DNA from: Bacillota bacterium
GTDB taxonomy: Bacteria; Bacillota; Clostridia; Christensenellales; UBA1431
Assembly (NCBI GenBank): GCA_049324235.1
Contig: JBMOLJ010000070.1
Location: 1 to 61,614 of the forward strand
Direction of reading: 5' to 3'
Length of the DNA: 61,614 nt
Shown here: positions 1 through 61,614 of the stretch, piece after piece
How the letters are laid out: each line of letters opens with the position of its first letter
Position numbering within the stretch: the first letter of the stretch is position 1
Notes under the pieces: model-generated
Database searches by the model: none
The model's input: the letters and a program-made list of their open reading frames with translations, nothing else
Told to the model about the DNA's origin: nothing
Position numbers and translations under genes: made by a program

Positions 1-1
1 C

Positions 2-1225
2 GTATCCCACTATGTGCACCCTGGCAGCGCGCTGGATGCCGAGGGCTTCCGGCGCGGCAACAGCACCTATCTGCCCGGCCTGACCGTCCCGATGCTGCCC
101 GAGCGGCTGTCCAACGGGCTGTGCAGTCTGTGGCCAAACGGCGATAAGCTGACGATGTCCGCCATACTGGATTACGACGGCGAAGGACAGCTCATCGGAT
201 CGCGCTTCGTGAAAAGCGTGATCCGCTCGCGCGCCCGCCTCACCTACAATGAAGTATTCGATGTTCTGGAAGGCAGGGACGGAGGGGCCACAGCGCCGTT
301 TGCGGACACGCTCATGCAGATGGACGTCCTGCGCAATCAACTGAAAAAAGCGCGCATCGACGCGGGCTCGCTGGACTTCGACCTGCCCGAAGCGTATTTT
401 AACCTGGGCGGAGACGGCTGGACCGAGCGCATAGAAAAGCGGCTCCCCAACCGTGCGACACAGCTTATCGAGGAATTCATGCTGGCCGCAAACCGTGCAG
501 TCGCAACGATGGCTGAAAAGGCGGGGCTGCCTGTCGTATACCGCGCGCATCCGGTGCCCGACGAAGATAAAACCCGGGAACTCTGGGACTTCCTTGCGAG
601 CATGGGCTACCACGGAAGGGGCGCTAACCCTAAGCAGTTCCAGCGCGTGATCAAAGCGGCAGAGGGCAAGCCGGAGGAGCATGTGGTGAACTACGCGATC
701 CTGCGCGCGATGCAAAAGGCAATATATTCCCAGACCAACGAAGGGCATTACGGCCTTGCCTTCACGCATTACTGCCATTTCACCTCCCCCATCCGCAGGT
801 ATTCGGACCTCGTGACCCACCGCGCTCTCAAGGATCATATCGAAGGCAAAAAACCGGGCGCAGGGTCTGCGGCGATTGCCAAACAGTGCACGAAATGCGA
901 AATTGCGTCGATGGAATCCGAGCGCGAAGCGCACGACCTGTTAAAAGCGCAGTATATGCAGAGCCGCCTGGGCGAAGTGTTTGACGGCGTGATATCCAGC
1001 GTCACCAGTTTCGGCATATTCGTCGAACTGGACAACACCGTCGAGGGTTTGGTGCACATCACCGCCCTTCATGACGACTACTACATCTTCGATGAACGTA
1101 CACGTACGCTTACCGGCGAACGCTCGGGTAAAAAATACAGTCTTGGGCAGGCCGTGCGCGTACAGGTGGCCGCCGCCAAACTGGCGCCGCCCAGCGTGGA
1201 TTTTGTGTTGCATAACAGGGACTAA
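2..1225 (+). CDS. rnr: Ribonuclease R, 5'-truncated by window edge
   Basis: RNB motifs ([34 protein letters not shown]), C-terminal S1 domain; upstream of smpB. Confidence 0.95.
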
Positions 1226-1236
1226 CGTGCTATAAT
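1208..1236 (+). promoter_or_regulatory. sigmaA-type promoter for smpB
   Basis: TTGCAT-17 nt-TATAAT with extended -10 TG. Confidence 0.7.
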
Positions 1237-1281
1237 GCATATCCGGCCCTGACGCTACTATACGGCAAAGGAGGTCTTGTC

Positions 1282-1746
1282 ATGGCAGAGGAGCGCAAGA
1301 TTATCGCGCTGAACCGCAAAGCGCGGCACGATTATTTCATCGAAGACACGCTCGAAGCGGGTCTGGCGCTGGTCGGCACCGAGGTCAAATCGCTGCGCCA
1401 AGGCAAGGCAAACCTGCGCGACAGCTATGTGTTCATCAAAAAAGACGAGGCGTTTGTACGCGGCATGCATATCAGCCCGTACGAGAAAGGCAACATCCAT
1501 AACGTCGACCCTTTGCGCGAACGCAAGCTGCTGCTGCACGAACGCGAAATCGCGCGCCTGAACGGGCTTGCCCAGCAAAAAGGGTTCGTGCTGGTGCCGC
1601 TCAGCCTGTATTTCAAGCGCGGGCTGGTGAAGATGGAGCTTGCCGTCGCCCGCGGCAAAAAGCTGTACGACAAAAGGGAATCCATTGCCCAGCGCGACGC
1701 GCAGCGCGAGATCGAAAGGAAAATCAAGGACTACGTTGCACGCTAA
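1282..1746 (+). CDS. smpB: SsrA-binding protein
   Basis: [25 protein letters not shown] motifs; adjacent to tmRNA. Confidence 0.98.
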
Positions 1747-1802
1747 ACATTTTGCCACTTTTGTGGTATACTATTTATGTAGGAAGTTATCCTGCTTAAC
1801 AT

Positions 1803-2161
1803 GGGGGCGTACCTGGTTTCGACGGGGATCGCAGGGGGCTGGATAAGCGAGCCGCAGCTGTCTGAGACTGCGATAAAACTCGGGCAAAAAAACAAACGCA
1901 AACAATAACGAATACGCTCTCGCGGCCTAAAGCCGTGAGCGTCCCACCGCTTTCTCCCGCTTAAGGCGGAATGGGGCGTCAAAAATAAGCGGGGTACCAG
2001 CCCGGTCAAGCTTTGTGCCGGGTGGGATCCGATGAAGCTACCGAAACGCTGACCCTGCGGATGGGGGCTGCGCCGGGGGAATCCTAAAACATCCGCTGCG
2101 CTCGGAGAAGGTCCGGTCAACAGGTTTTCGGACAGGGGTTCAACTCCCCTCGCCTCCACCA
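1803..2161 (+). ncRNA. ssrA: tmRNA; tag peptide (A)ANNNEYALAA at 1898-1930
   Basis: 5' GGGGGCG pairs with 3' CGCCTCC-ACCA with G3.U wobble; T-arm GGTTCAACTCC; tag ORF ends YALAA-stop. Confidence 0.97.
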
Positions 2162-2164
2162 TTC

Positions 2165-2190
2165 AAACGCCGTAACTACGGCGTTTTTTC
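2165..2190 (+). terminator. Intrinsic terminator after ssrA
   Basis: AAACGCCGTAACTACGGCGTTTTTT hairpin plus U tract. Confidence 0.8.
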
Positions 2191-2239
2191 ATTATTGTCT
2201 ACTTCGAGTAGACACAGTATTTATCTGTGCTTTTATCTG

Positions 2240-2509
2240 TTATTCCAGTTCTCCAAAGCCTTCTTTGATGAGGTTTACCAGTGCCTGCACCGCTTCTTCC
2301 TCGTCTTCGCCGCTTGCCTCGATCACGATCTGCGTTCCCTTTTTAAGCGCCGCCGACATCACCTTGATGATGCTCTTTGCATTGATGCGCTTTTCCGCGC
2401 TCACTATGGCGATCTCGCTATTGAACTTGTTTGCTTCCTTAACAAAAACGCTCGCCGGCCGCGCATGCAGCCCGGTCGGGTTCATGATGACAACCTCTTC
2501 GCTTCTCAT
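2240..2509 (-). CDS. ptsH: HPr phosphocarrier protein
   Basis: GLHARPA (His15) and NAKSI (Ser46) motifs. Confidence 0.95.
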   Translation of the reverse strand: MRSEEVVIMNPTGLHARPASVFVKEANKFNSEIAIVSAEKRINAKSIIKVMSAALKKGTQIVIEASGEDEEEAVQALVNLIKEGFGELE

Positions 2510-2544
2510 CGATATGCCTCTCTTAATATTTATCATTTTGGGCG

Positions 2545-4293
2545 TCAGTCATTTGCTGTGCCATACTGCGCTTCCATTCCGGCTTTAATAAGCGCTTTCA
2601 CTTCCTCTGCGCTTTCTAATGTGAGCGCCTCTTTTGCCAACTGTTTCGCCTGCTGCATGGCAGTATTCCGCACCGCCTTTTTCACTCGCAACACCGATGC
2701 GGCGCTCATGGAGAATTCGTCCAGGCCCAAGCCCAAAAGCAGGGCCGCCGCCCTCTCATCCCCCGCCATCTCCCCGCACATCCCGGTAAATATGCCTTCG
2801 TTATGCGAGGCGTCGATCACCATTTTGATCAGCCTGAGAACCGCCGGATCAAAATGGTCATAGAGATAGCTTACATTCCCGTTCATCCTGTCCACCGCAA
2901 GGGTATACTGGCAAAGGTCGTTAGTGCCGATACTGAAAAAATCGACCTCTTTTGCGATGGTGTCTGCCGAAACGGCTGCCGACGGAACCTCGACCATAAT
3001 CCCTGCCTTTACGTCAGGATCGAACGCGATTCCTTTTTCCGAAAGCTCCTGTTTGCATTCATTAAGTATGGCCTTGGCCTGTCTGACCTCCGTGACCGTT
3101 GCAATCATCGGGAACATGATCAGCGCTTTGCCGAACACGCTTGCGCGCAGGATGGCCCTGAGCTGCGTCTTGAACATCTCGATTTCTTTGAAGCACAGGC
3201 GTATTGCCCTGAGACCCAAAAACGGATTCATCTCGTCATCCGTCGGCAAATAAGGGAGCTTCTTGTCCCCGCCGATATCCAGCGTCCTGATGATGACCGG
3301 CCTGCCCTGCATCTTCTCCAACACCTGTTTATATGCCTCAAACTGGATGTCCTCGCCGGGCATCTCCTTTGCGTCCATATATAGAAATTCTGTCCTGAAA
3401 AGTCCGATGCCCTGCGCTCCATATTTCAGCGCGCCGTCCACATCGGCTGTCGTTCCGATATTAGCAAATAGTTCCACCCTGCAGCCGTCTTTCGTAATGG
3501 CCTCAGCGTCTTTCAATGTGAAAAGTTCGGCTAGTTCTTTTTCATACGCCTCTTTTTTATCCCTGTATTCTTCTATCGCGGCAAGGTCTGGTTCATGTAT
3601 TACGATACCCGTGCTGCCGTCGATTATGATGCTGTCTCCCGTGCGGACTTTTTGCGTAATATCGGTCAACCCCAGTACGGCGGGAATCATCAATGAACGC
3701 GCCATGATCGCCGCATGGGATGTCTTCCCTCCCACATCGGCGGCAAAGCCCAGCACTTTGTTTTTGTCTAAAAGCGCCGTATCGGACGGCGTCAGATCGT
3801 GGGCGACCACGATGCTCCCCGGCTCGAGCGCGGAAAGGTCCGTCCCGCTTAAACCAAGGATATTTCGCATGATGCGCTCTCCCACATCGGCAACATCTGC
3901 GGCTCTTTCCTTAAAATACGCGTCCTCGATTCCCCTGAATTCGTTCACAAATGCGTCCGTAACGGACTTCACCGCATATGCGGCGCCGATAAGCTCCTGC
4001 TCTATCGCTTCCCTGGCCCCGCCTATATACTCCGGGTCGTCCAGGAACATGATATGCGCATCAAAAACCCCGGCTTCCTTCTCCGAGAGCTGCGCTTGTG
4101 TTTTTTCTTTGAGTAGGAGCAACTGACGACGGGTTTTTTCAATGGCGGTCGCCAGCTTTTTCTGTTCCGTCGGGACGGCTTCATGGCTGATTTTTTCCTG
4201 TGAAACCCTGATATCTTCCCTGGTTAAGACAAACGCCTTTCCGATTGCGATTCCGCCCGACGCTGCGATTCCTTTCACCCTCTGTTCCTCCAA
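2545..4293 (-). CDS. ptsI: PTS enzyme I
   Basis: GGKTSHAAIMAR, GLFRTEFLY, FSIGTNDL, GMCGE motifs. Confidence 0.97.
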   Translation of the reverse strand: MEEQRVKGIAASGGIAIGKAFVLTREDIRVSQEKISHEAVPTEQKKLATAIEKTRRQLLLLKEKTQAQLSEKEAGVFDAHIMFLDDPEYIGGAREAIEQELIGAAYAVKSVTDAFVNEFRGIEDAYFKERAADVADVGERIMRNILGLSGTDLSALEPGSIVVAHDLTPSDTALLDKNKVLGFAADVGGKTSHAAIMARSLMIPAVLGLTDITQKVRTGDSIIIDGSTGIVIHEPDLAAIEEYRDKKEAYEKELAELFTLKDAEAITKDGCRVELFANIGTTADVDGALKYGAQGIGLFRTEFLYMDAKEMPGEDIQFEAYKQVLEKMQGRPVIIRTLDIGGDKKLPYLPTDDEMNPFLGLRAIRLCFKEIEMFKTQLRAILRASVFGKALIMFPMIATVTEVRQAKAILNECKQELSEKGIAFDPDVKAGIMVEVPSAAVSADTIAKEVDFFSIGTNDLCQYTLAVDRMNGNVSYLYDHFDPAVLRLIKMVIDASHNEGIFTGMCGEMAGDERAAALLLGLGLDEFSMSAASVLRVKKAVRNTAMQQAKQLAKEALTLESAEEVKALIKAGMEAQYGTAND

Positions 4294-4366
4294 TAAAGCC
4301 TTAGAATGCTCAATCCAGGCCTACAAAACGGCAGCGGCAATACGTTTCCTATCTTCTTCTGTGACG

Positions 4367-4762
4367 CTAATCCGTCTTGGACATTTCCCTGCTCTCTTCG
4401 GCCGTATTCCTGACCGTCTCCAGATCGCTCCCCATCGACGCCTCAACGGTCGCTACAACGCTGCCCTCCACCAACGGCGCATCCGCAACAATAACGCGTT
4501 TGCGTATATCCGCGTCCAAAAGCTCCAAGGCCACGTCGGTGCTCATCATTGCGCTTCCCAGATCCACGAATACCAGAACGCCGTCGCCGGAATCGGCCTG
4601 CAGGATGGCTCTTTCTATTTTCGTTGCATCCGTGCCTATCCGGTGATCCGCCGTCCCGCCTGCCGGAACGATGTTCACAAGGCCCTGGGACATCTGCGCG
4701 CAGAGTTCCACCGTGCCCTCGGCGATTTTCTCGCTGTGTGATACAATCACTATGCCCACCAT
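4367..4762 (-). CDS. dhaM: Dihydroxyacetone kinase phosphotransferase subunit
   Basis: GIVIVSHS, DLGSA, APLVEG EIIA(Man)-like motifs; operon context. Confidence 0.93.
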   Translation of the reverse strand: MVGIVIVSHSEKIAEGTVELCAQMSQGLVNIVPAGGTADHRIGTDATKIERAILQADSGDGVLVFVDLGSAMMSTDVALELLDADIRKRVIVADAPLVEGSVVATVEASMGSDLETVRNTAEESREMSKTD

Positions 4763-4765
4763 GGC

Positions 4766-5398
4766 TCAGCCCTCATCCAGGGTTCCGGCAATCGTATCGA
4801 TCAGGATATAGCTCGACGTCGCGCCCGGATCCTGGTGTCCGAGGCTCCGCTCGCCGAGATAGCTCGCCCTGCCTTTTGTGGCAATGATTGTTTTGGTGTA
4901 TTCGGCGCCCTCCTTTGCGGCCTGAGCGGCCTTCACAAAAGCCTGTTTCGCGGATGCTCCGGCGGTAATCCCGGTTTTCAGCGCATCCAGCGCCGGAATC
5001 AGGGCATCCAGCATGGTCTTTTCACCCTTTTGCGCCTTCCCGCGTTTTACGATTCCAGCAATCGCTTCCTCAAATATAGAGATTATATCCTCCCTTTCGA
5101 TTGCATCCTTGCCTGCCATCACCTTCGACGCCTGCAAAAAGGCGGTCCCGTAAAGCGGCCCGGAAGCCCCGCCCACGGTTGAAATGAGCGCCATGGCCAC
5201 CGCTTTTAATATGTTCCCGATATTGTCGTTTTCCAGTTCGGGAAGCTTTTGCTTGACGACGGTGAAGCCTTTAGCCATGTTAATGCCGTGGTCGCTGTCT
5301 CCGATCGGCCTGTCCAGGTCGGTCAGGTACTCTTTATTAGCGATAATCGCATCGCTCATTGCATCTAAAATCTTGATTAATGATTGCGCAGAACCCAT
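4766..5398 (-). CDS. dhaL: Dihydroxyacetone kinase subunit L
   Basis: LD..IGDSDHG, GGASGPLYG, GRASYLGERS.GH.DPGA. Confidence 0.96.
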   Translation of the reverse strand: MGSAQSLIKILDAMSDAIIANKEYLTDLDRPIGDSDHGINMAKGFTVVKQKLPELENDNIGNILKAVAMALISTVGGASGPLYGTAFLQASKVMAGKDAIEREDIISIFEEAIAGIVKRGKAQKGEKTMLDALIPALDALKTGITAGASAKQAFVKAAQAAKEGAEYTKTIIATKGRASYLGERSLGHQDPGATSSYILIDTIAGTLDEG

Positions 5399-5476
5399 CT
5401 TGCTTCCTCTTTCTTAAAAGTTATTGCAGTCGGTGGAAGGGGTAATAAGGCGGCAACGCCTTATTACCCCGACAAA

Positions 5477-6469
5477 CTAGACCTGTTTGAAAGCGGGGGT
5501 GTCGGCCGGAGCGTTCAAAAGTTCTTTCAGTTCATCATCCAGCTTCAGGATGGTGACCGAAAACCCGGCCATTTCAATGGACGTCATAAAATTGCCAACA
5601 AGTGTTTTGGCTACCGTGATCCCCCTGGCGTCCAGAATCTTCCGCACTTCATTGTTTGCGATGTAGAGTTCCATCAGCGGCGTTCCGCCCAGGCCGTTGA
5701 TCATAACCGCCACCTCGTCGCCCGCAGACAGGGTCATATCGCCCAGTATCTTGTCGGACAGCTGTTTTACGATGGCGGCTGCGTCTGCAATCTTCTCCCT
5801 GTGCGTTCCAGGCTCACCGTGGATTCCAAGCCCGATCTCTATCTCGTCTTCGGCAAGGTCAAAGCCAGGTTTGCCTGCGGCGGGTATGGTGCACGGCGTC
5901 AGGGACATGCCCATGCTCCGCACGTTTGCGATGACCTTTTCGGCAACCCGCTTTACTTCGCCAAGGTCCATCCCTTTCTCGGCGGCGGCTCCGGCGATCT
6001 TATGGACCAGCACCGTACCGGCTATCCCCCTACGCCCGGTGGTGTACAGGCTGTCCTCCACCGCAACGTCGTCGTTTACCACAACGCTCGCGGTTTCGAT
6101 GCCCTCGGCCTCCGCCATCTCCCCTGCCATCTCAAAGTTGAGGATATCGCCCGTGTAGTTCTTGATAACCATCAGCACGCCTTTGCCCTGGTCTATCGCT
6201 TTGACGGCTTCAAACACCTGGTCCGGCGTCGGTGAGGTGAACACTGCGCCGGCCACAGCGGCGTCAAGCATCCCTTTGCCGACAAACCCGCCGTGCGAAG
6301 GCTCGTGGCCGCTTCCTCCGCCGCTGACGAGGGTCACTTTCTGGGTCAGGTTCTTTCTTACAAGGACATTTTTGTCTTCGATGCACGTAACATATTCAGG
6401 ATGCGCTTTGACAATCCCTTCGAGCATTTCCTTGACAACCTGCTCGGGATTATTGATGATCTTTTTCAT
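5477..6469 (-). CDS. dhaK: Dihydroxyacetone kinase subunit K
   Basis: SGGGSGHEP, KNYTGD, GIHGEPG motifs. Confidence 0.96.
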   Translation of the reverse strand: MKKIINNPEQVVKEMLEGIVKAHPEYVTCIEDKNVLVRKNLTQKVTLVSGGGSGHEPSHGGFVGKGMLDAAVAGAVFTSPTPDQVFEAVKAIDQGKGVLMVIKNYTGDILNFEMAGEMAEAEGIETASVVVNDDVAVEDSLYTTGRRGIAGTVLVHKIAGAAAEKGMDLGEVKRVAEKVIANVRSMGMSLTPCTIPAAGKPGFDLAEDEIEIGLGIHGEPGTHREKIADAAAIVKQLSDKILGDMTLSAGDEVAVMINGLGGTPLMELYIANNEVRKILDARGITVAKTLVGNFMTSIEMAGFSVTILKLDDELKELLNAPADTPAFKQV

Positions 6470-7092
6470 AACTCCTCCTTATCCATTGAAAACAGTCCCT
6501 CAACCCAACAAGTTACAGGGTCGATTTAGAGCATATCAATATATCGACCCACTTAAACTGCTATCGGTAACCGAATCCGTTTGCTCACCTCCTTACAATC
6601 CGTAAGCAAAACATCTCCCCTGAACGGATGCGTTTCATCATTCATGAATGAAAAAAGCCGGCTCCGTCATTGGTTCCGAATATATTCAAATCTCTATTTA
6701 CTCGTGAATGTATCGGATGTGTTTAGAATTATAGAATTGTCTCTGATGCAGGGCTTAGTTGCACAGCATTTTCGTTGCTGTCAGGATGTGCGTTTTCGCT
6801 TGCCGGATTATTTTTATCCAGTGTACTATACATATTGTTATTCGTCAACAAACCATAAATACACAAAAAAAGACCAAAAATGTTCTGTAGCGTTTATAGG
6901 TTGCGCCAGCTTAATTATCGGCTGGTTCGGTATCCCGAATTTTGTTTAAAGTCCAATTTGATGCAGGTAAGGCGGAAATTTTTTAGGGGGCAATCCGGCT
7001 GTTGCCGCCATCGCCCCCTAAAGTTTGGATAATACGTACCGGTTTTGCAAAAGCCGTATTCGGCTTGCCTTTACAAATAAATTACGGTCTCT

Positions 7093-7360
7093 TTATTTAA
7101 ACGATTTTCTTAAAACTTCTACAACGTCCTCGTGGTTCATCTCGCACGGATTGGCCGTAAACAGGCCGCCCATCGTTTCTCTTGCGTTGCGGGCAATCTT
7201 GTCGAATTCATCCGGTTTGATGCCATAATCGGACATTTTCAGATTGTCAACGCCGCAGTCTTTCTGTATCTGCACCAGCATGGTAATGAAATCCTCCGGC
7301 GTGGAAGCGTCCTTTTTGCCCATAGCTCTTGCCATATTGACAAACCTATCATCACAGGCA
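7093..7360 (-). pseudogene. C-terminal fragment of an iron-containing alcohol dehydrogenase
   Basis: Only the C-terminal ~85 aa (ARAMG...LKMSDYGI...FTANP) remain. Confidence 0.65.
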
Positions 7361-7494
7361 TGACGTTCAAATGCTGGTATTATGATACTGCTTTGGAAGC
7401 CGGCACGGAAACGGCGCCGAAAAATATACCCATTGAGAAAATGCCGGATGAGGTCAGAGAATATAAATGTACATTCTCTGAATGGCCAGTTTAA
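7361..7494 (+). pseudogene. C-terminal fragment of a MerR-family regulator
   Basis: FKCWYYDTALEAGTE resembles clostridial MerR C-termini; no HTH region. Confidence 0.5.
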
Positions 7495-7530
7495 ACTTTT
7501 TTGTCTCTTTTCCCGCTGAAATAGCTAGAG

Positions 7531-8790
7531 CTAGCCCGAAAGCAGGCTGATTTCACCCTTGCCGATGATTTTAATCCTGCCGTATTCCCCGTCGTATCCC
7601 GGCTCGATCTCCACCTTGCCGCAGCGCAGCCTGCGGATGCCCTCGGCGGCCAACGGCCCTGCCGCATACTTGATGTCCGAAAGCGGCGCTTCGCGCAGGA
7701 TAAAAAGTTCCGGCCCGACGCTATGTATAAGGTTTTCGCATTTTTCCCGTACCTTCACGCTCGCGGCGGACAGCCCCATCGAAGAGGCGGCCACCTCACG
7801 CAGGGGAATGAGGCTTTCAAAATGCTTTGCCCCCGGCGGAACAAATCCTTCGCCGCGGTCAGCCAGCGCCTCCACGCGGTGCAGCACCCCGACCGTGATT
7901 CTGCCGCCGCATATGGGACATACGCCTGCGGCGGCTTTGGTATCCGAGGGTTTCAGGCACACACGGCAGTTCCTGTGCCCGTCGTAATGGTACTTCCCTT
8001 CTTCGGGAAAAAATTCGATTGTTCCGCAGAACCCGCCTGTATCATGGTTTTCCAGCGACCGCGCAATATGCGGGTAAGAGAGGGTAGTGTTAAAGATGTT
8101 GGCTTCCCTTGCAAGGTTCGCCGGAGAATGCGCGTCGGAGTTGGAGACCAGCGTGAACCTGTCCAGCGCGGAAAGGCGCCAGTTCATGGGCGGATCAGAG
8201 GAAAGCCCTGTTTCAAGCGCATGGATATGCCCCGTTAAATCCTCAAAGCACTCTTCGATGGCGTCAAACCCCGAATAGGCCCCGAACAGGGAGAAATGGG
8301 GCGTCCAGATGTGGGCGGGGATGAATATGGCCTGTGGGCATATATCGAGCGTCATTTCCAGGAGATCCCTGCTGTCAAGGCCGAGAATGGGCCTGCCGTC
8401 CGAATGCAGGTTCCCTATGGCCTCCAGCCGGCGCGACAGGGCTTCGGCGGCTTCAAGGGCGGGGAGCAGGATGAGATTGTGCACCTTGCGCACTTTGCCG
8501 TTCTTTTTATAGATGCAGCTGATTTCGCCCGAAACGATGAAACGGGGCTCCGCATCCGTGCCATCACCCGCTTTGCGATACTCCTTTTTGAGCGCATAGA
8601 GACCTTCTTCCGCAGGGACGAGCTTTTCCCTGAGTTCCCCGCGCCAGGCCGGATGGGTGAAATCTCCGGTTCCGATCAGGTCCAGCCCTTTGCGCCGCGC
8701 CCACAGTTCAAGGGTCTCGGGCACGCATTCCCTGCTCGTCGCCCTCGAATATCTCGAATGAATATGAAAATCGGCAATGAACATATACAC
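7531..8790 (-). CDS. Endonuclease Q-family PHP-domain protein
   Basis: DFHIHSRYS, TGDFTHP, PAHIWTP, SNSDAHS, GKYHYDGHRNC..C and CPICG zinc motifs. Confidence 0.88.
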   Translation of the reverse strand: MYMFIADFHIHSRYSRATSRECVPETLELWARRKGLDLIGTGDFTHPAWRGELREKLVPAEEGLYALKKEYRKAGDGTDAEPRFIVSGEISCIYKKNGKVRKVHNLILLPALEAAEALSRRLEAIGNLHSDGRPILGLDSRDLLEMTLDICPQAIFIPAHIWTPHFSLFGAYSGFDAIEECFEDLTGHIHALETGLSSDPPMNWRLSALDRFTLVSNSDAHSPANLAREANIFNTTLSYPHIARSLENHDTGGFCGTIEFFPEEGKYHYDGHRNCRVCLKPSDTKAAAGVCPICGGRITVGVLHRVEALADRGEGFVPPGAKHFESLIPLREVAASSMGLSAASVKVREKCENLIHSVGPELFILREAPLSDIKYAAGPLAAEGIRRLRCGKVEIEPGYDGEYGRIKIIGKGEISLLSG

Positions 8791-9098
8791 ACCTGTTGTT
8801 GTTTAAGTTGTGTTTATGATACATGAAATGGTTTGTATATGGAAGGGAGGATGACATAGTTTATAGAGGGGAAGGTCTGACTATTTTTTTGCAACACTGT
8901 CCAAAAATAATAATTTCATTTCCACTTTTTATTTGCCCAGCACGATGATCTTCATAGCAAAATCGCATTTTTGCAATCGGAGACCATCTTTTGCCCACCT
9001 TCCAGTATTTACATTTGAAATAAAGATTTAAAATGTTACAATAGTTACATAATTGTTGCGTTATTGTTACATTTCCGACAAAAAGATGAGGTGACATT

Positions 9099-9896
9099 AT
9101 GAAGAAACTATTGATCATCCTGATTGTAGCAGCCCTGCTTATCGGGCCGGCAGTTTACGCGGCGGGCTGTACGAGCCAGACAAATGCCGGCACGAGCACG
9201 CCAAGTGTCAATTGCACTCTGAATGACACTATTCAAAAAATTATCGATTCCTATAAGAATTGCTCCACTGTAAAAAATAATTCTTCACCGAAACCTTGTG
9301 TAATCACAACGTCCTGCCCGTCCAAGGGCAGTGCGGCCACAACGTCCTGCCCGTCCAATGGCAAAGTCGTCGTGATAACGCAGTGCCCCTCCAAAGGCGC
9401 CGTAGCGACGCCGAATCCGTCCAAGAGTCCCGTAACTGCAACACCGCAGCCTACGAAGAATACGGCCGCCACGGCCCCGAAGCCTTCGCCTTCGGCCACA
9501 AATTCTTCCGGAAAGGTGGATAACCTTTCGTACGAGAAGCAGGTAGCGGCGCTGGTCAATAAAGAGCGTGCGAAATACGGGCTTGCACCCCTGACGTTGA
9601 ACACGAAATTGTCCAACGTGGCCAGAGTGAAATCACAGGACATGCATGACAAACAATATTTCTCCCATACAAGCCCTACGTACGGCTCCCCGTTTGACAT
9701 GATGAAGTCATTCGGCATCTCCTACCGCGCGGCCGGCGAAAACATAGCCATGGGTTACAGCACGCCTGAGGCGGTCATGAACGCGTGGATGAACTCATCG
9801 GGCCACCGGGCCAACATCCTCAACGCAAACTACACGCAAATCGGTGTCGGCTATGTTGCCGACGGGCATTACTGGACACAGGAATTCATCGGCTGA
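9099..9896 (+). CDS. Secreted CAP/SCP-domain protein (YkwD-like)
   Basis: Signal peptide, Thr/Pro/Cys linker, YFSHTSPTYGSPF, GENIA, WMNSSGHRANIL. Confidence 0.9.
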   Translation: MKKLLIILIVAALLIGPAVYAAGCTSQTNAGTSTPSVNCTLNDTIQKIIDSYKNCSTVKNNSSPKPCVITTSCPSKGSAATTSCPSNGKVVVITQCPSKGAVATPNPSKSPVTATPQPTKNTAATAPKPSPSATNSSGKVDNLSYEKQVAALVNKERAKYGLAPLTLNTKLSNVARVKSQDMHDKQYFSHTSPTYGSPFDMMKSFGISYRAAGENIAMGYSTPEAVMNAWMNSSGHRANILNANYTQIGVGYVADGHYWTQEFIG

Positions 9897-9910
9897 CAAC
9901 CAATATTTCC

Positions 9911-9940
9911 AAAAAGCCCCGCTTCAAGCGGGGCTTTTTG
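9911..9940. terminator. Intrinsic terminator
   Basis: AAAAAGCCCCGCTTCAAGCGGGGCTTTTT. Confidence 0.85.
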
Positions 9941-10112
9941 GCGAAAAACAGTTAACCAGCGCCCTTCCCCCGCCATGTCCTAAATATTTCCCGGGTGAAC
10001 ATCGACCATATGCCTGATGCGTTATTCGTTTTTGGAAAAGAGAATTTCTTGATTGCGTCCATTGTGTATGTTTATATATTATCATCCATAAAAATCGAGG
10101 AGATGATAATTT

Positions 10113-10973
10113 ATGACAATTGCCGACGAACAATACCGCATTATCGTTGAATCGTCTCCCAATATGATCTGGCGATCCGGTAAGGACGCCTTGTGTGATT
10201 ACTTCAATACAACCTGGCTCAATTTTACCGGAAGGACTATGGAGCAGGAAATTGGCAATGGCTGGGCCGAGGGCGTGCATCCCGATGATTTTGATCGCTG
10301 CCTGAAAATCTACCTGGAAGCGTTTGAACAGAGAAAGCCTTTTGAAATGGAGTACCGGCTCAGGCGGCACGACGGCCAATGGCGGTGGATTAAGGACAGA
10401 GGCGTCCCTTATTACGTGGATAATGCGTTCGCCGGGTTTATTGGAAGCTGTATGGATGTCAACGAAAACGTCGAAGGGCAGAAACTCCTTAATATGGCCC
10501 AAAAGGACGGATTGACCGGGATAAACAACCGCCAGTATTTTGAACTGCTGGCTTCGGAGGAAGTCAAAAAGGCAAGACGTTTTGCACAATCCTTATGCCT
10601 CGTGATGATGGATATAGACAGGTTCAAAACAGTGAACGACAAATACGGGCACCAGGCCGGGGATAAGGTGTTGAAAGAAACGGCCAGACTTTTGAAGCAG
10701 AGCATCCGGGACCTGGACTTGCTGGGGAGATACGGCGGCGACGAGTTTGTCATCCTGTTCCCTGACACTTCCTATGATGAGGCCTTGCTGATTATCGACA
10801 GAATCAATACGGCGGTTACAGGTACACGGCTGCTCTATAATGAATCTGTCATTACCTTTTCAATGAGTTTTGGCGTTTGTGAAATGCATGATGAAGAAAA
10901 CCTGGAAAAAATAGTTGGTATAGCTGATGAAAAATTATACCGATCAAAACAGCAGAAATATAATGACCGATGA
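10113..10973 (+). CDS. PAS-GGDEF diguanylate cyclase
   Basis: PAS (VHPDD, EYRLRR.DG.WRWI) plus DIDRFK.VND and RYGGDEF with RxxD I-site. Confidence 0.93.
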   Translation: MTIADEQYRIIVESSPNMIWRSGKDALCDYFNTTWLNFTGRTMEQEIGNGWAEGVHPDDFDRCLKIYLEAFEQRKPFEMEYRLRRHDGQWRWIKDRGVPYYVDNAFAGFIGSCMDVNENVEGQKLLNMAQKDGLTGINNRQYFELLASEEVKKARRFAQSLCLVMMDIDRFKTVNDKYGHQAGDKVLKETARLLKQSIRDLDLLGRYGGDEFVILFPDTSYDEALLIIDRINTAVTGTRLLYNESVITFSMSFGVCEMHDEENLEKIVGIADEKLYRSKQQKYNDR

Positions 10974-11027
10974 CCGACTAGCCAGATTTTGTCAGGCTTA
11001 ACAGCCGTTTGATTGCACACATTCGAA

Positions 11028-11453
11028 TCATTTATTGATCAAAACCATCCCGGCTATACACAGAGCGATGCCCGCCAGCTGCGCAGGCGTGATGGTTTCT
11101 TTATAGAGCAATGCGCCTATAAAAATAAGCGTAACGGCCAATCCGATATTCGCAACCAGGGAACCGGTGCTGACGTTCCAACCCACGCGGTAAACCTGTA
11201 AATATCCGAACTCCAGCCCGACAATCGCGAAACCCAGAATAAAGCTCGTCCAGTTCACGGACTTGACTTCGTCAAACAGGTTTTTCGTGCTGCCCGAAAA
11301 ACAGAATAATATGACGGAAAGCAGGGCCGCTGTAAGATAGGTTACCGTCAGGGTTGCGAACGGGTTGATATTTCCCGGCGTGGATTTGGCGGCAATGTGG
11401 TAGAATGTATTCGCACCAATGACAACGAGGATCGGCCAGACGTAGCTCAGCAT
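11028..11453 (-). CDS. EamA/DMT-family small transporter
   Basis: ~5 hydrophobic segments, ends LYKETIT..QLAGI. Confidence 0.75.
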   Translation of the reverse strand: MLSYVWPILVVIGANTFYHIAAKSTPGNINPFATLTVTYLTAALLSVILFCFSGSTKNLFDEVKSVNWTSFILGFAIVGLEFGYLQVYRVGWNVSTGSLVANIGLAVTLIFIGALLYKETITPAQLAGIALCIAGMVLINK

Positions 11454-11548
11454 TTTTCAGATAATTCCCTTAAAAAATATTTATACTTTAAGTATAGGGT
11501 ATATCCGGATCCGCTTCAAGGATATGTAAGGCCAGAGAATTCATATTA

Positions 11549-11790
11549 TTACCTTATTTCCTGCTCCAGTTTATCAAATTCCTTCGTGCTGAAAAACTCT
11601 CAAAGGGTAATTTCAAAACCGTCACACAGCTTTTTGATTGTCACAATGCCGGGATTTTGACTTTCGCCATTCAGAATGCTTTTACGGTTCCTTGTGGGAC
11701 GGCCGCAAGATTGCTGATACCGTTCGGTGTTAATCCTCTTTCTTTGCAAAGTTGCCTGATTCTCATTGCAACTGCTTTTTGTACATTCAT
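11549..11790 (-). pseudogene. XRE-family HTH regulator with a frameshift and an internal stop
   Basis: RBS GGAGG then MNVQKAVAMRIRQLCKERGLT...; 1-nt deletion in the A-run near 11682; in-frame TGA near 11600; reading resumes EFFSTKEFDKLEQEIR*. Confidence 0.75.
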
Positions 11791-11860
11791 AATTGCCTCC
11801 TTAGTGACATATCACAACTTAATGATATGTCACTAAATGAGCGGGTTTCATTCCTCCGTA

Positions 11861-12655
11861 TTATGAAAGCAGCATGCGGTCGCTTGCTAGCTCGCTGCCG
11901 CTGGCCTTCTCGAATTTTTCCATTAAATAGTCGACGGTCAGGCTCTTCTTTTCCTCCCCGCCGATATCGAGGATAATCCTTCCTTCATACATCATGACCA
12001 GGCGGTTGCCGTGTTTAATGGCGTCGCGCATATTATGCGTGACCATCATCGTTGTGATCTGGTGCTCGGTGATGATCTTGTCGCTCAATGCCAGCACCTT
12101 CTGCGCCGTCTTGGGGTCGAGCGCCGCGGTGTGCTCATCGAGCAGGAGCAGCCGAGGCTGCTTCATGGTTGCCATCAGCAGGGTGATCGCCTGCCTCTGG
12201 CCGCCCGAGAGAAGGCCGACCTTGGTACTAAGGCGGTTCTCTAGCCCCAGTTCAAGCGTTGCGAGCAGTTCCCTGTAATAATCGCGTTCCTTGTGGGATA
12301 TCCCCCATTTCAGGCCGCGCTTCTGGCCGCGGCGGTATGCGAGCGCGAGGTTTTCCTCAATCCACATGTTTCCAGCCGTACCCATCACAGGATCCTGAAA
12401 AACACGCCCGAGGTACCTTGCGCGGACATGCTCGGGCTGCTTTGTAACATCGGCGTTATCGATGAAAATCGTGCCGGAATCCACCGGATAAACACCCGCA
12501 ATACAGTTGAGCAGCGTGCTCTTGCCTGCCCCGTTGCCGCCGATCACGGTCACGAAGTCGCCCTCGTCAAGCCGGAGGTCCACGCCTTCAAGGGCCAGTT
12601 TTTCGTCGACTGATCCCTTGTTGAATGTCTTGAATATCTGCGAAACCTTCAGCAT
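11861..12655 (-). CDS. ABC transporter ATP-binding protein
   Basis: GGNGAGKS, LSGGQRQ, LLLDEHTAALD. Confidence 0.93.
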   Translation of the reverse strand: MLKVSQIFKTFNKGSVDEKLALEGVDLRLDEGDFVTVIGGNGAGKSTLLNCIAGVYPVDSGTIFIDNADVTKQPEHVRARYLGRVFQDPVMGTAGNMWIEENLALAYRRGQKRGLKWGISHKERDYYRELLATLELGLENRLSTKVGLLSGGQRQAITLLMATMKQPRLLLLDEHTAALDPKTAQKVLALSDKIITEHQITTMMVTHNMRDAIKHGNRLVMMYEGRIILDIGGEEKKSLTVDYLMEKFEKASGSELASDRMLLS

Positions 12656-12656
12656 T

Positions 12657-13550
12657 TCAGGAGCCCCTTTTTATCGACTTTTTCAGCGGTGTGAGGTAGG
12701 TTTTGAATACCGGGAACGAAAGCGCGATGGCAACGGTAATCGCTGTGAACAGCCGTAAATCGGTGGGTACCAGGCCCAATTCTAGTACAAAGGCTATGAT
12801 GATGCGGTAGGTCACCGCGCCCAACACCAGAGAGATGAGCGTATTCAGGAAATTGCGCGTGCCGAAAAGCACCTCCCCGATGATGACCGACGCAAGCCCG
12901 ATCACGATCGAGCCGATACCCATCTGAATGTCCGAATAGCTCTGGAACTGCGCTAAGAGCGCTCCCGCAAAGGCAACAAGGCCGTTGCTGATGACAAGGC
13001 CGAGGATGATCATCGTGTCGGTCTTAACGCCCTGCGCACGGATCATCCTCGGATTGTTGCCAGTTGCGCGGATGGCGCAGCCTGTTTCTGTTCCAAAAAA
13101 CCAGTACAGGATCAGGATCACCGCAATGACGCAGATCAATCCGAAGATAATGACCGCGTCGCGGTTATTAAGGCCCATGTTCATTAAGGGTGTATAGACT
13201 GTGTCCGCCCTTAAAAGGGATACGTTCGCCTTGCCCATGATGCGGATGTTGATCGAATACAGCGCGATCATGGTCAGGATTCCCGAGAGAAGAGCAGGAA
13301 TTTTCAGCTTGGTATGCAGCAGGCCGGTAACAAGACCGGCGGCCATACCCGCAAAGACAGCGATCAGCGTCGCAAGATAGGGGTCTGTCCCCGACACAAT
13401 CATCGACGCCGCTACCGCCGCGCCGGTGGTAATGCTGCCCTCAACGGTCAGGTCGGCAAAATCAAGGATGCGATAGGTGATAAACACCCCGATCGTCATG
13501 ATCGCCCACAGCAGGCCGAGCGATACAGCCCCCTGAAGTAATTGGAGCAT
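12657..13550 (-). CDS. ABC transporter permease
   Basis: Polytopic; DLTVEGS, IRATGNN motifs. Confidence 0.92.
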   Translation of the reverse strand: MLQLLQGAVSLGLLWAIMTIGVFITYRILDFADLTVEGSITTGAAVAASMIVSGTDPYLATLIAVFAGMAAGLVTGLLHTKLKIPALLSGILTMIALYSINIRIMGKANVSLLRADTVYTPLMNMGLNNRDAVIIFGLICVIAVILILYWFFGTETGCAIRATGNNPRMIRAQGVKTDTMIILGLVISNGLVAFAGALLAQFQSYSDIQMGIGSIVIGLASVIIGEVLFGTRNFLNTLISLVLGAVTYRIIIAFVLELGLVPTDLRLFTAITVAIALSFPVFKTYLTPLKKSIKRGS

Positions 13551-13587
13551 TGATAAAAACCCCCGCTCAAAAGATTAATGTAAGCTG

Positions 13588-14610
13588 TTACGGTGTCGCG
13601 GTTGCGGCAGCGGTGGCAGCCGCAGTAGGAGTCGGATAAACTACGGCGCTTTCCAGATCGGAAGGAACCGTTATGCCGATGGCCTTGACAACGTCGCCGT
13701 TGATCGTGAAGTCGTACTTTGTCTGGCTCTCAATGGGCATGGTTTCCGTTTTCGCTTCACCCTTGAGGATCTTGACAGCCATTTCGCCGGTCTGGTAGCC
13801 AAGGTTGTAATAATTGATCCCGAGCGTTGCCAGCCCGCCTCCCATTACCATGTTGGACTCGCCGCAGATGGTAGGGAGCTTTGCCTCGTTGGTGATCTTG
13901 GAAACGACCGGCATCGTGGAAGCCAGTACGTTATCGGTCGGGATGTAGATCGCGTCCACCTTGCCGACTAGGGACTGCGTCACCTGCTGGACGTCATTGC
14001 TGTTCGTAACCGTCGCTTCCTTCACCGTCAGTCCCAGCGCCTCACAGGCCTTTTTAGCCTCAGCGGCCTGCAATACGGAGTTGTCCTCGCTGGAAGTATA
14101 GAGTATTCCGACGGTCTTGGCGTCCGGCACGAGCTTTTTAAGCAGGTCGATCTGCTCCTTGATGGGGTTCATATCGGTCGTCCCGGATATATTTCCCCCC
14201 GGAGCCTCGTTCGAAGTGACAAGCTTTGCAACCTCATAGTCCGTAATCGCTGTGCCGAGAATGGGGATGTCCTTAGTCTCGGATGCCATCGCCTGTGCAG
14301 CCGGAGTCGCAATGGCAAGGATGAGGTCTTCCTTGTTGTTTACGAAACGCTGGCAGATGGTCTTGAGGTTGGACTGATCCGTCTCTGCATTCTGTACGTC
14401 AATCGTAATGTTCTGGCCGTCCACGTAACCGTTGTCGGCCAGCGCCTTCACGAAGCCCTCGCGCGAGGCATCAAGCGCAGGATGGGTAACATACTGGACA
14501 ATTCCGATTTTAAAGCTGGTTGTGCCACTTGTGGTCGAACAGCTTGCCAACCCGAGCAGCATGGTAACGGACAGCAGCGCCGCCAACACTTTAGGTAGCT
14601 TTTTCATCAA
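13588..14610 (-). CDS. ABC substrate-binding lipoprotein, probably aromatic amino acid
   Basis: Lipobox LASC; HPALD, IYIPTDN motifs; T-box upstream. Confidence 0.88.
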   Translation of the reverse strand: MMKKLPKVLAALLSVTMLLGLASCSTTSGTTSFKIGIVQYVTHPALDASREGFVKALADNGYVDGQNITIDVQNAETDQSNLKTICQRFVNNKEDLILAIATPAAQAMASETKDIPILGTAITDYEVAKLVTSNEAPGGNISGTTDMNPIKEQIDLLKKLVPDAKTVGILYTSSEDNSVLQAAEAKKACEALGLTVKEATVTNSNDVQQVTQSLVGKVDAIYIPTDNVLASTMPVVSKITNEAKLPTICGESNMVMGGGLATLGINYYNLGYQTGEMAVKILKGEAKTETMPIESQTKYDFTINGDVVKAIGITVPSDLESAVVYPTPTAAATAAATATP

Positions 14611-14663
14611 TCATTACCTCCCGTTTCATTTTCAATTTTAACCGCTGAGGGTTACAATTGCTT

Positions 14664-14950
14664 CTATAAAAAATCCCGTCCTTTATAACGCAAAGGACGG
14701 GAAAAACATCCCCGTGGTACCACCTTGTTTCGTTTCCGCCTTACGGTGTGAAACCTTTCAAAGTACAGCGCGCCAACCACGCATACTCTGTCACGATAAC
14801 GGGTGACCCGGCGCACCTTCAGGGCAAAAGCCTTTTCGATGAGCAGTTCATAGGGTGAACTTCGTTCAGCGCAGCCCTTGTCCCCTTTGCAGCTCCCGGA
14901 GACTCTCTTCAAAGGGCGAAAGCGCTCCTACTCTTCCTAATCATTACTGT
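14664..14950 (-). promoter_or_regulatory. T-box riboswitch, probable specifier UUC (Phe) at 14857-14859
   Basis: Stem I with AGAGA/GCTG motifs, T-box AAGGTGGTACCACG, terminator CCCGTCCTTT...AAAGGACGGG-ATTTTT. Confidence 0.92.
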
Positions 14951-14968
14951 TGGTCGTATACAGACATC

Positions 14969-14997
14969 ATTATACATTTGCCGCCTTATAGTGTCAA
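14969..14997 (-). promoter_or_regulatory. Consensus sigmaA promoter for the T-box leader
   Basis: TTGACA-17-TATAAT. Confidence 0.85.
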
Positions 14998-15126
14998 TAA
15001 AAGTTGGGCAAAAGCCCGTGTAAAACAATACCATACATGTTTTAAGCACACAAAAAGCAGATTCAAGGATAACGAAAGCGGGGGATATATAGTTATCAAT
15101 CGCTCTAAATAAGGAGGAAGCGGACC

Positions 15127-15849
15127 ATGGAACAACGCGGCGTGGTCATGGGGACCCTGTTTGCGCTGCTCATCGTATGCGGCGTACTCATCGCTTACGG
15201 AGCTGTTTCGGGAGATGAAACGCTGCTGCTGCCAGGCGTCGTTGCCGCTCCCGTTTTGTTGATCGTGATGCTGGTTTATTGGAAAAGATCGGCCCAAAGA
15301 AAAAAAATGCTGAAACAGGACGGCCATCTCATTTACTGGGAATACTCGGATCAGGAGGCGGAGGCCATTATCGCCCGCGAACTTCCGTCGATACGCAAAA
15401 AGAGCAGAGCCGTTGCTATCCTGCTGAGCGTATGCTTTATTGTTATTCTTCTGCCGTTCGTGCTGATCACTCTGCAGGCCGATCCCGGCTCCCCTATTCT
15501 CGTGATAGCGATACCAGCCGCGCTGCTGCCGCTGCTCGCGATCCCGCTCGCCCCTGCCGCGGAGGCCGCCAGAATCCGGCGGTATCCGTGCATCACTGCA
15601 ATCGGCCGCGATTATGCGCTGATTGCCAACCGCTATGCGGGGATAAACGATTACTCCAGGCTGAAGCTCGAACATGCCCAACTGCTGCAGGAAAAGCAGG
15701 AGGGGATGCTCTGGATGCGCGCGCATTATTCCTATCGCGCCGGGCGCGTTCCGAGCACTATCCGCAAATCGGTCGATATCCCTGTTCCCGGCGGCAGGGA
15801 GAGCGAAGCGGAAGATTTCTGCCGCAATCGGCAGGCAAAAAGTGAATAA
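15127..15849 (+). CDS. Hypothetical membrane protein (~4 TM)
   Basis: RBS AAGGAGG; four hydrophobic segments. Confidence 0.75.
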   Translation: MEQRGVVMGTLFALLIVCGVLIAYGAVSGDETLLLPGVVAAPVLLIVMLVYWKRSAQRKKMLKQDGHLIYWEYSDQEAEAIIARELPSIRKKSRAVAILLSVCFIVILLPFVLITLQADPGSPILVIAIPAALLPLLAIPLAPAAEAARIRRYPCITAIGRDYALIANRYAGINDYSRLKLEHAQLLQEKQEGMLWMRAHYSYRAGRVPSTIRKSVDIPVPGGRESEAEDFCRNRQAKSE

Positions 15850-15871
15850 AACGTTTGAGGTGCCTGCATCT

Positions 15872-15900
15872 TTGACAAAGCGCGGATGAAATACTACAAT
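15872..15900 (+). promoter_or_regulatory. sigmaA promoter
   Basis: TTGACA-17-TACAAT. Confidence 0.75.
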
Positions 15901-15968
15901 ACGATTAACGTATCCGTCGGTTTATGCCTGTAATGGTACTGCGCCGCATATGCAGAAAGGATCACATC

Positions 15969-16760
15969 ATGAAACCGTTTGACGAAATAGACCGGCTCAG
16001 CGCGTCCAAAATCCGTTATATCCTCTTTGACATCGACGACACCATCACGACCCGCGGCAAAGTTACATCTAAGGCGTACGATGCGCTCTGGGAATTGTAC
16101 GACGCCGGATACTACCCCATACCTGTGACCGGCCGGCCCGCAGGCTGGTGCGATCTGATCATCCGGCAGTGGCCTGTCCGGGCTGTCGTGGGAGAAAACG
16201 GCGCATTCGTGTACTACTTTTCAGAAGACCAGCTTTGCAGTTTCATCCACCCGTCCGTGGCCTCAGGCGACTACCGCGAAAAGCTCAGCGCCATCCGGGA
16301 TGAAGCTTTGCAAAAAGTGCCCGGGTGCCGGGTAGCGAAGGACCAGTTTTGCAGAATCTACGATCTTGCCATCGACTTCAACGAAGACCCGCCGCATCTG
16401 GGCCTTGAGGCTGCGGAGGAGATCCGGTCGATATGCGTTTCCATGGGCGCGGAGGCCAAGATCAGCTCCATCCACGTCAATACCTGGTTCGGGAAATACG
16501 ACAAGCTGTCAACGGCGCTTATGTTCCTGAGCGAGGTGCTGGGCGAAACGCATCCGAAAGAGCGCGTCATGTTCTTTGGGGATTCGCCGAACGACGAGCC
16601 GATGTTCGCGTATTTTCCCGTAAGCTGCGGGGTTGCCAATATAGAGCCCTTCGTATCCACCATGAAGCACCTGCCCACATACGTCGCCCCGCATGCGGGC
16701 GGAGAGGGATTCGCCGATGCGGTGGAACACTTCCTTTCGCTCAGAAACTCCGCTTTTTAA
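15969..16760 (+). CDS. HAD-IIB family hydrolase
   Basis: FDIDDTIT, VTGR, GDSPNDEPMF motifs. Confidence 0.9.
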   Translation: MKPFDEIDRLSASKIRYILFDIDDTITTRGKVTSKAYDALWELYDAGYYPIPVTGRPAGWCDLIIRQWPVRAVVGENGAFVYYFSEDQLCSFIHPSVASGDYREKLSAIRDEALQKVPGCRVAKDQFCRIYDLAIDFNEDPPHLGLEAAEEIRSICVSMGAEAKISSIHVNTWFGKYDKLSTALMFLSEVLGETHPKERVMFFGDSPNDEPMFAYFPVSCGVANIEPFVSTMKHLPTYVAPHAGGEGFADAVEHFLSLRNSAF

Positions 16761-16816
16761 TGAATAACTTCCTCAACCGGCAATCAAACCGGCAGCCCGC
16801 TCGTTGCGGGCTTTTG

Positions 16817-18265
16817 TTAATCGGGATTCACCGTTTTTGCCCTCCTTTTTACAAGGCGGAACGCGGTAACAGCAACGCCTATCAGACAGATGCACGCCGC
16901 GGTAATGTACACGATCCGCATGCCGTATATGAAGGCGTCGCTCCTGCCTTCAACGTATCCCGAAACATGATAGCCGAGCTTATTACTCATTCCCCCGTAC
17001 AGCAGGGAGGTAGACAGCGCTATCCCGCTGACCATCCCGAGGTTCCTGACCAGCGCGTTCACGCTCCCCCCTATCCCAAGCTTGTCCCTGGGCAGCGTGG
17101 ACATGATCAGCGAAGTGTTCGGCGACTGAAACATCCCGTTTCCGAGCGACATAATGGCTATGAACAGCACCATCATGGCATACGCCGGATGTTCATCGAG
17201 GGTCGATAACAGAAATAAGCCTACGCCGGTGAAGAACAGCCCGATCAAGGTCAGCAGCTCCGAACCGATCTTATCCGAAAGATAGCCGCTGACAGGCGCC
17301 ACCACGGCAAGCACCAGCGGAAAAATCGTCATATACAGGCCGGCGGCGCCCGGTGAAAGCTTCAAAACATCCTGCAGATAAAAGGGCTGGACAATCGTTG
17401 AACAGAACATGGCAACGAAACTGATAAAGCCGCAGAATATGCTGATGGAAAACCATTTGTTTTTAAACAGGCCCAAATCCAGCAACGGGGATTGCGACTT
17501 CTTTTCAACGATAATGAACAGTACGAACGAAACGAGCGATATGCTAAGAGCAACGAGCATGAACGGATTGAAATACCCCACGACCTCAACCTGGCCCAGG
17601 GAAACGAATAAAGGGACGATAGCAAATATGAATAAGGCCGCCCCCGGAACATCCAGCCTGCTTTTGATTCTGTTCTCTTTTTTGGGAAGGAACCGCAGAC
17701 TGAAAAGAAACACGATAATGCCGATGGGAATATTGATCCAGAATATGTATTCCCACCTGGAAACATCGACGATAAAGCCTCCCAGCGCCGGTCCGACCAA
17801 CGTACCTAAGGCTACAAACGTACCCGATATCCCCAGCGCCCGCCCTCTTTCATTGGGCGGGAAAACCTGCGTAATAATGCCCTGGCTGTTGGCCATGGTG
17901 CACGCCGCCCCAACCGCCTGGACAATTCTTGATACGACCAGCCAAAATAGCGAATGGGTAAGCCCGCACAGGAAGGAGCCGACGGTGAAAACAGCCAGGC
18001 CGTATTTGAACACATTCGACTTCCCCTTGAGGTCGCCGTACCGGCCGAAAACCAGTATGGCCGCCGCTATCGTAATCAGGTAAGAACTTACTACCCACGC
18101 GATCTCGCCTGACGTCACATGCAATTCTCTGCCTATAACCGGCAACGCCACATTGACGATGCTGCTGTCCAAAGTAGCCATAAAGGTGGACATTACGACG
18201 ATAAATAAAACTGTCCACCTTGTTTTGGATACATTCAACGTTTGGGCTTCCAAATTCGAACACAT
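16817..18265 (-). CDS. MFS drug:H+ antiporter (DHA2-like)
   Basis: FMATLDSSIVNVALP, GRYGDLKG, FWINIPIG; exact start uncertain. Confidence 0.9.
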   Translation of the reverse strand: MCSNLEAQTLNVSKTRWTVLFIVVMSTFMATLDSSIVNVALPVIGRELHVTSGEIAWVVSSYLITIAAAILVFGRYGDLKGKSNVFKYGLAVFTVGSFLCGLTHSLFWLVVSRIVQAVGAACTMANSQGIITQVFPPNERGRALGISGTFVALGTLVGPALGGFIVDVSRWEYIFWINIPIGIIVFLFSLRFLPKKENRIKSRLDVPGAALFIFAIVPLFVSLGQVEVVGYFNPFMLVALSISLVSFVLFIIVEKKSQSPLLDLGLFKNKWFSISIFCGFISFVAMFCSTIVQPFYLQDVLKLSPGAAGLYMTIFPLVLAVVAPVSGYLSDKIGSELLTLIGLFFTGVGLFLLSTLDEHPAYAMMVLFIAIMSLGNGMFQSPNTSLIMSTLPRDKLGIGGSVNALVRNLGMVSGIALSTSLLYGGMSNKLGYHVSGYVEGRSDAFIYGMRIVYITAACICLIGVAVTAFRLVKRRAKTVNPD

Positions 18266-18351
18266 CTTTCAGTCAAAAAGTTTGCAATCTATTCTACAGG
18301 CTTCCGTTTGAAAGCACAATTACCCGCTTTATTCCCCTGCCTGTTTATCAC

Positions 18352-19272
18352 TCAGGCCACGTTCGCAAGATATATCACAACGGGCAGTGTGAACATGCAA
18401 AATATTGTGGTCAAAAAAACAATGCCCGTGGTATAATCCGGCTCGTTGTCAAACTCCTTCGCGATGATGGCGGTATTCACGGCTGTGGGCGTGGAAATGC
18501 CGATCACCAGCGCCTGCGCAAGCAGGCCTTTTACGCCAAGGAGCAGCACGAGTGCGTAGGCGAGCAGGGGCGCCGAGATCACTTTTATCATGCTTGCCAA
18601 AATGACGTCCTTGAACCTGAACCCCGCTTTCACCTCTGCGAGCTGTATGCCCAGGCTGATTAATGCAAGGCCGATGAACGCATCGGCAATATAGTTTAAT
18701 GGTATCATGACCGGCTCGGGTATCCTGATTTGCAGGAGCTTTATCAGGGCGACAAGCGCTATGACATACAGGGCCGGCATTTTCATGGTGTTTTTCAGCG
18801 CTTCCCTTCTTGAAGCGTTCCCCGAGCTGGCCTGAAAAACGCTGAAGGTATTTGCCGTAATATTTTGGATCACGATAATGAGCATTTGGGAGGCCATCGC
18901 AACCGGATTGCTCTTGAACACCAAATCGATCAGCGGTATTCCGTAATTGCCGGTGTTGAACAGTATGAGCGCGTTTGAGAAGGCTTTTTTCTTGCTCCTC
19001 TCGTATTTGAAGATGATGGAGAAGAGCATGCTCAGCAAAAACATTCCGATTTCCATCAACAGGATAAAAGGTACGACTATCAAAAAGAAATCCCATGTTA
19101 AATCCATATTATATATTTTTATAAGAATCAGCACCGGAACGAGCACATATATCACCAGTTTAGAAAACGTCCTTGAATCGATCTTCATCGTTTTTTGAAA
19201 GACAAAGCCTATCGCAATGAGTATCATGATGGGAAGCTGGATATTGAGCAATATATACAAAAATTCTTTCAT
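18352..19272 (-). CDS. AEC-family transporter
   Basis: NTGNYGIP, TPTAVN motifs; start at MKEFLY after GGAG. Confidence 0.85.
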   Translation of the reverse strand: MKEFLYILLNIQLPIMILIAIGFVFQKTMKIDSRTFSKLVIYVLVPVLILIKIYNMDLTWDFFLIVVPFILLMEIGMFLLSMLFSIIFKYERSKKKAFSNALILFNTGNYGIPLIDLVFKSNPVAMASQMLIIVIQNITANTFSVFQASSGNASRREALKNTMKMPALYVIALVALIKLLQIRIPEPVMIPLNYIADAFIGLALISLGIQLAEVKAGFRFKDVILASMIKVISAPLLAYALVLLLGVKGLLAQALVIGISTPTAVNTAIIAKEFDNEPDYTTGIVFLTTIFCMFTLPVVIYLANVA

Positions 19273-19504
19273 GCAGGCGCTCCTTGTTGTTTCACACCTT
19301 AAGTATACGCAGATTATAGCACACTTTCCCTTCCCTGCGGCCGGATTTGCGGCAATATGCGCCCCATATGAGCGCCCTTGACACGCCCTGCCGATTGGGC
19401 TTATATTTCCCTCAGGGCGTAAAAGCCGCATCCGTATATAGTTTAACTTTGCCTTCGCAACTCTCACGGGCGACACAGGCAAATTATCATTGAAAGAGTG
19501 TGAA

Positions 19505-20233
19505 ATGGGAAAAAGGATACACGCGCTCAAGACAGCCTTTCCGGCTACGATACCCGTGCTTTTGGGGTATTTGTTCGTAGGGATAGCGTTCGGGATGCTG
19601 CTTGAGGAAAAAGGCTACAGTTTCATTTGGGCTTTTTTCGTAAGCCTGTCCGTCTACGCCGGTTCGATGCAGTTCGTGATGCTTAGCTTTCTGTCCTGCG
19701 GCGCGGGTTTGATCGAAGTAGCCCTGATGACGCTGGCAGTCAATTTCAGGCACGTGTTTTACGGCCTGTCCATGCTTGACAGCTTTAAGGGAATGGGCAA
19801 AAAGAAACCGTACATGATACACGCGCTTACCGACGAAACCTATTCGCTGCTCTGCGCTGTCAGTGTCCCTGCCGGAGTGGATCCGCACCTCTATAGGTTC
19901 TCCATCGCTGTATTGAACCACATATATTGGATAGCAGGCTCTGTTATCGGTGCGGTTGCCGGTTCTCTTGTCACCTTTAACACAACGGGAATTGACTTTG
20001 CCATGACGGCGCTTTTCGTGGTCATATTCATCGAGCAGTGGATGTCATATGCAACGCATATCCCTGCCCTTGCCGGCCTTGCATCCGCCGTACTGGCCCT
20101 GCTTATCCTGGGCGCCGGGAATTTTATCATTCCCGCAATGCTGATTTCAACATGCGCGCTTATCACGCTCAGGCACAGGCTGGCGCCTGTGTTGTGTGCA
20201 CAGGAGGAAGGCGGTGTAGAGCATGGAAGCTGA
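19505..20233 (+). CDS. azlC: AzlC branched-chain amino acid/methionine exporter
   Basis: YAGSMQF, NFRHVFYG, LTDETY motifs. Confidence 0.9.
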   Translation: MGKRIHALKTAFPATIPVLLGYLFVGIAFGMLLEEKGYSFIWAFFVSLSVYAGSMQFVMLSFLSCGAGLIEVALMTLAVNFRHVFYGLSMLDSFKGMGKKKPYMIHALTDETYSLLCAVSVPAGVDPHLYRFSIAVLNHIYWIAGSVIGAVAGSLVTFNTTGIDFAMTALFVVIFIEQWMSYATHIPALAGLASAVLALLILGAGNFIIPAMLISTCALITLRHRLAPVLCAQEEGGVEHGS

Positions 20234-20564
20234 CACGATGTACGCGATCGCCGTGGTATTGACGGTAGCCGCCATAACCTTTCTCACGCGGGCCGCGCCT
20301 TTCGCCCTGCAGAGCCGGAGCAGGACCCCGGACGGTTTGATCGCGTATCTTGGCAAGGCGCTGCCCCCGGCGGTCATGGCGACGCTCGTCGTATACGCCC
20401 TGCGGAATGTACACTTTTCGCAGTATCCCAACGGTCTGCCGGAATTCATCGCCATTGCCGTGGTAGCCGTGCTGCACTTGTGGAAACGGAATACGCTCTT
20501 GAGCATACTTACCGGAACCGTTGTCTATATGGTGCTTGTGCAGGCGGTGTTTACCGGCAGATAA
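20223..20564 (+). CDS. azlD: AzlD exporter subunit
   Basis: TFLTRAAPF, LPPAVM, LHLWKRN; overlaps azlC. Confidence 0.9.
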   Translation: MEADTMYAIAVVLTVAAITFLTRAAPFALQSRSRTPDGLIAYLGKALPPAVMATLVVYALRNVHFSQYPNGLPEFIAIAVVAVLHLWKRNTLLSILTGTVVYMVLVQAVFTGR

Positions 20565-20816
20565 TAATGGACTGCGCGAAAAGCATATTCTGACAATCAA
20601 ATTGTCCTCAAAACAGATAATCCGGTGCATTTTTGCGCAATAAAGTTTTTATTGCGCCATTTTGTATGCATAGCATTTGAATATTCAGGAGAAAATCTAT
20701 GTGCCGGCATTGCATGACGGGTTGCTGGACATACAAAGCTTGACATGTGCATGCAATGAAAATAATATATAGCCATAAATATCGGTACCATAAATTACTA
20801 AATAAGGAGGTTGCAT

Positions 20817-21989
20817 ATGAAAAAGATCCTATGTACAGCAGTTGCGGTTTTGTCGCTCGGGTTATTGAGCGCGTGTACACAGGGAACACCAACGGCAACG
20901 ACGACACCGGCACCGGCGAATACGGTTAAGATCGGCATCAACATGGAGCTTTCGGGCGCTGTTGCCACCTACGGCCAGGACACCGTAAAAGGCATTGAGC
21001 TCGCAATCGACGAGATCAACGCAGCCGGCGGGATCAACGGGAAGACCGTTGAGCTTGTCAAGTACGACAACAAGTCGGACGCGGCCGAGGCAACCACACT
21101 GGCGACCAAGCTCATGACGCAGGACGGCGTCGCGGCCGTGCTCGGGCCTGCGACGTCAGGCGCCTTCAAGGCTGAAATCCCTGTGGCCAACGACAAAAAG
21201 ATCCCCGTGATCTCAGGTTCCGCTACGGCGGACGACGTAACGGTGGATGCGTCGGGCGTAAAGGAATATGCGTTCCGTGTCTGCTTTGCGGATTCGTACC
21301 AGGGCACGGCAATGGCGAACTTCGCTTCGAAGAACCTTAAGCTGAAAAAGGCCATCATCATCATGGACAACGCCAGCGACTACAGCAAGGGCCTGGCCAA
21401 GAGCTTTACAGAGACGTTCAAGGCCAACGGCGGCACCATCGTGGCCGAGGAAGCGTATGTAGCCGGTGACACAGACTTCAGCGCGGTGCTCACCAAGATC
21501 AAGGGCAAGGATTATGACTCTATCTTTATCCCCGGCTATTACAATGAAGCCGGTTTGATCATCAAGCAGGCCCGCGCGCTGGGCATCGATGTGCCCGTAC
21601 TCGGCGCAGATGGTTTCGATTCCCCGGATCTTGTGAAACTGGCGGGCGAGAAAGCGGCGAGCAACGTCTATTACTCCAACCACTATTCGTCTCTGGACAA
21701 AGACCCGGCGGTACAGAGTTTCATCACAACGTACAAAAATAAGTATAATGCAGAGCCGAACGCCTTCAACGCGCTGGGCTACGACCTCGCCAAGTTCACG
21801 TGCGACGCTATCGGCCGCGCGAGCAGCATCACGGGTGAAGCGGTGAAGGACGCGCTTGCGGCCACGACCGAGTATAAGGGCGTAACTGGAACGTTCAGCA
21901 TCGACAAGAACCACAACGCTGTCAAGGCGCTGGTCGTGATCGAGATGCAGAACGGCAAGCAGGTCAGCAGTGTACGGGCGGGCTTGTAA
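20817..21989 (+). CDS. livK: Branched-chain amino acid ABC substrate-binding lipoprotein
   Basis: Lipobox LSAC; INAAGGING, FRVCF.DSYQG. Confidence 0.88.
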   Translation: MKKILCTAVAVLSLGLLSACTQGTPTATTTPAPANTVKIGINMELSGAVATYGQDTVKGIELAIDEINAAGGINGKTVELVKYDNKSDAAEATTLATKLMTQDGVAAVLGPATSGAFKAEIPVANDKKIPVISGSATADDVTVDASGVKEYAFRVCFADSYQGTAMANFASKNLKLKKAIIIMDNASDYSKGLAKSFTETFKANGGTIVAEEAYVAGDTDFSAVLTKIKGKDYDSIFIPGYYNEAGLIIKQARALGIDVPVLGADGFDSPDLVKLAGEKAASNVYYSNHYSSLDKDPAVQSFITTYKNKYNAEPNAFNALGYDLAKFTCDAIGRASSITGEAVKDALAATTEYKGVTGTFSIDKNHNAVKALVVIEMQNGKQVSSVRAGL

Positions 21990-22183
21990 CGTAAAACTAT
22001 AAAGCAGCTTCTTACTGCAAGGATGTGAGTGAGGGCCTTAAAAGGCCCTCACTTGTCTATGCGTTTTGGGAGTGAAACAACCACCCGGTTCCAGAAAACA
22101 ACAATAGCGCAACCGCCTTTTTTTGTGGTATTCTTTTTGTGTACGTGTAAGCCTTTGTTTATGGGTGAAAGAGGGGAACGCAT

Positions 22184-23068
22184 TTGGACCAGTTTTTTCA
22201 ACAGGTTGTCAACGGCCTATCGCTTGGCAGCATCTACGCACTGATTGCACTGGGGTACACAATGGTGTACGGCATCATACAGCTCATCAATTTCGCGCAC
22301 TGTGACATATATATGATCGGGGCGTTTGTCGGGTATTTCTGCCTGACCGTGTTTAAAATGGATTTCGTGCCCGCGCTGTTGTTGGCCATGGCGGCCTGCA
22401 CGATTCTCGGCGTATCCATCGAAAAAGTGGCCTACAAGCCTTTGCGCAATGCGACGCGTATTGCGGTGCTGATTACCGCAATAGGCGTCTCTTTATTTCT
22501 TGAATACGGTATGATGGCCATATTCGGGCCGAACGTGCGCACCTATCCCGCTATGACGGGCCTTCTCGGCGAAACCATTAATATGGGACAGGTCGTCGTT
22601 TCGATGCAGCAGGTTATCATCATGGGTATCACGATACTGCTCATGGTGCTGCTGCATTATATTGTCAAGAAAACCAGGATTGGCAGGGCCATGCGCGCGG
22701 TTTCATTGGATGCGGACGCCGCGCGCCTGATGGGAATCAACGTCGACACGACCATATCGTTCACGTTCATGCTGGGTTCGGCTCTTGCGGGCGCGGCAGG
22801 CGTGCTGGTCGGCGTCTATTACACCTCTATCAATCCGCTCATGGGGTACCTGCCGGGTATCAAGGCCTTTATCGCGGCGGTTTTCGGCGGAATCGGCAGC
22901 ATACCCGGCGCGATGATCGGCGGATATACGATAGGCATGGTGGAGGTCATGGTCTCAGGGTACGGAAGCTCGCTGCTCAAGGATGCGGTGGTGTTCGGGA
23001 TCCTGATCCTGATACTTATCGTGAAACCGACGGGCCTCATGGGCAGAAATATCAGAGAGAAGGTGTAA
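22184..23068 (+). CDS. livH: BCAA ABC permease
   Basis: GSIYALIALGYTMVYG, KAFIAAVFGGIG; TTG start. Confidence 0.92.
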   Translation: MDQFFQQVVNGLSLGSIYALIALGYTMVYGIIQLINFAHCDIYMIGAFVGYFCLTVFKMDFVPALLLAMAACTILGVSIEKVAYKPLRNATRIAVLITAIGVSLFLEYGMMAIFGPNVRTYPAMTGLLGETINMGQVVVSMQQVIIMGITILLMVLLHYIVKKTRIGRAMRAVSLDADAARLMGINVDTTISFTFMLGSALAGAAGVLVGVYYTSINPLMGYLPGIKAFIAAVFGGIGSIPGAMIGGYTIGMVEVMVSGYGSSLLKDAVVFGILILILIVKPTGLMGRNIREKV

Positions 23069-23069
23069 C

Positions 23070-24047
23070 GTGGGAACACTTGTGAAGAAACCGGCCGTTA
23101 CCAAAGCCCTTAGCCTGGCGCTTGTATTTCTTGTTGTTCAGGCTCTGCTGTGGACTGGCGTACTCAATGACTATTACTTCGCCACGCTGGTAACGATTTG
23201 CATCAACATCATTCTTGCGGTGAGCCTGAACCTGATTACCGGCTTTACGGGCCAGTTCTCGCTGGGGCATGCGGGGTTCATGTCCATCGGCGCCTATACC
23301 TGCGCGATATTCATGATGCACGTACCTGCGACCTGGGGCGTCTGGGCCTTTCTCGCCGGCTTATTCCTGGGTGCGATTGCAGCGGGCGTTGTCGGGCTTC
23401 TGGTCGGACTGCCCACGCTGCGGCTGCGCGGGGATTACCTGGCCATTGCCACGCTGGGCCTGGCCGAAATCATTCGCGTCATATTCGTCAACCTTGAGAT
23501 TACGAACGGCGCCGCGGGACTGTCCGGCATCCCGCGGTATGTGAACTGGATATGGCTGTTCATCTTCACGGTAGGCGTTGTCCTGCTGATTGTGAACTTC
23601 CTCAAATCCTCACACGGCCGTGCCTGCATATCCATCCGCGAAGACGAGATAGCGGCGGACACGATGGGCATCAACACCACGAAGTATAAAGTGATCGCGT
23701 TCATCATCGGCGCATTATGCGCAGGCGTTGCGGGAGCACTGTACGCCTCTTATTTCTACGTGCTCAAACCGGAACTGTTCGGCTTTTTAAAGTCGATCGA
23801 CATACTCGTTATCGTGGTCTTTGGCGGCCTGGGCAGCGTGTCGGGCTCGATCCTGGCCGCAATCGTGCTCGCGCTGATATCCTCGTTCCTGCAGTCCTTT
23901 GCGGAGATACGCATGGTGCTCTACGCACTGATGCTTATCATCATTATGATCTTCAGGCCGCAGGGACTGATGGGTTCAAGGGAGGTCTCGTTCGGCCTGC
24001 TAAAAAAGCTGGGCGGCGGCCTGACATCTATAAAAAAGAGAGTTTAA
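23070..24047 (+). CDS. livM: BCAA ABC permease
   Basis: GQFSLGHAGF, LRLRGDYLAIATL. Confidence 0.92.
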   Translation: MGTLVKKPAVTKALSLALVFLVVQALLWTGVLNDYYFATLVTICINIILAVSLNLITGFTGQFSLGHAGFMSIGAYTCAIFMMHVPATWGVWAFLAGLFLGAIAAGVVGLLVGLPTLRLRGDYLAIATLGLAEIIRVIFVNLEITNGAAGLSGIPRYVNWIWLFIFTVGVVLLIVNFLKSSHGRACISIREDEIAADTMGINTTKYKVIAFIIGALCAGVAGALYASYFYVLKPELFGFLKSIDILVIVVFGGLGSVSGSILAAIVLALISSFLQSFAEIRMVLYALMLIIIMIFRPQGLMGSREVSFGLLKKLGGGLTSIKKRV

Positions 24048-24051
24048 GGCT

Positions 24052-24837
24052 ATGGTAAAACTGAGCATAGACAAATTGACAAAATCATTCGGCGGCCTGA
24101 TGGCGGTCTCCAACGTGAGCCTACAGATCAACCCCGGCGAGCTTGTGGGCCTGATTGGCCCCAACGGCGCGGGCAAGACCACCGTGTTCAACCTGCTCAC
24201 CGGCATATACGAGCCTACGTCGGGCGATATCGCGCTGGAGCGGGACGGCCGTGAAACGAAGCTCACCCGCCTGAAGCCGTATAGGATCAGCAAGGCGGGA
24301 ATCGCGCGGACGTTTCAGAACATCCGGCTCTTCCGCAATCTGACCGTTCTGGACAACGTGCGCATCGCCATGCACCAGAATGCGCGCTACGGCCTGATGT
24401 CCGGCTTCTTCCACCTCCCCGCATATGCGCGGGAGGAAAAGCGGATACTGGAAGAAAGCATCGCGCTGCTAGACATTTTTAAATTGAGCGAAAAAAGGTC
24501 CGACCTGGCAAAAAACCTCCCCTACGGCGAACAGCGCCGTCTCGAGATCGTGCGTGCGCTGGCGACGAAACCCGCGCTTTTGCTGCTCGATGAACCGGCG
24601 GCCGGCATGAACCCGGGAGAAACCGCGCAGCTCACCGATACGATCGCGCAGCTAAGGGAACGGTTCGCGCTGACAATCCTGCTCATCGAGCACGACATGT
24701 CGGTCGTCATGCGGATATGCGAACGCATCTATGTGATGGACTACGGCAGCATTATTGCGGAAGGCACGCCGGAGGAGATCAGGACCAACCAACGCGTCAT
24801 CGAAGCGTATTTGGGGGAGGATGTGGCCCATGCTTGA
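24052..24837 (+). CDS. livG: BCAA ABC ATPase
   Basis: GPNGAGKTT, LPYGEQRRLEI, LDEPAAGMN. Confidence 0.93.
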   Translation: MVKLSIDKLTKSFGGLMAVSNVSLQINPGELVGLIGPNGAGKTTVFNLLTGIYEPTSGDIALERDGRETKLTRLKPYRISKAGIARTFQNIRLFRNLTVLDNVRIAMHQNARYGLMSGFFHLPAYAREEKRILEESIALLDIFKLSEKRSDLAKNLPYGEQRRLEIVRALATKPALLLLDEPAAGMNPGETAQLTDTIAQLRERFALTILLIEHDMSVVMRICERIYVMDYGSIIAEGTPEEIRTNQRVIEAYLGEDVAHA

Positions 24838-25534
24838 GATTCAGGACATGCACGTGCATTTCGGCGTGATCCATGCATTAAAAGGCATTTCATTTACGGT
24901 CAGCGACGGGGAGATCGTCACGCTGATCGGCGCAAACGGCGCAGGCAAGACCACGACGCTACACACGGTTTCGGGCATTAAAAAGCCGACGAGCGGAACG
25001 ATTTTGCTGGATGGCGAGGATATTACGGGGCTGTCCGCCCGGGAGCGGGTCAAACGCGGGATTTCCCAGGTGCCCGAGGGGCGGCGCATATTCTCCACAT
25101 TGACCGTGCTGGAAAACCTGGAGCTTGGCGCATACCTGCGCCGCGACAAGGCGGGCATAGCCGAGGACCTGGAAAAGGTATACGACCGCTTTCCGATACT
25201 CGCCGACCGGAAGAAGCAGACGGCGGGCACGCTTTCAGGCGGGGAACAGCAGATGCTGGCCATGGGCCGCGCGCTCATGAGCCGCCCGAAAATACTCTTC
25301 CTCGACGAGCCTTCGATGGGGCTTGCGCCGCTTCTGGTGCTGGAGATATTCAACATCATCCGGGACATCAACGCGTCCGGCACTACCATATTGCTGGTGG
25401 AACAGAACGCGCGCATGGCGCTGCAGATCGCAAACCGCGCCTATGTACTGGAAACCGGCTCCATCGTGCTTTCCGGCACAGGGGCCGAACTGATGGAAAG
25501 CGACGAAATCAAAAAGGCCTATTTGGGAGGGTAA
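24830..25534 (+). CDS. livF: BCAA ABC ATPase
   Basis: GANGAGKTT, VPEGRRIF, LSGGEQQMLAM. Confidence 0.93.
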   Translation: MLEIQDMHVHFGVIHALKGISFTVSDGEIVTLIGANGAGKTTTLHTVSGIKKPTSGTILLDGEDITGLSARERVKRGISQVPEGRRIFSTLTVLENLELGAYLRRDKAGIAEDLEKVYDRFPILADRKKQTAGTLSGGEQQMLAMGRALMSRPKILFLDEPSMGLAPLLVLEIFNIIRDINASGTTILLVEQNARMALQIANRAYVLETGSIVLSGTGAELMESDEIKKAYLGG

Positions 25535-25722
25535 AGTTATAAAACCCTTATCCGTCATTCTGAGGCGAGCCGAAGAATCCTTAAGTCAAGAAATCTTCGA
25601 TTTCTTAACTTATGCACATGTGCATATTTTGCATGAAAAAATAAATTGCACGCGCGGGAAAATGAATTCTACCCGTTTCTGCAAGGAGTAATTCTTATCC
25701 GTCGTAGAAAGGAGATAAAAAG

Positions 25723-26364
25723 ATGTTTGTCAGGAACAAAATGACGACGCATCCGTTCATCATCTCCCCGGACCAGACGATACCTGACGCGCATGAAATC
25801 ATGGCAAAGCACGGCGTAAGGCGCCTGCCGGTCGTCAAAAACGGCAAGCTTGTCGGCGTGGTTTCAAGGGAGGACATCGCCCATGCTTCCCCGTCCAAGG
25901 CAACGGCCCTGAGCTTCGGGGAGCTTAACTACCTGCTCGCCAAAACAAAGATCAGCCAGGTCATGGTCAGGGATCCGCTTACGATATCCCCGGACGCCCT
26001 GCTTGAAGAAGCCGCAATCGCCATGCGCGACCACGAGATCGGGTTTCTGCCGGTCGTCCAGGATGACCGGCTGGTGGGCGTCATCACGGAAAGCAACATC
26101 TTTGACGCTTTTACCGAGCTTCTTGGCATGCGTGACGCGGGTACGCGGCTGACCATTGAGGCGGAGGATATGCCCGGAATCATGGCCAGTATTGCCAGAA
26201 TATTCGCGGAATTCGACGTGAACATCACACATGTGGCCGTTTACCGCGGGTCCAGCGGAAAAAGCGCCGTTGTCGTGGGCATTCAGTCCTATAATACCGA
26301 AGACATCGAAAAAACCATCGAGAACCAGGGGTTTAAAATCATCCGCAAGCAGCAGAACAGGTAG
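25723..26364 (+). CDS. CBS+ACT domain protein (AcuB-like)
   Basis: Tandem CBS (RRLPVV, GVITES) plus ACT (ED.PG...NI). Confidence 0.88.
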   Translation: MFVRNKMTTHPFIISPDQTIPDAHEIMAKHGVRRLPVVKNGKLVGVVSREDIAHASPSKATALSFGELNYLLAKTKISQVMVRDPLTISPDALLEEAAIAMRDHEIGFLPVVQDDRLVGVITESNIFDAFTELLGMRDAGTRLTIEAEDMPGIMASIARIFAEFDVNITHVAVYRGSSGKSAVVVGIQSYNTEDIEKTIENQGFKIIRKQQNR

Positions 26365-26378
26365 CCTACCGTACATCG

Positions 26379-27227
26379 TTACGAATACATGCGCATGAGC
26401 TCTTCCATCGTGATGAACCTACAGCCCTTTTCCACGCAGTATTGCACGAATTCCTCAAACAGCCTGGAATCGGTCTGTATCTGGAAATTTCCCGTATCGT
26501 ATTTAACTTCCCTGAACATGGAATGGGCGCGAAAAACGACAACCGCTTTTTCTTTTACGGCCCTGTCAACGATAGCCTCCCGTGTCAGCAGCTGCGACTC
26601 TGTCTCCATATCCGCGCTGATCGAGTCGATCTCATAGGGTTTTACATGATTTAAATCAACAAACTTATTCTGGTAATACGCTTTTCTGATTTGCTTCCGG
26701 TAAGGCTTCATGGCTTCAATCACCCTTTGGTCGTACGAGCCGTAAGGGTAGGCGGCTACGGCCGGAGGCCTTAACCCTTGCCGGGCAAACGAGGCGTCCA
26801 CAGCCTCCATGCTTTGCCTGATTTGTTCCGTTGACATCGTTTCGAGGTCTTTGTGGGAATACGTATGATCGCCAAAAACCCAGCCATAGGCCATCATCTC
26901 CTTCACCATGTCCCATGTTATCCGGGAGGTGCTTTTTTTATCCAGATAGCTGGAAATGATGTACGATGTGCCTTTGATAGCGTATTTTTTTAAAATTGGG
27001 TATGCCAGCAGGTAATCCGTAATACAGCCGTCGTCAAATGTAAATGCGATGACTGCGCTCTCCTGTGCATTCCCTTCCCTGCCCTGACCGTTGCCGATTT
27101 CTTTCACGGAAATCTTATTATCATTGGCAAGCTTGGTTGCAGTGCAGCCGGTAATAATGAGGATAAATATAACAAACAGGGAAATGGCTGCACGTATCTG
27201 TTTTTTGCTTTCCGAATTATTATCCAT
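26379..27227 (-). CDS. Polysaccharide deacetylase family lipoprotein
   Basis: FTFDDG, HTYSH, AYPYG NodB-type motifs; ITGC lipobox-like. Confidence 0.85.
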   Translation of the reverse strand: MDNNSESKKQIRAAISLFVIFILIITGCTATKLANDNKISVKEIGNGQGREGNAQESAVIAFTFDDGCITDYLLAYPILKKYAIKGTSYIISSYLDKKSTSRITWDMVKEMMAYGWVFGDHTYSHKDLETMSTEQIRQSMEAVDASFARQGLRPPAVAAYPYGSYDQRVIEAMKPYRKQIRKAYYQNKFVDLNHVKPYEIDSISADMETESQLLTREAIVDRAVKEKAVVVFRAHSMFREVKYDTGNFQIQTDSRLFEEFVQYCVEKGCRFITMEELMRMYS

Positions 27228-27390
27228 ATCTTTTGTTTGTACGGTTTTATAAAAGAATACACAGGGAAAAAGTTGCTGGGTGTCATTTCCTAGTCAATAC
27301 AATAATTATCATTGTTTAAATCTTGAGACGGCAGGCTGATTGTCTCGGGGAGCGCTGTACGGACACCCTGTAACGCACTTTGAAACCAAA

Positions 27391-28209
27391 TCAGTCGCAC
27401 AGCAGATGATGCGGAGCCGGCGCGGGCAGATCTGCGGCGGCGCTGCTTTGGACCTCGGAAGCAAGCTCCGTCAGGCAGCCCCAATACCGCTTGGGCATGT
27501 GGCCCATGCGGCAGCGCGGGTTGCGCCGCTCTTGGATCTCGATGGTATCGTAAAAGAGCCGCCACAGTGCGCGGAACTTCATCTCCTCCTCATCTGGGCA
27601 GGGCAGTTCGAGCTCTTGGACACCAGCGATTGTCCATGTATGGTTCTGGTACAGCAGCGCCATACCGTGCGTCTTATCGTGGATTAAAAACCGCTCATTG
27701 GGAAACCGCTCGCAAAAATGGCGCGCGATCAGCGGCAGGACGATGTTTTTGGGTTCGATCCGGGCCGCCAGTATCCCGTTCGTCTCCGAAAACCGGACAA
27801 AGCCCTTGTACAAATGCGCCTCGTTTTCGAGGTGGCGGACGGCGGCAAAGAGCGCCTGCACAGACTCGTCGGTCAGCCGGTTCATAACCTGGGGGCCGCA
27901 GCAATAGCCGAGGCGCAGGAACCGCAGAATCAGCAGTTCCTTTTGCGGGTGGCAGGTCAGAAACGCACGCCGGACAAAGCCCAATGCGTCCCGCCCCATC
28001 TTTTCCGGTATGGACAACAGCACCCGTCGCGCCTTTTCCCGGTCGGTCTCGACGGTTTGGACGGGAAGCAGCAGCGGCAACGGCGCGCCTTCGGGCAATA
28101 TATCCAAAGGCAGCTCCTTTTTGTCGTAGCTTTCAAACACGCAGCACAGCAGCCCGTCAAAGCTGCCGTCATAGCAGTAAATCAAAGTTGACCGCTCAGG
28201 CATTTGCAC
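27391..28209 (-). CDS. Putative DNA repair protein (DUF4130/TIGR03915-type)
   Basis: YDGSFDG, EAH..KGFVRF, RNP......MPKRYW. Confidence 0.85.
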   Translation of the reverse strand: MQMPERSTLIYCYDGSFDGLLCCVFESYDKKELPLDILPEGAPLPLLLPVQTVETDREKARRVLLSIPEKMGRDALGFVRRAFLTCHPQKELLILRFLRLGYCCGPQVMNRLTDESVQALFAAVRHLENEAHLYKGFVRFSETNGILAARIEPKNIVLPLIARHFCERFPNERFLIHDKTHGMALLYQNHTWTIAGVQELELPCPDEEEMKFRALWRLFYDTIEIQERRNPRCRMGHMPKRYWGCLTELASEVQSSAAADLPAPAPHHLLCD

Positions 28210-29498
28210 ACCTCCTCCCGCATGAGCGCCGGGTGTTCAAACAGCGAAAGCTGGCGCGGCGCGTTAAAAAGCGCCTGCTCCGCCCTGCCGCGCGCTTGCT
28301 CGGACAACAGCGCGCACAGCAGCGCGTCCTGCGCCGTGTCCAGGCCGTACGGGCGCTTTCCAGCGCAGGTAATAAAATACTGCGCACGCTTGAGCACGAC
28401 GCCGAGCTTTTTCAGCCCGGCAACGTCGATGCTCCCCGTACGCCGCACGGCCACAATGCGCTGCGCACTGCGCACGCCGATACCGGGCACACGGAGCAGC
28501 GTTTCGTATGGCGCGCGGTTGACCTCAACGGGGAAACGCTCGGGGTGATTGAGCGCCCAGTTGCATTTGGGATCGAGAAAGGGATTAAAGCTCGGATGCG
28601 CGTCGTCGAGCAGTTCGGCGGCTGTAAAACCGTAAAACCGCAGCAGCCAGTCGGCCTGGTACAATCTATGTTCGCGCAACAGCGGCGGTTTGGTATCCGC
28701 AGCGGGTAGCAGCGCGCTCGAGCCTACAGGCACATATGCCGAAAAAAACACGCGCCTGAGCCTGTAGTTTTTGTACAGTCTCTCTGTCAGGTTCAGTATC
28801 CGCAAATCGCTCTCGTCCGATGCCCCGACGATCATCTGCGTGCTCTGCCCTGCGGGCGCGAATCTCGGCGCGTTTTTGTAACGCACAAGCTCTTCCCCGC
28901 TTTGCTCGATACGCGCGCGGATGAAGCCCATCGGCTTCAGGATGGATTCCTTGGATTTGTCGGGCGCGAGCAGGCGCAGGCTGTCCTGTGAAGGAAGCTC
29001 GATATTAACGCTCATGCGGTCGGCCAGCAAGCCCAGCCGGTTAAGGAGCGCGCTGTCCGCCCCGGGGATGGCCTTGGCATGGATATAGCCATAAAAGCGG
29101 TATTCTTCGCGCAGGATACGCAGCGTTTCTATCATCCGTTCGACAGTATAGTCGGGACTTTTGAGCACGCCGGAGCTTAAAAAAAGCCCCTCGATGTAGT
29201 TGCGGCGGTAAAACGCAATCGTCAGTTCGGCCAGCTCGCGCGGCTCGAACGCCGCGCGCGGCGCATCGCCCGAGCGGCGGTTGAGGCAGTACGCGCAGTC
29301 GTATGCGCAGGAATTGGTCATGAGCACCTTAAGGAGCGAGATGCACCGTCCATCGCCCGAAAAGCTGTGGCAGATGCCCATTGCCGCCGCATTGCCTATG
29401 CCGCCGCGCGCAGGTTTTTTATCTACCCCGCTGGACGTGCAGGCAACGTCGTACTTCGCCGCGTCCGTGAGAATTTTGAGCTTATCAAACAGGTCCAA
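28182..29498 (-). CDS. Putative DNA modification/repair radical SAM protein (TIGR03916-type)
   Basis: AAKYDVAC, C.YDC.YC, REHRLYQADWL, HhH LRVPGIG, C-terminal QLSLF; TTG start. Confidence 0.9.
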   Translation of the reverse strand: MDLFDKLKILTDAAKYDVACTSSGVDKKPARGGIGNAAAMGICHSFSGDGRCISLLKVLMTNSCAYDCAYCLNRRSGDAPRAAFEPRELAELTIAFYRRNYIEGLFLSSGVLKSPDYTVERMIETLRILREEYRFYGYIHAKAIPGADSALLNRLGLLADRMSVNIELPSQDSLRLLAPDKSKESILKPMGFIRARIEQSGEELVRYKNAPRFAPAGQSTQMIVGASDESDLRILNLTERLYKNYRLRRVFFSAYVPVGSSALLPAADTKPPLLREHRLYQADWLLRFYGFTAAELLDDAHPSFNPFLDPKCNWALNHPERFPVEVNRAPYETLLRVPGIGVRSAQRIVAVRRTGSIDVAGLKKLGVVLKRAQYFITCAGKRPYGLDTAQDALLCALLSEQARGRAEQALFNAPRQLSLFEHPALMREEVCKCLSGQL

Positions 29499-29519
29499 TT
29501 TGCCCACATCCTTTTCCCT

Positions 29520-29549
29520 ATCATACAATAGAACATATGTTCTTGTAAA
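29520..29549 (-). promoter_or_regulatory. Promoter with LexA (Cheo/SOS) box GAACATATGTTC at 29531-29542
   Basis: GAAC-N4-GTTC between TTTACA (-35) and TATGAT (-10). Confidence 0.8.
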
Positions 29550-29740
29550 GAGAAAAGGAACTACTGCACTTTTAAATAAGCACCTGGGTTGATGCGCGGT
29601 ATCCACTCTGTTTAGTTAATTGTTTGACTCGCCGAAATTTTCAGTTGGTCATATGCGTGCCGGTAAAACTAATGTAAAAGTATGTAAAGGAGTTAGAAGG
29701 ACAAACAGCGGTTTGTCCTTCTTTTTTTATAATCATTATG

Positions 29741-31075
29741 TCATTTTTGCTTGATCTGCTCCAAGTCCGCCTCAAGAGCTTCTTTTATTTTGACCGTATC
29801 CCCGTTGTTCTCCCTTATAATCCGGCTCACCCTGTCATAACCCAGAACCGGAGTATATGCTGTTGCAAAAGCATAGGAACTGTCCAGCAACTGCGCACAC
29901 CTGTGCCTGTCCGGTTGAAGCAGGGCAACGCATTTTGTTCGAAACAGCATGACCGCCCGTTCCAGCAGCGAGAGGTTTTCGAGCAGGACATCCGCTATTA
30001 ACGGTAAAAATGCATTCAGCTCAAACTCCCCGTGCGCAGCCGCCATCGTAATTGCGTAATCATTGGCTATTACCTTCATTGCGACCTGCATCACCATTTC
30101 CGGTATGACCGGATTCACCTTTCCGGGCATGATGGTGCTGCCTGTCTGCATGGGAGCAAGTTTTATTTCGCCCAGTCCGCCATAAGGCCCTGAATTCATC
30201 AGCCGCAAATCGTTTGAAATCTTCATTAGATTTACAGCCAGAGCCTTGAGCAGGCCGGAAACCTCGACAAACACATCATTATTCTGTGTGATATCCATCG
30301 GGTATTCCGCAGCCGCGAGGCCCAGGCACGTGATTTTCCGCAGTTCCTCAATGATGCCGAAACGGTATTTCCGCATGGCATTATCCCCTGTCCCGACGGC
30401 AGTTCCCCCGATATTTACCTGCCGAAGCCTTTCCTCCACCTTGTATAGCCTCCACCGGTCGCGTCCGACCGCCTGCGCGAAGGCGCCGAACTCTGCGCCC
30501 AGCGTAACCGGGACCGCATCCATCAGCTCGGTACGGCCGAGTTTTTTGATGTTGTCAAACGCATTTTCTTTTTCCTGCAATGCTTCCTGGAGTTTTGCGC
30601 AGGCATCGCTCAGATTGCGCAAAAGTTCTATCGCGGCAATTCTTAAAGCGGTCGGATACACATCGTTGGTCGATTGCCCGCAGTTCACTTCATCGAGAGG
30701 ATGGATTGCATCATTTATACCGGTCTCTTTCAGAATTTCCGAAGCCAGATTTGCAATTACTTCGTTTACGTTCATATTGGTCGAGGTTCCTGCCCCGCCC
30801 TGCAAAGCATCCACAACAAACTGGCCGTCCGCTTCACTTGAAAGGACGCGATTGCAGGCATCGGCGATTGCCCGGTAAATACCGTTTTTGCCCATACCCA
30901 GCTTCTCGTAGGTCAGCGCCGCCGCCTTTTTCACCTTAACAATCGCATAGATCAGGCGCAAATCCGTCTTTTTATAATCGAGCGCGAAGTTCTCTTTCGC
31001 ACGCGCGGTTTGGATTCCATACAATGCTTCATCTTCCAGTTGGACCTCCCCGAGCGCATCCTTTTCGGTACGCAT
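29741..31075 (-). CDS. aspA: Aspartate ammonia-lyase family protein
   Basis: QGGAGTSTNMNVNE, GQSTND, GSTIMPGKVNP. Confidence 0.85.
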   Translation of the reverse strand: MRTEKDALGEVQLEDEALYGIQTARAKENFALDYKKTDLRLIYAIVKVKKAAALTYEKLGMGKNGIYRAIADACNRVLSSEADGQFVVDALQGGAGTSTNMNVNEVIANLASEILKETGINDAIHPLDEVNCGQSTNDVYPTALRIAAIELLRNLSDACAKLQEALQEKENAFDNIKKLGRTELMDAVPVTLGAEFGAFAQAVGRDRWRLYKVEERLRQVNIGGTAVGTGDNAMRKYRFGIIEELRKITCLGLAAAEYPMDITQNNDVFVEVSGLLKALAVNLMKISNDLRLMNSGPYGGLGEIKLAPMQTGSTIMPGKVNPVIPEMVMQVAMKVIANDYAITMAAAHGEFELNAFLPLIADVLLENLSLLERAVMLFRTKCVALLQPDRHRCAQLLDSSYAFATAYTPVLGYDRVSRIIRENNGDTVKIKEALEADLEQIKQK

Positions 31076-31079
31076 TCTC

Positions 31080-32279
31080 TCACTCCTCCAGCTCCATCAG
31101 GATATGCGGAAACACCGCAAGGCTGCGCTTTAAAATCCCCTGCATATACGCAATCAGGATTCCGTAGTTCGTGATGGGCACGTTTTGATCCTGGGCGCAT
31201 TTCTGCCGGTATATCATTTCCCTTTCGTTCAGCATGCATCCGCCGCAATGTATGATGAGCCTGTACTCTTGCAGATCATCGGGAAACTCCGTGCCGGACG
31301 TAAATTCAAAATTCAATTGCTTGCCCGTGTAGTTTTTGATCCACCGGGGGAGCTTGACGCTGCCGATATCGTCACATTGGCGGTGATGCGTGCACCCTTC
31401 CGATATCAGCACCGTATCGCCGTCACCAAGCTTCTCAAGCACCGCCACGCCCTTTACAGCCGCTTCAAGTAGCCCCTTATACCGCGCGAACAGTATCGAA
31501 AACGAGGTCAAAAGGATGTCATCGGGCACATCGGCTGAAACCTTCGCAAAAACCTGGCTGTCCGTGATGACGAGCTTTGGCTTCTTGCCGAGGTTCTCGA
31601 GCGTTTCGCGAAGCTCGAATTCCTTGACCACAACCGCGGTCGCATCGGCTTCGAGTATATCCCGGATGGTTTGCTGCTGCGGTAATATCAGCCTGCCCTT
31701 GGGCGCGGCTTTGTCAATGGGCGTAACGAGCACGACAAAGTCAGATGGATTGATCAGGTCGCCCACGATCTTCAGTTTCGGTTCCTCCGTAACCGCGAGG
31801 GACGCTATTTTATCCTTTAACGCTGCAAGGTTTGTTTTCTCCGTTGCGCTGATGAGAAGTTCGTTGCCCTGCAGGTCTCTACTCAACAGATCGCTTTTGT
31901 TGTATACGACCATATAGTTGATGCCCTTTTCCTTAAACAAGCCTATCAGATCATCGTCCGCTTCGGTTTTGCCGCAGGTAGCATCCACAATAAGCACCGC
32001 TACATCCGTTTTATTCAGCACCTGCTTCGTTTTGCGGATACGCAACTCGCCCAAAGGGCCTTCGTCGTCTATCCCCGGTGTGTCGATGATCACAACCGGT
32101 CCCAGCGGAAGCAGCTCCATCGATTTATAGACCGGGTCGGTCGTCGTGCCCTTCATATCGGATACAACGGCAAGTTCCTGCCCTGTAACCGCGTTCACGA
32201 CACTTGACTTGCCCGCATTCCTTTTGCCGAAGAACCCGATATGCACTCGGTTTGCGCTTGGCGTTGCATTTAGTCCCAT
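31080..32279 (-). CDS. hydF: [FeFe]-hydrogenase maturation GTPase
   Basis: GKRNAGKSS, EGCTHH, HCGGCM motifs. Confidence 0.96.
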   Translation of the reverse strand: MGLNATPSANRVHIGFFGKRNAGKSSVVNAVTGQELAVVSDMKGTTTDPVYKSMELLPLGPVVIIDTPGIDDEGPLGELRIRKTKQVLNKTDVAVLIVDATCGKTEADDDLIGLFKEKGINYMVVYNKSDLLSRDLQGNELLISATEKTNLAALKDKIASLAVTEEPKLKIVGDLINPSDFVVLVTPIDKAAPKGRLILPQQQTIRDILEADATAVVVKEFELRETLENLGKKPKLVITDSQVFAKVSADVPDDILLTSFSILFARYKGLLEAAVKGVAVLEKLGDGDTVLISEGCTHHRQCDDIGSVKLPRWIKNYTGKQLNFEFTSGTEFPDDLQEYRLIIHCGGCMLNEREMIYRQKCAQDQNVPITNYGILIAYMQGILKRSLAVFPHILMELEE

Positions 32280-32288
32280 AATCTTCTC

Positions 32289-33707
32289 CTAAAACCTGAA
32301 ATCTCGTTTGCCATTTTCAATATTCGTAAGGTTTTCGCGTACGATTCCCTTTACCTTGTCCTTGGGTATATTATGGATTTCGGCTTCGATCAGCTTCTCT
32401 CCGATCGCCTTTGTATCAGGGGAAGCGTAATCTTCCAGATATTCCTTCAAGGTCATCAGCGCGTTCGGATGGCAGCAATTCTGTATCTGCCCGTTTTTGC
32501 AAAGGGTCATGAACCTGTCGCCCGTTCTGCCCTCGCGGTAACAGGCCGTGCAGAAGCTCGGGATATATCCCAGCTCCATCAGCCACCTGACGACCTCATC
32601 GAGCGTCCGTTTGTCGCTCACATCGAACTGCTCGGACTTTTCATCTTCGGGTTCGGTCTCGTAATACCCGCCGACGCTCGTTCTCGACGCGCCGCTGATC
32701 TGGGATACGCCCAGATGCAGCACCTTTTCGCGGCATTCCTTGCTTTCTCTCGTCGAAATGATCATCCCTGTATAAGGTACGGATACGCGTATGCAGGCGA
32801 CGATCTTGGCAAAGATATCATCACTGATGCCGTTTTCAAAAACGTTTGGGTCGATGTCGTCGGCGTGTTTGATCCTCGGAACGCTTATCGTGTGCGGGCC
32901 AACCCCGTGCACTGCTTCCAAGTGTTCCGCGTGCATCAGAAGCGCGGCGAACTCGTAACGGAATAATTCCAAGCCGAACAAAACGCCCAGGCCGACGTCG
33001 TCTATACCGCCCTCCATTGCGCGGTCCATCGCCTCGGTATGATAGGCGTAGTCATGCTTCGGGCCGGTCGGATGCAGTTTTTCATAGCTCTCTTTGTGGT
33101 ATGTCTCCTGAAAAAGGATGTATGTGCCGATGCCGACATCCTTGAGCTTTTTATAGTTTTCGACGGTCGTAGCCGCGATGTTTACATTCACGCGGCGGAT
33201 CGCGCCGTTTTTATGCTTGATGCTGTAGATCGTATTGATGCATTCCAGAATATACTCGATAGGATTCATTTCAGGATGTTCACCCGCTTCAATAGCGAGC
33301 CGCTTATGCCCCATATCCTGCAGGGCGATCACCTCGCGCGCCACTTCCTCCTGCGTGAGCTTCTTTCTGGCAATGTGTTTGTTTTTCATGTGGTAGGGAC
33401 AGTAAACGCATCCGTTAATACAATAGTTGGACAGGTACAGCGGCGCGAACATGACGATGCGGTTCCCGTAAAAATCCTTTTTGATCTGCTCGGCAAGCGC
33501 ATAGATTTCCTGATTCTTCTCCTCGATTTCGCAGTCGAGCAGCACCGCCGCTTCCCTGTGGGATAGCCCCTTGCGCAGTTTGGCCTTCTCGATGATGCTG
33601 CCGATGAGTTCGGCGTCGTTCTTGTTCTTTTCGGCAAAGGTCAGTGTCTCAAGCACCTCCTCATGAGATATGAATTCTTCGGCGCGCATGGATTTTGGAT
33701 CGTACAT
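32289..33707 (-). CDS. hydG: [FeFe]-hydrogenase maturase HydG
   Basis: APLYLSNYC.NGC.YC and C-terminal SFCTACYR...C. Confidence 0.96.
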   Translation of the reverse strand: MYDPKSMRAEEFISHEEVLETLTFAEKNKNDAELIGSIIEKAKLRKGLSHREAAVLLDCEIEEKNQEIYALAEQIKKDFYGNRIVMFAPLYLSNYCINGCVYCPYHMKNKHIARKKLTQEEVAREVIALQDMGHKRLAIEAGEHPEMNPIEYILECINTIYSIKHKNGAIRRVNVNIAATTVENYKKLKDVGIGTYILFQETYHKESYEKLHPTGPKHDYAYHTEAMDRAMEGGIDDVGLGVLFGLELFRYEFAALLMHAEHLEAVHGVGPHTISVPRIKHADDIDPNVFENGISDDIFAKIVACIRVSVPYTGMIISTRESKECREKVLHLGVSQISGASRTSVGGYYETEPEDEKSEQFDVSDKRTLDEVVRWLMELGYIPSFCTACYREGRTGDRFMTLCKNGQIQNCCHPNALMTLKEYLEDYASPDTKAIGEKLIEAEIHNIPKDKVKGIVRENLTNIENGKRDFRF

Positions 33708-33756
33708 TGTGATCTTCCTTTCTTCAGGGTCAGAGCTTTCTTCCCCCTTAGTCATT

Positions 33757-34809
33757 TTATATAGATTTGTAGTCGCCCCTTGAGACAACCAATTGATAAC
33801 CGATGTTCTCTATCCGGCGCTGCATGCAAGCCCGGCATTCCGCCGCCTCGTCCCCCGTGCAGATCTTATTGTCATACAGCAGATATTTTTTTCTCACATC
33901 AACAGGAGAGAGATTCGGCATTACGACGTTAGCGCCCGCCAGAATTCCTTTTTCCCGGCCCATCGGATGAATCGTTCCGAGCGCAGTCGTTGCAGGGATC
34001 AATGCGCTTGGCAGCATGAGGCGGATAATCGCAAGCAGAAACAGAGTCAGATCCAGGGTTCCCGCCTGCTGATCGGCAAAGGGCGTCGCATGATGCGGGA
34101 TAAATGGCCCAATCCCGACCATGTGGGGATCCAGTTGCTTTAAAAAAAGCAGGTCGTCGATGATGCATGCATCTGTTTGATAAGGTGAGCCGACCATAAA
34201 TCCGCAGCCCACCTGATATCCTATCTTTTTCAGATCATATAAACACTGTTTGCGGTTTTTGAGTGATAGGTTCTGTGGGTGAAGCATGGCATAATGCCTG
34301 CTGTTCGCCGTTTCATGGCGGAGCAGATACCGGTCCGCCCCCGCGTCAAAGTATGCCTTGTAGCTGTCAAACGGCTTTTCCCCGATAGACAGCGTTACCG
34401 CGCAGTCCGGGTGGTTTTGTTTAATGGAACGTATGATATTAACGATTTTTTCATCGGTATAATACCCGTCCTCGCCGCCCTGCAGGACGAAAGTGCGGAA
34501 GCCAAGCCCGTGCCCCATCGCACAGCAATCCAGTATCTGCTCCTTTGTTAAGCGGTATCTGTCCGTGCCCGGGCTGCTTTTCCTGATACCGCAGTAATAA
34601 CAGTCGTTCCTGCAGTAATTCGTGAACTCGATAAGCCCGCGCATATACACATCGCGGCCGTAGATGCTGTGCCTTACTGCACACGCGCGTTCAAAAAGAT
34701 ATTGTACCGTTTCATCCGAACGGCACGCAAGCAATGCAGCGAATTCTACGCGGGCGAGTATCCGTTTTTTTTCGAGTTTATCTATAAGCTCTTTTATTTC
34801 AGTCTTCAT
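33757..34809 (-). CDS. hydE: [FeFe]-hydrogenase maturase HydE
   Basis: RGLIEFTNYC.NDC.YC, YLLRHETA, GIGPFIPH, GANVVMPN. Confidence 0.95.
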   Translation of the reverse strand: MKTEIKELIDKLEKKRILARVEFAALLACRSDETVQYLFERACAVRHSIYGRDVYMRGLIEFTNYCRNDCYYCGIRKSSPGTDRYRLTKEQILDCCAMGHGLGFRTFVLQGGEDGYYTDEKIVNIIRSIKQNHPDCAVTLSIGEKPFDSYKAYFDAGADRYLLRHETANSRHYAMLHPQNLSLKNRKQCLYDLKKIGYQVGCGFMVGSPYQTDACIIDDLLFLKQLDPHMVGIGPFIPHHATPFADQQAGTLDLTLFLLAIIRLMLPSALIPATTALGTIHPMGREKGILAGANVVMPNLSPVDVRKKYLLYDNKICTGDEAAECRACMQRRIENIGYQLVVSRGDYKSI

Positions 34810-35062
34810 GTTTCGTACACACATTCGAATATACGGTTTTGGCCCTGATGCCCGGCAATTTCCCGATTTTCCCCGATAATGCGCTGATCATATCCTGCGT
34901 CGCATCGATGGCAATGCTGATGATGCTCACCTTTTTTGCGCGGTACGGGATTCCCATGCGTCCGATGATGTATTCGGAGTAGTCATGTAAAACTGAATTC
35001 AGTTTTTCCACGGAGTCCGGGTTTTCAACGATGATCGCAATGATTGCCACCCTTGTTTCCAT
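34799..35062 (-). CDS. TM1266-family iron-only hydrogenase system regulator
   Basis: IIGRMGIPY, ISALSGKIG; first gene of the hyd operon. Confidence 0.88.
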   Translation of the reverse strand: METRVAIIAIIVENPDSVEKLNSVLHDYSEYIIGRMGIPYRAKKVSIISIAIDATQDMISALSGKIGKLPGIRAKTVYSNVCTKHED

Positions 35063-35427
35063 CGAATCAATCCTTTCATATCAGGAAATAAAAAATGCGC
35101 CGTGGAAAGCGCAATAATCCGTATGTTACAACGATTGCCGTGCCTTTCACTCAGAAAACATCTTTGTGTCAGTAACGAAACATATATACTTTGCTGTCAG
35201 CCGTTGCTTGCAGCGCGGTTTTTTGTTTATTTTATCACAATCGGGATAAAAGTCAAGTAAAAAGCTAAAAGCGTATGGAGCTTTTCCTGAAAGACATTTA
35301 TGCTTAAGTAAACGGACAATCACTCCGTAGCCCAGGTTTCCCGGGCGTATATTTTTTAATATGTTCCGCACAATTATAAGGGTACACCACTGAACCAAAT
35401 TGACCATTCTTTTAAAGGGTGAGGCAA

Positions 35428-36030
35428 ATGGAAAAGAATGAATTATACGCTTTCTTCAATAAACTGGACCGCGCGATATTCATTGACAATGAATATAAGG
35501 ACGCGGCGTTCATGAACAAGCCCTTACCTATCGGGTACGGGCAAACGATTTCACAGCCCAGCCTTGTTTTGGAAATGACTTTTCTGCTTAACCCAGATGA
35601 AAACTGCAAAGTCCTTGAAATAGGAACGGGATCGGGTTACCAGACCGCGTTGCTTGCCGAATTTGCAGGCTCGGTATACACCGTGGAAAGGATACCGGAG
35701 TTGTCTGAAAAAGCCAGGGAAAAACTTGATATGCTTGGCTATGACAATATATCCTATAAAATCGGCGACGGAAGCGAGGGCTGGAGCGAATATGCGCCTT
35801 ATGACAGGATTATGGTGACTGCGGCGGCTGAAAAAACGCCTCTCGAACTGATAAAACAGCTCAGGACCGGAGGCAGGATGATTGCTCCGATCGGTCCCCC
35901 GGGGCTTCAGGACTTATTTTTAATAACAAAAGACCAAAATGGGGAAATCCGGTCCGAAGCGTTGGCGAAGGTAGCTTTCGTCGAGATGAAAGGCAAGTAC
36001 GGCTGGAACGAGAAAAGCGGATTATATTGA
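35428..36030 (+). CDS. pcm: Protein-L-isoaspartate O-methyltransferase
   Basis: PIGYGQTISQP, VLEIGTGSGY, PYDRI.VTAAA. Confidence 0.93.
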   Translation: MEKNELYAFFNKLDRAIFIDNEYKDAAFMNKPLPIGYGQTISQPSLVLEMTFLLNPDENCKVLEIGTGSGYQTALLAEFAGSVYTVERIPELSEKAREKLDMLGYDNISYKIGDGSEGWSEYAPYDRIMVTAAAEKTPLELIKQLRTGGRMIAPIGPPGLQDLFLITKDQNGEIRSEALAKVAFVEMKGKYGWNEKSGLY

Positions 36031-36044
36031 AATTGAGGCGGAAC

Positions 36045-36270
36045 ATGGCAGGCTATACTCCGGGATATATTAAACTATTCGAAAACGGCGGACTGTAAAA
36101 CCGCATTACAAGCCTTAAGGAAAAACTCAAATGCTGCGAGATATGTCCTCATCACTGTAAGGTAGACCGGAGACGGAATCGTTGATATTTACATGCCGGA
36201 CATAAAAATACCTTCAGGCGCTGGAATACGCAAAAAGGCTGGGGCTGACCCATATGCTTATCAGCTAAAA
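36045..36270 (+). pseudogene. Internally deleted PflX-like radical SAM remnant
   Basis: N-terminus with premature stop and CEICPHHCKVDR joined to DGIVDIYMPDIKY and ALEYAKRLGL. Confidence 0.6.
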
Positions 36271-36286
36271 CCTTACTCTCCCCCGC

Positions 36287-37249
36287 TTATCCTGCATTTG
36301 CCGGAACGGCGCCCTTCTCGCACTTATTTCCCCAGGCATCAATCAGGTCATTTTCTCTGTACACGCATATGATTTCACAGTTGTTGGGACACTTGCCGCA
36401 CTCTATACCCCGGGTCGTGAACTCGATATCGGTGATATCAAACCGGAAATCCCCTGCACATTTCGATTTTTTTGCCAATATGGCAACGCCGAGAGCGCCC
36501 ATCAGGTGGCTGTTCGGATCAACTGTAATGCTGCAGTTGGTCGCTTCCTCGAAAGCTCTGATTACGCCGGCGTTCTTGCTGACACCGCCCTGAAATACGA
36601 TAGGCGGCATGATTCTCTTGCCCTTGCCGACATTGTTTAGGTAATTTGCGACAACGGCACGGCAAAGCCCGGCAATGATATCCTCTTTTTTATGCCCGAT
36701 TTGCAATTTGTGAACAAGGTCGGATTCCGCGAAAACCGTGCAGCGCGCCGCAATCTGCGTAGCCCTGGTGGACTTGAGCGCTATTTCTCCGAATTCCTCA
36801 ACCCGCACCCCGAGCCTCTGCGCCTGGCTGGACAGAAAAGCGCCGGTGCCGGCTGCGCAAAGCGTATTCATCGCGTAGTCAGCCACAAAACCGTTTTCAA
36901 TCAGTATGATTTTTGAATCCTGCCCCCCGATCTCAAAAATCGTACGGACATCAGGATATAGCGACATCGTCCCGATCGCATGGGCCGTTATCTCGTTTTT
37001 CACGACAACAGCGCCGGTCATGGCGCCAATGAGTTTGCGGGCGCTGCCCGTTACGCCAACCGCGGCGATACGGCAGGACACGCCGCCAAGCTGATATTTC
37101 AGCGCGGACAGGAGCCGTTTCACCGCGCCGATGGGATCGCCCTCGGTCATCAGGTATTCGCTCGCCCTGATGCGGTGCTCTCCGTCTATCACGGCCCCTT
37201 TCGTTGATATGGAGCCGATATCCAGCCCCAGGTAATAGGTGTCTGTCAT
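36287..37249 (-). CDS. Acyl-CoA dehydratase activase (ASKHA ATPase)
   Basis: GLDIGSISTK, EIGGQDSK, CAAGTG, RCTVFAESD. Confidence 0.92.
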   Translation of the reverse strand: MTDTYYLGLDIGSISTKGAVIDGEHRIRASEYLMTEGDPIGAVKRLLSALKYQLGGVSCRIAAVGVTGSARKLIGAMTGAVVVKNEITAHAIGTMSLYPDVRTIFEIGGQDSKIILIENGFVADYAMNTLCAAGTGAFLSSQAQRLGVRVEEFGEIALKSTRATQIAARCTVFAESDLVHKLQIGHKKEDIIAGLCRAVVANYLNNVGKGKRIMPPIVFQGGVSKNAGVIRAFEEATNCSITVDPNSHLMGALGVAILAKKSKCAGDFRFDITDIEFTTRGIECGKCPNNCEIICVYRENDLIDAWGNKCEKGAVPANAG

Positions 37250-38310
37250 TTTGCCTCTTTCCTCATCACGATCATGTCATAGAATGCTTCCAGCCGGGTT
37301 CTTATGCCCGTCTCGCTGGTCTGAGAGTCAAAGCTAAAATATACAATCGGAATCCTATAGTCGGCACTGATATTTTGCAGCACGGGTATTACGTCTATTT
37401 CAGGCGTACACCCGAACGATTTTACATGGATGATTCCGTCGTAGCCTTTTTTTGCAAAAGCCAGCGCGCGGTCGATGGTCATCATGCTGGTGGCGCCCAT
37501 GTCGTATTGCGCATAGCCTTTGATGTATTCTTTCATCCTTTTCTCGGGATAGTGGAGCAGGGAGTTGGATATATTCACCCACCGGTCCACGATAATGCCC
37601 ATCTTGGCGAGTTCCTTCTCGATGAAGTGGTTGCTGAACGGTTCCATGATGGTGTAATACTCGCCTATGATCCCTGCTCTCAACGGGAACCTGGGCTTGA
37701 CCGTCTCAACTTCCTTTAAGCTCTTCATATATTTCTGGAACAGAGCGTTCAGCTCTTTTTTGGTGCGCACGCCTCTGAGTTGGTTTAAAAATTGCTGATG
37801 AAGGCTGTCAAAGGAGCCGGAGGCGGTTTCGAAGCCGACGTTTTTGCGGATATAATCTTCGGCGTCATCTATGCATTCCACCATCTTCAAAACCACCGGC
37901 AAAACCATTGCCAGCTTTTTGAGCGACATATCGGGATTGATGGCTTTCAACTGGCTGTAGAATGTAAGCGGCCTTTCAAACCGCGCCCGCACCATGTTGA
38001 CAAAACGCACTTTATAGCCCAGATCCCTGAGTATCTGCTCATGCAGTTCGCCGTAATAACCGAGCCTGCAGGCTCCGCCGACCTGTACGAGCGTGTTGGC
38101 GCCCGCCTTTATGGACTCGATATAGTTTCCGAGGATGTATTTGAACGGCGCGCAGACATAATCCGGGCTGTAACGGCTGCCCAGCGCCAGTGTCCTTGCC
38201 GTGACAGGGGGCGGTACGATGTACTCGACGCCAAGCCCCTTGGTAAACAGGACCTCGATCGGTACGCAATAGCTGCCCAGATGCGGAAATGTCACCTTGA
38301 TATTATCCAA
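37246..38310 (-). CDS. 2-hydroxyacyl-CoA dehydratase-related subunit
   Basis: VCAPFK, GACRLGYY, SFGCTPE, TRLEAF. Confidence 0.82.
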   Translation of the reverse strand: MDNIKVTFPHLGSYCVPIEVLFTKGLGVEYIVPPPVTARTLALGSRYSPDYVCAPFKYILGNYIESIKAGANTLVQVGGACRLGYYGELHEQILRDLGYKVRFVNMVRARFERPLTFYSQLKAINPDMSLKKLAMVLPVVLKMVECIDDAEDYIRKNVGFETASGSFDSLHQQFLNQLRGVRTKKELNALFQKYMKSLKEVETVKPRFPLRAGIIGEYYTIMEPFSNHFIEKELAKMGIIVDRWVNISNSLLHYPEKRMKEYIKGYAQYDMGATSMMTIDRALAFAKKGYDGIIHVKSFGCTPEIDVIPVLQNISADYRIPIVYFSFDSQTSETGIRTRLEAFYDMIVMRKEAK

Positions 38311-39223
38311 TGAAATCTTCCCTCTTGTATCTGATAATATCCACAAAGCTCTCCAGCCTTGTTTCGAGCCCGGCGGTACCCTCCTGCCCGTCCAGCAGCA
38401 GATTCAGAATGGGCTTGTCCTGAACGCGCCGGATGATGATTTCGTTGACCAGTGAGTCCGGGCCGCAGGGGAACGTGCTCATCAGGATGATGCCGTCCAC
38501 CCTGTCCCTGTACAATACGACAGAGCCGAGCAGCTCCTTATTGTATACCCACGGAAGCGTATCGCTAAGTTGCATCGAGCATGCAATGGCTTCCTTTTTA
38601 CTGGCGTATTCGCCGATAACCGGAACGACATCCATGCTGCGCAGTACACGAAGAACCGGCGCGCCGATGTATTTGTCCAGAATATTATATGCGTGCGCTA
38701 TCAGGAGAATCTTGATCTTTTTCTCGTTCAGCAAAGCCTCCTGCTCTTTGTTCGACGCTATCTGTGCTGTCTTTTCCGCCTGTTTGGCCAATAAATACGC
38801 TCTTAAAATCTGCGGCTTTTTCCTGCCCAGGTTTTTACCCATTTTCATAAAAGCGCCCAGCTCATTTTCAGAGTTCATAGGATCAATGTTATAATGCAGA
38901 AACTCGATATCCTTATCCCTGAACGTGTTCTTTATAACATCATAAATAGCCTGAAACCTTGTGCAGACCGTCCCTGTTTTGCCATAATTGGAAATTCTCG
39001 GTACGAGTATGGTATCGCACCTGTCCATCAGCCATACGACATGCCCCAGATAAATCTTGGATGAAAGGCAGCATTCATCAACAGCACAGTTCATGCCCCT
39101 GCTGATGATATCCTTGTTCGTATCCGGGCTGACAATGTAATCGATTCCCAGTGTTTCAAAAAAGCTTTCCCACAGGCTGGCGTATTTGAAGTATAAAAAT
39201 GCCCTGGGGATTCCAACCTTCAT
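38303..39223 (-). CDS. Acyl-CoA dehydratase activase-related protein (DUF2229-like)
   Basis: KVGIPRA, ECCL..KIY.GH, FPCGPD, TRLESF. Confidence 0.82.
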   Translation of the reverse strand: MKVGIPRAFLYFKYASLWESFFETLGIDYIVSPDTNKDIISRGMNCAVDECCLSSKIYLGHVVWLMDRCDTILVPRISNYGKTGTVCTRFQAIYDVIKNTFRDKDIEFLHYNIDPMNSENELGAFMKMGKNLGRKKPQILRAYLLAKQAEKTAQIASNKEQEALLNEKKIKILLIAHAYNILDKYIGAPVLRVLRSMDVVPVIGEYASKKEAIACSMQLSDTLPWVYNKELLGSVVLYRDRVDGIILMSTFPCGPDSLVNEIIIRRVQDKPILNLLLDGQEGTAGLETRLESFVDIIRYKREDFIG

Positions 39224-39442
39224 CCTTTTATGCTCTCACATTCGTACGTATGTATATCTTCATTATAGTAATATTTTGGTAATCGGGCAATAATGAACCA
39301 AGAGTATAACTTAAGTCAGCTTTCAGGGAATATATTGGCTTGAATCTGCCTTAAAGCAAAGATAGCCATTACGTTCGATAATGGCTATTCTACATATTTA
39401 GCGTGAACCTGATTTGTATAAAAGAATTTATCCGGCTGATCA

Positions 39443-40378
39443 TCATCCTTCGGAAAACAAGGGCGTCGACAGGTATCTCTCGCCGGTGTCGGGCAGCACC
39501 GCGACAATTATTTTCCCTTTGTTCCCGGGCCTCCTGCCTATCTGAGCCGCCGCAAATACCGCTGCGCCGGAAGATATTCCCACCAGCAGCCCTTCCGTCC
39601 TGCAAAGGAGCCGCGACGTATCTAACGCTTCTTCATTCCTTACCTTGAATATTTCATCGACCACCGCTCTGTTGAACACTTCGGGCACAAAACCGGCGCC
39701 TATCCCCTGTATCTTGTGCGGCCCCTTCTCTCCCCCTGAAAGCACAGGCGAATCAAACGGTTCCACCGCCACGATCTGCACATTCGGATTATGCTTCTTA
39801 AGAACCTCGCCCACACCGGATACGGTACCGCCGGTTCCTACACCTGCTACAAACACGTCCACTTTCCCATCGGTATCCCGAAGAATCTCTTCCGCTGTTG
39901 TTTTTCTGTGAATTTCCGGGTTGGCCGGGTTCTCAAACTGGTTCGGAATAAAGGAGTTGGGTATCTGGGCGGAAAGCTCTTTCGCCTTCTTGATTGCGCC
40001 CGGCATCCCCTCCGTCCCAGGCGTAAGTACCAGTTCCGCGCCCAGAGCCTTTAACAGGTTGCGGCGCTCGACGCTGAACGTTTCGGGCATGGTAAGTATC
40101 AGCTTATAGCCTTTTGCCGCTGAAACGAACGCAAGACCGATCCCCGTGTTCCCGCTGGTCGGCTCGATGATCACGGTATCCTCTTTAATCAGGCCTTTCT
40201 CTTCCGCGTCCTTGATCATGCTGTACCCGATCCTGTCCTTTACGCTGCCGGCCGGATTGAAGTATTCGAGCTTTGCTATTACCGTCGCTTCAAGGTTTTG
40301 CGCCGTATTATAATTTGCGAGTTCAAGAAGAGGCGTATTCCCTATCAATTCCGTCAGATTCTTTGCAATCTTTGCCAT
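39443..40378 (-). CDS. cysK: Cysteine synthase A
   Basis: [32 protein letters not shown]. Confidence 0.97.
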
Positions 40379-40628
40379 TGTTTTTCCTCCCTGTTTGATA
40401 TTATGTAAGACTTATTTTTCCATTTTTAACTGTACGATCTTCTTTCCCTATCTTCCGTTTTAAATCTCCTTTTATTCAACTGAATAAGATGGCATCCTGG
40501 AAGACCAGGGTCAGTGTCCCGCCGTTCAACTTTACAGCGTTCGCGCGGATCAGTTCCAATAACAATACCGCTCTTCCTTTATCAATGACATCGTCTCATA
40601 TTAATTACGTAGGAATTATATGTATGTT

Positions 40629-40657
40629 ATTATATGCTTCCGGTCCGGCTTTGTCAA
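40629..40657 (-). promoter_or_regulatory. Consensus sigmaA promoter upstream of cysK
   Basis: TTGACA-17-TATAAT. Confidence 0.85.
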
Positions 40658-40679
40658 TACCAAAAAGCAAAGATAAGGT

Positions 40680-40845
40680 AACGCCCTTCTTGCCCTCCAA
40701 ATCCGTACCAATAGCAATATAGACAGCCTTCTTTACCACCGTACCCTTTTCACGCACCTTGTAGTGAATGGCGTCCACCAACACCATGGCATATACGCTT
40801 TCCAGCGACCGGTTCTGCCACCCTCTTATTAGCGGCAGCAGCTAC
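40680..40845 (-). pseudogene. IS256-family transposase internal fragment
   Basis: WQNRSLESVYAMVLVDAIHYKVRE.G.VVKKAVYIAIG...G.K. Confidence 0.8.
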
Positions 40846-41108
40846 AATTTATAAAAACTTCAGATTTCTAAAAAGTTTTATAAATACGAGTATTTTTATG
40901 GTATAATATCCCAAAAGATTAGAATGATTAAATAACCTGAATAAACATAGACAGCCATCGTCTCAGACCCAGCATATCCTTCTGAAAACCTGTTGACACA
41001 AAAACGTCCAATAATAACAGGAAGCCTCTTCAGTCGTGCAATTGTCCTTTCTGTTCCAATTTTAAAGTCTACCTGATATTGATAAGATCCTTTTGAAGGA
41101 GTGGTATT

Positions 41109-44100
41109 ATGAAACGCACTGCCGTTTTTCTCTTGCTCATCTGCCTGCTGCTTAATCTTACGCTTTGCGGGTGTTCCCAGTCAGGTTCCACGGAGGGGAC
41201 CGCGACCCCCGTGGCAATAGACAAGACCCCCATCGATTTTTCGTTGTCGTCGGCCGATCTTGACTGCGGCAACACCAGCAGCATGAGCAGGAGCTATGTG
41301 TTGGCGGGTTATAAGATGACCCTTCAGGCAAAAGTCCATAAGAATACTTCGGGAACGGCCGGGGGCGGAACGGTAAAGTTTTTGCTGGACGGGCAGCAGG
41401 TCGACAGCGTCCCATTTTATATGGACGCCGGAGAAAATTCGGAAATAGTGAAGGCATTTTACGTACTGCCGTTGGACAAATACTTTAGCCTCGCAAAAGA
41501 CCAGCAGGTTCCCCTCAGGTTCGAAGCGCGGGTGGAACCGGACGCCATACATGAGGATACGGACGCAACTAACAACAGCGCGCAGATTGATACGGCTGTC
41601 AAGGGGAAAGAACATGCCCGAAGCATGGCTTATTCCGATGCAAGTATCGTGGCGCTTGAAGTATCCAGCGATGCGGGCAGCAATGTCGCCAAGCCGGGAG
41701 ACGCGCTTCGGCTCAAAGCTCGCATCAAGGGCAACGGGGGATATGCGCGCATTCGCTATTTTGTTAACGGAAGCCTGATCGCGGATGAGAGATGCAGTGT
41801 TCCCAAGTCCGGAGCCGAGACGCTGAAATCTATATATTATTATGTCCCCTGGGACAGCATGGGCGAACTCGACTGCCGCGCCGTGCTGGGAAACGGGGAG
41901 GAAGCAGGTGTTACCATACCGGTTGAGCGCTATGACTACGAGGTCCACAATCAGGACATAGCCTGGGAGTACAGTTCCGTCGGTAGAATCTTTCCAGGGG
42001 ACAGCGTATCGATCCGGTGCCGTATTCATAGAAACAGCCGTATTTCTTTTGCCCACACATCAGATACCCTGCGGGTCGTATTCATCGTTAACGGCACACC
42101 GTCCGAGCCTGTCAAAGTGGATCCGCCCTCGGGCACCGCACCGTATATGGGGGATGCGTATTACGCATACAAAGTGCCGGAAGGCCAGAACGGACCGCTG
42201 GATGTCAAGGTGATCGTGGATGCCCTGGGGTTTTTCAACGAGTCGGACGAAGGCAACAACCTTGCCTCGGCGACGATCCCCCCGGAACCGCAAGGCGGAA
42301 CCGGGCTTAGCCTTTCCATTGCCGGCACGGACCTGTGGGTTTCTCCTGCCACCATCGTACCAGGGGAAAAAGTGGAACTTATGGCAGCCGTGCATAACAA
42401 CGCGGCCGGAAATTCACCTGTATCCGCAAAGAGGGTTTTCACCGTGAACGGGCAGCAGCTTGACCCGATGAATACAAACCTCGGAACCATCAAGGGAGGC
42501 CAATACAAGGTCACATATGAGATGTGGACGGTGCCCGAGGGCCTGACTTCCGACCCGGTATTCACGGTCACCATCGATCCCGAACATAAACTCGCGGGGG
42601 AAGATCCGGGTGATAACCAGGCGACGCTCACGCTCAAGCTTGCCCGCCCTGACCTTGCGGCAGGGGAGTTGGCAGGAACCGGTGCGGATACAGCGTATAT
42701 CTGTTCCGGACGTCAAGCGAAGCTGACGGCTTCCGTTTGCAACCGCGGGCCTGTGGCCGCTTCGGGAGTAAAGGTGAATTTTATTGTAGACGGGAACGTG
42801 GTTGGGAGCAATACGGTGGATGTGCCCGCTTACGCCACGGTTCGGACCAGCATCCTGTATGATGTGCCGGCGATGAAATTTAATACGGCGGCAGGTGCGG
42901 ACATAACCGGCGTAAGCGGTTACGTGCGGCCCAAAGCGGGAGAAGGCAAAATAGATTTCAGCATCGGGATTGACCCGGACAACCAAATACAGGAAAGCGA
43001 CGAGAACAACAACACCAAAGGTCCGGTACCGCTGAGCGTGACTATACCTTCCCAGGTCGGAAGGGTGTATGTACAGGTGCAGGATTCAAACTTCAATGAT
43101 GTTGGAGGCGCCACCGTAAACATCACCGCGGGAGCGAAGCAGTGCAGCGCGGTGACCGACAGTCATGGTTGCTGTACCTTCAATAACGTGCCTTTCGGCG
43201 CATATGAAGCCGCGGTAAACAAAGCGGGCTACAATGAAGGAAAGTCCTACGGGGAGAATCTGTACGAAGGAAACTATGAAGACTATACTTATGTTTATCT
43301 TGACAATAAAGCGAAGATCACAGGCCGGATCACCAAACCGGACGGAACACCGCTGGAAGGGGTCAGTGTACAGGCCAAAGGCGAAAATTATAAGACCGCA
43401 ACCGACAGTAGCGGGAATTATACACTATCGCTCCCCGCAGGGCAGTATACGATTCAATACCGGAAAACGGGATATGAAAAAGCAGACGCGGACATAAACC
43501 CGACGGCGGCTTCTTCGCTGGCAAAGAACATCACGATGAGTACGACCAATCTCGCATACGTTTACGGCTGCGTCTACGACAGGAACGGCAAACCCATGCC
43601 GGGGATGAGGGTTGATGCCGTCAACGTAAACAAAACGGTGCTGGTCACGACCACAACCGGGGCCGACGGATGCTACAGACTGAATATACCTCTGACCACC
43701 GCATCGATGGATGCGGGGATACAGGTGGAAGGGCAGGGCCTGTACGCGCTTCAGGGAGTATTCCTGGATCAGGGGCTGGAAGACAGGTGCGATATTTCCT
43801 TCGTGCCTGCCTCGGATTCCGGCGGTGAAGGGATGTCGAGCATACAAGCAAAGGTTTCCCCCTGGGTCGAATGCGCGTCTATGCCCGGGACTTTCTTCAA
43901 TCCGGATTATGAAGTACGGGCGATCTACGGCATGTTCAAGCTGGACACATACGTATTGGTTCAGGACTCGAGCATCACGCATCTTGAAATCAATACCGAC
44001 CCCGATTACTGGCTCTATAGCAGCGTATCCAGCAGTTGGAGTCCCACCGACGTGCTGGAGGTGGATGAGATCACGGAAGCGGCCATAGATGTCGCCTCGT

Positions 44101-44462
44101 TCGTGCTGCCTCTGGATATTCCTATATCGGTGGGCCAGCACAGCGCCAACCACACCAAAGTGCGGATCAAGAAAATTGCCATAATGTCCGACGGCGCCGA
44201 AGTGGGTGTGGTATATCCGAACGCGGTGGGAAACTATGCGTATTCTCCCGATACGTCTGTAAATTGGAGTAATTGCCGGATCAAGTATTACATAAAGGTC
44301 GATCCGGATAACGGCGTGGTCAATCCGGCGGCAGGGTATGGCAAAGACAGAGTGCTTGTAGAGTGGGACCCCAAGGAAAAGAAATTCACAAAGATTGGAA
44401 GCTATGTGGTTACCGGCTGGGATGAAGCACACATGCGGGAAACTTACATGGATGAGGAGTGA
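41109..44462 (+). CDS. Large surface lipoprotein with CARDB-like and carboxypeptidase-regulatory-like Ig domains
   Basis: Lipobox LCGC; four D..E.D..NN-type motifs; three repeats such as ITG.I...DG.PLEGV.V and TD..G.Y.L. Confidence 0.85.
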   Translation: MKRTAVFLLLICLLLNLTLCGCSQSGSTEGTATPVAIDKTPIDFSLSSADLDCGNTSSMSRSYVLAGYKMTLQAKVHKNTSGTAGGGTVKFLLDGQQVDSVPFYMDAGENSEIVKAFYVLPLDKYFSLAKDQQVPLRFEARVEPDAIHEDTDATNNSAQIDTAVKGKEHARSMAYSDASIVALEVSSDAGSNVAKPGDALRLKARIKGNGGYARIRYFVNGSLIADERCSVPKSGAETLKSIYYYVPWDSMGELDCRAVLGNGEEAGVTIPVERYDYEVHNQDIAWEYSSVGRIFPGDSVSIRCRIHRNSRISFAHTSDTLRVVFIVNGTPSEPVKVDPPSGTAPYMGDAYYAYKVPEGQNGPLDVKVIVDALGFFNESDEGNNLASATIPPEPQGGTGLSLSIAGTDLWVSPATIVPGEKVELMAAVHNNAAGNSPVSAKRVFTVNGQQLDPMNTNLGTIKGGQYKVTYEMWTVPEGLTSDPVFTVTIDPEHKLAGEDPGDNQATLTLKLARPDLAAGELAGTGADTAYICSGRQAKLTASVCNRGPVAASGVKVNFIVDGNVVGSNTVDVPAYATVRTSILYDVPAMKFNTAAGADITGVSGYVRPKAGEGKIDFSIGIDPDNQIQESDENNNTKGPVPLSVTIPSQVGRVYVQVQDSNFNDVGGATVNITAGAKQCSAVTDSHGCCTFNNVPFGAYEAAVNKAGYNEGKSYGENLYEGNYEDYTYVYLDNKAKITGRITKPDGTPLEGVSVQAKGENYKTATDSSGNYTLSLPAGQYTIQYRKTGYEKADADINPTAASSLAKNITMSTTNLAYVYGCVYDRNGKPMPGMRVDAVNVNKTVLVTTTTGADGCYRLNIPLTTASMDAGIQVEGQGLYALQGVFLDQGLEDRCDISFVPASDSGGEGMSSIQAKVSPWVECASMPGTFFNPDYEVRAIYGMFKLDTYVLVQDSSITHLEINTDPDYWLYSSVSSSWSPTDVLEVDEITEAAIDVASFVLPLDIPISVGQHSANHTKVRIKKIAIMSDGAEVGVVYPNAVGNYAYSPDTSVNWSNCRIKYYIKVDPDNGVVNPAAGYGKDRVLVEWDPKEKKFTKIGSYVVTGWDEAHMRETYMDEE

Positions 44463-44512
44463 GAGGAAAGGACAGTTTTCGGACTAATAGGACGGGATTT
44501 GAACCTGGCTGA

Positions 44513-44714
44513 ATGTTTGGCGAAAGCATCGCATTGAAATGGAGCGATATTGATTTCAAGAATAATACCATATGTGTCAACAAGGCGGCTAAAGCTACCC
44601 CTAAGATAAATGAAAAAGGTGAAATATCAGGCAGGACCATGGAGGTTAGCGGAACGAAGACCGCATGCTCGGTCAGGGCTTCCCATGCCGACGGTTGTAA
44701 GGGATACGCTCAAG
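44513..44714 (+). pseudogene. Tyrosine integrase internal fragment
   Basis: GESIALKWSDIDF...TKT..S.R; frameshifted and fused to a capsid gene fragment. Confidence 0.75.
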
Positions 44715-45359
44715 GGCGCGAATTGCGCGCATGATTTCTGGCCATTTATCGAAGGGTTGTCAGAACGAACGTATTTCCCTGTTGATGATGAGGAAAATGC
44801 ACGCGTTTATGAGCAGAGTCAGCAACAGCGGAAGCTGGAGCGCGAAATACGCGAGCAGAAACGCCGTGCGGCAGCCTTTGAAGCCGCCGGGGACAAAGAG
44901 GGTTTGTTGGCGGCGCAGCTGAAGTTGAAAGATAAAGAGGCGCAGCTCAAAGACTTCCTCGGCAGGACTGGGCGGGTACGGCTCCGCGAACGCGAGCAGG
45001 TGCTGGGCTTCGGGCACAGTCAGGCGAGCAAGGCGGTGTGGGCGAAACGTAAGGCGTCTTTGCCTAAAAAGTTTAGAACTGACGATACGGTATTACAAGC
45101 AACGTTAGGGGATCCGCGTATAAAAGGAATTTTACCGCGAGGAGCCGACATAACAAATGCACGGGTTATTGCTGGGGCCGGAACATCAACTGTTTTACGA
45201 GCGGCACCATCCTTAGCGAAAACATACGGAGGAAGTGCATTGCAATGGCAGAAAAAGGTTGGTACAATTAGTACCAAGAATTTTGACTATGAGATTCATT
45301 GGGAAGAATACGCCGGAAAGCAATACCGTCCCAAATTGGTTAGGGTGAAAGCTAAATGA
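44715..45359 (+). pseudogene. Phage minor capsid (MuF-like) C-terminal part with an extra C-terminal domain
   Basis: GANCAH.F.PF.EG, QR.LER.IR..KR, R...REQV, then ~100 aa extension; N-terminus missing. Confidence 0.75.
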
Positions 45360-45637
45360 AAGTAAAATATATTGGTGACTCCTTTATTGTAGGATTAACG
45401 AATGGTAAAACATATGAGTGCTTAGGGGTAGAAGATGGCGGCATATTTGGCCCCATGCTTCGAATTATTGATGACGATGAAGATAACTGGAACTATGATA
45501 ATTCGCTTGATTGGAAACCAGGGTATCTTTATTCGCCGTTGAATCCCGCCCCTCTCGACGGAAGCTCGTCAGGAGGGCGATGGGAGATTGTAGAGGATGA
45601 TGCCGTCGGGACTTTGGCAAGTATAATACCGAGCTAA
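45356..45637 (+). CDS. Small acidic protein, candidate immunity protein
   Basis: ATGA overlap with the upstream gene; D/E-rich; AT-richer than flanks. Confidence 0.7.
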   Translation: MKVKYIGDSFIVGLTNGKTYECLGVEDGGIFGPMLRIIDDDEDNWNYDNSLDWKPGYLYSPLNPAPLDGSSSGGRWEIVEDDAVGTLASIIPS

Positions 45638-45799
45638 ACCACCTCCCCTTGAGGTGGTTTTTCCATACCCAAAATCATTCAGCACCCGCAAGGGTGCTTT
45701 TTTGATACCATTACGCCCATCCCCTGCCCGGCGAAAAACAGGCGGGGCCGCGCGTGGACGCGACCCACGTAAAAAAGCGTAGCGGGAGAAGGAGAACGC

Positions 45800-46327
45800 A
45801 TGAAACGGGAATTTTTGGAAGGCCTCAAGCTTGAGAAGGACGTTATAGACCAGATCATGGCGGAGCACGGCCGGGACATCACCAGGCTGACGGCAGAGCG
45901 CGACCAGTATAAAGAGCAGCTCGGCGCTGCACAGGCCGCCCTGAAGAACTTTGAGGGCGTGGATGTTGCCGAACTCAAAGGCCAGATCAGTAAACTTACA
46001 AATGACCTGTCAACAAAGGATACGGAGTTCCAGCAGAAACTTGCGGACATGCAGTTTTCTGCGAATCTCGAAAAGGCCGTGGCCGGGGCAAGAGCAAAAA
46101 ACGCGAAGGCCGTTATGGCACTGCTCGACCTGGACGCGCTTAAAGCCAGCAAGAACCAGGATGCGGACATTGCCGCCGCGCTGGCAGCTGTCAAGAAGGA
46201 GGCGGGCTATCTGTTTGAAGCGCCCGCACGTGTCGTAGCGCCTACTCCGGGCGCGACGCAGAACCCAGACGACTTAAAAAACAGAGCGAACGAAGCTTTC
46301 AGGAGCTTGTTCGGGAAAGGTGAGTAA
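45800..46327 (+). CDS. Phage scaffolding protein (GP20-like)
   Basis: MKREFLEGL.LEKD.ID.IM.EHG, coiled coil, AKN.KAV.ALLD, YLFE. Confidence 0.88.
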   Translation: MKREFLEGLKLEKDVIDQIMAEHGRDITRLTAERDQYKEQLGAAQAALKNFEGVDVAELKGQISKLTNDLSTKDTEFQQKLADMQFSANLEKAVAGARAKNAKAVMALLDLDALKASKNQDADIAAALAAVKKEAGYLFEAPARVVAPTPGATQNPDDLKNRANEAFRSLFGKGE

Positions 46328-46330
46328 AGA

Positions 46331-46395
46331 ATGATTTCAAGGAAACAGGCGGAAGCTATTATCCGCGAACAGATCGTACAGACAGTATTTCCGCG
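46331..46395 (+). pseudogene. Probable start of the major capsid gene, truncated
   Basis: MISRKQAEAIIREQIVQTVF directly after scaffold gene, ending at an IS end. Confidence 0.5.
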
Positions 46396-46400
46396 CCCAA

Positions 46401-46545
46401 GGAAACTGCTGAAAAAATTGTGTAAACCTCCGTTGTCAGGTAAGATAAGAACAATGGAGGTTATTCGTTATGGCAAAGAAAGAAAAGAGTCTCATGCGGC
46501 AGTTAATTGAAGAACGCGGGATCAAGGATATCGCTGGCGTTGGAC
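46401..46545 (+). mobile_element. IS256-like left end with transposase N-terminus
   Basis: Terminus GGAAACTGCTGAAAAAATTGTGTAA, RBS GGAGG, MAKKEKSLMRQLIEERGIKD. Confidence 0.6.
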
Positions 46546-46552
46546 GAAGAAC

Positions 46553-47520
46553 TAAGGCAACACCGCACAGAAGCCAAGCGAGGGAAAAAGTGGTAAAACA
46601 TGAATATGAATAAGCAAATAACGCTGTCCGCAGTGAGCGACGAGCTGGCTCAGGTCAAGACGAAGAAGAAAGAATTTCTGGAGCAGATTGAGCGAATCAT
46701 TCCATGGGGCGAATGGATAAACATGATAAAACCGTACTATTACAAGGAGAGCGCGGGAATAAGCCCTATGAACTGGAAAAGATGCTGCGGCTGCATGTGT
46801 TACAGAACCTATATAATCTGTCCGACGATGCGACGGCGGTGGAAGTGGTAGACAGCCGTGCCTTCTCTGAATTTTGCGGAGTGGATTCGAACAATCAGGC
46901 GCCGGACGGAGACACGATCGGGCGTTTTCGCAATATACTGGTTCGAAACAGGCTACAGGAAAAGCTGTTCGCGTAGGTGGTAGACATGCTGCAGCAAAGG
47001 GGCCTGCTTGCTCAGGAAAGGAACTATCGTTGATTCCACACGCATAGAGGCTCCTTCCTCCACGAAGAACCGTGAAAAGCAACGGGATCCGGATGCGCAT
47101 CAGGTGAAGACCGGTCTGACACACCATCTGGAAGTGACCAGTGCGAATGTCCATGATGTGACGGTAGTCCCTAAGCTGCTTACCGGTGAAGAAACGGGAG
47201 TTTACGGCGACAGTGGCTATCTGGGCGCGGAAAAGCGCGAGGATGCCATCACGCATAATGTTCAGGGCAAAGGTAGAGCATGTTTTCGGAGTCGTCAAGG
47301 GGCTGTTTCGTTACCGAAAAACGCGATATCGGGGACTGCGAAAGCAGACAGCCAAAATAAATATGCTTTTCGCGCTTGCGAATCTCTATCTTGCTGACAG
47401 GCGGTACCTATCGGCTTGGTTGGGATTTCCCCGCGGCGAAGTTTTCAACAGAGCGCCAGGCTTTTAGGGGAATCTATTGCGTCCGGAGTGTTGTCTGGTG
47501 AATTGTGCGGCGTTGCCTTA
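46553..47520 (+). mobile_element. Degenerate IS5-family element
   Basis: Inverted ends TAAGGCAACACCGCACA / TGTGCGGCGTTGCCTTA (1 mismatch); fragments GTIVDST, YGDSGY, RAKVEH.F; frameshifts and stops. Confidence 0.88.
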
Positions 47521-47900
47521 AAACATACGCCTCGCCTAGGCGCGGGAAAGAAAACGAATGGTTGTTCCACGGCGCAGACGGAGAACCATTATGCCAGAGC
47601 ACGTTAAAACGCATGTGGCTGCGGCTGATGGTACATGCCGGACTGGTGGAAAAAAGGCCGAATGAACAGAAAAGGAAACGAAAGGAACTGACGCATAAAT
47701 ATATTCCTACAATAACGCCGCATTACCTGCGGCATAACTATATTGGATGCTGTATGAAGCCGGTATCGACGCGGCAAAGGCTATGCGTATTGTTGGACAT
47801 TCCGACTACCAGACCACGGTCAACACATCAAAAAGGAACGCTTACAAGAAACAGGTGCAAGGCTGGACGGCGGTTCTCCGAATTAAAAGTTGCCAGAAAG
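47521..47900 (+). pseudogene. Tyrosine integrase C-terminal fragment
   Basis: TPHYLRHNY and GHSDYQTT motifs split by a frameshift; ends next to the att site. Confidence 0.82.
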
Positions 47901-47980
47901 TTGCCGGAACGCCAAAACTTCCCTGGTTAGGCTGAAATAAGAAAACCCTCTCAAACGCTTTGTTTAAGAGGGTTTCAACG

Positions 47981-48026
47981 TGGTCTGGGTGAGAGGATTT
48001 GAACCTCCGGCCTCTTGAACCCCATT
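47981..48026 (-). repeat. att site: 3' half of tRNA-Pro(GGG), copy 1
   Basis: Minus strand AATGGGGTTCAAGAGGCCGGAGGTTCAAATCCTCTCACCCAGACCA; identical to 59084-59129; 5' half absent. Confidence 0.92.
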
Positions 48027-48197
48027 AAATTCATGGGAAATACATATGAGAACCAATTAGCATAAAACCGCCTATAATAGACGGTTTTATGGCCAGGGCT
48101 TTTCATTTAATTATATTGTACACGAGCAGTTTTCATTGTGATTCCAGTAAAAATTCCAGTAGTTGCCCTAGTCCGTGTGGTCTAGGTGGCACCGAAT

Positions 48198-48518
48198 TTA
48201 TTGTCTAACATAAACCGTGGTTTGCTTTGGGCTGGACTCGGTTAAAGTGAGCTTGTTTCCCTCGATCTTGTATGTACCGGTTTTTTCAATGCCGTTAACC
48301 GTCAAGGTAATCTTGTCGCCGTCGGCCTTATAGGTTGCCGTTGTTTTAAGCTCGTTTACCACATACATTTTGAGCGTTCCGTCATCCAGAAACTCCATGG
48401 TAGTCCTGCCTGTATCCTCGTCTTTCCATTTTCCGGCTAAGGATGTTGAACTGCCGCATGCGGCCAGCAAAAGGGAGAGACATAATACTAGTATTAGAAT
48501 AGAAATGCTCTTTTTCAT
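48198..48518 (-). CDS. Small lipoprotein (DUF5640-like)
   Basis: Lipobox LAAC; LAGKW, EF..DGT, Y...G.K.TLT repeats. Confidence 0.8.
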   Translation of the reverse strand: MKKSISILILVLCLSLLLAACGSSTSLAGKWKDEDTGRTTMEFLDDGTLKMYVVNELKTTATYKADGDKITLTVNGIEKTGTYKIEGNKLTLTESSPKQTTVYVRQ

Positions 48519-48582
48519 AAATAATCATACCCTTCAATAGTAATTGTCTAGCAAGGTAAGTCACACCAATTTTGAATAGCTT

Positions 48583-49878
48583 TCAATCAATACTGATTTC
48601 CGGATGTTCTTGCAACCATTTTCGATCGGATTCCTGAATATCTTTCATTTTCTGATAAGCAAGAGCATTCGCTTCACTCCTTGATAGGCTCTTATCCTTT
48701 TTCATCAGATCCTCAACTATAATCTTCATTTGCTGGTAATACCCATCACTAAATCCTTCATCATAACCAATAATAATATAACCGTTGTCTGTCTTCTTTA
48801 GAGTAAGAATCAGTTCTTCTCCGACACCTCCGCCTATGTTGGTATACACATAGATATGAAGCTTAACCGAACCGTCTTTCTCCGTGGGTTTATCTAAAAT
48901 CTCAAAGCTTCCCCGTTCAACACAATATAATTGAGTTCCATATGTTTGAGCGGCTTGAATATACAAGTCCATAGTATAAAAGAATAAGTCCGTGTTTTCA
49001 TTTCTCTCAATCAATTTGCTTAAATCGGGAATCATATGCGTCTTTTTCGCAAGGTAGAACTGATACCTGAGTTCTACGGCGACGTTCCCCATCCTTTTTT
49101 CTTCGGGCGTGCAGGTTCTATCGCTTTCTTGGATGTATCTTTCAATTATTAATTTTCCATATAGAAACATGCTATAGCCCATCATTGCATTTTCATCTAA
49201 GGCTGTACCCCTCTCTTTTGCATACTGAACAGCATCATTTGCATAACTGCGAAACGCATCATTGTTTCCTGAGAATGCGGTGATCAGCATGCCGGTTGAC
49301 GTGTTTTCAAGGAGCACATCAATCGTTTCGGTACCAGCATTTTTGCCATCGAGTAACATAGTAAAATTTATTTTTGCAGAAATACGGAAACCTTTTTGCT
49401 CTATCGATTCAATGTTTATTTGAGTGGCAGTAAGGGCTTCGCCGTCATTCAATTCCGCCGCTTTCAATGCTTGGTATTGCAGGTAGTTTGCCATGATAAG
49501 AGTATCATTATTGATTCTGAGGAATTTGTTAAAATCTTCCGAAGCATACAAATCATTGAGCACTGAAGAAACTGTATCCACGACTTCTTCTTTCGTCTGT
49601 TTACTCGGTTCAACTGCGGCGGAAAGCTGATACACCATCTCGTTTATCACAGGAATGTTAGCTGCCAAAGCCGGATTTGCTACGAAATAAATTAAAGCTG
49701 CCAAAATCAATGTAAAGCTCGCCGCAACCGCGATGGATGCTTTTTTTAAATTGCGCCGGGGTTTTGACGGCAATCTTTTAAACGTATCCTTTATTTTATT
49801 TTCATAGCTTTCAGGCATGTTAGGAAATGCATCATTAAGATTATATTCCATTTGGTAATCCTTAACAGAGTAATTCAT
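48583..49878 (-). CDS. Membrane-anchored anti-sigma factor (DUF4179-like)
   Basis: Short N-terminus, one TM, NPALAANIPVI motif, large external domain; overlaps the sigma gene. Confidence 0.8.
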   Translation of the reverse strand: MNYSVKDYQMEYNLNDAFPNMPESYENKIKDTFKRLPSKPRRNLKKASIAVAASFTLILAALIYFVANPALAANIPVINEMVYQLSAAVEPSKQTKEEVVDTVSSVLNDLYASEDFNKFLRINNDTLIMANYLQYQALKAAELNDGEALTATQINIESIEQKGFRISAKINFTMLLDGKNAGTETIDVLLENTSTGMLITAFSGNNDAFRSYANDAVQYAKERGTALDENAMMGYSMFLYGKLIIERYIQESDRTCTPEEKRMGNVAVELRYQFYLAKKTHMIPDLSKLIERNENTDLFFYTMDLYIQAAQTYGTQLYCVERGSFEILDKPTEKDGSVKLHIYVYTNIGGGVGEELILTLKKTDNGYIIIGYDEGFSDGYYQQMKIIVEDLMKKDKSLSRSEANALAYQKMKDIQESDRKWLQEHPEISID

Positions 49879-50365
49879 TATTGATCTCCTCATTTAGTTG
49901 TTCTCTTAGTATTTGCCGTCCTCTGGATAACCGGCTCTTCACCGTACCTTCCGACACTTGCATGATGTATCCGATCTCGTGAATCTTGTAACCATTAACA
50001 TAGAATAGGGTCAGGGTCAATCTAAATTCAGGCTTCAGGGATCGCAGCGCCCTGTTCAATTCAATATCCGGTATTTCCTGTTCCTCAATATTACTCTGTA
50101 CTGTGTCTACAGTTATTAATCTCTTATTTTTCCGGACTATCATGAAGCATTCATTTTTGAGAATCCGAATAATCCACGCCCTGAACATCTCAGGTTTCTT
50201 TAACTGGCAGATTTTTTCATATGCTTTCAGGATGGTTTCCTGTACTGCATCTTCGCAATCAGCTTTGTTTCCTAGTATTGCGTAGGAGACGTGAAACATA
50301 GAATCTCTTATTTCCATGACTGCATCAGAAAAAACATCCTTATTACAATAATTTGTTTTATCCAT
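49862..50365 (-). CDS. ECF RNA polymerase sigma factor
   Basis: D.EDAVQET, F.AW..RI..N, EGTVKSRLSRGR. Confidence 0.93.
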   Translation of the reverse strand: MDKTNYCNKDVFSDAVMEIRDSMFHVSYAILGNKADCEDAVQETILKAYEKICQLKKPEMFRAWIIRILKNECFMIVRKNKRLITVDTVQSNIEEQEIPDIELNRALRSLKPEFRLTLTLFYVNGYKIHEIGYIMQVSEGTVKSRLSRGRQILREQLNEEINNELLC

Positions 50366-50404
50366 TTTTACCTCCTTCCTAAGTTATCTCTTGTCGCTAA
50401 ACAA

Positions 50405-50432
50405 TAGATGAAGAACACGATTAAAAGGTTCC
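50405..50432 (-). promoter_or_regulatory. Putative ECF-type autoregulatory promoter
   Basis: GGAACC-16-CATCTA upstream of the sigma RBS. Confidence 0.5.
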
Positions 50433-50590
50433 CTTGATCAGAATTGTCTGCATTTTCCAATTCCATAAACCCTTTGGAGAGATTTGTTGAAGAAGGAATT
50501 CCCATATCAAGGGGCAACCAGCTTACAGCTACTTGCCCCCAGAATATTTTTCTTTCAATCAAAACCATTGCTGTAAATTGAACCCTCCTA

Positions 50591-53500
50591 CTAAAATGTT
50601 GTCGATTTAAACCTCATTAAACGCATTTTCCCAAACAGGATTCCATCGCTTCCCACATTATCTGCGATTGTTTCATCTAATGGCCGCCACCCGTATTCTC
50701 CACTATGCTGTGCGACATACACGTTATGTAAATTAATTGTACCGCTAGTGGGCACATCAGAAACCACTATAACCGAATGCCAATATCGAGGTCTAGATAA
50801 ATCAGGGTTATAGAATTGGAGAACGTCACCCTTTTTGATAGTTACCGGAAGGCTAGTCCAATACTGATTATTGTTATAGCCTGTTGCTCTTGGTCCATTC
50901 CCCTTATTTGATGTTGCGTAATTCCACAATGATACGACGTTTTGCCAATACTCTCCTGCGCCCCCATTTGGATAAGGAGATTTAGCGTTGCGTCCCCACC
51001 ATTTGCCAGGTTGTCGGTAGTTTTTTGAAACCCTTACGCGAATCTGTTCCTGGCCGTATGCTGTTTTTATATTATACCCAGCTGTTCCCCCATATCCCGC
51101 CCAAATACACTGTGATACGAAGTTCGTACAATCGCCACCTGGTGTACGGCAAAATATTTGGTTGTAATATTTGGGCCCAAAATATTTACCATACTCAGCC
51201 GCACTCGTAGCATTAAAGGAAACTGGAACATGTCCGGTAGGATCAAAGCAATTTATCGGATCTCCATCGCAATACATGTACAGATGCCAGAACGCCTCGC
51301 CGCCGCCCCTGTAGCTGTCCTCGGAAATAAACCTGCCGGTATCCGGCTCATAATACCTAGCGTTCATGTAATACAGCCCTGTTTCCTCATCGTTAACCGC
51401 ACCCGTAAACGCAAAGCTGTTTACAAAGGTTCCCGTTCCAGTCGTATTACCGTATGCCTCGTAGGTATAGCTCTTCACAACGTTGTCTGTGCTGTCTACA
51501 ATATTAGTTATACTTCCTCTAACATCCTGACGATACCAATAACTGTTCCCGTTGGCGCGTTTGCCGGATATTATACTGCCGTCAGGTTTCAGTACGTTTT
51601 CTTCAATTGTAGCGCCGGTCCCGTCTTTTGTATACAACAGGTCGGTACCGTTGTAATAATAATTGGTTACATTGGTGCCAACCGTCTTTTGGGTCCGCTG
51701 CCCTGCTCCATCATATGCATACGATGCAATCTGAACAACCGGGTCCTGCCCATCCTGCTCACTTACTGACTCCAAATGGTTCGCCGGATCGTAATCATAG
51801 GTGGTAGTTACATCCCCTTCCACCTTGGTTATCTGGTTCCCGGATAAGTCGTATTCGTATGTGTCTACAGGTGTCTGGCCATTCAAAACCTCGAGCAACT
51901 GATCGCTGCCGTTACTGTTTTCTTCATAATCATACACATACGAATAGGTGACGCCGCCTTTGGTCATGGTCTGCCGGTTACCCGCGGCGTCATAGGTGTA
52001 CTGCGTGGTAACGCCCCCGATGGTATCCTGCGCGAGCCTGCCGAGATTATCGTATGTATACTCTTTTTCTACGGTCACGGGTGTACCGCCGTATCTCGTC
52101 GTAACAGTCTCCTGTGAAATCCTGTTCTGATCATTGTAATCAATCGTGTATTCTTCCAGCACCGTAGAATTGTCCGCGTTATAGTATTTTACCCCGGTGA
52201 GCTTGTTCAGATCGCCATAGGTGAATTCCTGTTTCACCCTGTTGCTGCCGCGGACATCCTCTAAATATGCCAGTTGTCCATCCGTATAAAAGTACTCGCG
52301 AAGGATTGGCGCATCAAGTAGGTTCCCTCCGTTGGTCCAATCCCTGACCGTTATCACCTTCCCCGCCTCATCGTAGATGTACCCTATCTTGCGGGTGCCC
52401 GTACCGCCGTACCGGATGCTCTCGAGATTACCGGTGTCCGTATAGGTGTATGCGGCAATCACCGTCTCAGTCCCCTGATCGATTTGTTTCCGCTTTTCTA
52501 TGACCCTGTTCATGTCGTCGTAAACATATCTCGTCGTTGTCTCCTGCCCGTCCTTGGTCAGGATTTCTCGGGTTACGTTTCCGTTATCGTCATATTGATA
52601 ATCGACATAATGTCCGGTCGTATACTGGACCTTCGTCTTCCGGTTCAAGCCGTTATAGGTATAGGTAGTAACTGCGCTTTCATTGGGGAAATTGGTATCG
52701 GTCAGCGTACTTGTAAGCATGTTTCCATTATCGTCGTAGGTGTACTCCGTTGTCTTTGTTCCCTTGGTTTCTTTTATGACCCTGCCTGAAGTATCGTACT
52801 CCGTTACCGTTTCCCTTTCCAACGAATCGGTCATTGTAGTTCTGGTTTTGCCGTTGTAGACCCCGTCATAGGCGTATTCCGTTGTGCTTGAAGTACCATT
52901 CTTTGTCAGGGTATCCGTTAATACCCTCCCCAGCTTGTCAAATGTCTTAACGGTCGTAACTTCGGGAGAAACTACCTGCAGCACATTGCCTGCACCGTCA
53001 TAAGTATAGTTAGTCGTTTCCGTATCGCTTCCCTTGGCCGCGGTCGTGCTGTTGACTTGGCCCATATTGTCGTATTCGTTCGTCATTACCGCTCCGGTTT
53101 GATCCGTGCTCCACACAGTATATCCCATTACATTGTTTTGGGTGATGTCATATGAAACAAATGTATCTGTATTATATTTATAGCATTTGTTCGTGGAGTC
53201 GTACGTTACGTTTGCGGGTAAAGTGTAGCCTGAAGGTAAAGTCGCGCTATAGTTGCCACTGTTATTATCCAGTGTACCCAGTACTCCTGTAAATACATTT
53301 TTGCCTTTCTTATCGGTTATGCAAATATTCTGATTTCCTTCCGCATCTGTATTTATCTTTACCCGCGTACCGTCAGACTGTACGGTATAGGTTGTGGTTT
53401 CCTCCGTATCGTCGTGATTGGTCACGTGCGTCTGCCTACCCAGAGAGTCGTAGGTGTATTGGGTAACCTTCCCCTCTCCGTCCGTACTACTCAATATATT

Positions 53501-56500
53501 CCCCATCGCATCATATGTGCTGGATGTCGTAACCGCATCGGCCGTCCCATATGCGGATGTGGTACTGGTGCATCTGCCCAGTATGTCATATTGGTAGTTC
53601 GTAACGATGCCTTTTTCATCCGTCATCGTGTCAATATTGCCGTAGGTGTCATAGGTCTGCTGGGTCGTTGTATCATCGGGGTTGGTCGTTTCAATGAGTC
53701 TGCCCTTCGCGTCGTATGCATACTCCGTTATTGACACGCTGCTTCCGCCTGCCCCCGTAACGGTCACCGTTTGCGACGTTACTTTTCCCATTGCATTGTA
53801 CGTATACGTGGTCACCTGGGGGATACCCTGAACAGAGGTCTCGGTCAGGTTACCGTGTTCATCATATTCATTGTCCGTAATCTTCTTGTTAGTTCCGTTG
53901 AACGGCTCGCTGACCTGTGTGGGTAAATCTGGATTATTGGAATCGCCATAGGTGTAATCTGTGGTTTTACCGGCCGCATCGGTGAAATGCGTCAGGTTTC
54001 CGCCGGAATATTGCGAAGTGTTTTCCGTATTATCCGGATACGTGACATGCGTAACGTTGAAATCCGCATCATTGGTGTATACCGTGTCGTTGTCATTTTC
54101 AAATTTTATCTTTTTCAACGCAAGGCTGTTGGTGTCGTAATAGTATTTTTGTGTTACATGGTTCAGCACAGTCGTCACCAATATATCCCCATTATCAGTA
54201 GAGTAGGCTACGGTCATTTCCTGGGCAAGGGGATTGGTTACGCCCGTTACTTTTTTATTGGCATCCGTATTGTACGCGATATCATATTCATATCCGCCGG
54301 GATTCTTCACCGTTGTGATTATTCCATCCGTATAGGTGTATTCCTCCCCATGCTGCCCGTTATATGAAATATACGCTTTTGTCAGCTTGCGGTTGCTATA
54401 TAGATATGTATATGTTTTACCGCTGCCGGCTACCGTTTTGATTAAGCCGCTTTCCCCTGTTTCAGTGGAATACGTGATATTCATTTCATTTTCAACGTTA
54501 TCCGTTGCGGATACCATGTTTCCGGTATTGTTGTAACTGAACTCTATCCAGTTTCCGTTTCTGTCCGTTATCTTTTCTATTTGGTTGTTTGCATTGAACA
54601 AGTATACCGTCTTATCTTTATACGTCAAGGAGAACTTGCCTGTCCCGGTATCGTATGACAGAGTAGCATATAATCCTGCAGGTCGCGTGTATGTCCCGTC
54701 CGTATTCTTTAAGAAGCGGTACGTGGTGCCATCACCAAGTTTTAATATCATATAGGTTTTTTGTTCAGTCGCATTATACTGCTTAATTAAGGCGATATTG
54801 TAGTTAAAATCCCATCCTTGCCCCAAAGGAGTAGTATAAGCAGCTTGGCTATTGTAGGCACGCGAAAAAGCAAGCGAGCCTATGGGTGAATCCATCGTCA
54901 AATCCGATGTTTGATACAGAACATTGCCTGATGCAGGATTAATGTAACCGTTGCCGCTCTTTGTATCAAAACCTAATGGGTTCTCGTAGACTTTCTTGCC
55001 TATTTTCTTATTAAATTCTTCTTCCGTAACCGTTTGAGCCGAAACCTCGTTGGATGGGACACTCTCCCTCTCGCGTACGGTGGATTGAATGGTATAATCC
55101 TTAACGGCTGTTACCTTATAATAGAATTGTTTGTTGAGCTGCTGATTATTATCACAGTAATAACTCGTCGTTAGATCGGACGCGATAAGCGTTGAGGAAG
55201 ACGGCGTGAACAGCGGTGTCTCGCTGCGGTAAACGTTATATGTGACGCCAGTAGTCGTGCTCGGTTCCCAGGTCAGCCGCGTCATATAGTTGGCATCTGC
55301 AACAGCGGAAAGGTTGTCCGGCTCGTCGATGAGTTTTACCTCGTGCGCTTCACCGCTTACAGTCTGCATGCCCCGTAAAGATATACTATGAAGCACAGGT
55401 ATAGCTGTACTGTGTGATTCAAATTCGACACTAAGCTTGAGTTCACGCCCCGGATCTGCTATCTCCGACCAGGCCCAGTAGTTGCTTGGAACATGGGGGT
55501 CTTCCGGATTCGTTACGCTGGAATCCGGTGTGACGTCCTGCCACGTCCACTGTTCCCCGCTCCACTCGGAAAGATAATAGCGTATGCACGTTCCTTCAGG
55601 CTCTTCGGTATCTACGTCTAAAAATACCCTTCGAACATCGCCCGGGGTCAGCTTTACCGTAGTTTCGAAACATCCCCAAGTATAACCACCTTCCGGATCA
55701 ACATCTAACTTAATGCTCCCTCCATCCGATACATCCAGTGAAGTACCATAGAATTCGGATATCTGCTTGTCATCTGTGAACGAGTCGTTATAAATCTCGG
55801 ATTCACCCCAAGGCTCATACGAAACCTCCAAATGCCATGCATCTACTGACGGCGTAACAGCCGTATCCGTTGTGCTCATTTCGGCTTTCAGAACAAATGA
55901 CTTGTAATATCCTTGTAGCTCGGCTTTGTAGCCGGGATAAATCGTGACCCAATTAGCCGGTCCCAAAACAATTTTGTAGGTAATATCCGTGTTTTCCGGT
56001 ATATCATCATCTACAACCAACTTAACATAATTTATTCTGCCATTTATCTGCATATCCTTACTTTGAAAGCAGCCTTCCGTAGCATAGGTGCCTCCGGTGT
56101 TTTTCAGCTTCATCATGCCATTAACAAGCTCTGTATCATTCAGGTCATAGATTCCGTCTGTATTGTCAAAGAAATCCGTAACCAGGTTGCCCGTGTAACT
56201 TTGGTTGGTAAAATGTTCAACATCGTTGTTGTCCTTGGCCCTTACCTTCAGGAAAGCCTGGACGCCTTCGGGGTAAACCCATTTATCATTCGTTGCATCA
56301 TACTCCAAAGGATTGAAGGCAAGGTCCATGTCTCCGGCCGTCTGAACGTCTTTTTGCACATCATTTGCGTAGAGTGTGCCCAGCATATTATCAGACGGAC
56401 TGTAGGTTACGTTGACATTGTTTACAGTAATATCATCGCCGGGATTTATGGCATTTTGCGCATCATCCTTTAACGTCATCGTTATATTGGGAACGTCTGT

Positions 56501-57781
56501 ATAGATGATTGTAAAGTAACTCGGCTCAGAAGATGCATTGGATGCTCTGAAGTTTTTGTATACGCTTTGGCCTTCGTCGCTGCTCTTTATGATCATGCCG
56601 TTATTGGCAATTGCACCTGAAAACCAGTTCTGCACTAAATACGTTATATTCCAGGTGTACCTTTGGACAGCGGTAACAGTAATAAAATCTTCGACATATG
56701 ACGAATAATTCGGCTGATTCGAATAATTTACGGTAGAATCGTTCCAACTGCTTAAGAGTTTTCTTATTTCCACCGTTTCGGTGTCAGTGCCCGCATAATC
56801 CTGATAGGCGCTGTACCATGCTTTAATTATTTTTGCCCCTGTTAACTGACTGGGGAAGGAGTTTATTTTTACTAAGCCTCTGGTTACATAAAGGTCCGAT
56901 GAATAACCGACCTTTGTTGAATAATCCGAGCTGTAATTGTTATTCGGATATCTGCTGGACACAAATGTATCCGATATATAGTTTTGATCGATGTTCAATG
57001 TCGGGTCAATTTTTACCGGATACACGGTCTTTTTATTCTCCAAAAACGCTCTGCTAGGCGTCAGTGTATATTTATATGTAGTGTCATTTATCTTCTCGAG
57101 CCTTACTTGAATATCATACGTAAACTGTTGTTCTTTCGAAGAATCGCACATACTCGGCGATGCGATGGTAGCAACCAACAAGTTATTCTTTTGATCAATG
57201 AAATATAGGTTCCCGCTGTCATCCAGTCGCGGAACTGCGTTTTTCATATTTAATTCGTATGAAAACTCTGTTTCAGTCGGAATCTGATTCAGTATGATAT
57301 CTTCTTTCATCCCGTTTGCGTTGGGAGTTAATTGTATATCGGCATTCTCGTTGAACGTTTTAGAATACTGCATCGAATCGTATTTCTTAGCTTTGTCGAA
57401 TTTATTATCTTTGGCTTTTGTCTTATCTGCCCTGGAAAAGCTTAATGTCGATGAACTCTTGCCTTTTTCTTTTTCAATATCCAACGGTTTAAAACCGATT
57501 GAATAGTCTTTATAGTTCACTTGTATTGCGTTGCTCTTGTCGAGGTTGTCCGAAAACAATACGTCAACATCGGAGCTCTTGTTTTTATACTGATAATCAG
57601 GGTTTTTTGTTTTATCCGTTTGGACTATGCTGTTGTCGATGTTTTTCCATTTGCCTTGTTCATCTTTATAGCGTACAGGATTAGAATATATCTTTGCCGT
57701 TTTCGTTCCATCGCTATTCTCTGTAATTGTGGTATATTTATTCATCACAAGGAAGGGTTTTGAGTTTCGCCAATTCATCAT
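50591..57781 (-). CDS. RHS/YD-repeat protein (DNRLRE-like, FN3, RHS core) with C-terminal Amidase_6-like domain; 5' end probably damaged
   Basis: Many YD repeats; core GLYYMNARYY.P..GRFIS.D...DP...DPTG; tip GDCTNFVSQC..AG, HSVIV, AQHS; no signal peptide. Confidence 0.9.
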   Translation of the reverse strand: MMNWRNSKPFLVMNKYTTITENSDGTKTAKIYSNPVRYKDEQGKWKNIDNSIVQTDKTKNPDYQYKNKSSDVDVLFSDNLDKSNAIQVNYKDYSIGFKPLDIEKEKGKSSSTLSFSRADKTKAKDNKFDKAKKYDSMQYSKTFNENADIQLTPNANGMKEDIILNQIPTETEFSYELNMKNAVPRLDDSGNLYFIDQKNNLLVATIASPSMCDSSKEQQFTYDIQVRLEKINDTTYKYTLTPSRAFLENKKTVYPVKIDPTLNIDQNYISDTFVSSRYPNNNYSSDYSTKVGYSSDLYVTRGLVKINSFPSQLTGAKIIKAWYSAYQDYAGTDTETVEIRKLLSSWNDSTVNYSNQPNYSSYVEDFITVTAVQRYTWNITYLVQNWFSGAIANNGMIIKSSDEGQSVYKNFRASNASSEPSYFTIIYTDVPNITMTLKDDAQNAINPGDDITVNNVNVTYSPSDNMLGTLYANDVQKDVQTAGDMDLAFNPLEYDATNDKWVYPEGVQAFLKVRAKDNNDVEHFTNQSYTGNLVTDFFDNTDGIYDLNDTELVNGMMKLKNTGGTYATEGCFQSKDMQINGRINYVKLVVDDDIPENTDITYKIVLGPANWVTIYPGYKAELQGYYKSFVLKAEMSTTDTAVTPSVDAWHLEVSYEPWGESEIYNDSFTDDKQISEFYGTSLDVSDGGSIKLDVDPEGGYTWGCFETTVKLTPGDVRRVFLDVDTEEPEGTCIRYYLSEWSGEQWTWQDVTPDSSVTNPEDPHVPSNYWAWSEIADPGRELKLSVEFESHSTAIPVLHSISLRGMQTVSGEAHEVKLIDEPDNLSAVADANYMTRLTWEPSTTTGVTYNVYRSETPLFTPSSSTLIASDLTTSYYCDNNQQLNKQFYYKVTAVKDYTIQSTVRERESVPSNEVSAQTVTEEEFNKKIGKKVYENPLGFDTKSGNGYINPASGNVLYQTSDLTMDSPIGSLAFSRAYNSQAAYTTPLGQGWDFNYNIALIKQYNATEQKTYMILKLGDGTTYRFLKNTDGTYTRPAGLYATLSYDTGTGKFSLTYKDKTVYLFNANNQIEKITDRNGNWIEFSYNNTGNMVSATDNVENEMNITYSTETGESGLIKTVAGSGKTYTYLYSNRKLTKAYISYNGQHGEEYTYTDGIITTVKNPGGYEYDIAYNTDANKKVTGVTNPLAQEMTVAYSTDNGDILVTTVLNHVTQKYYYDTNSLALKKIKFENDNDTVYTNDADFNVTHVTYPDNTENTSQYSGGNLTHFTDAAGKTTDYTYGDSNNPDLPTQVSEPFNGTNKKITDNEYDEHGNLTETSVQGIPQVTTYTYNAMGKVTSQTVTVTGAGGSSVSITEYAYDAKGRLIETTNPDDTTTQQTYDTYGNIDTMTDEKGIVTNYQYDILGRCTSTTSAYGTADAVTTSSTYDAMGNILSSTDGEGKVTQYTYDSLGRQTHVTNHDDTEETTTYTVQSDGTRVKINTDAEGNQNICITDKKGKNVFTGVLGTLDNNSGNYSATLPSGYTLPANVTYDSTNKCYKYNTDTFVSYDITQNNVMGYTVWSTDQTGAVMTNEYDNMGQVNSTTAAKGSDTETTNYTYDGAGNVLQVVSPEVTTVKTFDKLGRVLTDTLTKNGTSSTTEYAYDGVYNGKTRTTMTDSLERETVTEYDTSGRVIKETKGTKTTEYTYDDNGNMLTSTLTDTNFPNESAVTTYTYNGLNRKTKVQYTTGHYVDYQYDDNGNVTREILTKDGQETTTRYVYDDMNRVIEKRKQIDQGTETVIAAYTYTDTGNLESIRYGGTGTRKIGYIYDEAGKVITVRDWTNGGNLLDAPILREYFYTDGQLAYLEDVRGSNRVKQEFTYGDLNKLTGVKYYNADNSTVLEEYTIDYNDQNRISQETVTTRYGGTPVTVEKEYTYDNLGRLAQDTIGGVTTQYTYDAAGNRQTMTKGGVTYSYVYDYEENSNGSDQLLEVLNGQTPVDTYEYDLSGNQITKVEGDVTTTYDYDPANHLESVSEQDGQDPVVQIASYAYDGAGQRTQKTVGTNVTNYYYNGTDLLYTKDGTGATIEENVLKPDGSIISGKRANGNSYWYRQDVRGSITNIVDSTDNVVKSYTYEAYGNTTGTGTFVNSFAFTGAVNDEETGLYYMNARYYEPDTGRFISEDSYRGGGEAFWHLYMYCDGDPINCFDPTGHVPVSFNATSAAEYGKYFGPKYYNQIFCRTPGGDCTNFVSQCIWAGYGGTAGYNIKTAYGQEQIRVRVSKNYRQPGKWWGRNAKSPYPNGGAGEYWQNVVSLWNYATSNKGNGPRATGYNNNQYWTSLPVTIKKGDVLQFYNPDLSRPRYWHSVIVVSDVPTSGTINLHNVYVAQHSGEYGWRPLDETIADNVGSDGILFGKMRLMRFKSTTF

Positions 57782-57853
57782 TGGTTATCAGTAATGATTT
57801 ATCTGTTTCATTACCTGGTGATGCGGTTGGAGAAGGCGCAGGGAGGTATGAAT

Positions 57854-58957
57854 ATGGCAAAAAAGAGGATGAACGGCGAAGGGACGATGAGAAAAAGGCC
57901 TGACGGGCTATGGGAACAGACCATCATGATTGGCTATACCGCTGAAGGAAAACGCAAGCGGAAATCATTTTATGGTCGAACCCAAAAAATCGTCTCGGAT
58001 AAGGTTGCCGAATTCAAAAGCCATCAGACCATGGGGCTTTCTGCGGAGTCCGAGATCAGATTCGGCCAATGGGCCGATAAATGGTATGACGGTTATAAAG
58101 GCCAAGTAAGCGATGTAACCTATGAAAGCTATAAATACACTCTCCGCATACTCAAGGATGAATTCAGCAACCGTAAACTCCGGTCAATCAAACCGCTCGA
58201 TATAGAGAATTTTCTGAAAAACCTACAGGCCGAAAAAAGCGACTCAGCTGTTACGAAATGCCGTGGGATGATATACCAGATCATGCACAAAGCGGAAGCA
58301 AACGATTTGATATTGAAAAATCCCGTCCGGCTTGCTGACAAGATCAAGAGGAAATCCAGTAACAAAAAAAGTAAGGATTCTTTTACAAAAGAAGAGGTTT
58401 CCATCCTTTTTGACAAGCTGCCATTGGACAAAATGGGACATACCATCCGCCTCATGATCGGAACAGGAATGCGTGCGCAGGAAGTGGTTTGCCTTGAAAA
58501 AAAGCATATCGCCGAAGACGGCGGTATTGTAATGATTCGACAGGCTGTGGAAAACCTTAAGGGAAAAACGATCCTTCGAGAAGATCATACAAAGTCCAGT
58601 CTCAGCGTCAGGGACATCCCTGTACCCGAATATGTGCGGGAAAGCGCAGTGTTCCTGAGGGAACAGGCTAACCCCTTTGTATGGGATGGCAAAATTCCCG
58701 GGACGGTTTTCAATCTGCGGAATTTCAGAGCGAAATATCAGAAAACCATTTCTGCTGTCGGCATACGTCTGCTTACGCCACATTGTCTGCGGCATACATA
58801 CGTCACCATGTTACAGTCTCTTGGCATACCGATGGAAGTGATTGCCGCGCTGACCGGTCATGCGGATGTGGAGACTACCAACGGATATCTGCATATCCAG
58901 CAGGACACCGCTGAAAATGTCTGTAAAATATATTCAAAAGCACTGTCTGAGATGTAA
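57854..58957 (+). CDS. Tyrosine recombinase/integrase
   Basis: N-terminal NGEG....R.DG.W arm-binding domain; TGMR.QE, H.LRHT, GH......Y catalytic residues. Confidence 0.95.
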   Translation: MAKKRMNGEGTMRKRPDGLWEQTIMIGYTAEGKRKRKSFYGRTQKIVSDKVAEFKSHQTMGLSAESEIRFGQWADKWYDGYKGQVSDVTYESYKYTLRILKDEFSNRKLRSIKPLDIENFLKNLQAEKSDSAVTKCRGMIYQIMHKAEANDLILKNPVRLADKIKRKSSNKKSKDSFTKEEVSILFDKLPLDKMGHTIRLMIGTGMRAQEVVCLEKKHIAEDGGIVMIRQAVENLKGKTILREDHTKSSLSVRDIPVPEYVRESAVFLREQANPFVWDGKIPGTVFNLRNFRAKYQKTISAVGIRLLTPHCLRHTYVTMLQSLGIPMEVIAALTGHADVETTNGYLHIQQDTAENVCKIYSKALSEM

Positions 58958-59046
58958 AGAAACCAACGAATACATAATAGATTCTCATCCTCATTCCAGT
59001 ATTATTCCAGTAGTTGTTGCAGTCAAACAAATATATTAACAAAACG

Positions 59047-59079
59047 AAAGTCCCGCAAACCCTTTGTTTGCGGGACTTC
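59047..59079. terminator. Hairpin downstream of the att/tRNA 3' end
   Basis: AAGTCCCGCAAAC...GTTTGCGGGACTT; analogous hairpin at 47941-47976. Confidence 0.7.
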
Positions 59080-59083
59080 CTGC

Positions 59084-59129
59084 TGGTCTGGGTGAGAGGA
59101 TTTGAACCTCCGGCCTCTTGAACCCCATT
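59084..59129 (-). repeat. att site: 3' half of tRNA-Pro(GGG), copy 2
   Basis: Identical to 47981-48026; 5' half of the tRNA absent here too. Confidence 0.92.
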
Positions 59130-59289
59130 CGGCCTAATCGAATTTCATAGTGCCACAAGACCGCATAAAATGGGACTTCTTCTGCATTAACTATCTATTG
59201 TTTTATACCTGATTGCATGCTAATTACAGTCAAAATTACAGTCAATCGGTAAAAAGAACCACCGATGCATTTTCCTTTGTTAGCGATAA

Positions 59290-60507
59290 CTACTTATAAT
59301 ATCTCACTATGTGCAAGTAGTGTTTAACTGTATAGGGCATTGACGAAAGAGGATAGTTAAGAGAATATGACGAACTATAAAAGGAATGCTGCGAAATCAA
59401 TATGATTCTAGGGAACGAAACAATATATGTAACAATTGAACTGTGCGTACTTTTTCTTCTCCCATCAACACTCCATGTGCCGGAACCTTCACCGCAATAC
59501 TGAATAATGTCTCCTAATTGCATATTGCTCTCTGTAGAATGTGTGGCATATAATCCATAGTTTGTTGATGTAGAATTATTGTTATAGTACACATATTGCC
59601 TAAAATATTGCGCGGAAGTCCAACTGGCGGTTCTGGAAGATGAAGAATCCCAATACCATTGACGTTCCGCGCTACTGCCACTTCTATCCTTTGGAATCCC
59701 TCCTTTATATAATGCTATCGATATAAAATTGGTGCAATCAGCAGAATATGTTGCCCAAGGCGATGGATTATTTGACTGCGCATATGTCGTTGCATAGTTT
59801 TGCGCATTGGTTCTGTTATATGAATATGCGGTTGCTTTTGTCTCATTGGGTATGCTCTCATCGTTGGCGTTTTCAATTACAGTTTTTGCCTCTTCTTTAA
59901 TGCTTTTTTCTATCTGTTTATTGTATTCTTCCTTAATCTCCGATGATGTGGACAATGTTTTGGAGAGACTCTCATATACCTTCATCGTTTCGTCATCTTC
60001 GCAAGTAAACTCTGTAATATACCAATGCTCGTTGATTTTTTCTAGAGTCACCTTATATGGAATATTACCACGTTTTGAGTGTATGGTTGGACATAAATTA
60101 AAACAGATATCTTCATTCAATAAGAAATTTAAAGTTGCTGTATTGTTTGTTACCGAAATATCTTTATAATCCAGGTTAAAAGAATACTTATCAAAGGTTA
60201 AATCATCACTTTTTGCCGCTCTAAAAGCAATTTTCATTTCCAGAACAGTAGACATTTTTTCTATAATAGCTGATTGCGGCTTGAAACACCTTTCCTTCAT
60301 GGAAAGCAGAGTTACCTTCGTTGTGGAATCGGAAAGTTTTGATAATGCCTGATATTCATAATCGAAATAGCTTTGTATTGTTTCCTTAATTGCCTGTTCG
60401 TCACTTTGAGCCGAGACTACAGTATTTGTAGCATCAGCAGCATATGCAACGGGTGCTGAACAAACCAATAACATTACAGCTAAAGTTAACTGAAAAATAC
60501 GTTTCAT
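59290..60507 (-). CDS. Secreted Amidase_6-like domain protein
   Basis: Signal peptide ending AYA; YNR..A.NYA, DCTNF.S.AL..GG, GDIIQY, HSSIV, SQHS. Confidence 0.88.
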   Translation of the reverse strand: MKRIFQLTLAVMLLVCSAPVAYAADATNTVVSAQSDEQAIKETIQSYFDYEYQALSKLSDSTTKVTLLSMKERCFKPQSAIIEKMSTVLEMKIAFRAAKSDDLTFDKYSFNLDYKDISVTNNTATLNFLLNEDICFNLCPTIHSKRGNIPYKVTLEKINEHWYITEFTCEDDETMKVYESLSKTLSTSSEIKEEYNKQIEKSIKEEAKTVIENANDESIPNETKATAYSYNRTNAQNYATTYAQSNNPSPWATYSADCTNFISIALYKGGIPKDRSGSSAERQWYWDSSSSRTASWTSAQYFRQYVYYNNNSTSTNYGLYATHSTESNMQLGDIIQYCGEGSGTWSVDGRRKSTHSSIVTYIVSFPRIILISQHSFYSSSYSLNYPLSSMPYTVKHYLHIVRYYK

Positions 60508-60550
60508 CGCTAATTCTCCTTGTTTTTGAGTTGAGGCAACCGTTTCTGGT

Positions 60551-61614
60551 TTACCCCGCAAATACGATCCATCTTGAATAGCAAACATTACCACGTTTAA
60601 CGATAAGACAGTATGTACCCGCCTTTTCGGGTGTTTTCTTTGAAATGAGGCTATCAATGTCGGTCGTACAACCGTCATCGGCGTTCAAATCGACCCACAA
60701 TACCTCATCGCCAGCTTTAAGATTCTCAAATTTAAAATCAGGCTCTGAAAGGCTCTTTACAGAGAGCATACCGTTGCGGTTGTTGTTGCCGCGCCAAACA
60801 TATTCGATCGAAGTGTTATCGTCCAATGTCAAATCCACGTCAAGAATATGCTCTGTTCCTTCAGATTTTATGGCGAGCGTCGTCACTTCAGCCCCCGGTG
60901 ATTCTTTAAGCATTGGCGTGTACCGGTAAACATTCCAAATCTCTTTATCCGTTCCCTTCCAAAGGCGAGCATCGAATTTAAAAGTGTCATCTTTCCAACT
61001 GTTTTGAACGATATCATCATGACCGTAAAACTCAATATTTTTGACCCACGTTTTACCTTCCGTAACAAGTATGTATCCATCTGTAATCACGCCCTTTGGA
61101 TTTATTGCATCGGGAATATTTGAAAACGCTTGCTCGGCGGTTCTGTCGTTTGCAAACTTGCATTTTACGTTTTTTTGCATAACCACTCCGTTATCATATC
61201 CGAGTGATCGCCCGTATGCGATAGTATGGCCCATGAACGTGGTGTAATTGAGGCTCCACACGTCGCTGTCAAATGTCTGATACTCTATCCCTTTATCGGT
61301 GAAATAATAAAGCTGGCTCGGGTTTTCCTCGCCGCTAAGAAAATAGCCGCAAATGAGCGCACCATCTTCAAACGGTACAGCAGCGTTGATGTTAAAACGC
61401 AAGGGGGCATTGCGAGCTTCATGATAGTCAGACGAGTTTAGCTCCTTAACAAACTCCTTAGCAATCCGCCCGCTAACTTCGTTTGCCGCATAATCATATA
61501 GTGTTACACTGCCCGAGGTATATGATGCAGGTGCTAGTCCTCCACCTGTCGGCTGAACGGCGCTTGCACTTGGGTTCACAGTTGCAGTCGTTTTACTCTG
61601 GCCAGAAGTTCCGG
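60551..61614 (-). CDS. Hypothetical exported protein, 5'-truncated by window edge
   Basis: Frame open to the window end; Ser/Thr/Pro linker then globular domain. Confidence 0.7.
   Translation of the reverse strand, partial: GTSGQSKTTATVNPSASAVQPTGGGLAPASYTSGSVTLYDYAANEVSGRIAKEFVKELNSSDYHEARNAPLRFNINAAVPFEDGALICGYFLSGEENPSQLYYFTDKGIEYQTFDSDVWSLNYTTFMGHTIAYGRSLGYDNGVVMQKNVKCKFANDRTAEQAFSNIPDAINPKGVITDGYILVTEGKTWVKNIEFYGHDDIVQNSWKDDTFKFDARLWKGTDKEIWNVYRYTPMLKESPGAEVTTLAIKSEGTEHILDVDLTLDDNTSIEYVWRGNNNRNGMLSVKSLSEPDFKFENLKAGDEVLWVDLNADDGCTTDIDSLISKKTPEKAGTYCLIVKRGNVCYSRWIVFAG

What the first reader, a model, noticed from the sequence alone, without database searches (positions are those of the whole stretch)
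48198..57781. RHS protein tipped with an Amidase_6-like domain, with an ECF sigma/anti-sigma/lipoprotein module in the immunity position
Seen: after the RHS core DPTG motif (~51230) comes a ~210-aa AT-richer tip with DCTNFVSQC, HSVIV and QHS motifs, the same pattern as the stand-alone protein at 59290-60507. Established: RHS tips after DPxG are swappable effectors normally followed by an immunity gene. Here the co-oriented downstream genes are an ECF sigma, a single-TM anti-sigma and a small lipoprotein. Inference: a cell-wall-attacking RHS effector whose self-protection or induction runs through an envelope-sensing ECF circuit, carried on its own integrase island. I do not recognise this arrangement as a described system.
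Basis: partly seen in the sequence, partly recalled or inferred. Interest (0 to 1): 0.82.

Follow-up and report, generated by a model that had tools for sequence, protein, structure and literature searches.

The report
RHS amidase toxin with matching anti-sigma receptor
A small mobile island carries a giant RHS toxin tipped with a putative cell-wall amidase, followed by a sigma/anti-sigma switch whose outer domain is related to that amidase's natural partner domain and is predicted to cap its active site, so self-protection and gene induction may be one device.

Summary
A 2396-aa RHS protein (50591-57781, minus strand) ends, right after DPTGH, in a 212-aa Amidase_6 domain (PF12671, E 3e-19). 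An ECF sigma, a single-pass anti-sigma and a DUF5640 lipoprotein follow. All lie with an integrase between perfect 46-bp repeats of a tRNA-Pro 3' end, forming an 11.1-kb island.

New here: the anti-sigma ectodomain is two NTF2-like domains. These are homologous to the N-terminal domain of the ~430-aa stand-alone Amidase_6 proteins that are the tip's closest relatives (hhalign E 5e-10; shuffles give nothing). They are also homologous to lipoproteins encoded beside secreted Amidase_6 genes.

Related sigma/anti-sigma pairs sit next to such amidase genes in five loci. In four of these loci, a GGAAC-N18-ATCTA promoter-like motif precedes both the sigma operon and the amidase gene. The window's sigma operon carries the same motif.

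A co-fold places the ectodomain over the tip's catalytic Cys/His (score 0.86, best control 0.21).

Best reading: an RsiV-like receptor/inhibitor circuit dedicated to an amidase, here captured as an RHS tip-plus-immunity cassette.

Caveats: this RHS lacks the signal peptide that its homologues have, no enzymatic activity is shown, and no second RHS-linked case could be examined.

The parts
47981..48026 (-). Distal att repeat: 46 nt identical to the 3' part (anticodon loop to CCA) of tRNA-Pro(GGG)
   Evidence: A perfect direct repeat with 59084-59129. The whole tRNA gene is on contig C23. Contigs of other runs run from the repeat into other flanks (loose ends).
48198..48518 (-). Small lipoprotein (106 aa, lipobox LAAC), DUF5640/lipocalin-like. 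Last gene of the probable sigma operon; role open.
   Evidence: Among the 15 related loci, a homologue was seen only in L019, 5 kb from the sigma gene.
48583..49893 (-). Anti-sigma factor (436 aa; start probably M6 at 49878). It has a cytoplasmic N-terminus, a TM helix about 52-72 and a conserved PALAA (AxA) plus amphipathic stretch 74-91. The ectodomain is two NTF2-like domains (~98-230 and ~262-432).
   Evidence: Weak DUF4179 hit. Family of 26 proteins and alignment with conserved PALAA, GVGEE and GDG motifs. AF2 pLDDT 85-96 over the ectodomain. Foldseek finds NTF2-like double domains. Homology to the Amidase_6 N-terminal domain.
49862..50365 (-). ECF sigma factor (167 aa), overlapping the anti-sigma start
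   Evidence: Sigma70_r2, r4_2 and Sigma70_ECF. TIGR02954 1.6e-34 and SigV model 3.4e-28, both below their cut-offs.
50405..50432 (-). ECF-type promoter-like motif GGAAC-N18-ATCTA, ending 39 nt before the sigma start codon
   Evidence: The same motif at the same spacing precedes sigma genes in L011, L017, L018, L025 and L026, and Amidase_6 genes in L011, L017, L025 and L026. The strict motif occurs 3 times in the 2.28-Mb genome, once in the window.
50594..51229 (-). RHS tip: 212-aa Amidase_6 (papain-like) domain, with Cys2218, His2335 and Gln2358-His2359 invariant in the subfamily
   Evidence: PF12671 E 3.2e-19. Invariant columns in alignment A2. AF2 pLDDT 87.5. Best Foldseek match is B. subtilis YjcM, 9a4p_A, E 5.4e-5.
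51230..51463 (-). RHS-associated core ending in DPTGH (51230-51244), the junction to the tip
   Evidence: TIGR03696 residues 2107-2184, E 1.2e-21. The junction lies at the same place in homologues that carry other tips.
51464..57781 (-). RHS body: DNRLRE domain, DUF6531 and YD/RHS repeats. The N-terminus is truncated relative to homologues (no signal peptide, no Shine-Dalgarno).
57794..58957 (+). Tyrosine integrase of the island (a likelier start lies ~55 nt downstream, behind GGGAGG)
   Evidence: Phage_integrase 7.4e-16 and SAM-like domains. Sequence. It lies 127 nt inside the right att repeat.
59084..59129 (-). tRNA-proximal att repeat (46 nt); no whole tRNA here
   Evidence: ARAGORN and Rfam find no tRNA in the window.
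59290..60507 (-). Outside the island, in the next element: a secreted stand-alone protein with the same N-terminal NTF2-like domain plus Amidase_6
   Evidence: PF12671 1.4e-27. NTD profile E 3.2e-23 over its residues 1-213.

Best explanation
An 11.1-kb island integrated at tRNA-Pro carries a polymorphic RHS toxin and a dedicated sensing/protection circuit for its tip.

The tip is the bare catalytic domain of one Amidase_6 subfamily (a papain-like Cys-His enzyme, presumed to cleave peptidoglycan). In its closest relatives that catalytic domain is either preceded by an NTF2-like domain or encoded next to an NTF2-like lipoprotein. In the island the same kind of domain, in two copies, forms the outer part of the anti-sigma factor.

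Inferred mechanism:
1. The membrane-anchored ectodomain binds the amidase domain over its catalytic Cys/His. On the cell surface this neutralises it, which is immunity.
2. As with RsiV and lysozyme, binding exposes the conserved AxA site next to the membrane. The anti-sigma is then degraded and the ECF sigma is freed.
3. The sigma transcribes from GGAAC-N18-ATCTA promoters: its own operon here, and the amidase gene in related loci.

Shown by computation: domain identities, the island, the homology of the ectodomain to the amidase partner domain, the recurrent gene linkage, the shared motif, and a controlled co-fold. Inferred: binding in fact, inhibition, proteolytic signalling and the enzyme's substrate.

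The RHS gene in this genome has lost the signal-peptide region, so this copy may be a recent relic of the working arrangement.
For: 1. Tip identity: PF12671 at 70.1 bits against a cut-off of 23.2. Cys/His/Gln-His are invariant in 16 of 16 aligned sequences. AF2 model pLDDT is 87.5 and the best PDB match is B. subtilis YjcM.

2. Tip relatives: an exhaustive phmmer search found 205 proteins at E<=1e-3. Of the 150 listed, nearly all are 400-470-aa proteins with the domain at the C-terminus, and only one (P0155, 2376 aa) is another RHS.

3. Homology: a profile of the N-terminal ~230 aa of 40 such proteins matches the anti-sigma family twice. It matches P0004 262-432 at 96.6% probability, E 4.9e-10, and P0004 50-262 at 95.4%, E 1.7e-8. 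Thirty column shuffles and a reversal score at most 21.1, against 72.7 for the real alignment. The same profile hits the window's anti-sigma directly at 59-235 and 262-425, full E 2.6e-15 among 6 sequences.

4. Linkage, searching with the anti-sigma family (15 loci): a sigma gene lies directly upstream in 13 of the 13 loci that hold upstream sequence. An NTD-Amidase_6 gene with tip phmmer E 2e-40 to 5e-62 is adjacent in L006, L011 and L017.

5. Linkage, searching independently with the tip family (80 metagenome loci). Of the 14 closest loci (tip E<=6e-38):
- 2 have the divergent sigma/anti-sigma pair.
- 11 have ~243-aa lipoproteins matching the second ectodomain repeat directly beside a secreted ~246-aa amidase.
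- 1 is cut at the gene.
Four further loci with frameshifted amidase genes show the same lipoprotein neighbour. None of the other 62 loci has such a neighbour.

6. Promoter motif: GGAAC-N18-ATCTA sits before the sigma operon in the window and 5 loci, and before the divergent amidase gene in L011, L017, L025 and L026, 10 sites in all. The strict motif occurs 3 times in the whole genome.

7. Co-fold of the tip with ectodomain 95-436: score 0.86 (runs 0.87, 0.82, 0.86), best of 3 controls 0.21. That mark was reached by 58 of 80 solved complexes and 2 of 110 mismatched pairs, and these counts hold only roughly because my own alignments were used. The runs share at least 82% of contacts and partner pLDDT is at least 87. 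The interface includes tip residues 30-33 (Asp32, Cys33), His150 and Gln173, and the anti-sigma's invariant GVGEE (354-360) and GDG (380-385) loops. No PDB chain resembles either partner by sequence (best E 0.27 and 0.54).

8. Switch region: P74, A75, L76, A77, A78, P81, V87, Y88 and S91 are at least 90% conserved just outside the TM helix. In RsiV the corresponding DUF4179 region holds the signal-peptidase site and the protective amphipathic helices (passages, PMC6066255).

9. Island: 46-nt perfect repeats, an integrase and a GC drop.
Against: - The RHS starts only 13 residues before the conserved N-terminal motif. It has no hydrophobic leader and no Shine-Dalgarno, and a stop lies two codons upstream. 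The eight closest homologues (P0182-P0189) and P0155 all begin with a signal peptide. The toxin may therefore not be made or exported here.
- Amidase linkage is not universal. Of the 7 genome loci with several kb on both sides, 3 have it and 4 do not (L008, L010, L012, L014). The other 8 loci are cut.
- None of the 17 related sigma/anti-sigma loci holds an RHS gene nearby.
- The lipoprotein-plus-amidase loci are largely near-identical copies of one or two lineages, so they are not 15 independent cases.
- The window's anti-sigma is only 26-39% identical to the distant relatives in its family alignment (A1), the class to which the amidase-linked anti-sigmas belong.
- The co-fold could simply reproduce the intramolecular packing of the fused proteins, and such packing need not be inhibitory.
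- No member of the family has a shown substrate. B. subtilis YhbB and YjcM are listed as uncharacterised.
- The DUF4179 hit is below Pfam's cut-off, and the sigma is below the SigV model's cut-off.
- Tae3/Tai3 (4HZ9), which a review links to Amidase_6, is not among the top 50 Foldseek matches of either model.
Confidence: 0.55

Rival explanations
1. The ECF pair regulates amidase genes, but the anti-sigma senses the state of the wall or a wall fragment rather than the enzyme. On this reading the NTF2-like domain is a ligand- or wall-binding module shared by the enzyme and its regulator. Protection, if there is any, comes from elsewhere.
For: The NTF2-like fold is a generic small-ligand and protein-binding scaffold (Foldseek matches). 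A domain shared between an enzyme and its sensor could reflect a shared ligand. In L006, L013 and L014 the sigma operon begins with DUF4358 and DHHW (SGNH/AlgX-like) genes, which suggests wall modification. In 4 of 7 well-flanked loci the pair stands without an amidase.
Against: The co-fold puts the ectodomain on the catalytic Cys/His with a clear margin over controls (0.86 against 0.21). Separate single-domain lipoprotein copies in arrays beside a secreted amidase look like inhibitor or immunity genes rather than ligand sensors.
Confidence: 0.22
2. The DUF5640 lipoprotein is the true immunity protein of the tip. The sigma/anti-sigma pair only controls expression.
For: It is a small surface-anchored protein, co-oriented and 64 nt downstream of the anti-sigma. 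That is where an immunity protein against a wall-acting toxin would be expected.
Against: It shows no conserved linkage. A homologue appears in 1 of 15 related loci, 5 kb from the sigma gene, and in none of the amidase-bearing loci. It is not directly after the toxin gene.
Confidence: 0.12
3. Chance neighbours: an RHS toxin and an unrelated ECF module that happen to share an island.
For: ECF pairs are common in Firmicutes. No second RHS-linked example was found.
Against: Two independent searches converge on the same sigma/anti-sigma-amidase arrangement. Further evidence against chance: the domain homology with clean shuffle controls, the shared promoter motif before both genes, and the co-fold.
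Confidence: 0.04

Closest known systems
SigV / RsiV of Bacillus subtilis, Clostridioides difficile and Enterococcus (ECF30): an anti-sigma that is the receptor for lysozyme
   Same: Both have an ECF sigma with an overlapping single-pass anti-sigma, and a DUF4179-type region (TM helix, AxA site, amphipathic stretch) next to the membrane. In both, the proposed ligand is a wall-degrading enzyme bound directly by the ectodomain, with the response passing through proteolysis of the anti-sigma. Sources: titles and abstract starts of PMC5014341 and PMC4183432; passages of PMC6066255.
   Different: The ectodomain here is two NTF2-like domains with no Pfam family, not RsiV's lysozyme-binding domain. 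The sigma scores below the SigV model's cut-off (98 against 190 bits). The ligand would be a bacterial Amidase_6 encoded next door, not a host enzyme. The regulon appears to include the enzyme itself.
RHS/YD-repeat polymorphic toxins with a downstream immunity gene (for example WapA of B. subtilis; recalled, no call)
   Same: DNRLRE/DUF6531/RHS shell, an RHS-associated core ending in DPxGH, and a swappable C-terminal domain. Homologues with 43-50% identical N-terminal parts carry other tips, among them an Amidase_2 tip in P0191.
   Different: There is no small immunity gene directly after the toxin. The 66-codon ORF 50368-50568 has no family hit and overlaps the promoter motif. The immunity position is held by a sigma/anti-sigma/lipoprotein operon. 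This copy lacks the signal peptide.
Tae3-Tai3 (type VI amidase effector and immunity) and IseA-LytE: surface or periplasmic inhibitors of papain-like wall hydrolases
   Same: A small secreted or lipid-anchored protein blocks the catalytic groove of an NlpC/P60-like or amidase effector. A classification paper files Tae3 with Amidase_6 (passage, PMC10318531). Tai3 is described as an IseA-family, DUF3828 protein (passages, PMC12700454; bioRxiv 10.1101/2025.03.19.644130).
   Different: No sequence or fold match was found to 4HZ9 or IseA. Here the inhibitor-like domain is part of a signalling protein.
Stand-alone Amidase_6 proteins of Firmicutes (B. subtilis YhbB and YjcM)
   Same: The catalytic fold is the same: the tip model's best PDB match is YjcM in an integrative YjcM-YjcN model, 9a4p_A. 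The family is common, found in 179 of 399 genomes of the class.
   Different: Those proteins are secreted or sporulation proteins of ~170 or ~380-430 aa, not toxin tips. None of the 150 listed matches lies in a frame longer than 448 aa (100 more matches were not listed). Their function is listed as not determined.

Membership tests
RHS/YD polymorphic toxin | RHS/YD repeats forming the shell | tested here: met
   PF05593 E 4.9e-40 in 9 stretches; TIGR01643 8.1e-23.
RHS/YD polymorphic toxin | RHS-associated core ending in DPxG...DPxGH, followed by a variable C-terminal domain | tested here: met
   TIGR03696 at 2107-2184, E 1.2e-21. PDTG ... DPTGH, then a 212-aa tip. Homologues switch sequence at the same point.
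RHS/YD polymorphic toxin | N-terminal export signal | tested here: not met
   No hydrophobic leader. The protein aligns to P0155 only from that protein's residue 53, and P0182-P0189 all have leaders. No Shine-Dalgarno, and a stop lies two codons upstream.
RHS/YD polymorphic toxin | Small cognate immunity gene directly downstream | tested here: not met
   Only a 66-codon ORF with no family hit, overlapping the sigma promoter motif. The next real genes are sigma, anti-sigma and lipoprotein.
Amidase_6 (PF12671) | Profile match above the curated cut-off | tested here: met
   70.1 bits against 23.2 at residues 2193-2369; 77 bits in the genome search.
Amidase_6 (PF12671) | Papain-like catalytic Cys and His kept | tested here: met
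   Cys33 and His150 (tip numbering; Cys2218 and His2335 in the protein) are invariant in 16 of 16 sequences. Papain-like PDB matches.
Amidase_6 (PF12671) | Peptidoglycan amidase or peptidase activity | not testable with these tools
The B. subtilis members are listed as 'ND'.
ECF sigma / anti-sigma pair of the SigV-RsiV (ECF30, DUF4179) type | Sigma with regions 2 and 4 only | tested here: met
   Sigma70_r2 1.3e-11 and r4_2 8.8e-11 in 167 aa.
ECF sigma / anti-sigma pair of the SigV-RsiV (ECF30, DUF4179) type | Membership of the SigV equivalog | tested here: not met
   NF053879 scores 98.3 bits against a cut-off of 190; TIGR02954 scores 119 against 188.5.
ECF sigma / anti-sigma pair of the SigV-RsiV (ECF30, DUF4179) type | Adjacent single-pass anti-sigma with a DUF4179 switch region (TM helix plus AxA site plus amphipathic helix) | tested here: inconclusive
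   DUF4179 scores 24.9 bits, below the 30.1 cut-off; some homologues carry a precomputed PF13786 hit. There is a TM helix and a conserved PALAA...VY.S stretch. Cleavage was not testable.
ECF sigma / anti-sigma pair of the SigV-RsiV (ECF30, DUF4179) type | RsiV-type lysozyme-binding ectodomain | tested here: not met
   No Pfam family matches the ectodomain. The fold is a double NTF2-like domain.
Tae3/Tai3 effector-immunity pair | Sequence or fold likeness to 4HZ9 chains | tested here: not met
   Profile searches of PDB sequences give no hit at E<=0.27. 4HZ9 is absent from the top 50 Foldseek matches of both models.
tRNA-integrating genomic island | Tyrosine integrase next to a direct repeat of a tRNA 3' end, with deviant composition | tested here: met

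The most novel reading that the evidence does not exclude
Immunity and alarm are one protein. The anti-sigma's outer domain is an immunity domain that captures Amidase_6 toxin arriving at the cell surface, from kin or rivals. By being captured on it, the toxin triggers destruction of the anti-sigma, so the attacked cell answers by switching on its own toxin/immunity cassette. This would be a tit-for-tat circuit in Gram-positive bacteria that travels as an RHS tip-plus-receptor module on a small island. More broadly, it would be a whole ECF family whose ligand is a defined bacterial wall hydrolase.
Probability: 0.22. Interest if true: 0.85.

Novelty: new variant of a known kind. Interest (0 to 1): 0.68.

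Why it matters
For most ECF sigma/anti-sigma pairs the signal is unknown. RsiV with lysozyme is one of the few cases where a protein ligand is defined. Here sequence, context and a controlled co-fold all point to a specific protein ligand, the neighbouring Amidase_6 domain, for an undescribed anti-sigma family. That makes the signal directly testable with two purified proteins and one reporter.

The finding also proposes a role, as inhibitor or partner domain, for the unannotated N-terminal half of a protein family found in 179 of 399 genomes of this class. And it shows how an RHS toxin can capture an enzyme together with its regulator instead of a plain immunity gene.

The full-text searches I ran found no description of an anti-sigma in the immunity position of a polymorphic toxin. 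Those were, terms 'anti-sigma factor', 'immunity protein', 'Rhs', 'ECF' (3 papers, none on this), terms Amidase_6/PF12671 (6 papers).

Tried and rejected
- Direct BLAST of the anti-sigma against the window's stand-alone Amidase_6 protein and against the 353-aa neighbour P0003 found nothing. The relation appears only at profile level.
- A word-index search for long proteins sharing the tip found only the window's own protein among 868 candidates.
- A search of 401 genomes of the host's order with the tip gave 4 genomes with a match and no RHS fusion other than the window's own.
- A scan of viral contigs with the anti-sigma family found no relative.
- An AAC-N15-18-CGT (SigW/M-like) promoter pattern found no shared site before the sigma genes.
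- The more distant sigma operons (L006, L008-L010, L012-L014) do not carry the GGAAC-N18-ATCTA motif. L008-L010 share a different upstream motif that I did not follow.
- RNA: three metatranscriptome libraries from one sludge study hold short (150-470 nt), low-depth (2-5) contigs identical to scattered parts of the island, including two across the RHS-sigma spacer. A DNA run of another study holds similar pieces. Such contigs do not show transcription, strand or level, so I draw no conclusion on expression, and parts without cover mean nothing.
- Earlier notes of this scan held nothing for this place, these words or this sequence.
- The contexts of the other RHS-Amidase_6 protein (P0155) and of the close anti-sigma homologues P0157-P0160 (on contigs of at most 3.1 kb) could not be fetched, because the look-up tool for encoding contigs is closed.

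Full report
OBSERVATION. On the minus strand lie a 2396-aa ORF (50591-57781), a 167-aa ORF (49862-50365), a 436-aa ORF (48583-49893) and a 106-aa ORF (48198-48518).

The large protein has a DNRLRE domain (271-421), DUF6531, many RHS repeats, an RHS-associated core (2107-2184) ending in DPTGH, and then Amidase_6 (PF12671, residues 2193-2369, E 3.2e-19, 70.1 bits against a cut-off of 23.2).

The three downstream genes are:
- an ECF sigma (regions 2 and 4; nearest NCBIfam models TIGR02954 and SigV, both below cut-off);
- a single-pass membrane protein with a weak DUF4179 hit;
- a DUF5640 lipoprotein.

The stand-alone protein at 59290-60678 is also Amidase_6, though only distantly like the tip.

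THE ISLAND. A perfect 46-nt direct repeat (47981-48026 and 59084-59129) brackets the lipoprotein, anti-sigma, sigma, RHS and integrase genes. The repeat is the 3' part of a tRNA-Pro(GGG) gene that stands complete on another contig of the same genome. No whole tRNA lies in the window.

GC is 0.434 inside the island against 0.529 genome-wide. So this is an 11.1-kb tRNA-integrating island.

Remains of other elements lie to its left: a frameshifted integrase, a transposase fragment and phage capsid and scaffold genes. A further element to its right holds the stand-alone Amidase_6.

THE RHS GENE IS SHORT AT ITS 5' END.
- The protein aligns with the only other RHS-Amidase_6 protein found (P0155) from that protein's residue 53.
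- The eight closest RHS homologues (P0182-P0189, 43-50% identical over the first 460 residues, with other tips) and P0155 all start with a signal peptide, followed by 50-130 residues before the first conserved motif. The window's protein has 13 residues and no leader.
- Upstream there is no Shine-Dalgarno. A stop lies two codons before the ATG, and the divergent integrase ORF begins 13 nt away.

I read this as a deletion inside the island. The 2396-codon frame is otherwise intact.

WHERE THE TIP COMES FROM. An exhaustive phmmer search of 1.84 billion representatives with the tip gave 205 hits at E<=1e-3. Among the 150 listed, the best (up to 55% identity) are proteins of about 400-470 aa with the domain at their C-terminus. 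Some are short stand-alone forms, and one is a second RHS.

The tip starts exactly where the catalytic domain of those proteins starts (VSFN...). The N-terminal half of those proteins has no Pfam family.

Amidase_6 as a whole is common in the class: 179 of 399 genomes. None of the 150 listed matches lies in a long frame, and 100 more were not listed. The tip's own branch is rare in the host's order: 4 of 401 genomes.

THE ANTI-SIGMA ECTODOMAIN IS THE AMIDASE'S PARTNER DOMAIN, TWICE. The anti-sigma has 26 database relatives. In their alignment the most conserved parts are PALAA...VY.S just outside the membrane, ERNE.TDLFF, GVGEE and GDG.

A profile of the N-terminal ~230 residues of 40 stand-alone amidase proteins matches this family twice:
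- residues 262-432 at 96.6% probability, E 4.9e-10;
- residues 50-262 at 95.4% probability, E 1.7e-8.

Thirty column-shuffled versions and a reversed one score at most 21.1, against 72.7 for the real alignment. The same profile hits the window's anti-sigma by plain hmmsearch (59-235 and 262-425), and it hits the N-terminal half of the window's stand-alone amidase at E 3.2e-23.

AlphaFold2 models the ectodomain with pLDDT 85-96 as two helix-plus-curved-sheet domains. Foldseek finds NTF2-like proteins, best of all double NTF2-like ones (TcpC 3ub1, VirB8-like OrfG), with latexin and cystatin-like proteins only weakly.

CONSERVED LINKAGE, FOUND FROM BOTH SIDES.

Searching species genomes with the anti-sigma family gave 15 loci from rumen and gut Clostridia.
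- A sigma gene lies directly upstream in all 13 loci that hold upstream sequence.
- A fused NTD-Amidase_6 gene closely related to the tip (phmmer 5e-62, 2e-58, 2e-40) is adjacent in L006, L011 and L017.
- Four other loci with several kb on both sides have none. Eight loci are cut.

Searching metagenome contigs independently with the tip family gave 80 loci. Of the 14 with the closest amidase (E<=6e-38):
- L025 and L026 show the divergent sigma/anti-sigma pair.
- Eleven show a ~243-aa lipoprotein directly beside a secreted ~246-aa amidase that lacks the N-terminal domain, often with further lipoprotein copies. The lipoprotein consists of a lipobox, a Pro/Thr-rich linker and one domain matching ectodomain repeat 2 at about 1e-35.
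- One locus is cut.

Four more loci with frameshifted amidase genes look the same. None of the remaining 62 loci has such a neighbour. Many of the lipoprotein loci are near-identical, so they count as one or two lineages.

Single-domain lipoprotein paralogues also follow the anti-sigma in L006, L007 and L012.

The same catalytic domain therefore travels with the same NTF2-like domain in four forms: fused, as a lipoprotein neighbour, as an anti-sigma neighbour, and in the window as an anti-sigma next to an RHS tip.

A SHARED PROMOTER MOTIF. Before the sigma gene of the window (50405-50432, ending 39 nt before the ATG) and of L011, L017, L018, L025 and L026 lies GGAAC (TGAAC once), then 18 nt, then ATCTA (ATCTT once). 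In L011, L017, L025 and L026 the same motif, pointing the other way, lies 55-72 nt before the divergent amidase gene.

The strict motif occurs three times in the 2.28-Mb genome and once in the window. This is the pattern expected of an autoregulated ECF sigma whose regulon includes the amidase gene. That the sigma uses this motif is inference. In the window, the RHS gene's own upstream region is missing, so it cannot be checked there.

PREDICTED BINDING. The tip (with 15 relatives as alignment) was co-folded with ectodomain 95-436 (23-row alignment).
- The score was 0.86 (runs 0.87, 0.82, 0.86), against 0.21 for the best of three controls.
- The tool's mark was reached by 58 of 80 solved complexes and 2 of 110 mismatched pairs. 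These counts hold only roughly because my own alignments were used.
- The runs share at least 82% of contacts, and the partner's pLDDT is at least 87.
- The confident interface contains tip residues 30-33 (Asp32, Cys33), His150, Gln173 and 175-197. On the anti-sigma it contains the invariant GVGEE and GDG loops of repeat 2 plus helices of repeat 1.
- No solved structure resembles either chain by sequence, so the pass is unlikely to be memory of a solved complex.

The model supports binding; it does not show it. It may also mirror the intramolecular packing of the fused proteins.

MECHANISM. I propose that the NTF2-like domain is the natural cap of this amidase domain. It acts in cis in the fused, secreted proteins (perhaps keeping them latent), and in trans as a lipoprotein or as the anti-sigma ectodomain.

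The RHS protein carries only the uncapped catalytic domain. The island supplies the cap on the cell surface, where a wall-acting enzyme would have to be stopped.

The anti-sigma keeps an AxA site and a conserved stretch just outside the membrane. In RsiV that region holds the signal-peptidase site, which lysozyme binding unmasks (passages of PMC6066255; titles and abstract starts of PMC5014341 and PMC4183432). Capture of the amidase could therefore also free the sigma and raise expression of the operon.

Inhibitors that plug papain-like wall hydrolases are known: IseA-LytE and Tai3-Tae3 (passages of PMC12700454). I found no sequence or fold link to them.

An ECF response to a wall-hydrolase effector is also on record: sigma-W and Tse1, seen as title and abstract start of PMC10100999. 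It is not through a receptor encoded with the toxin.

WHAT REMAINS OPEN.
- The substrate of Amidase_6. The B. subtilis members are listed as not determined (passage of PMC10653849). A classification paper calls the family amidase effectors and cites Tae3 (passage of PMC10318531).
- Whether the cap inhibits or assists the enzyme.
- Whether the lipoprotein 48198-48518 takes part.
- Whether this truncated RHS is still made.
- Whether other RHS genes carry this cassette.

Fragments of the island occur in three metatranscriptome libraries of one sludge study, but as low-depth contigs that cannot show transcription.

VERDICT. The ECF module belongs to the amidase tip.

It is a new variant of known kinds: an RsiV-like hydrolase-sensing ECF pair and an RHS tip/immunity cassette. 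It rests on computation only, and in this genome it is probably a recently damaged copy.

Noticed in passing
window 1803-2161 (+): A tmRNA gene (tag ANNNEYALAA), found by ARAGORN and Rfam.
   Followed up: no
window 44610-47935: A graveyard of mobile elements just left of the island: a fragment of phage minor capsid protein 2, a phage scaffold gene preceded by a GP20-b RNA motif (45715-45781), a DDE transposase fragment, and a frameshifted tyrosine recombinase. The recombinase ends 46 nt before the left att repeat, which suggests an older element at the same tRNA-Pro site.
   Followed up: partly
window 59290-61612 (-): Beyond the right att repeat lies a secreted NTD-Amidase_6 protein, then a 353-aa ORF (open at the contig end) with no Pfam or NCBIfam family. 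The whole tRNA-Pro is on contig C23, so the assembly probably breaks inside a tandem array of islands.
   Followed up: partly
L006 8009-9524; L013 7712-9216; L014 7541-9039; L029 1538-3052; L033 10812-12326; L035 2777-4334: A DUF4358 lipoprotein and a DHHW (SGNH/AlgX-like) protein recur directly upstream of the sigma gene, and inside the lipoprotein/amidase arrays. This hints that wall O-acyl modification belongs to the same circuit, as O-acetylation does in the SigV regulon (recalled).
   Followed up: partly
G000 contig C62 14432-18003: The host has two further Amidase_6 genes of normal GC: one of 212 aa without a leader and one of 392 aa with an N-terminal hydrophobic segment. A 499-aa lipoprotein-like gene lies between them.
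   Followed up: no
L008, L009, L010 upstream of sigma: The more distant sigma operons share a different upstream motif (GAATC.A ... CATCATATAA) instead of GGAAC-N18-ATCTA.
   Followed up: no
window 41109-44462 (+): A 1117-aa protein with CARDB and three CarboxypepD_reg-like domains, probably a surface protein.
   Followed up: no
P0191 (2947 aa RHS homologue): A homologue with the same N-terminal architecture carries an Amidase_2 (PF01510) tip, so wall-amidase tips occur more than once in this RHS lineage.
   Followed up: no
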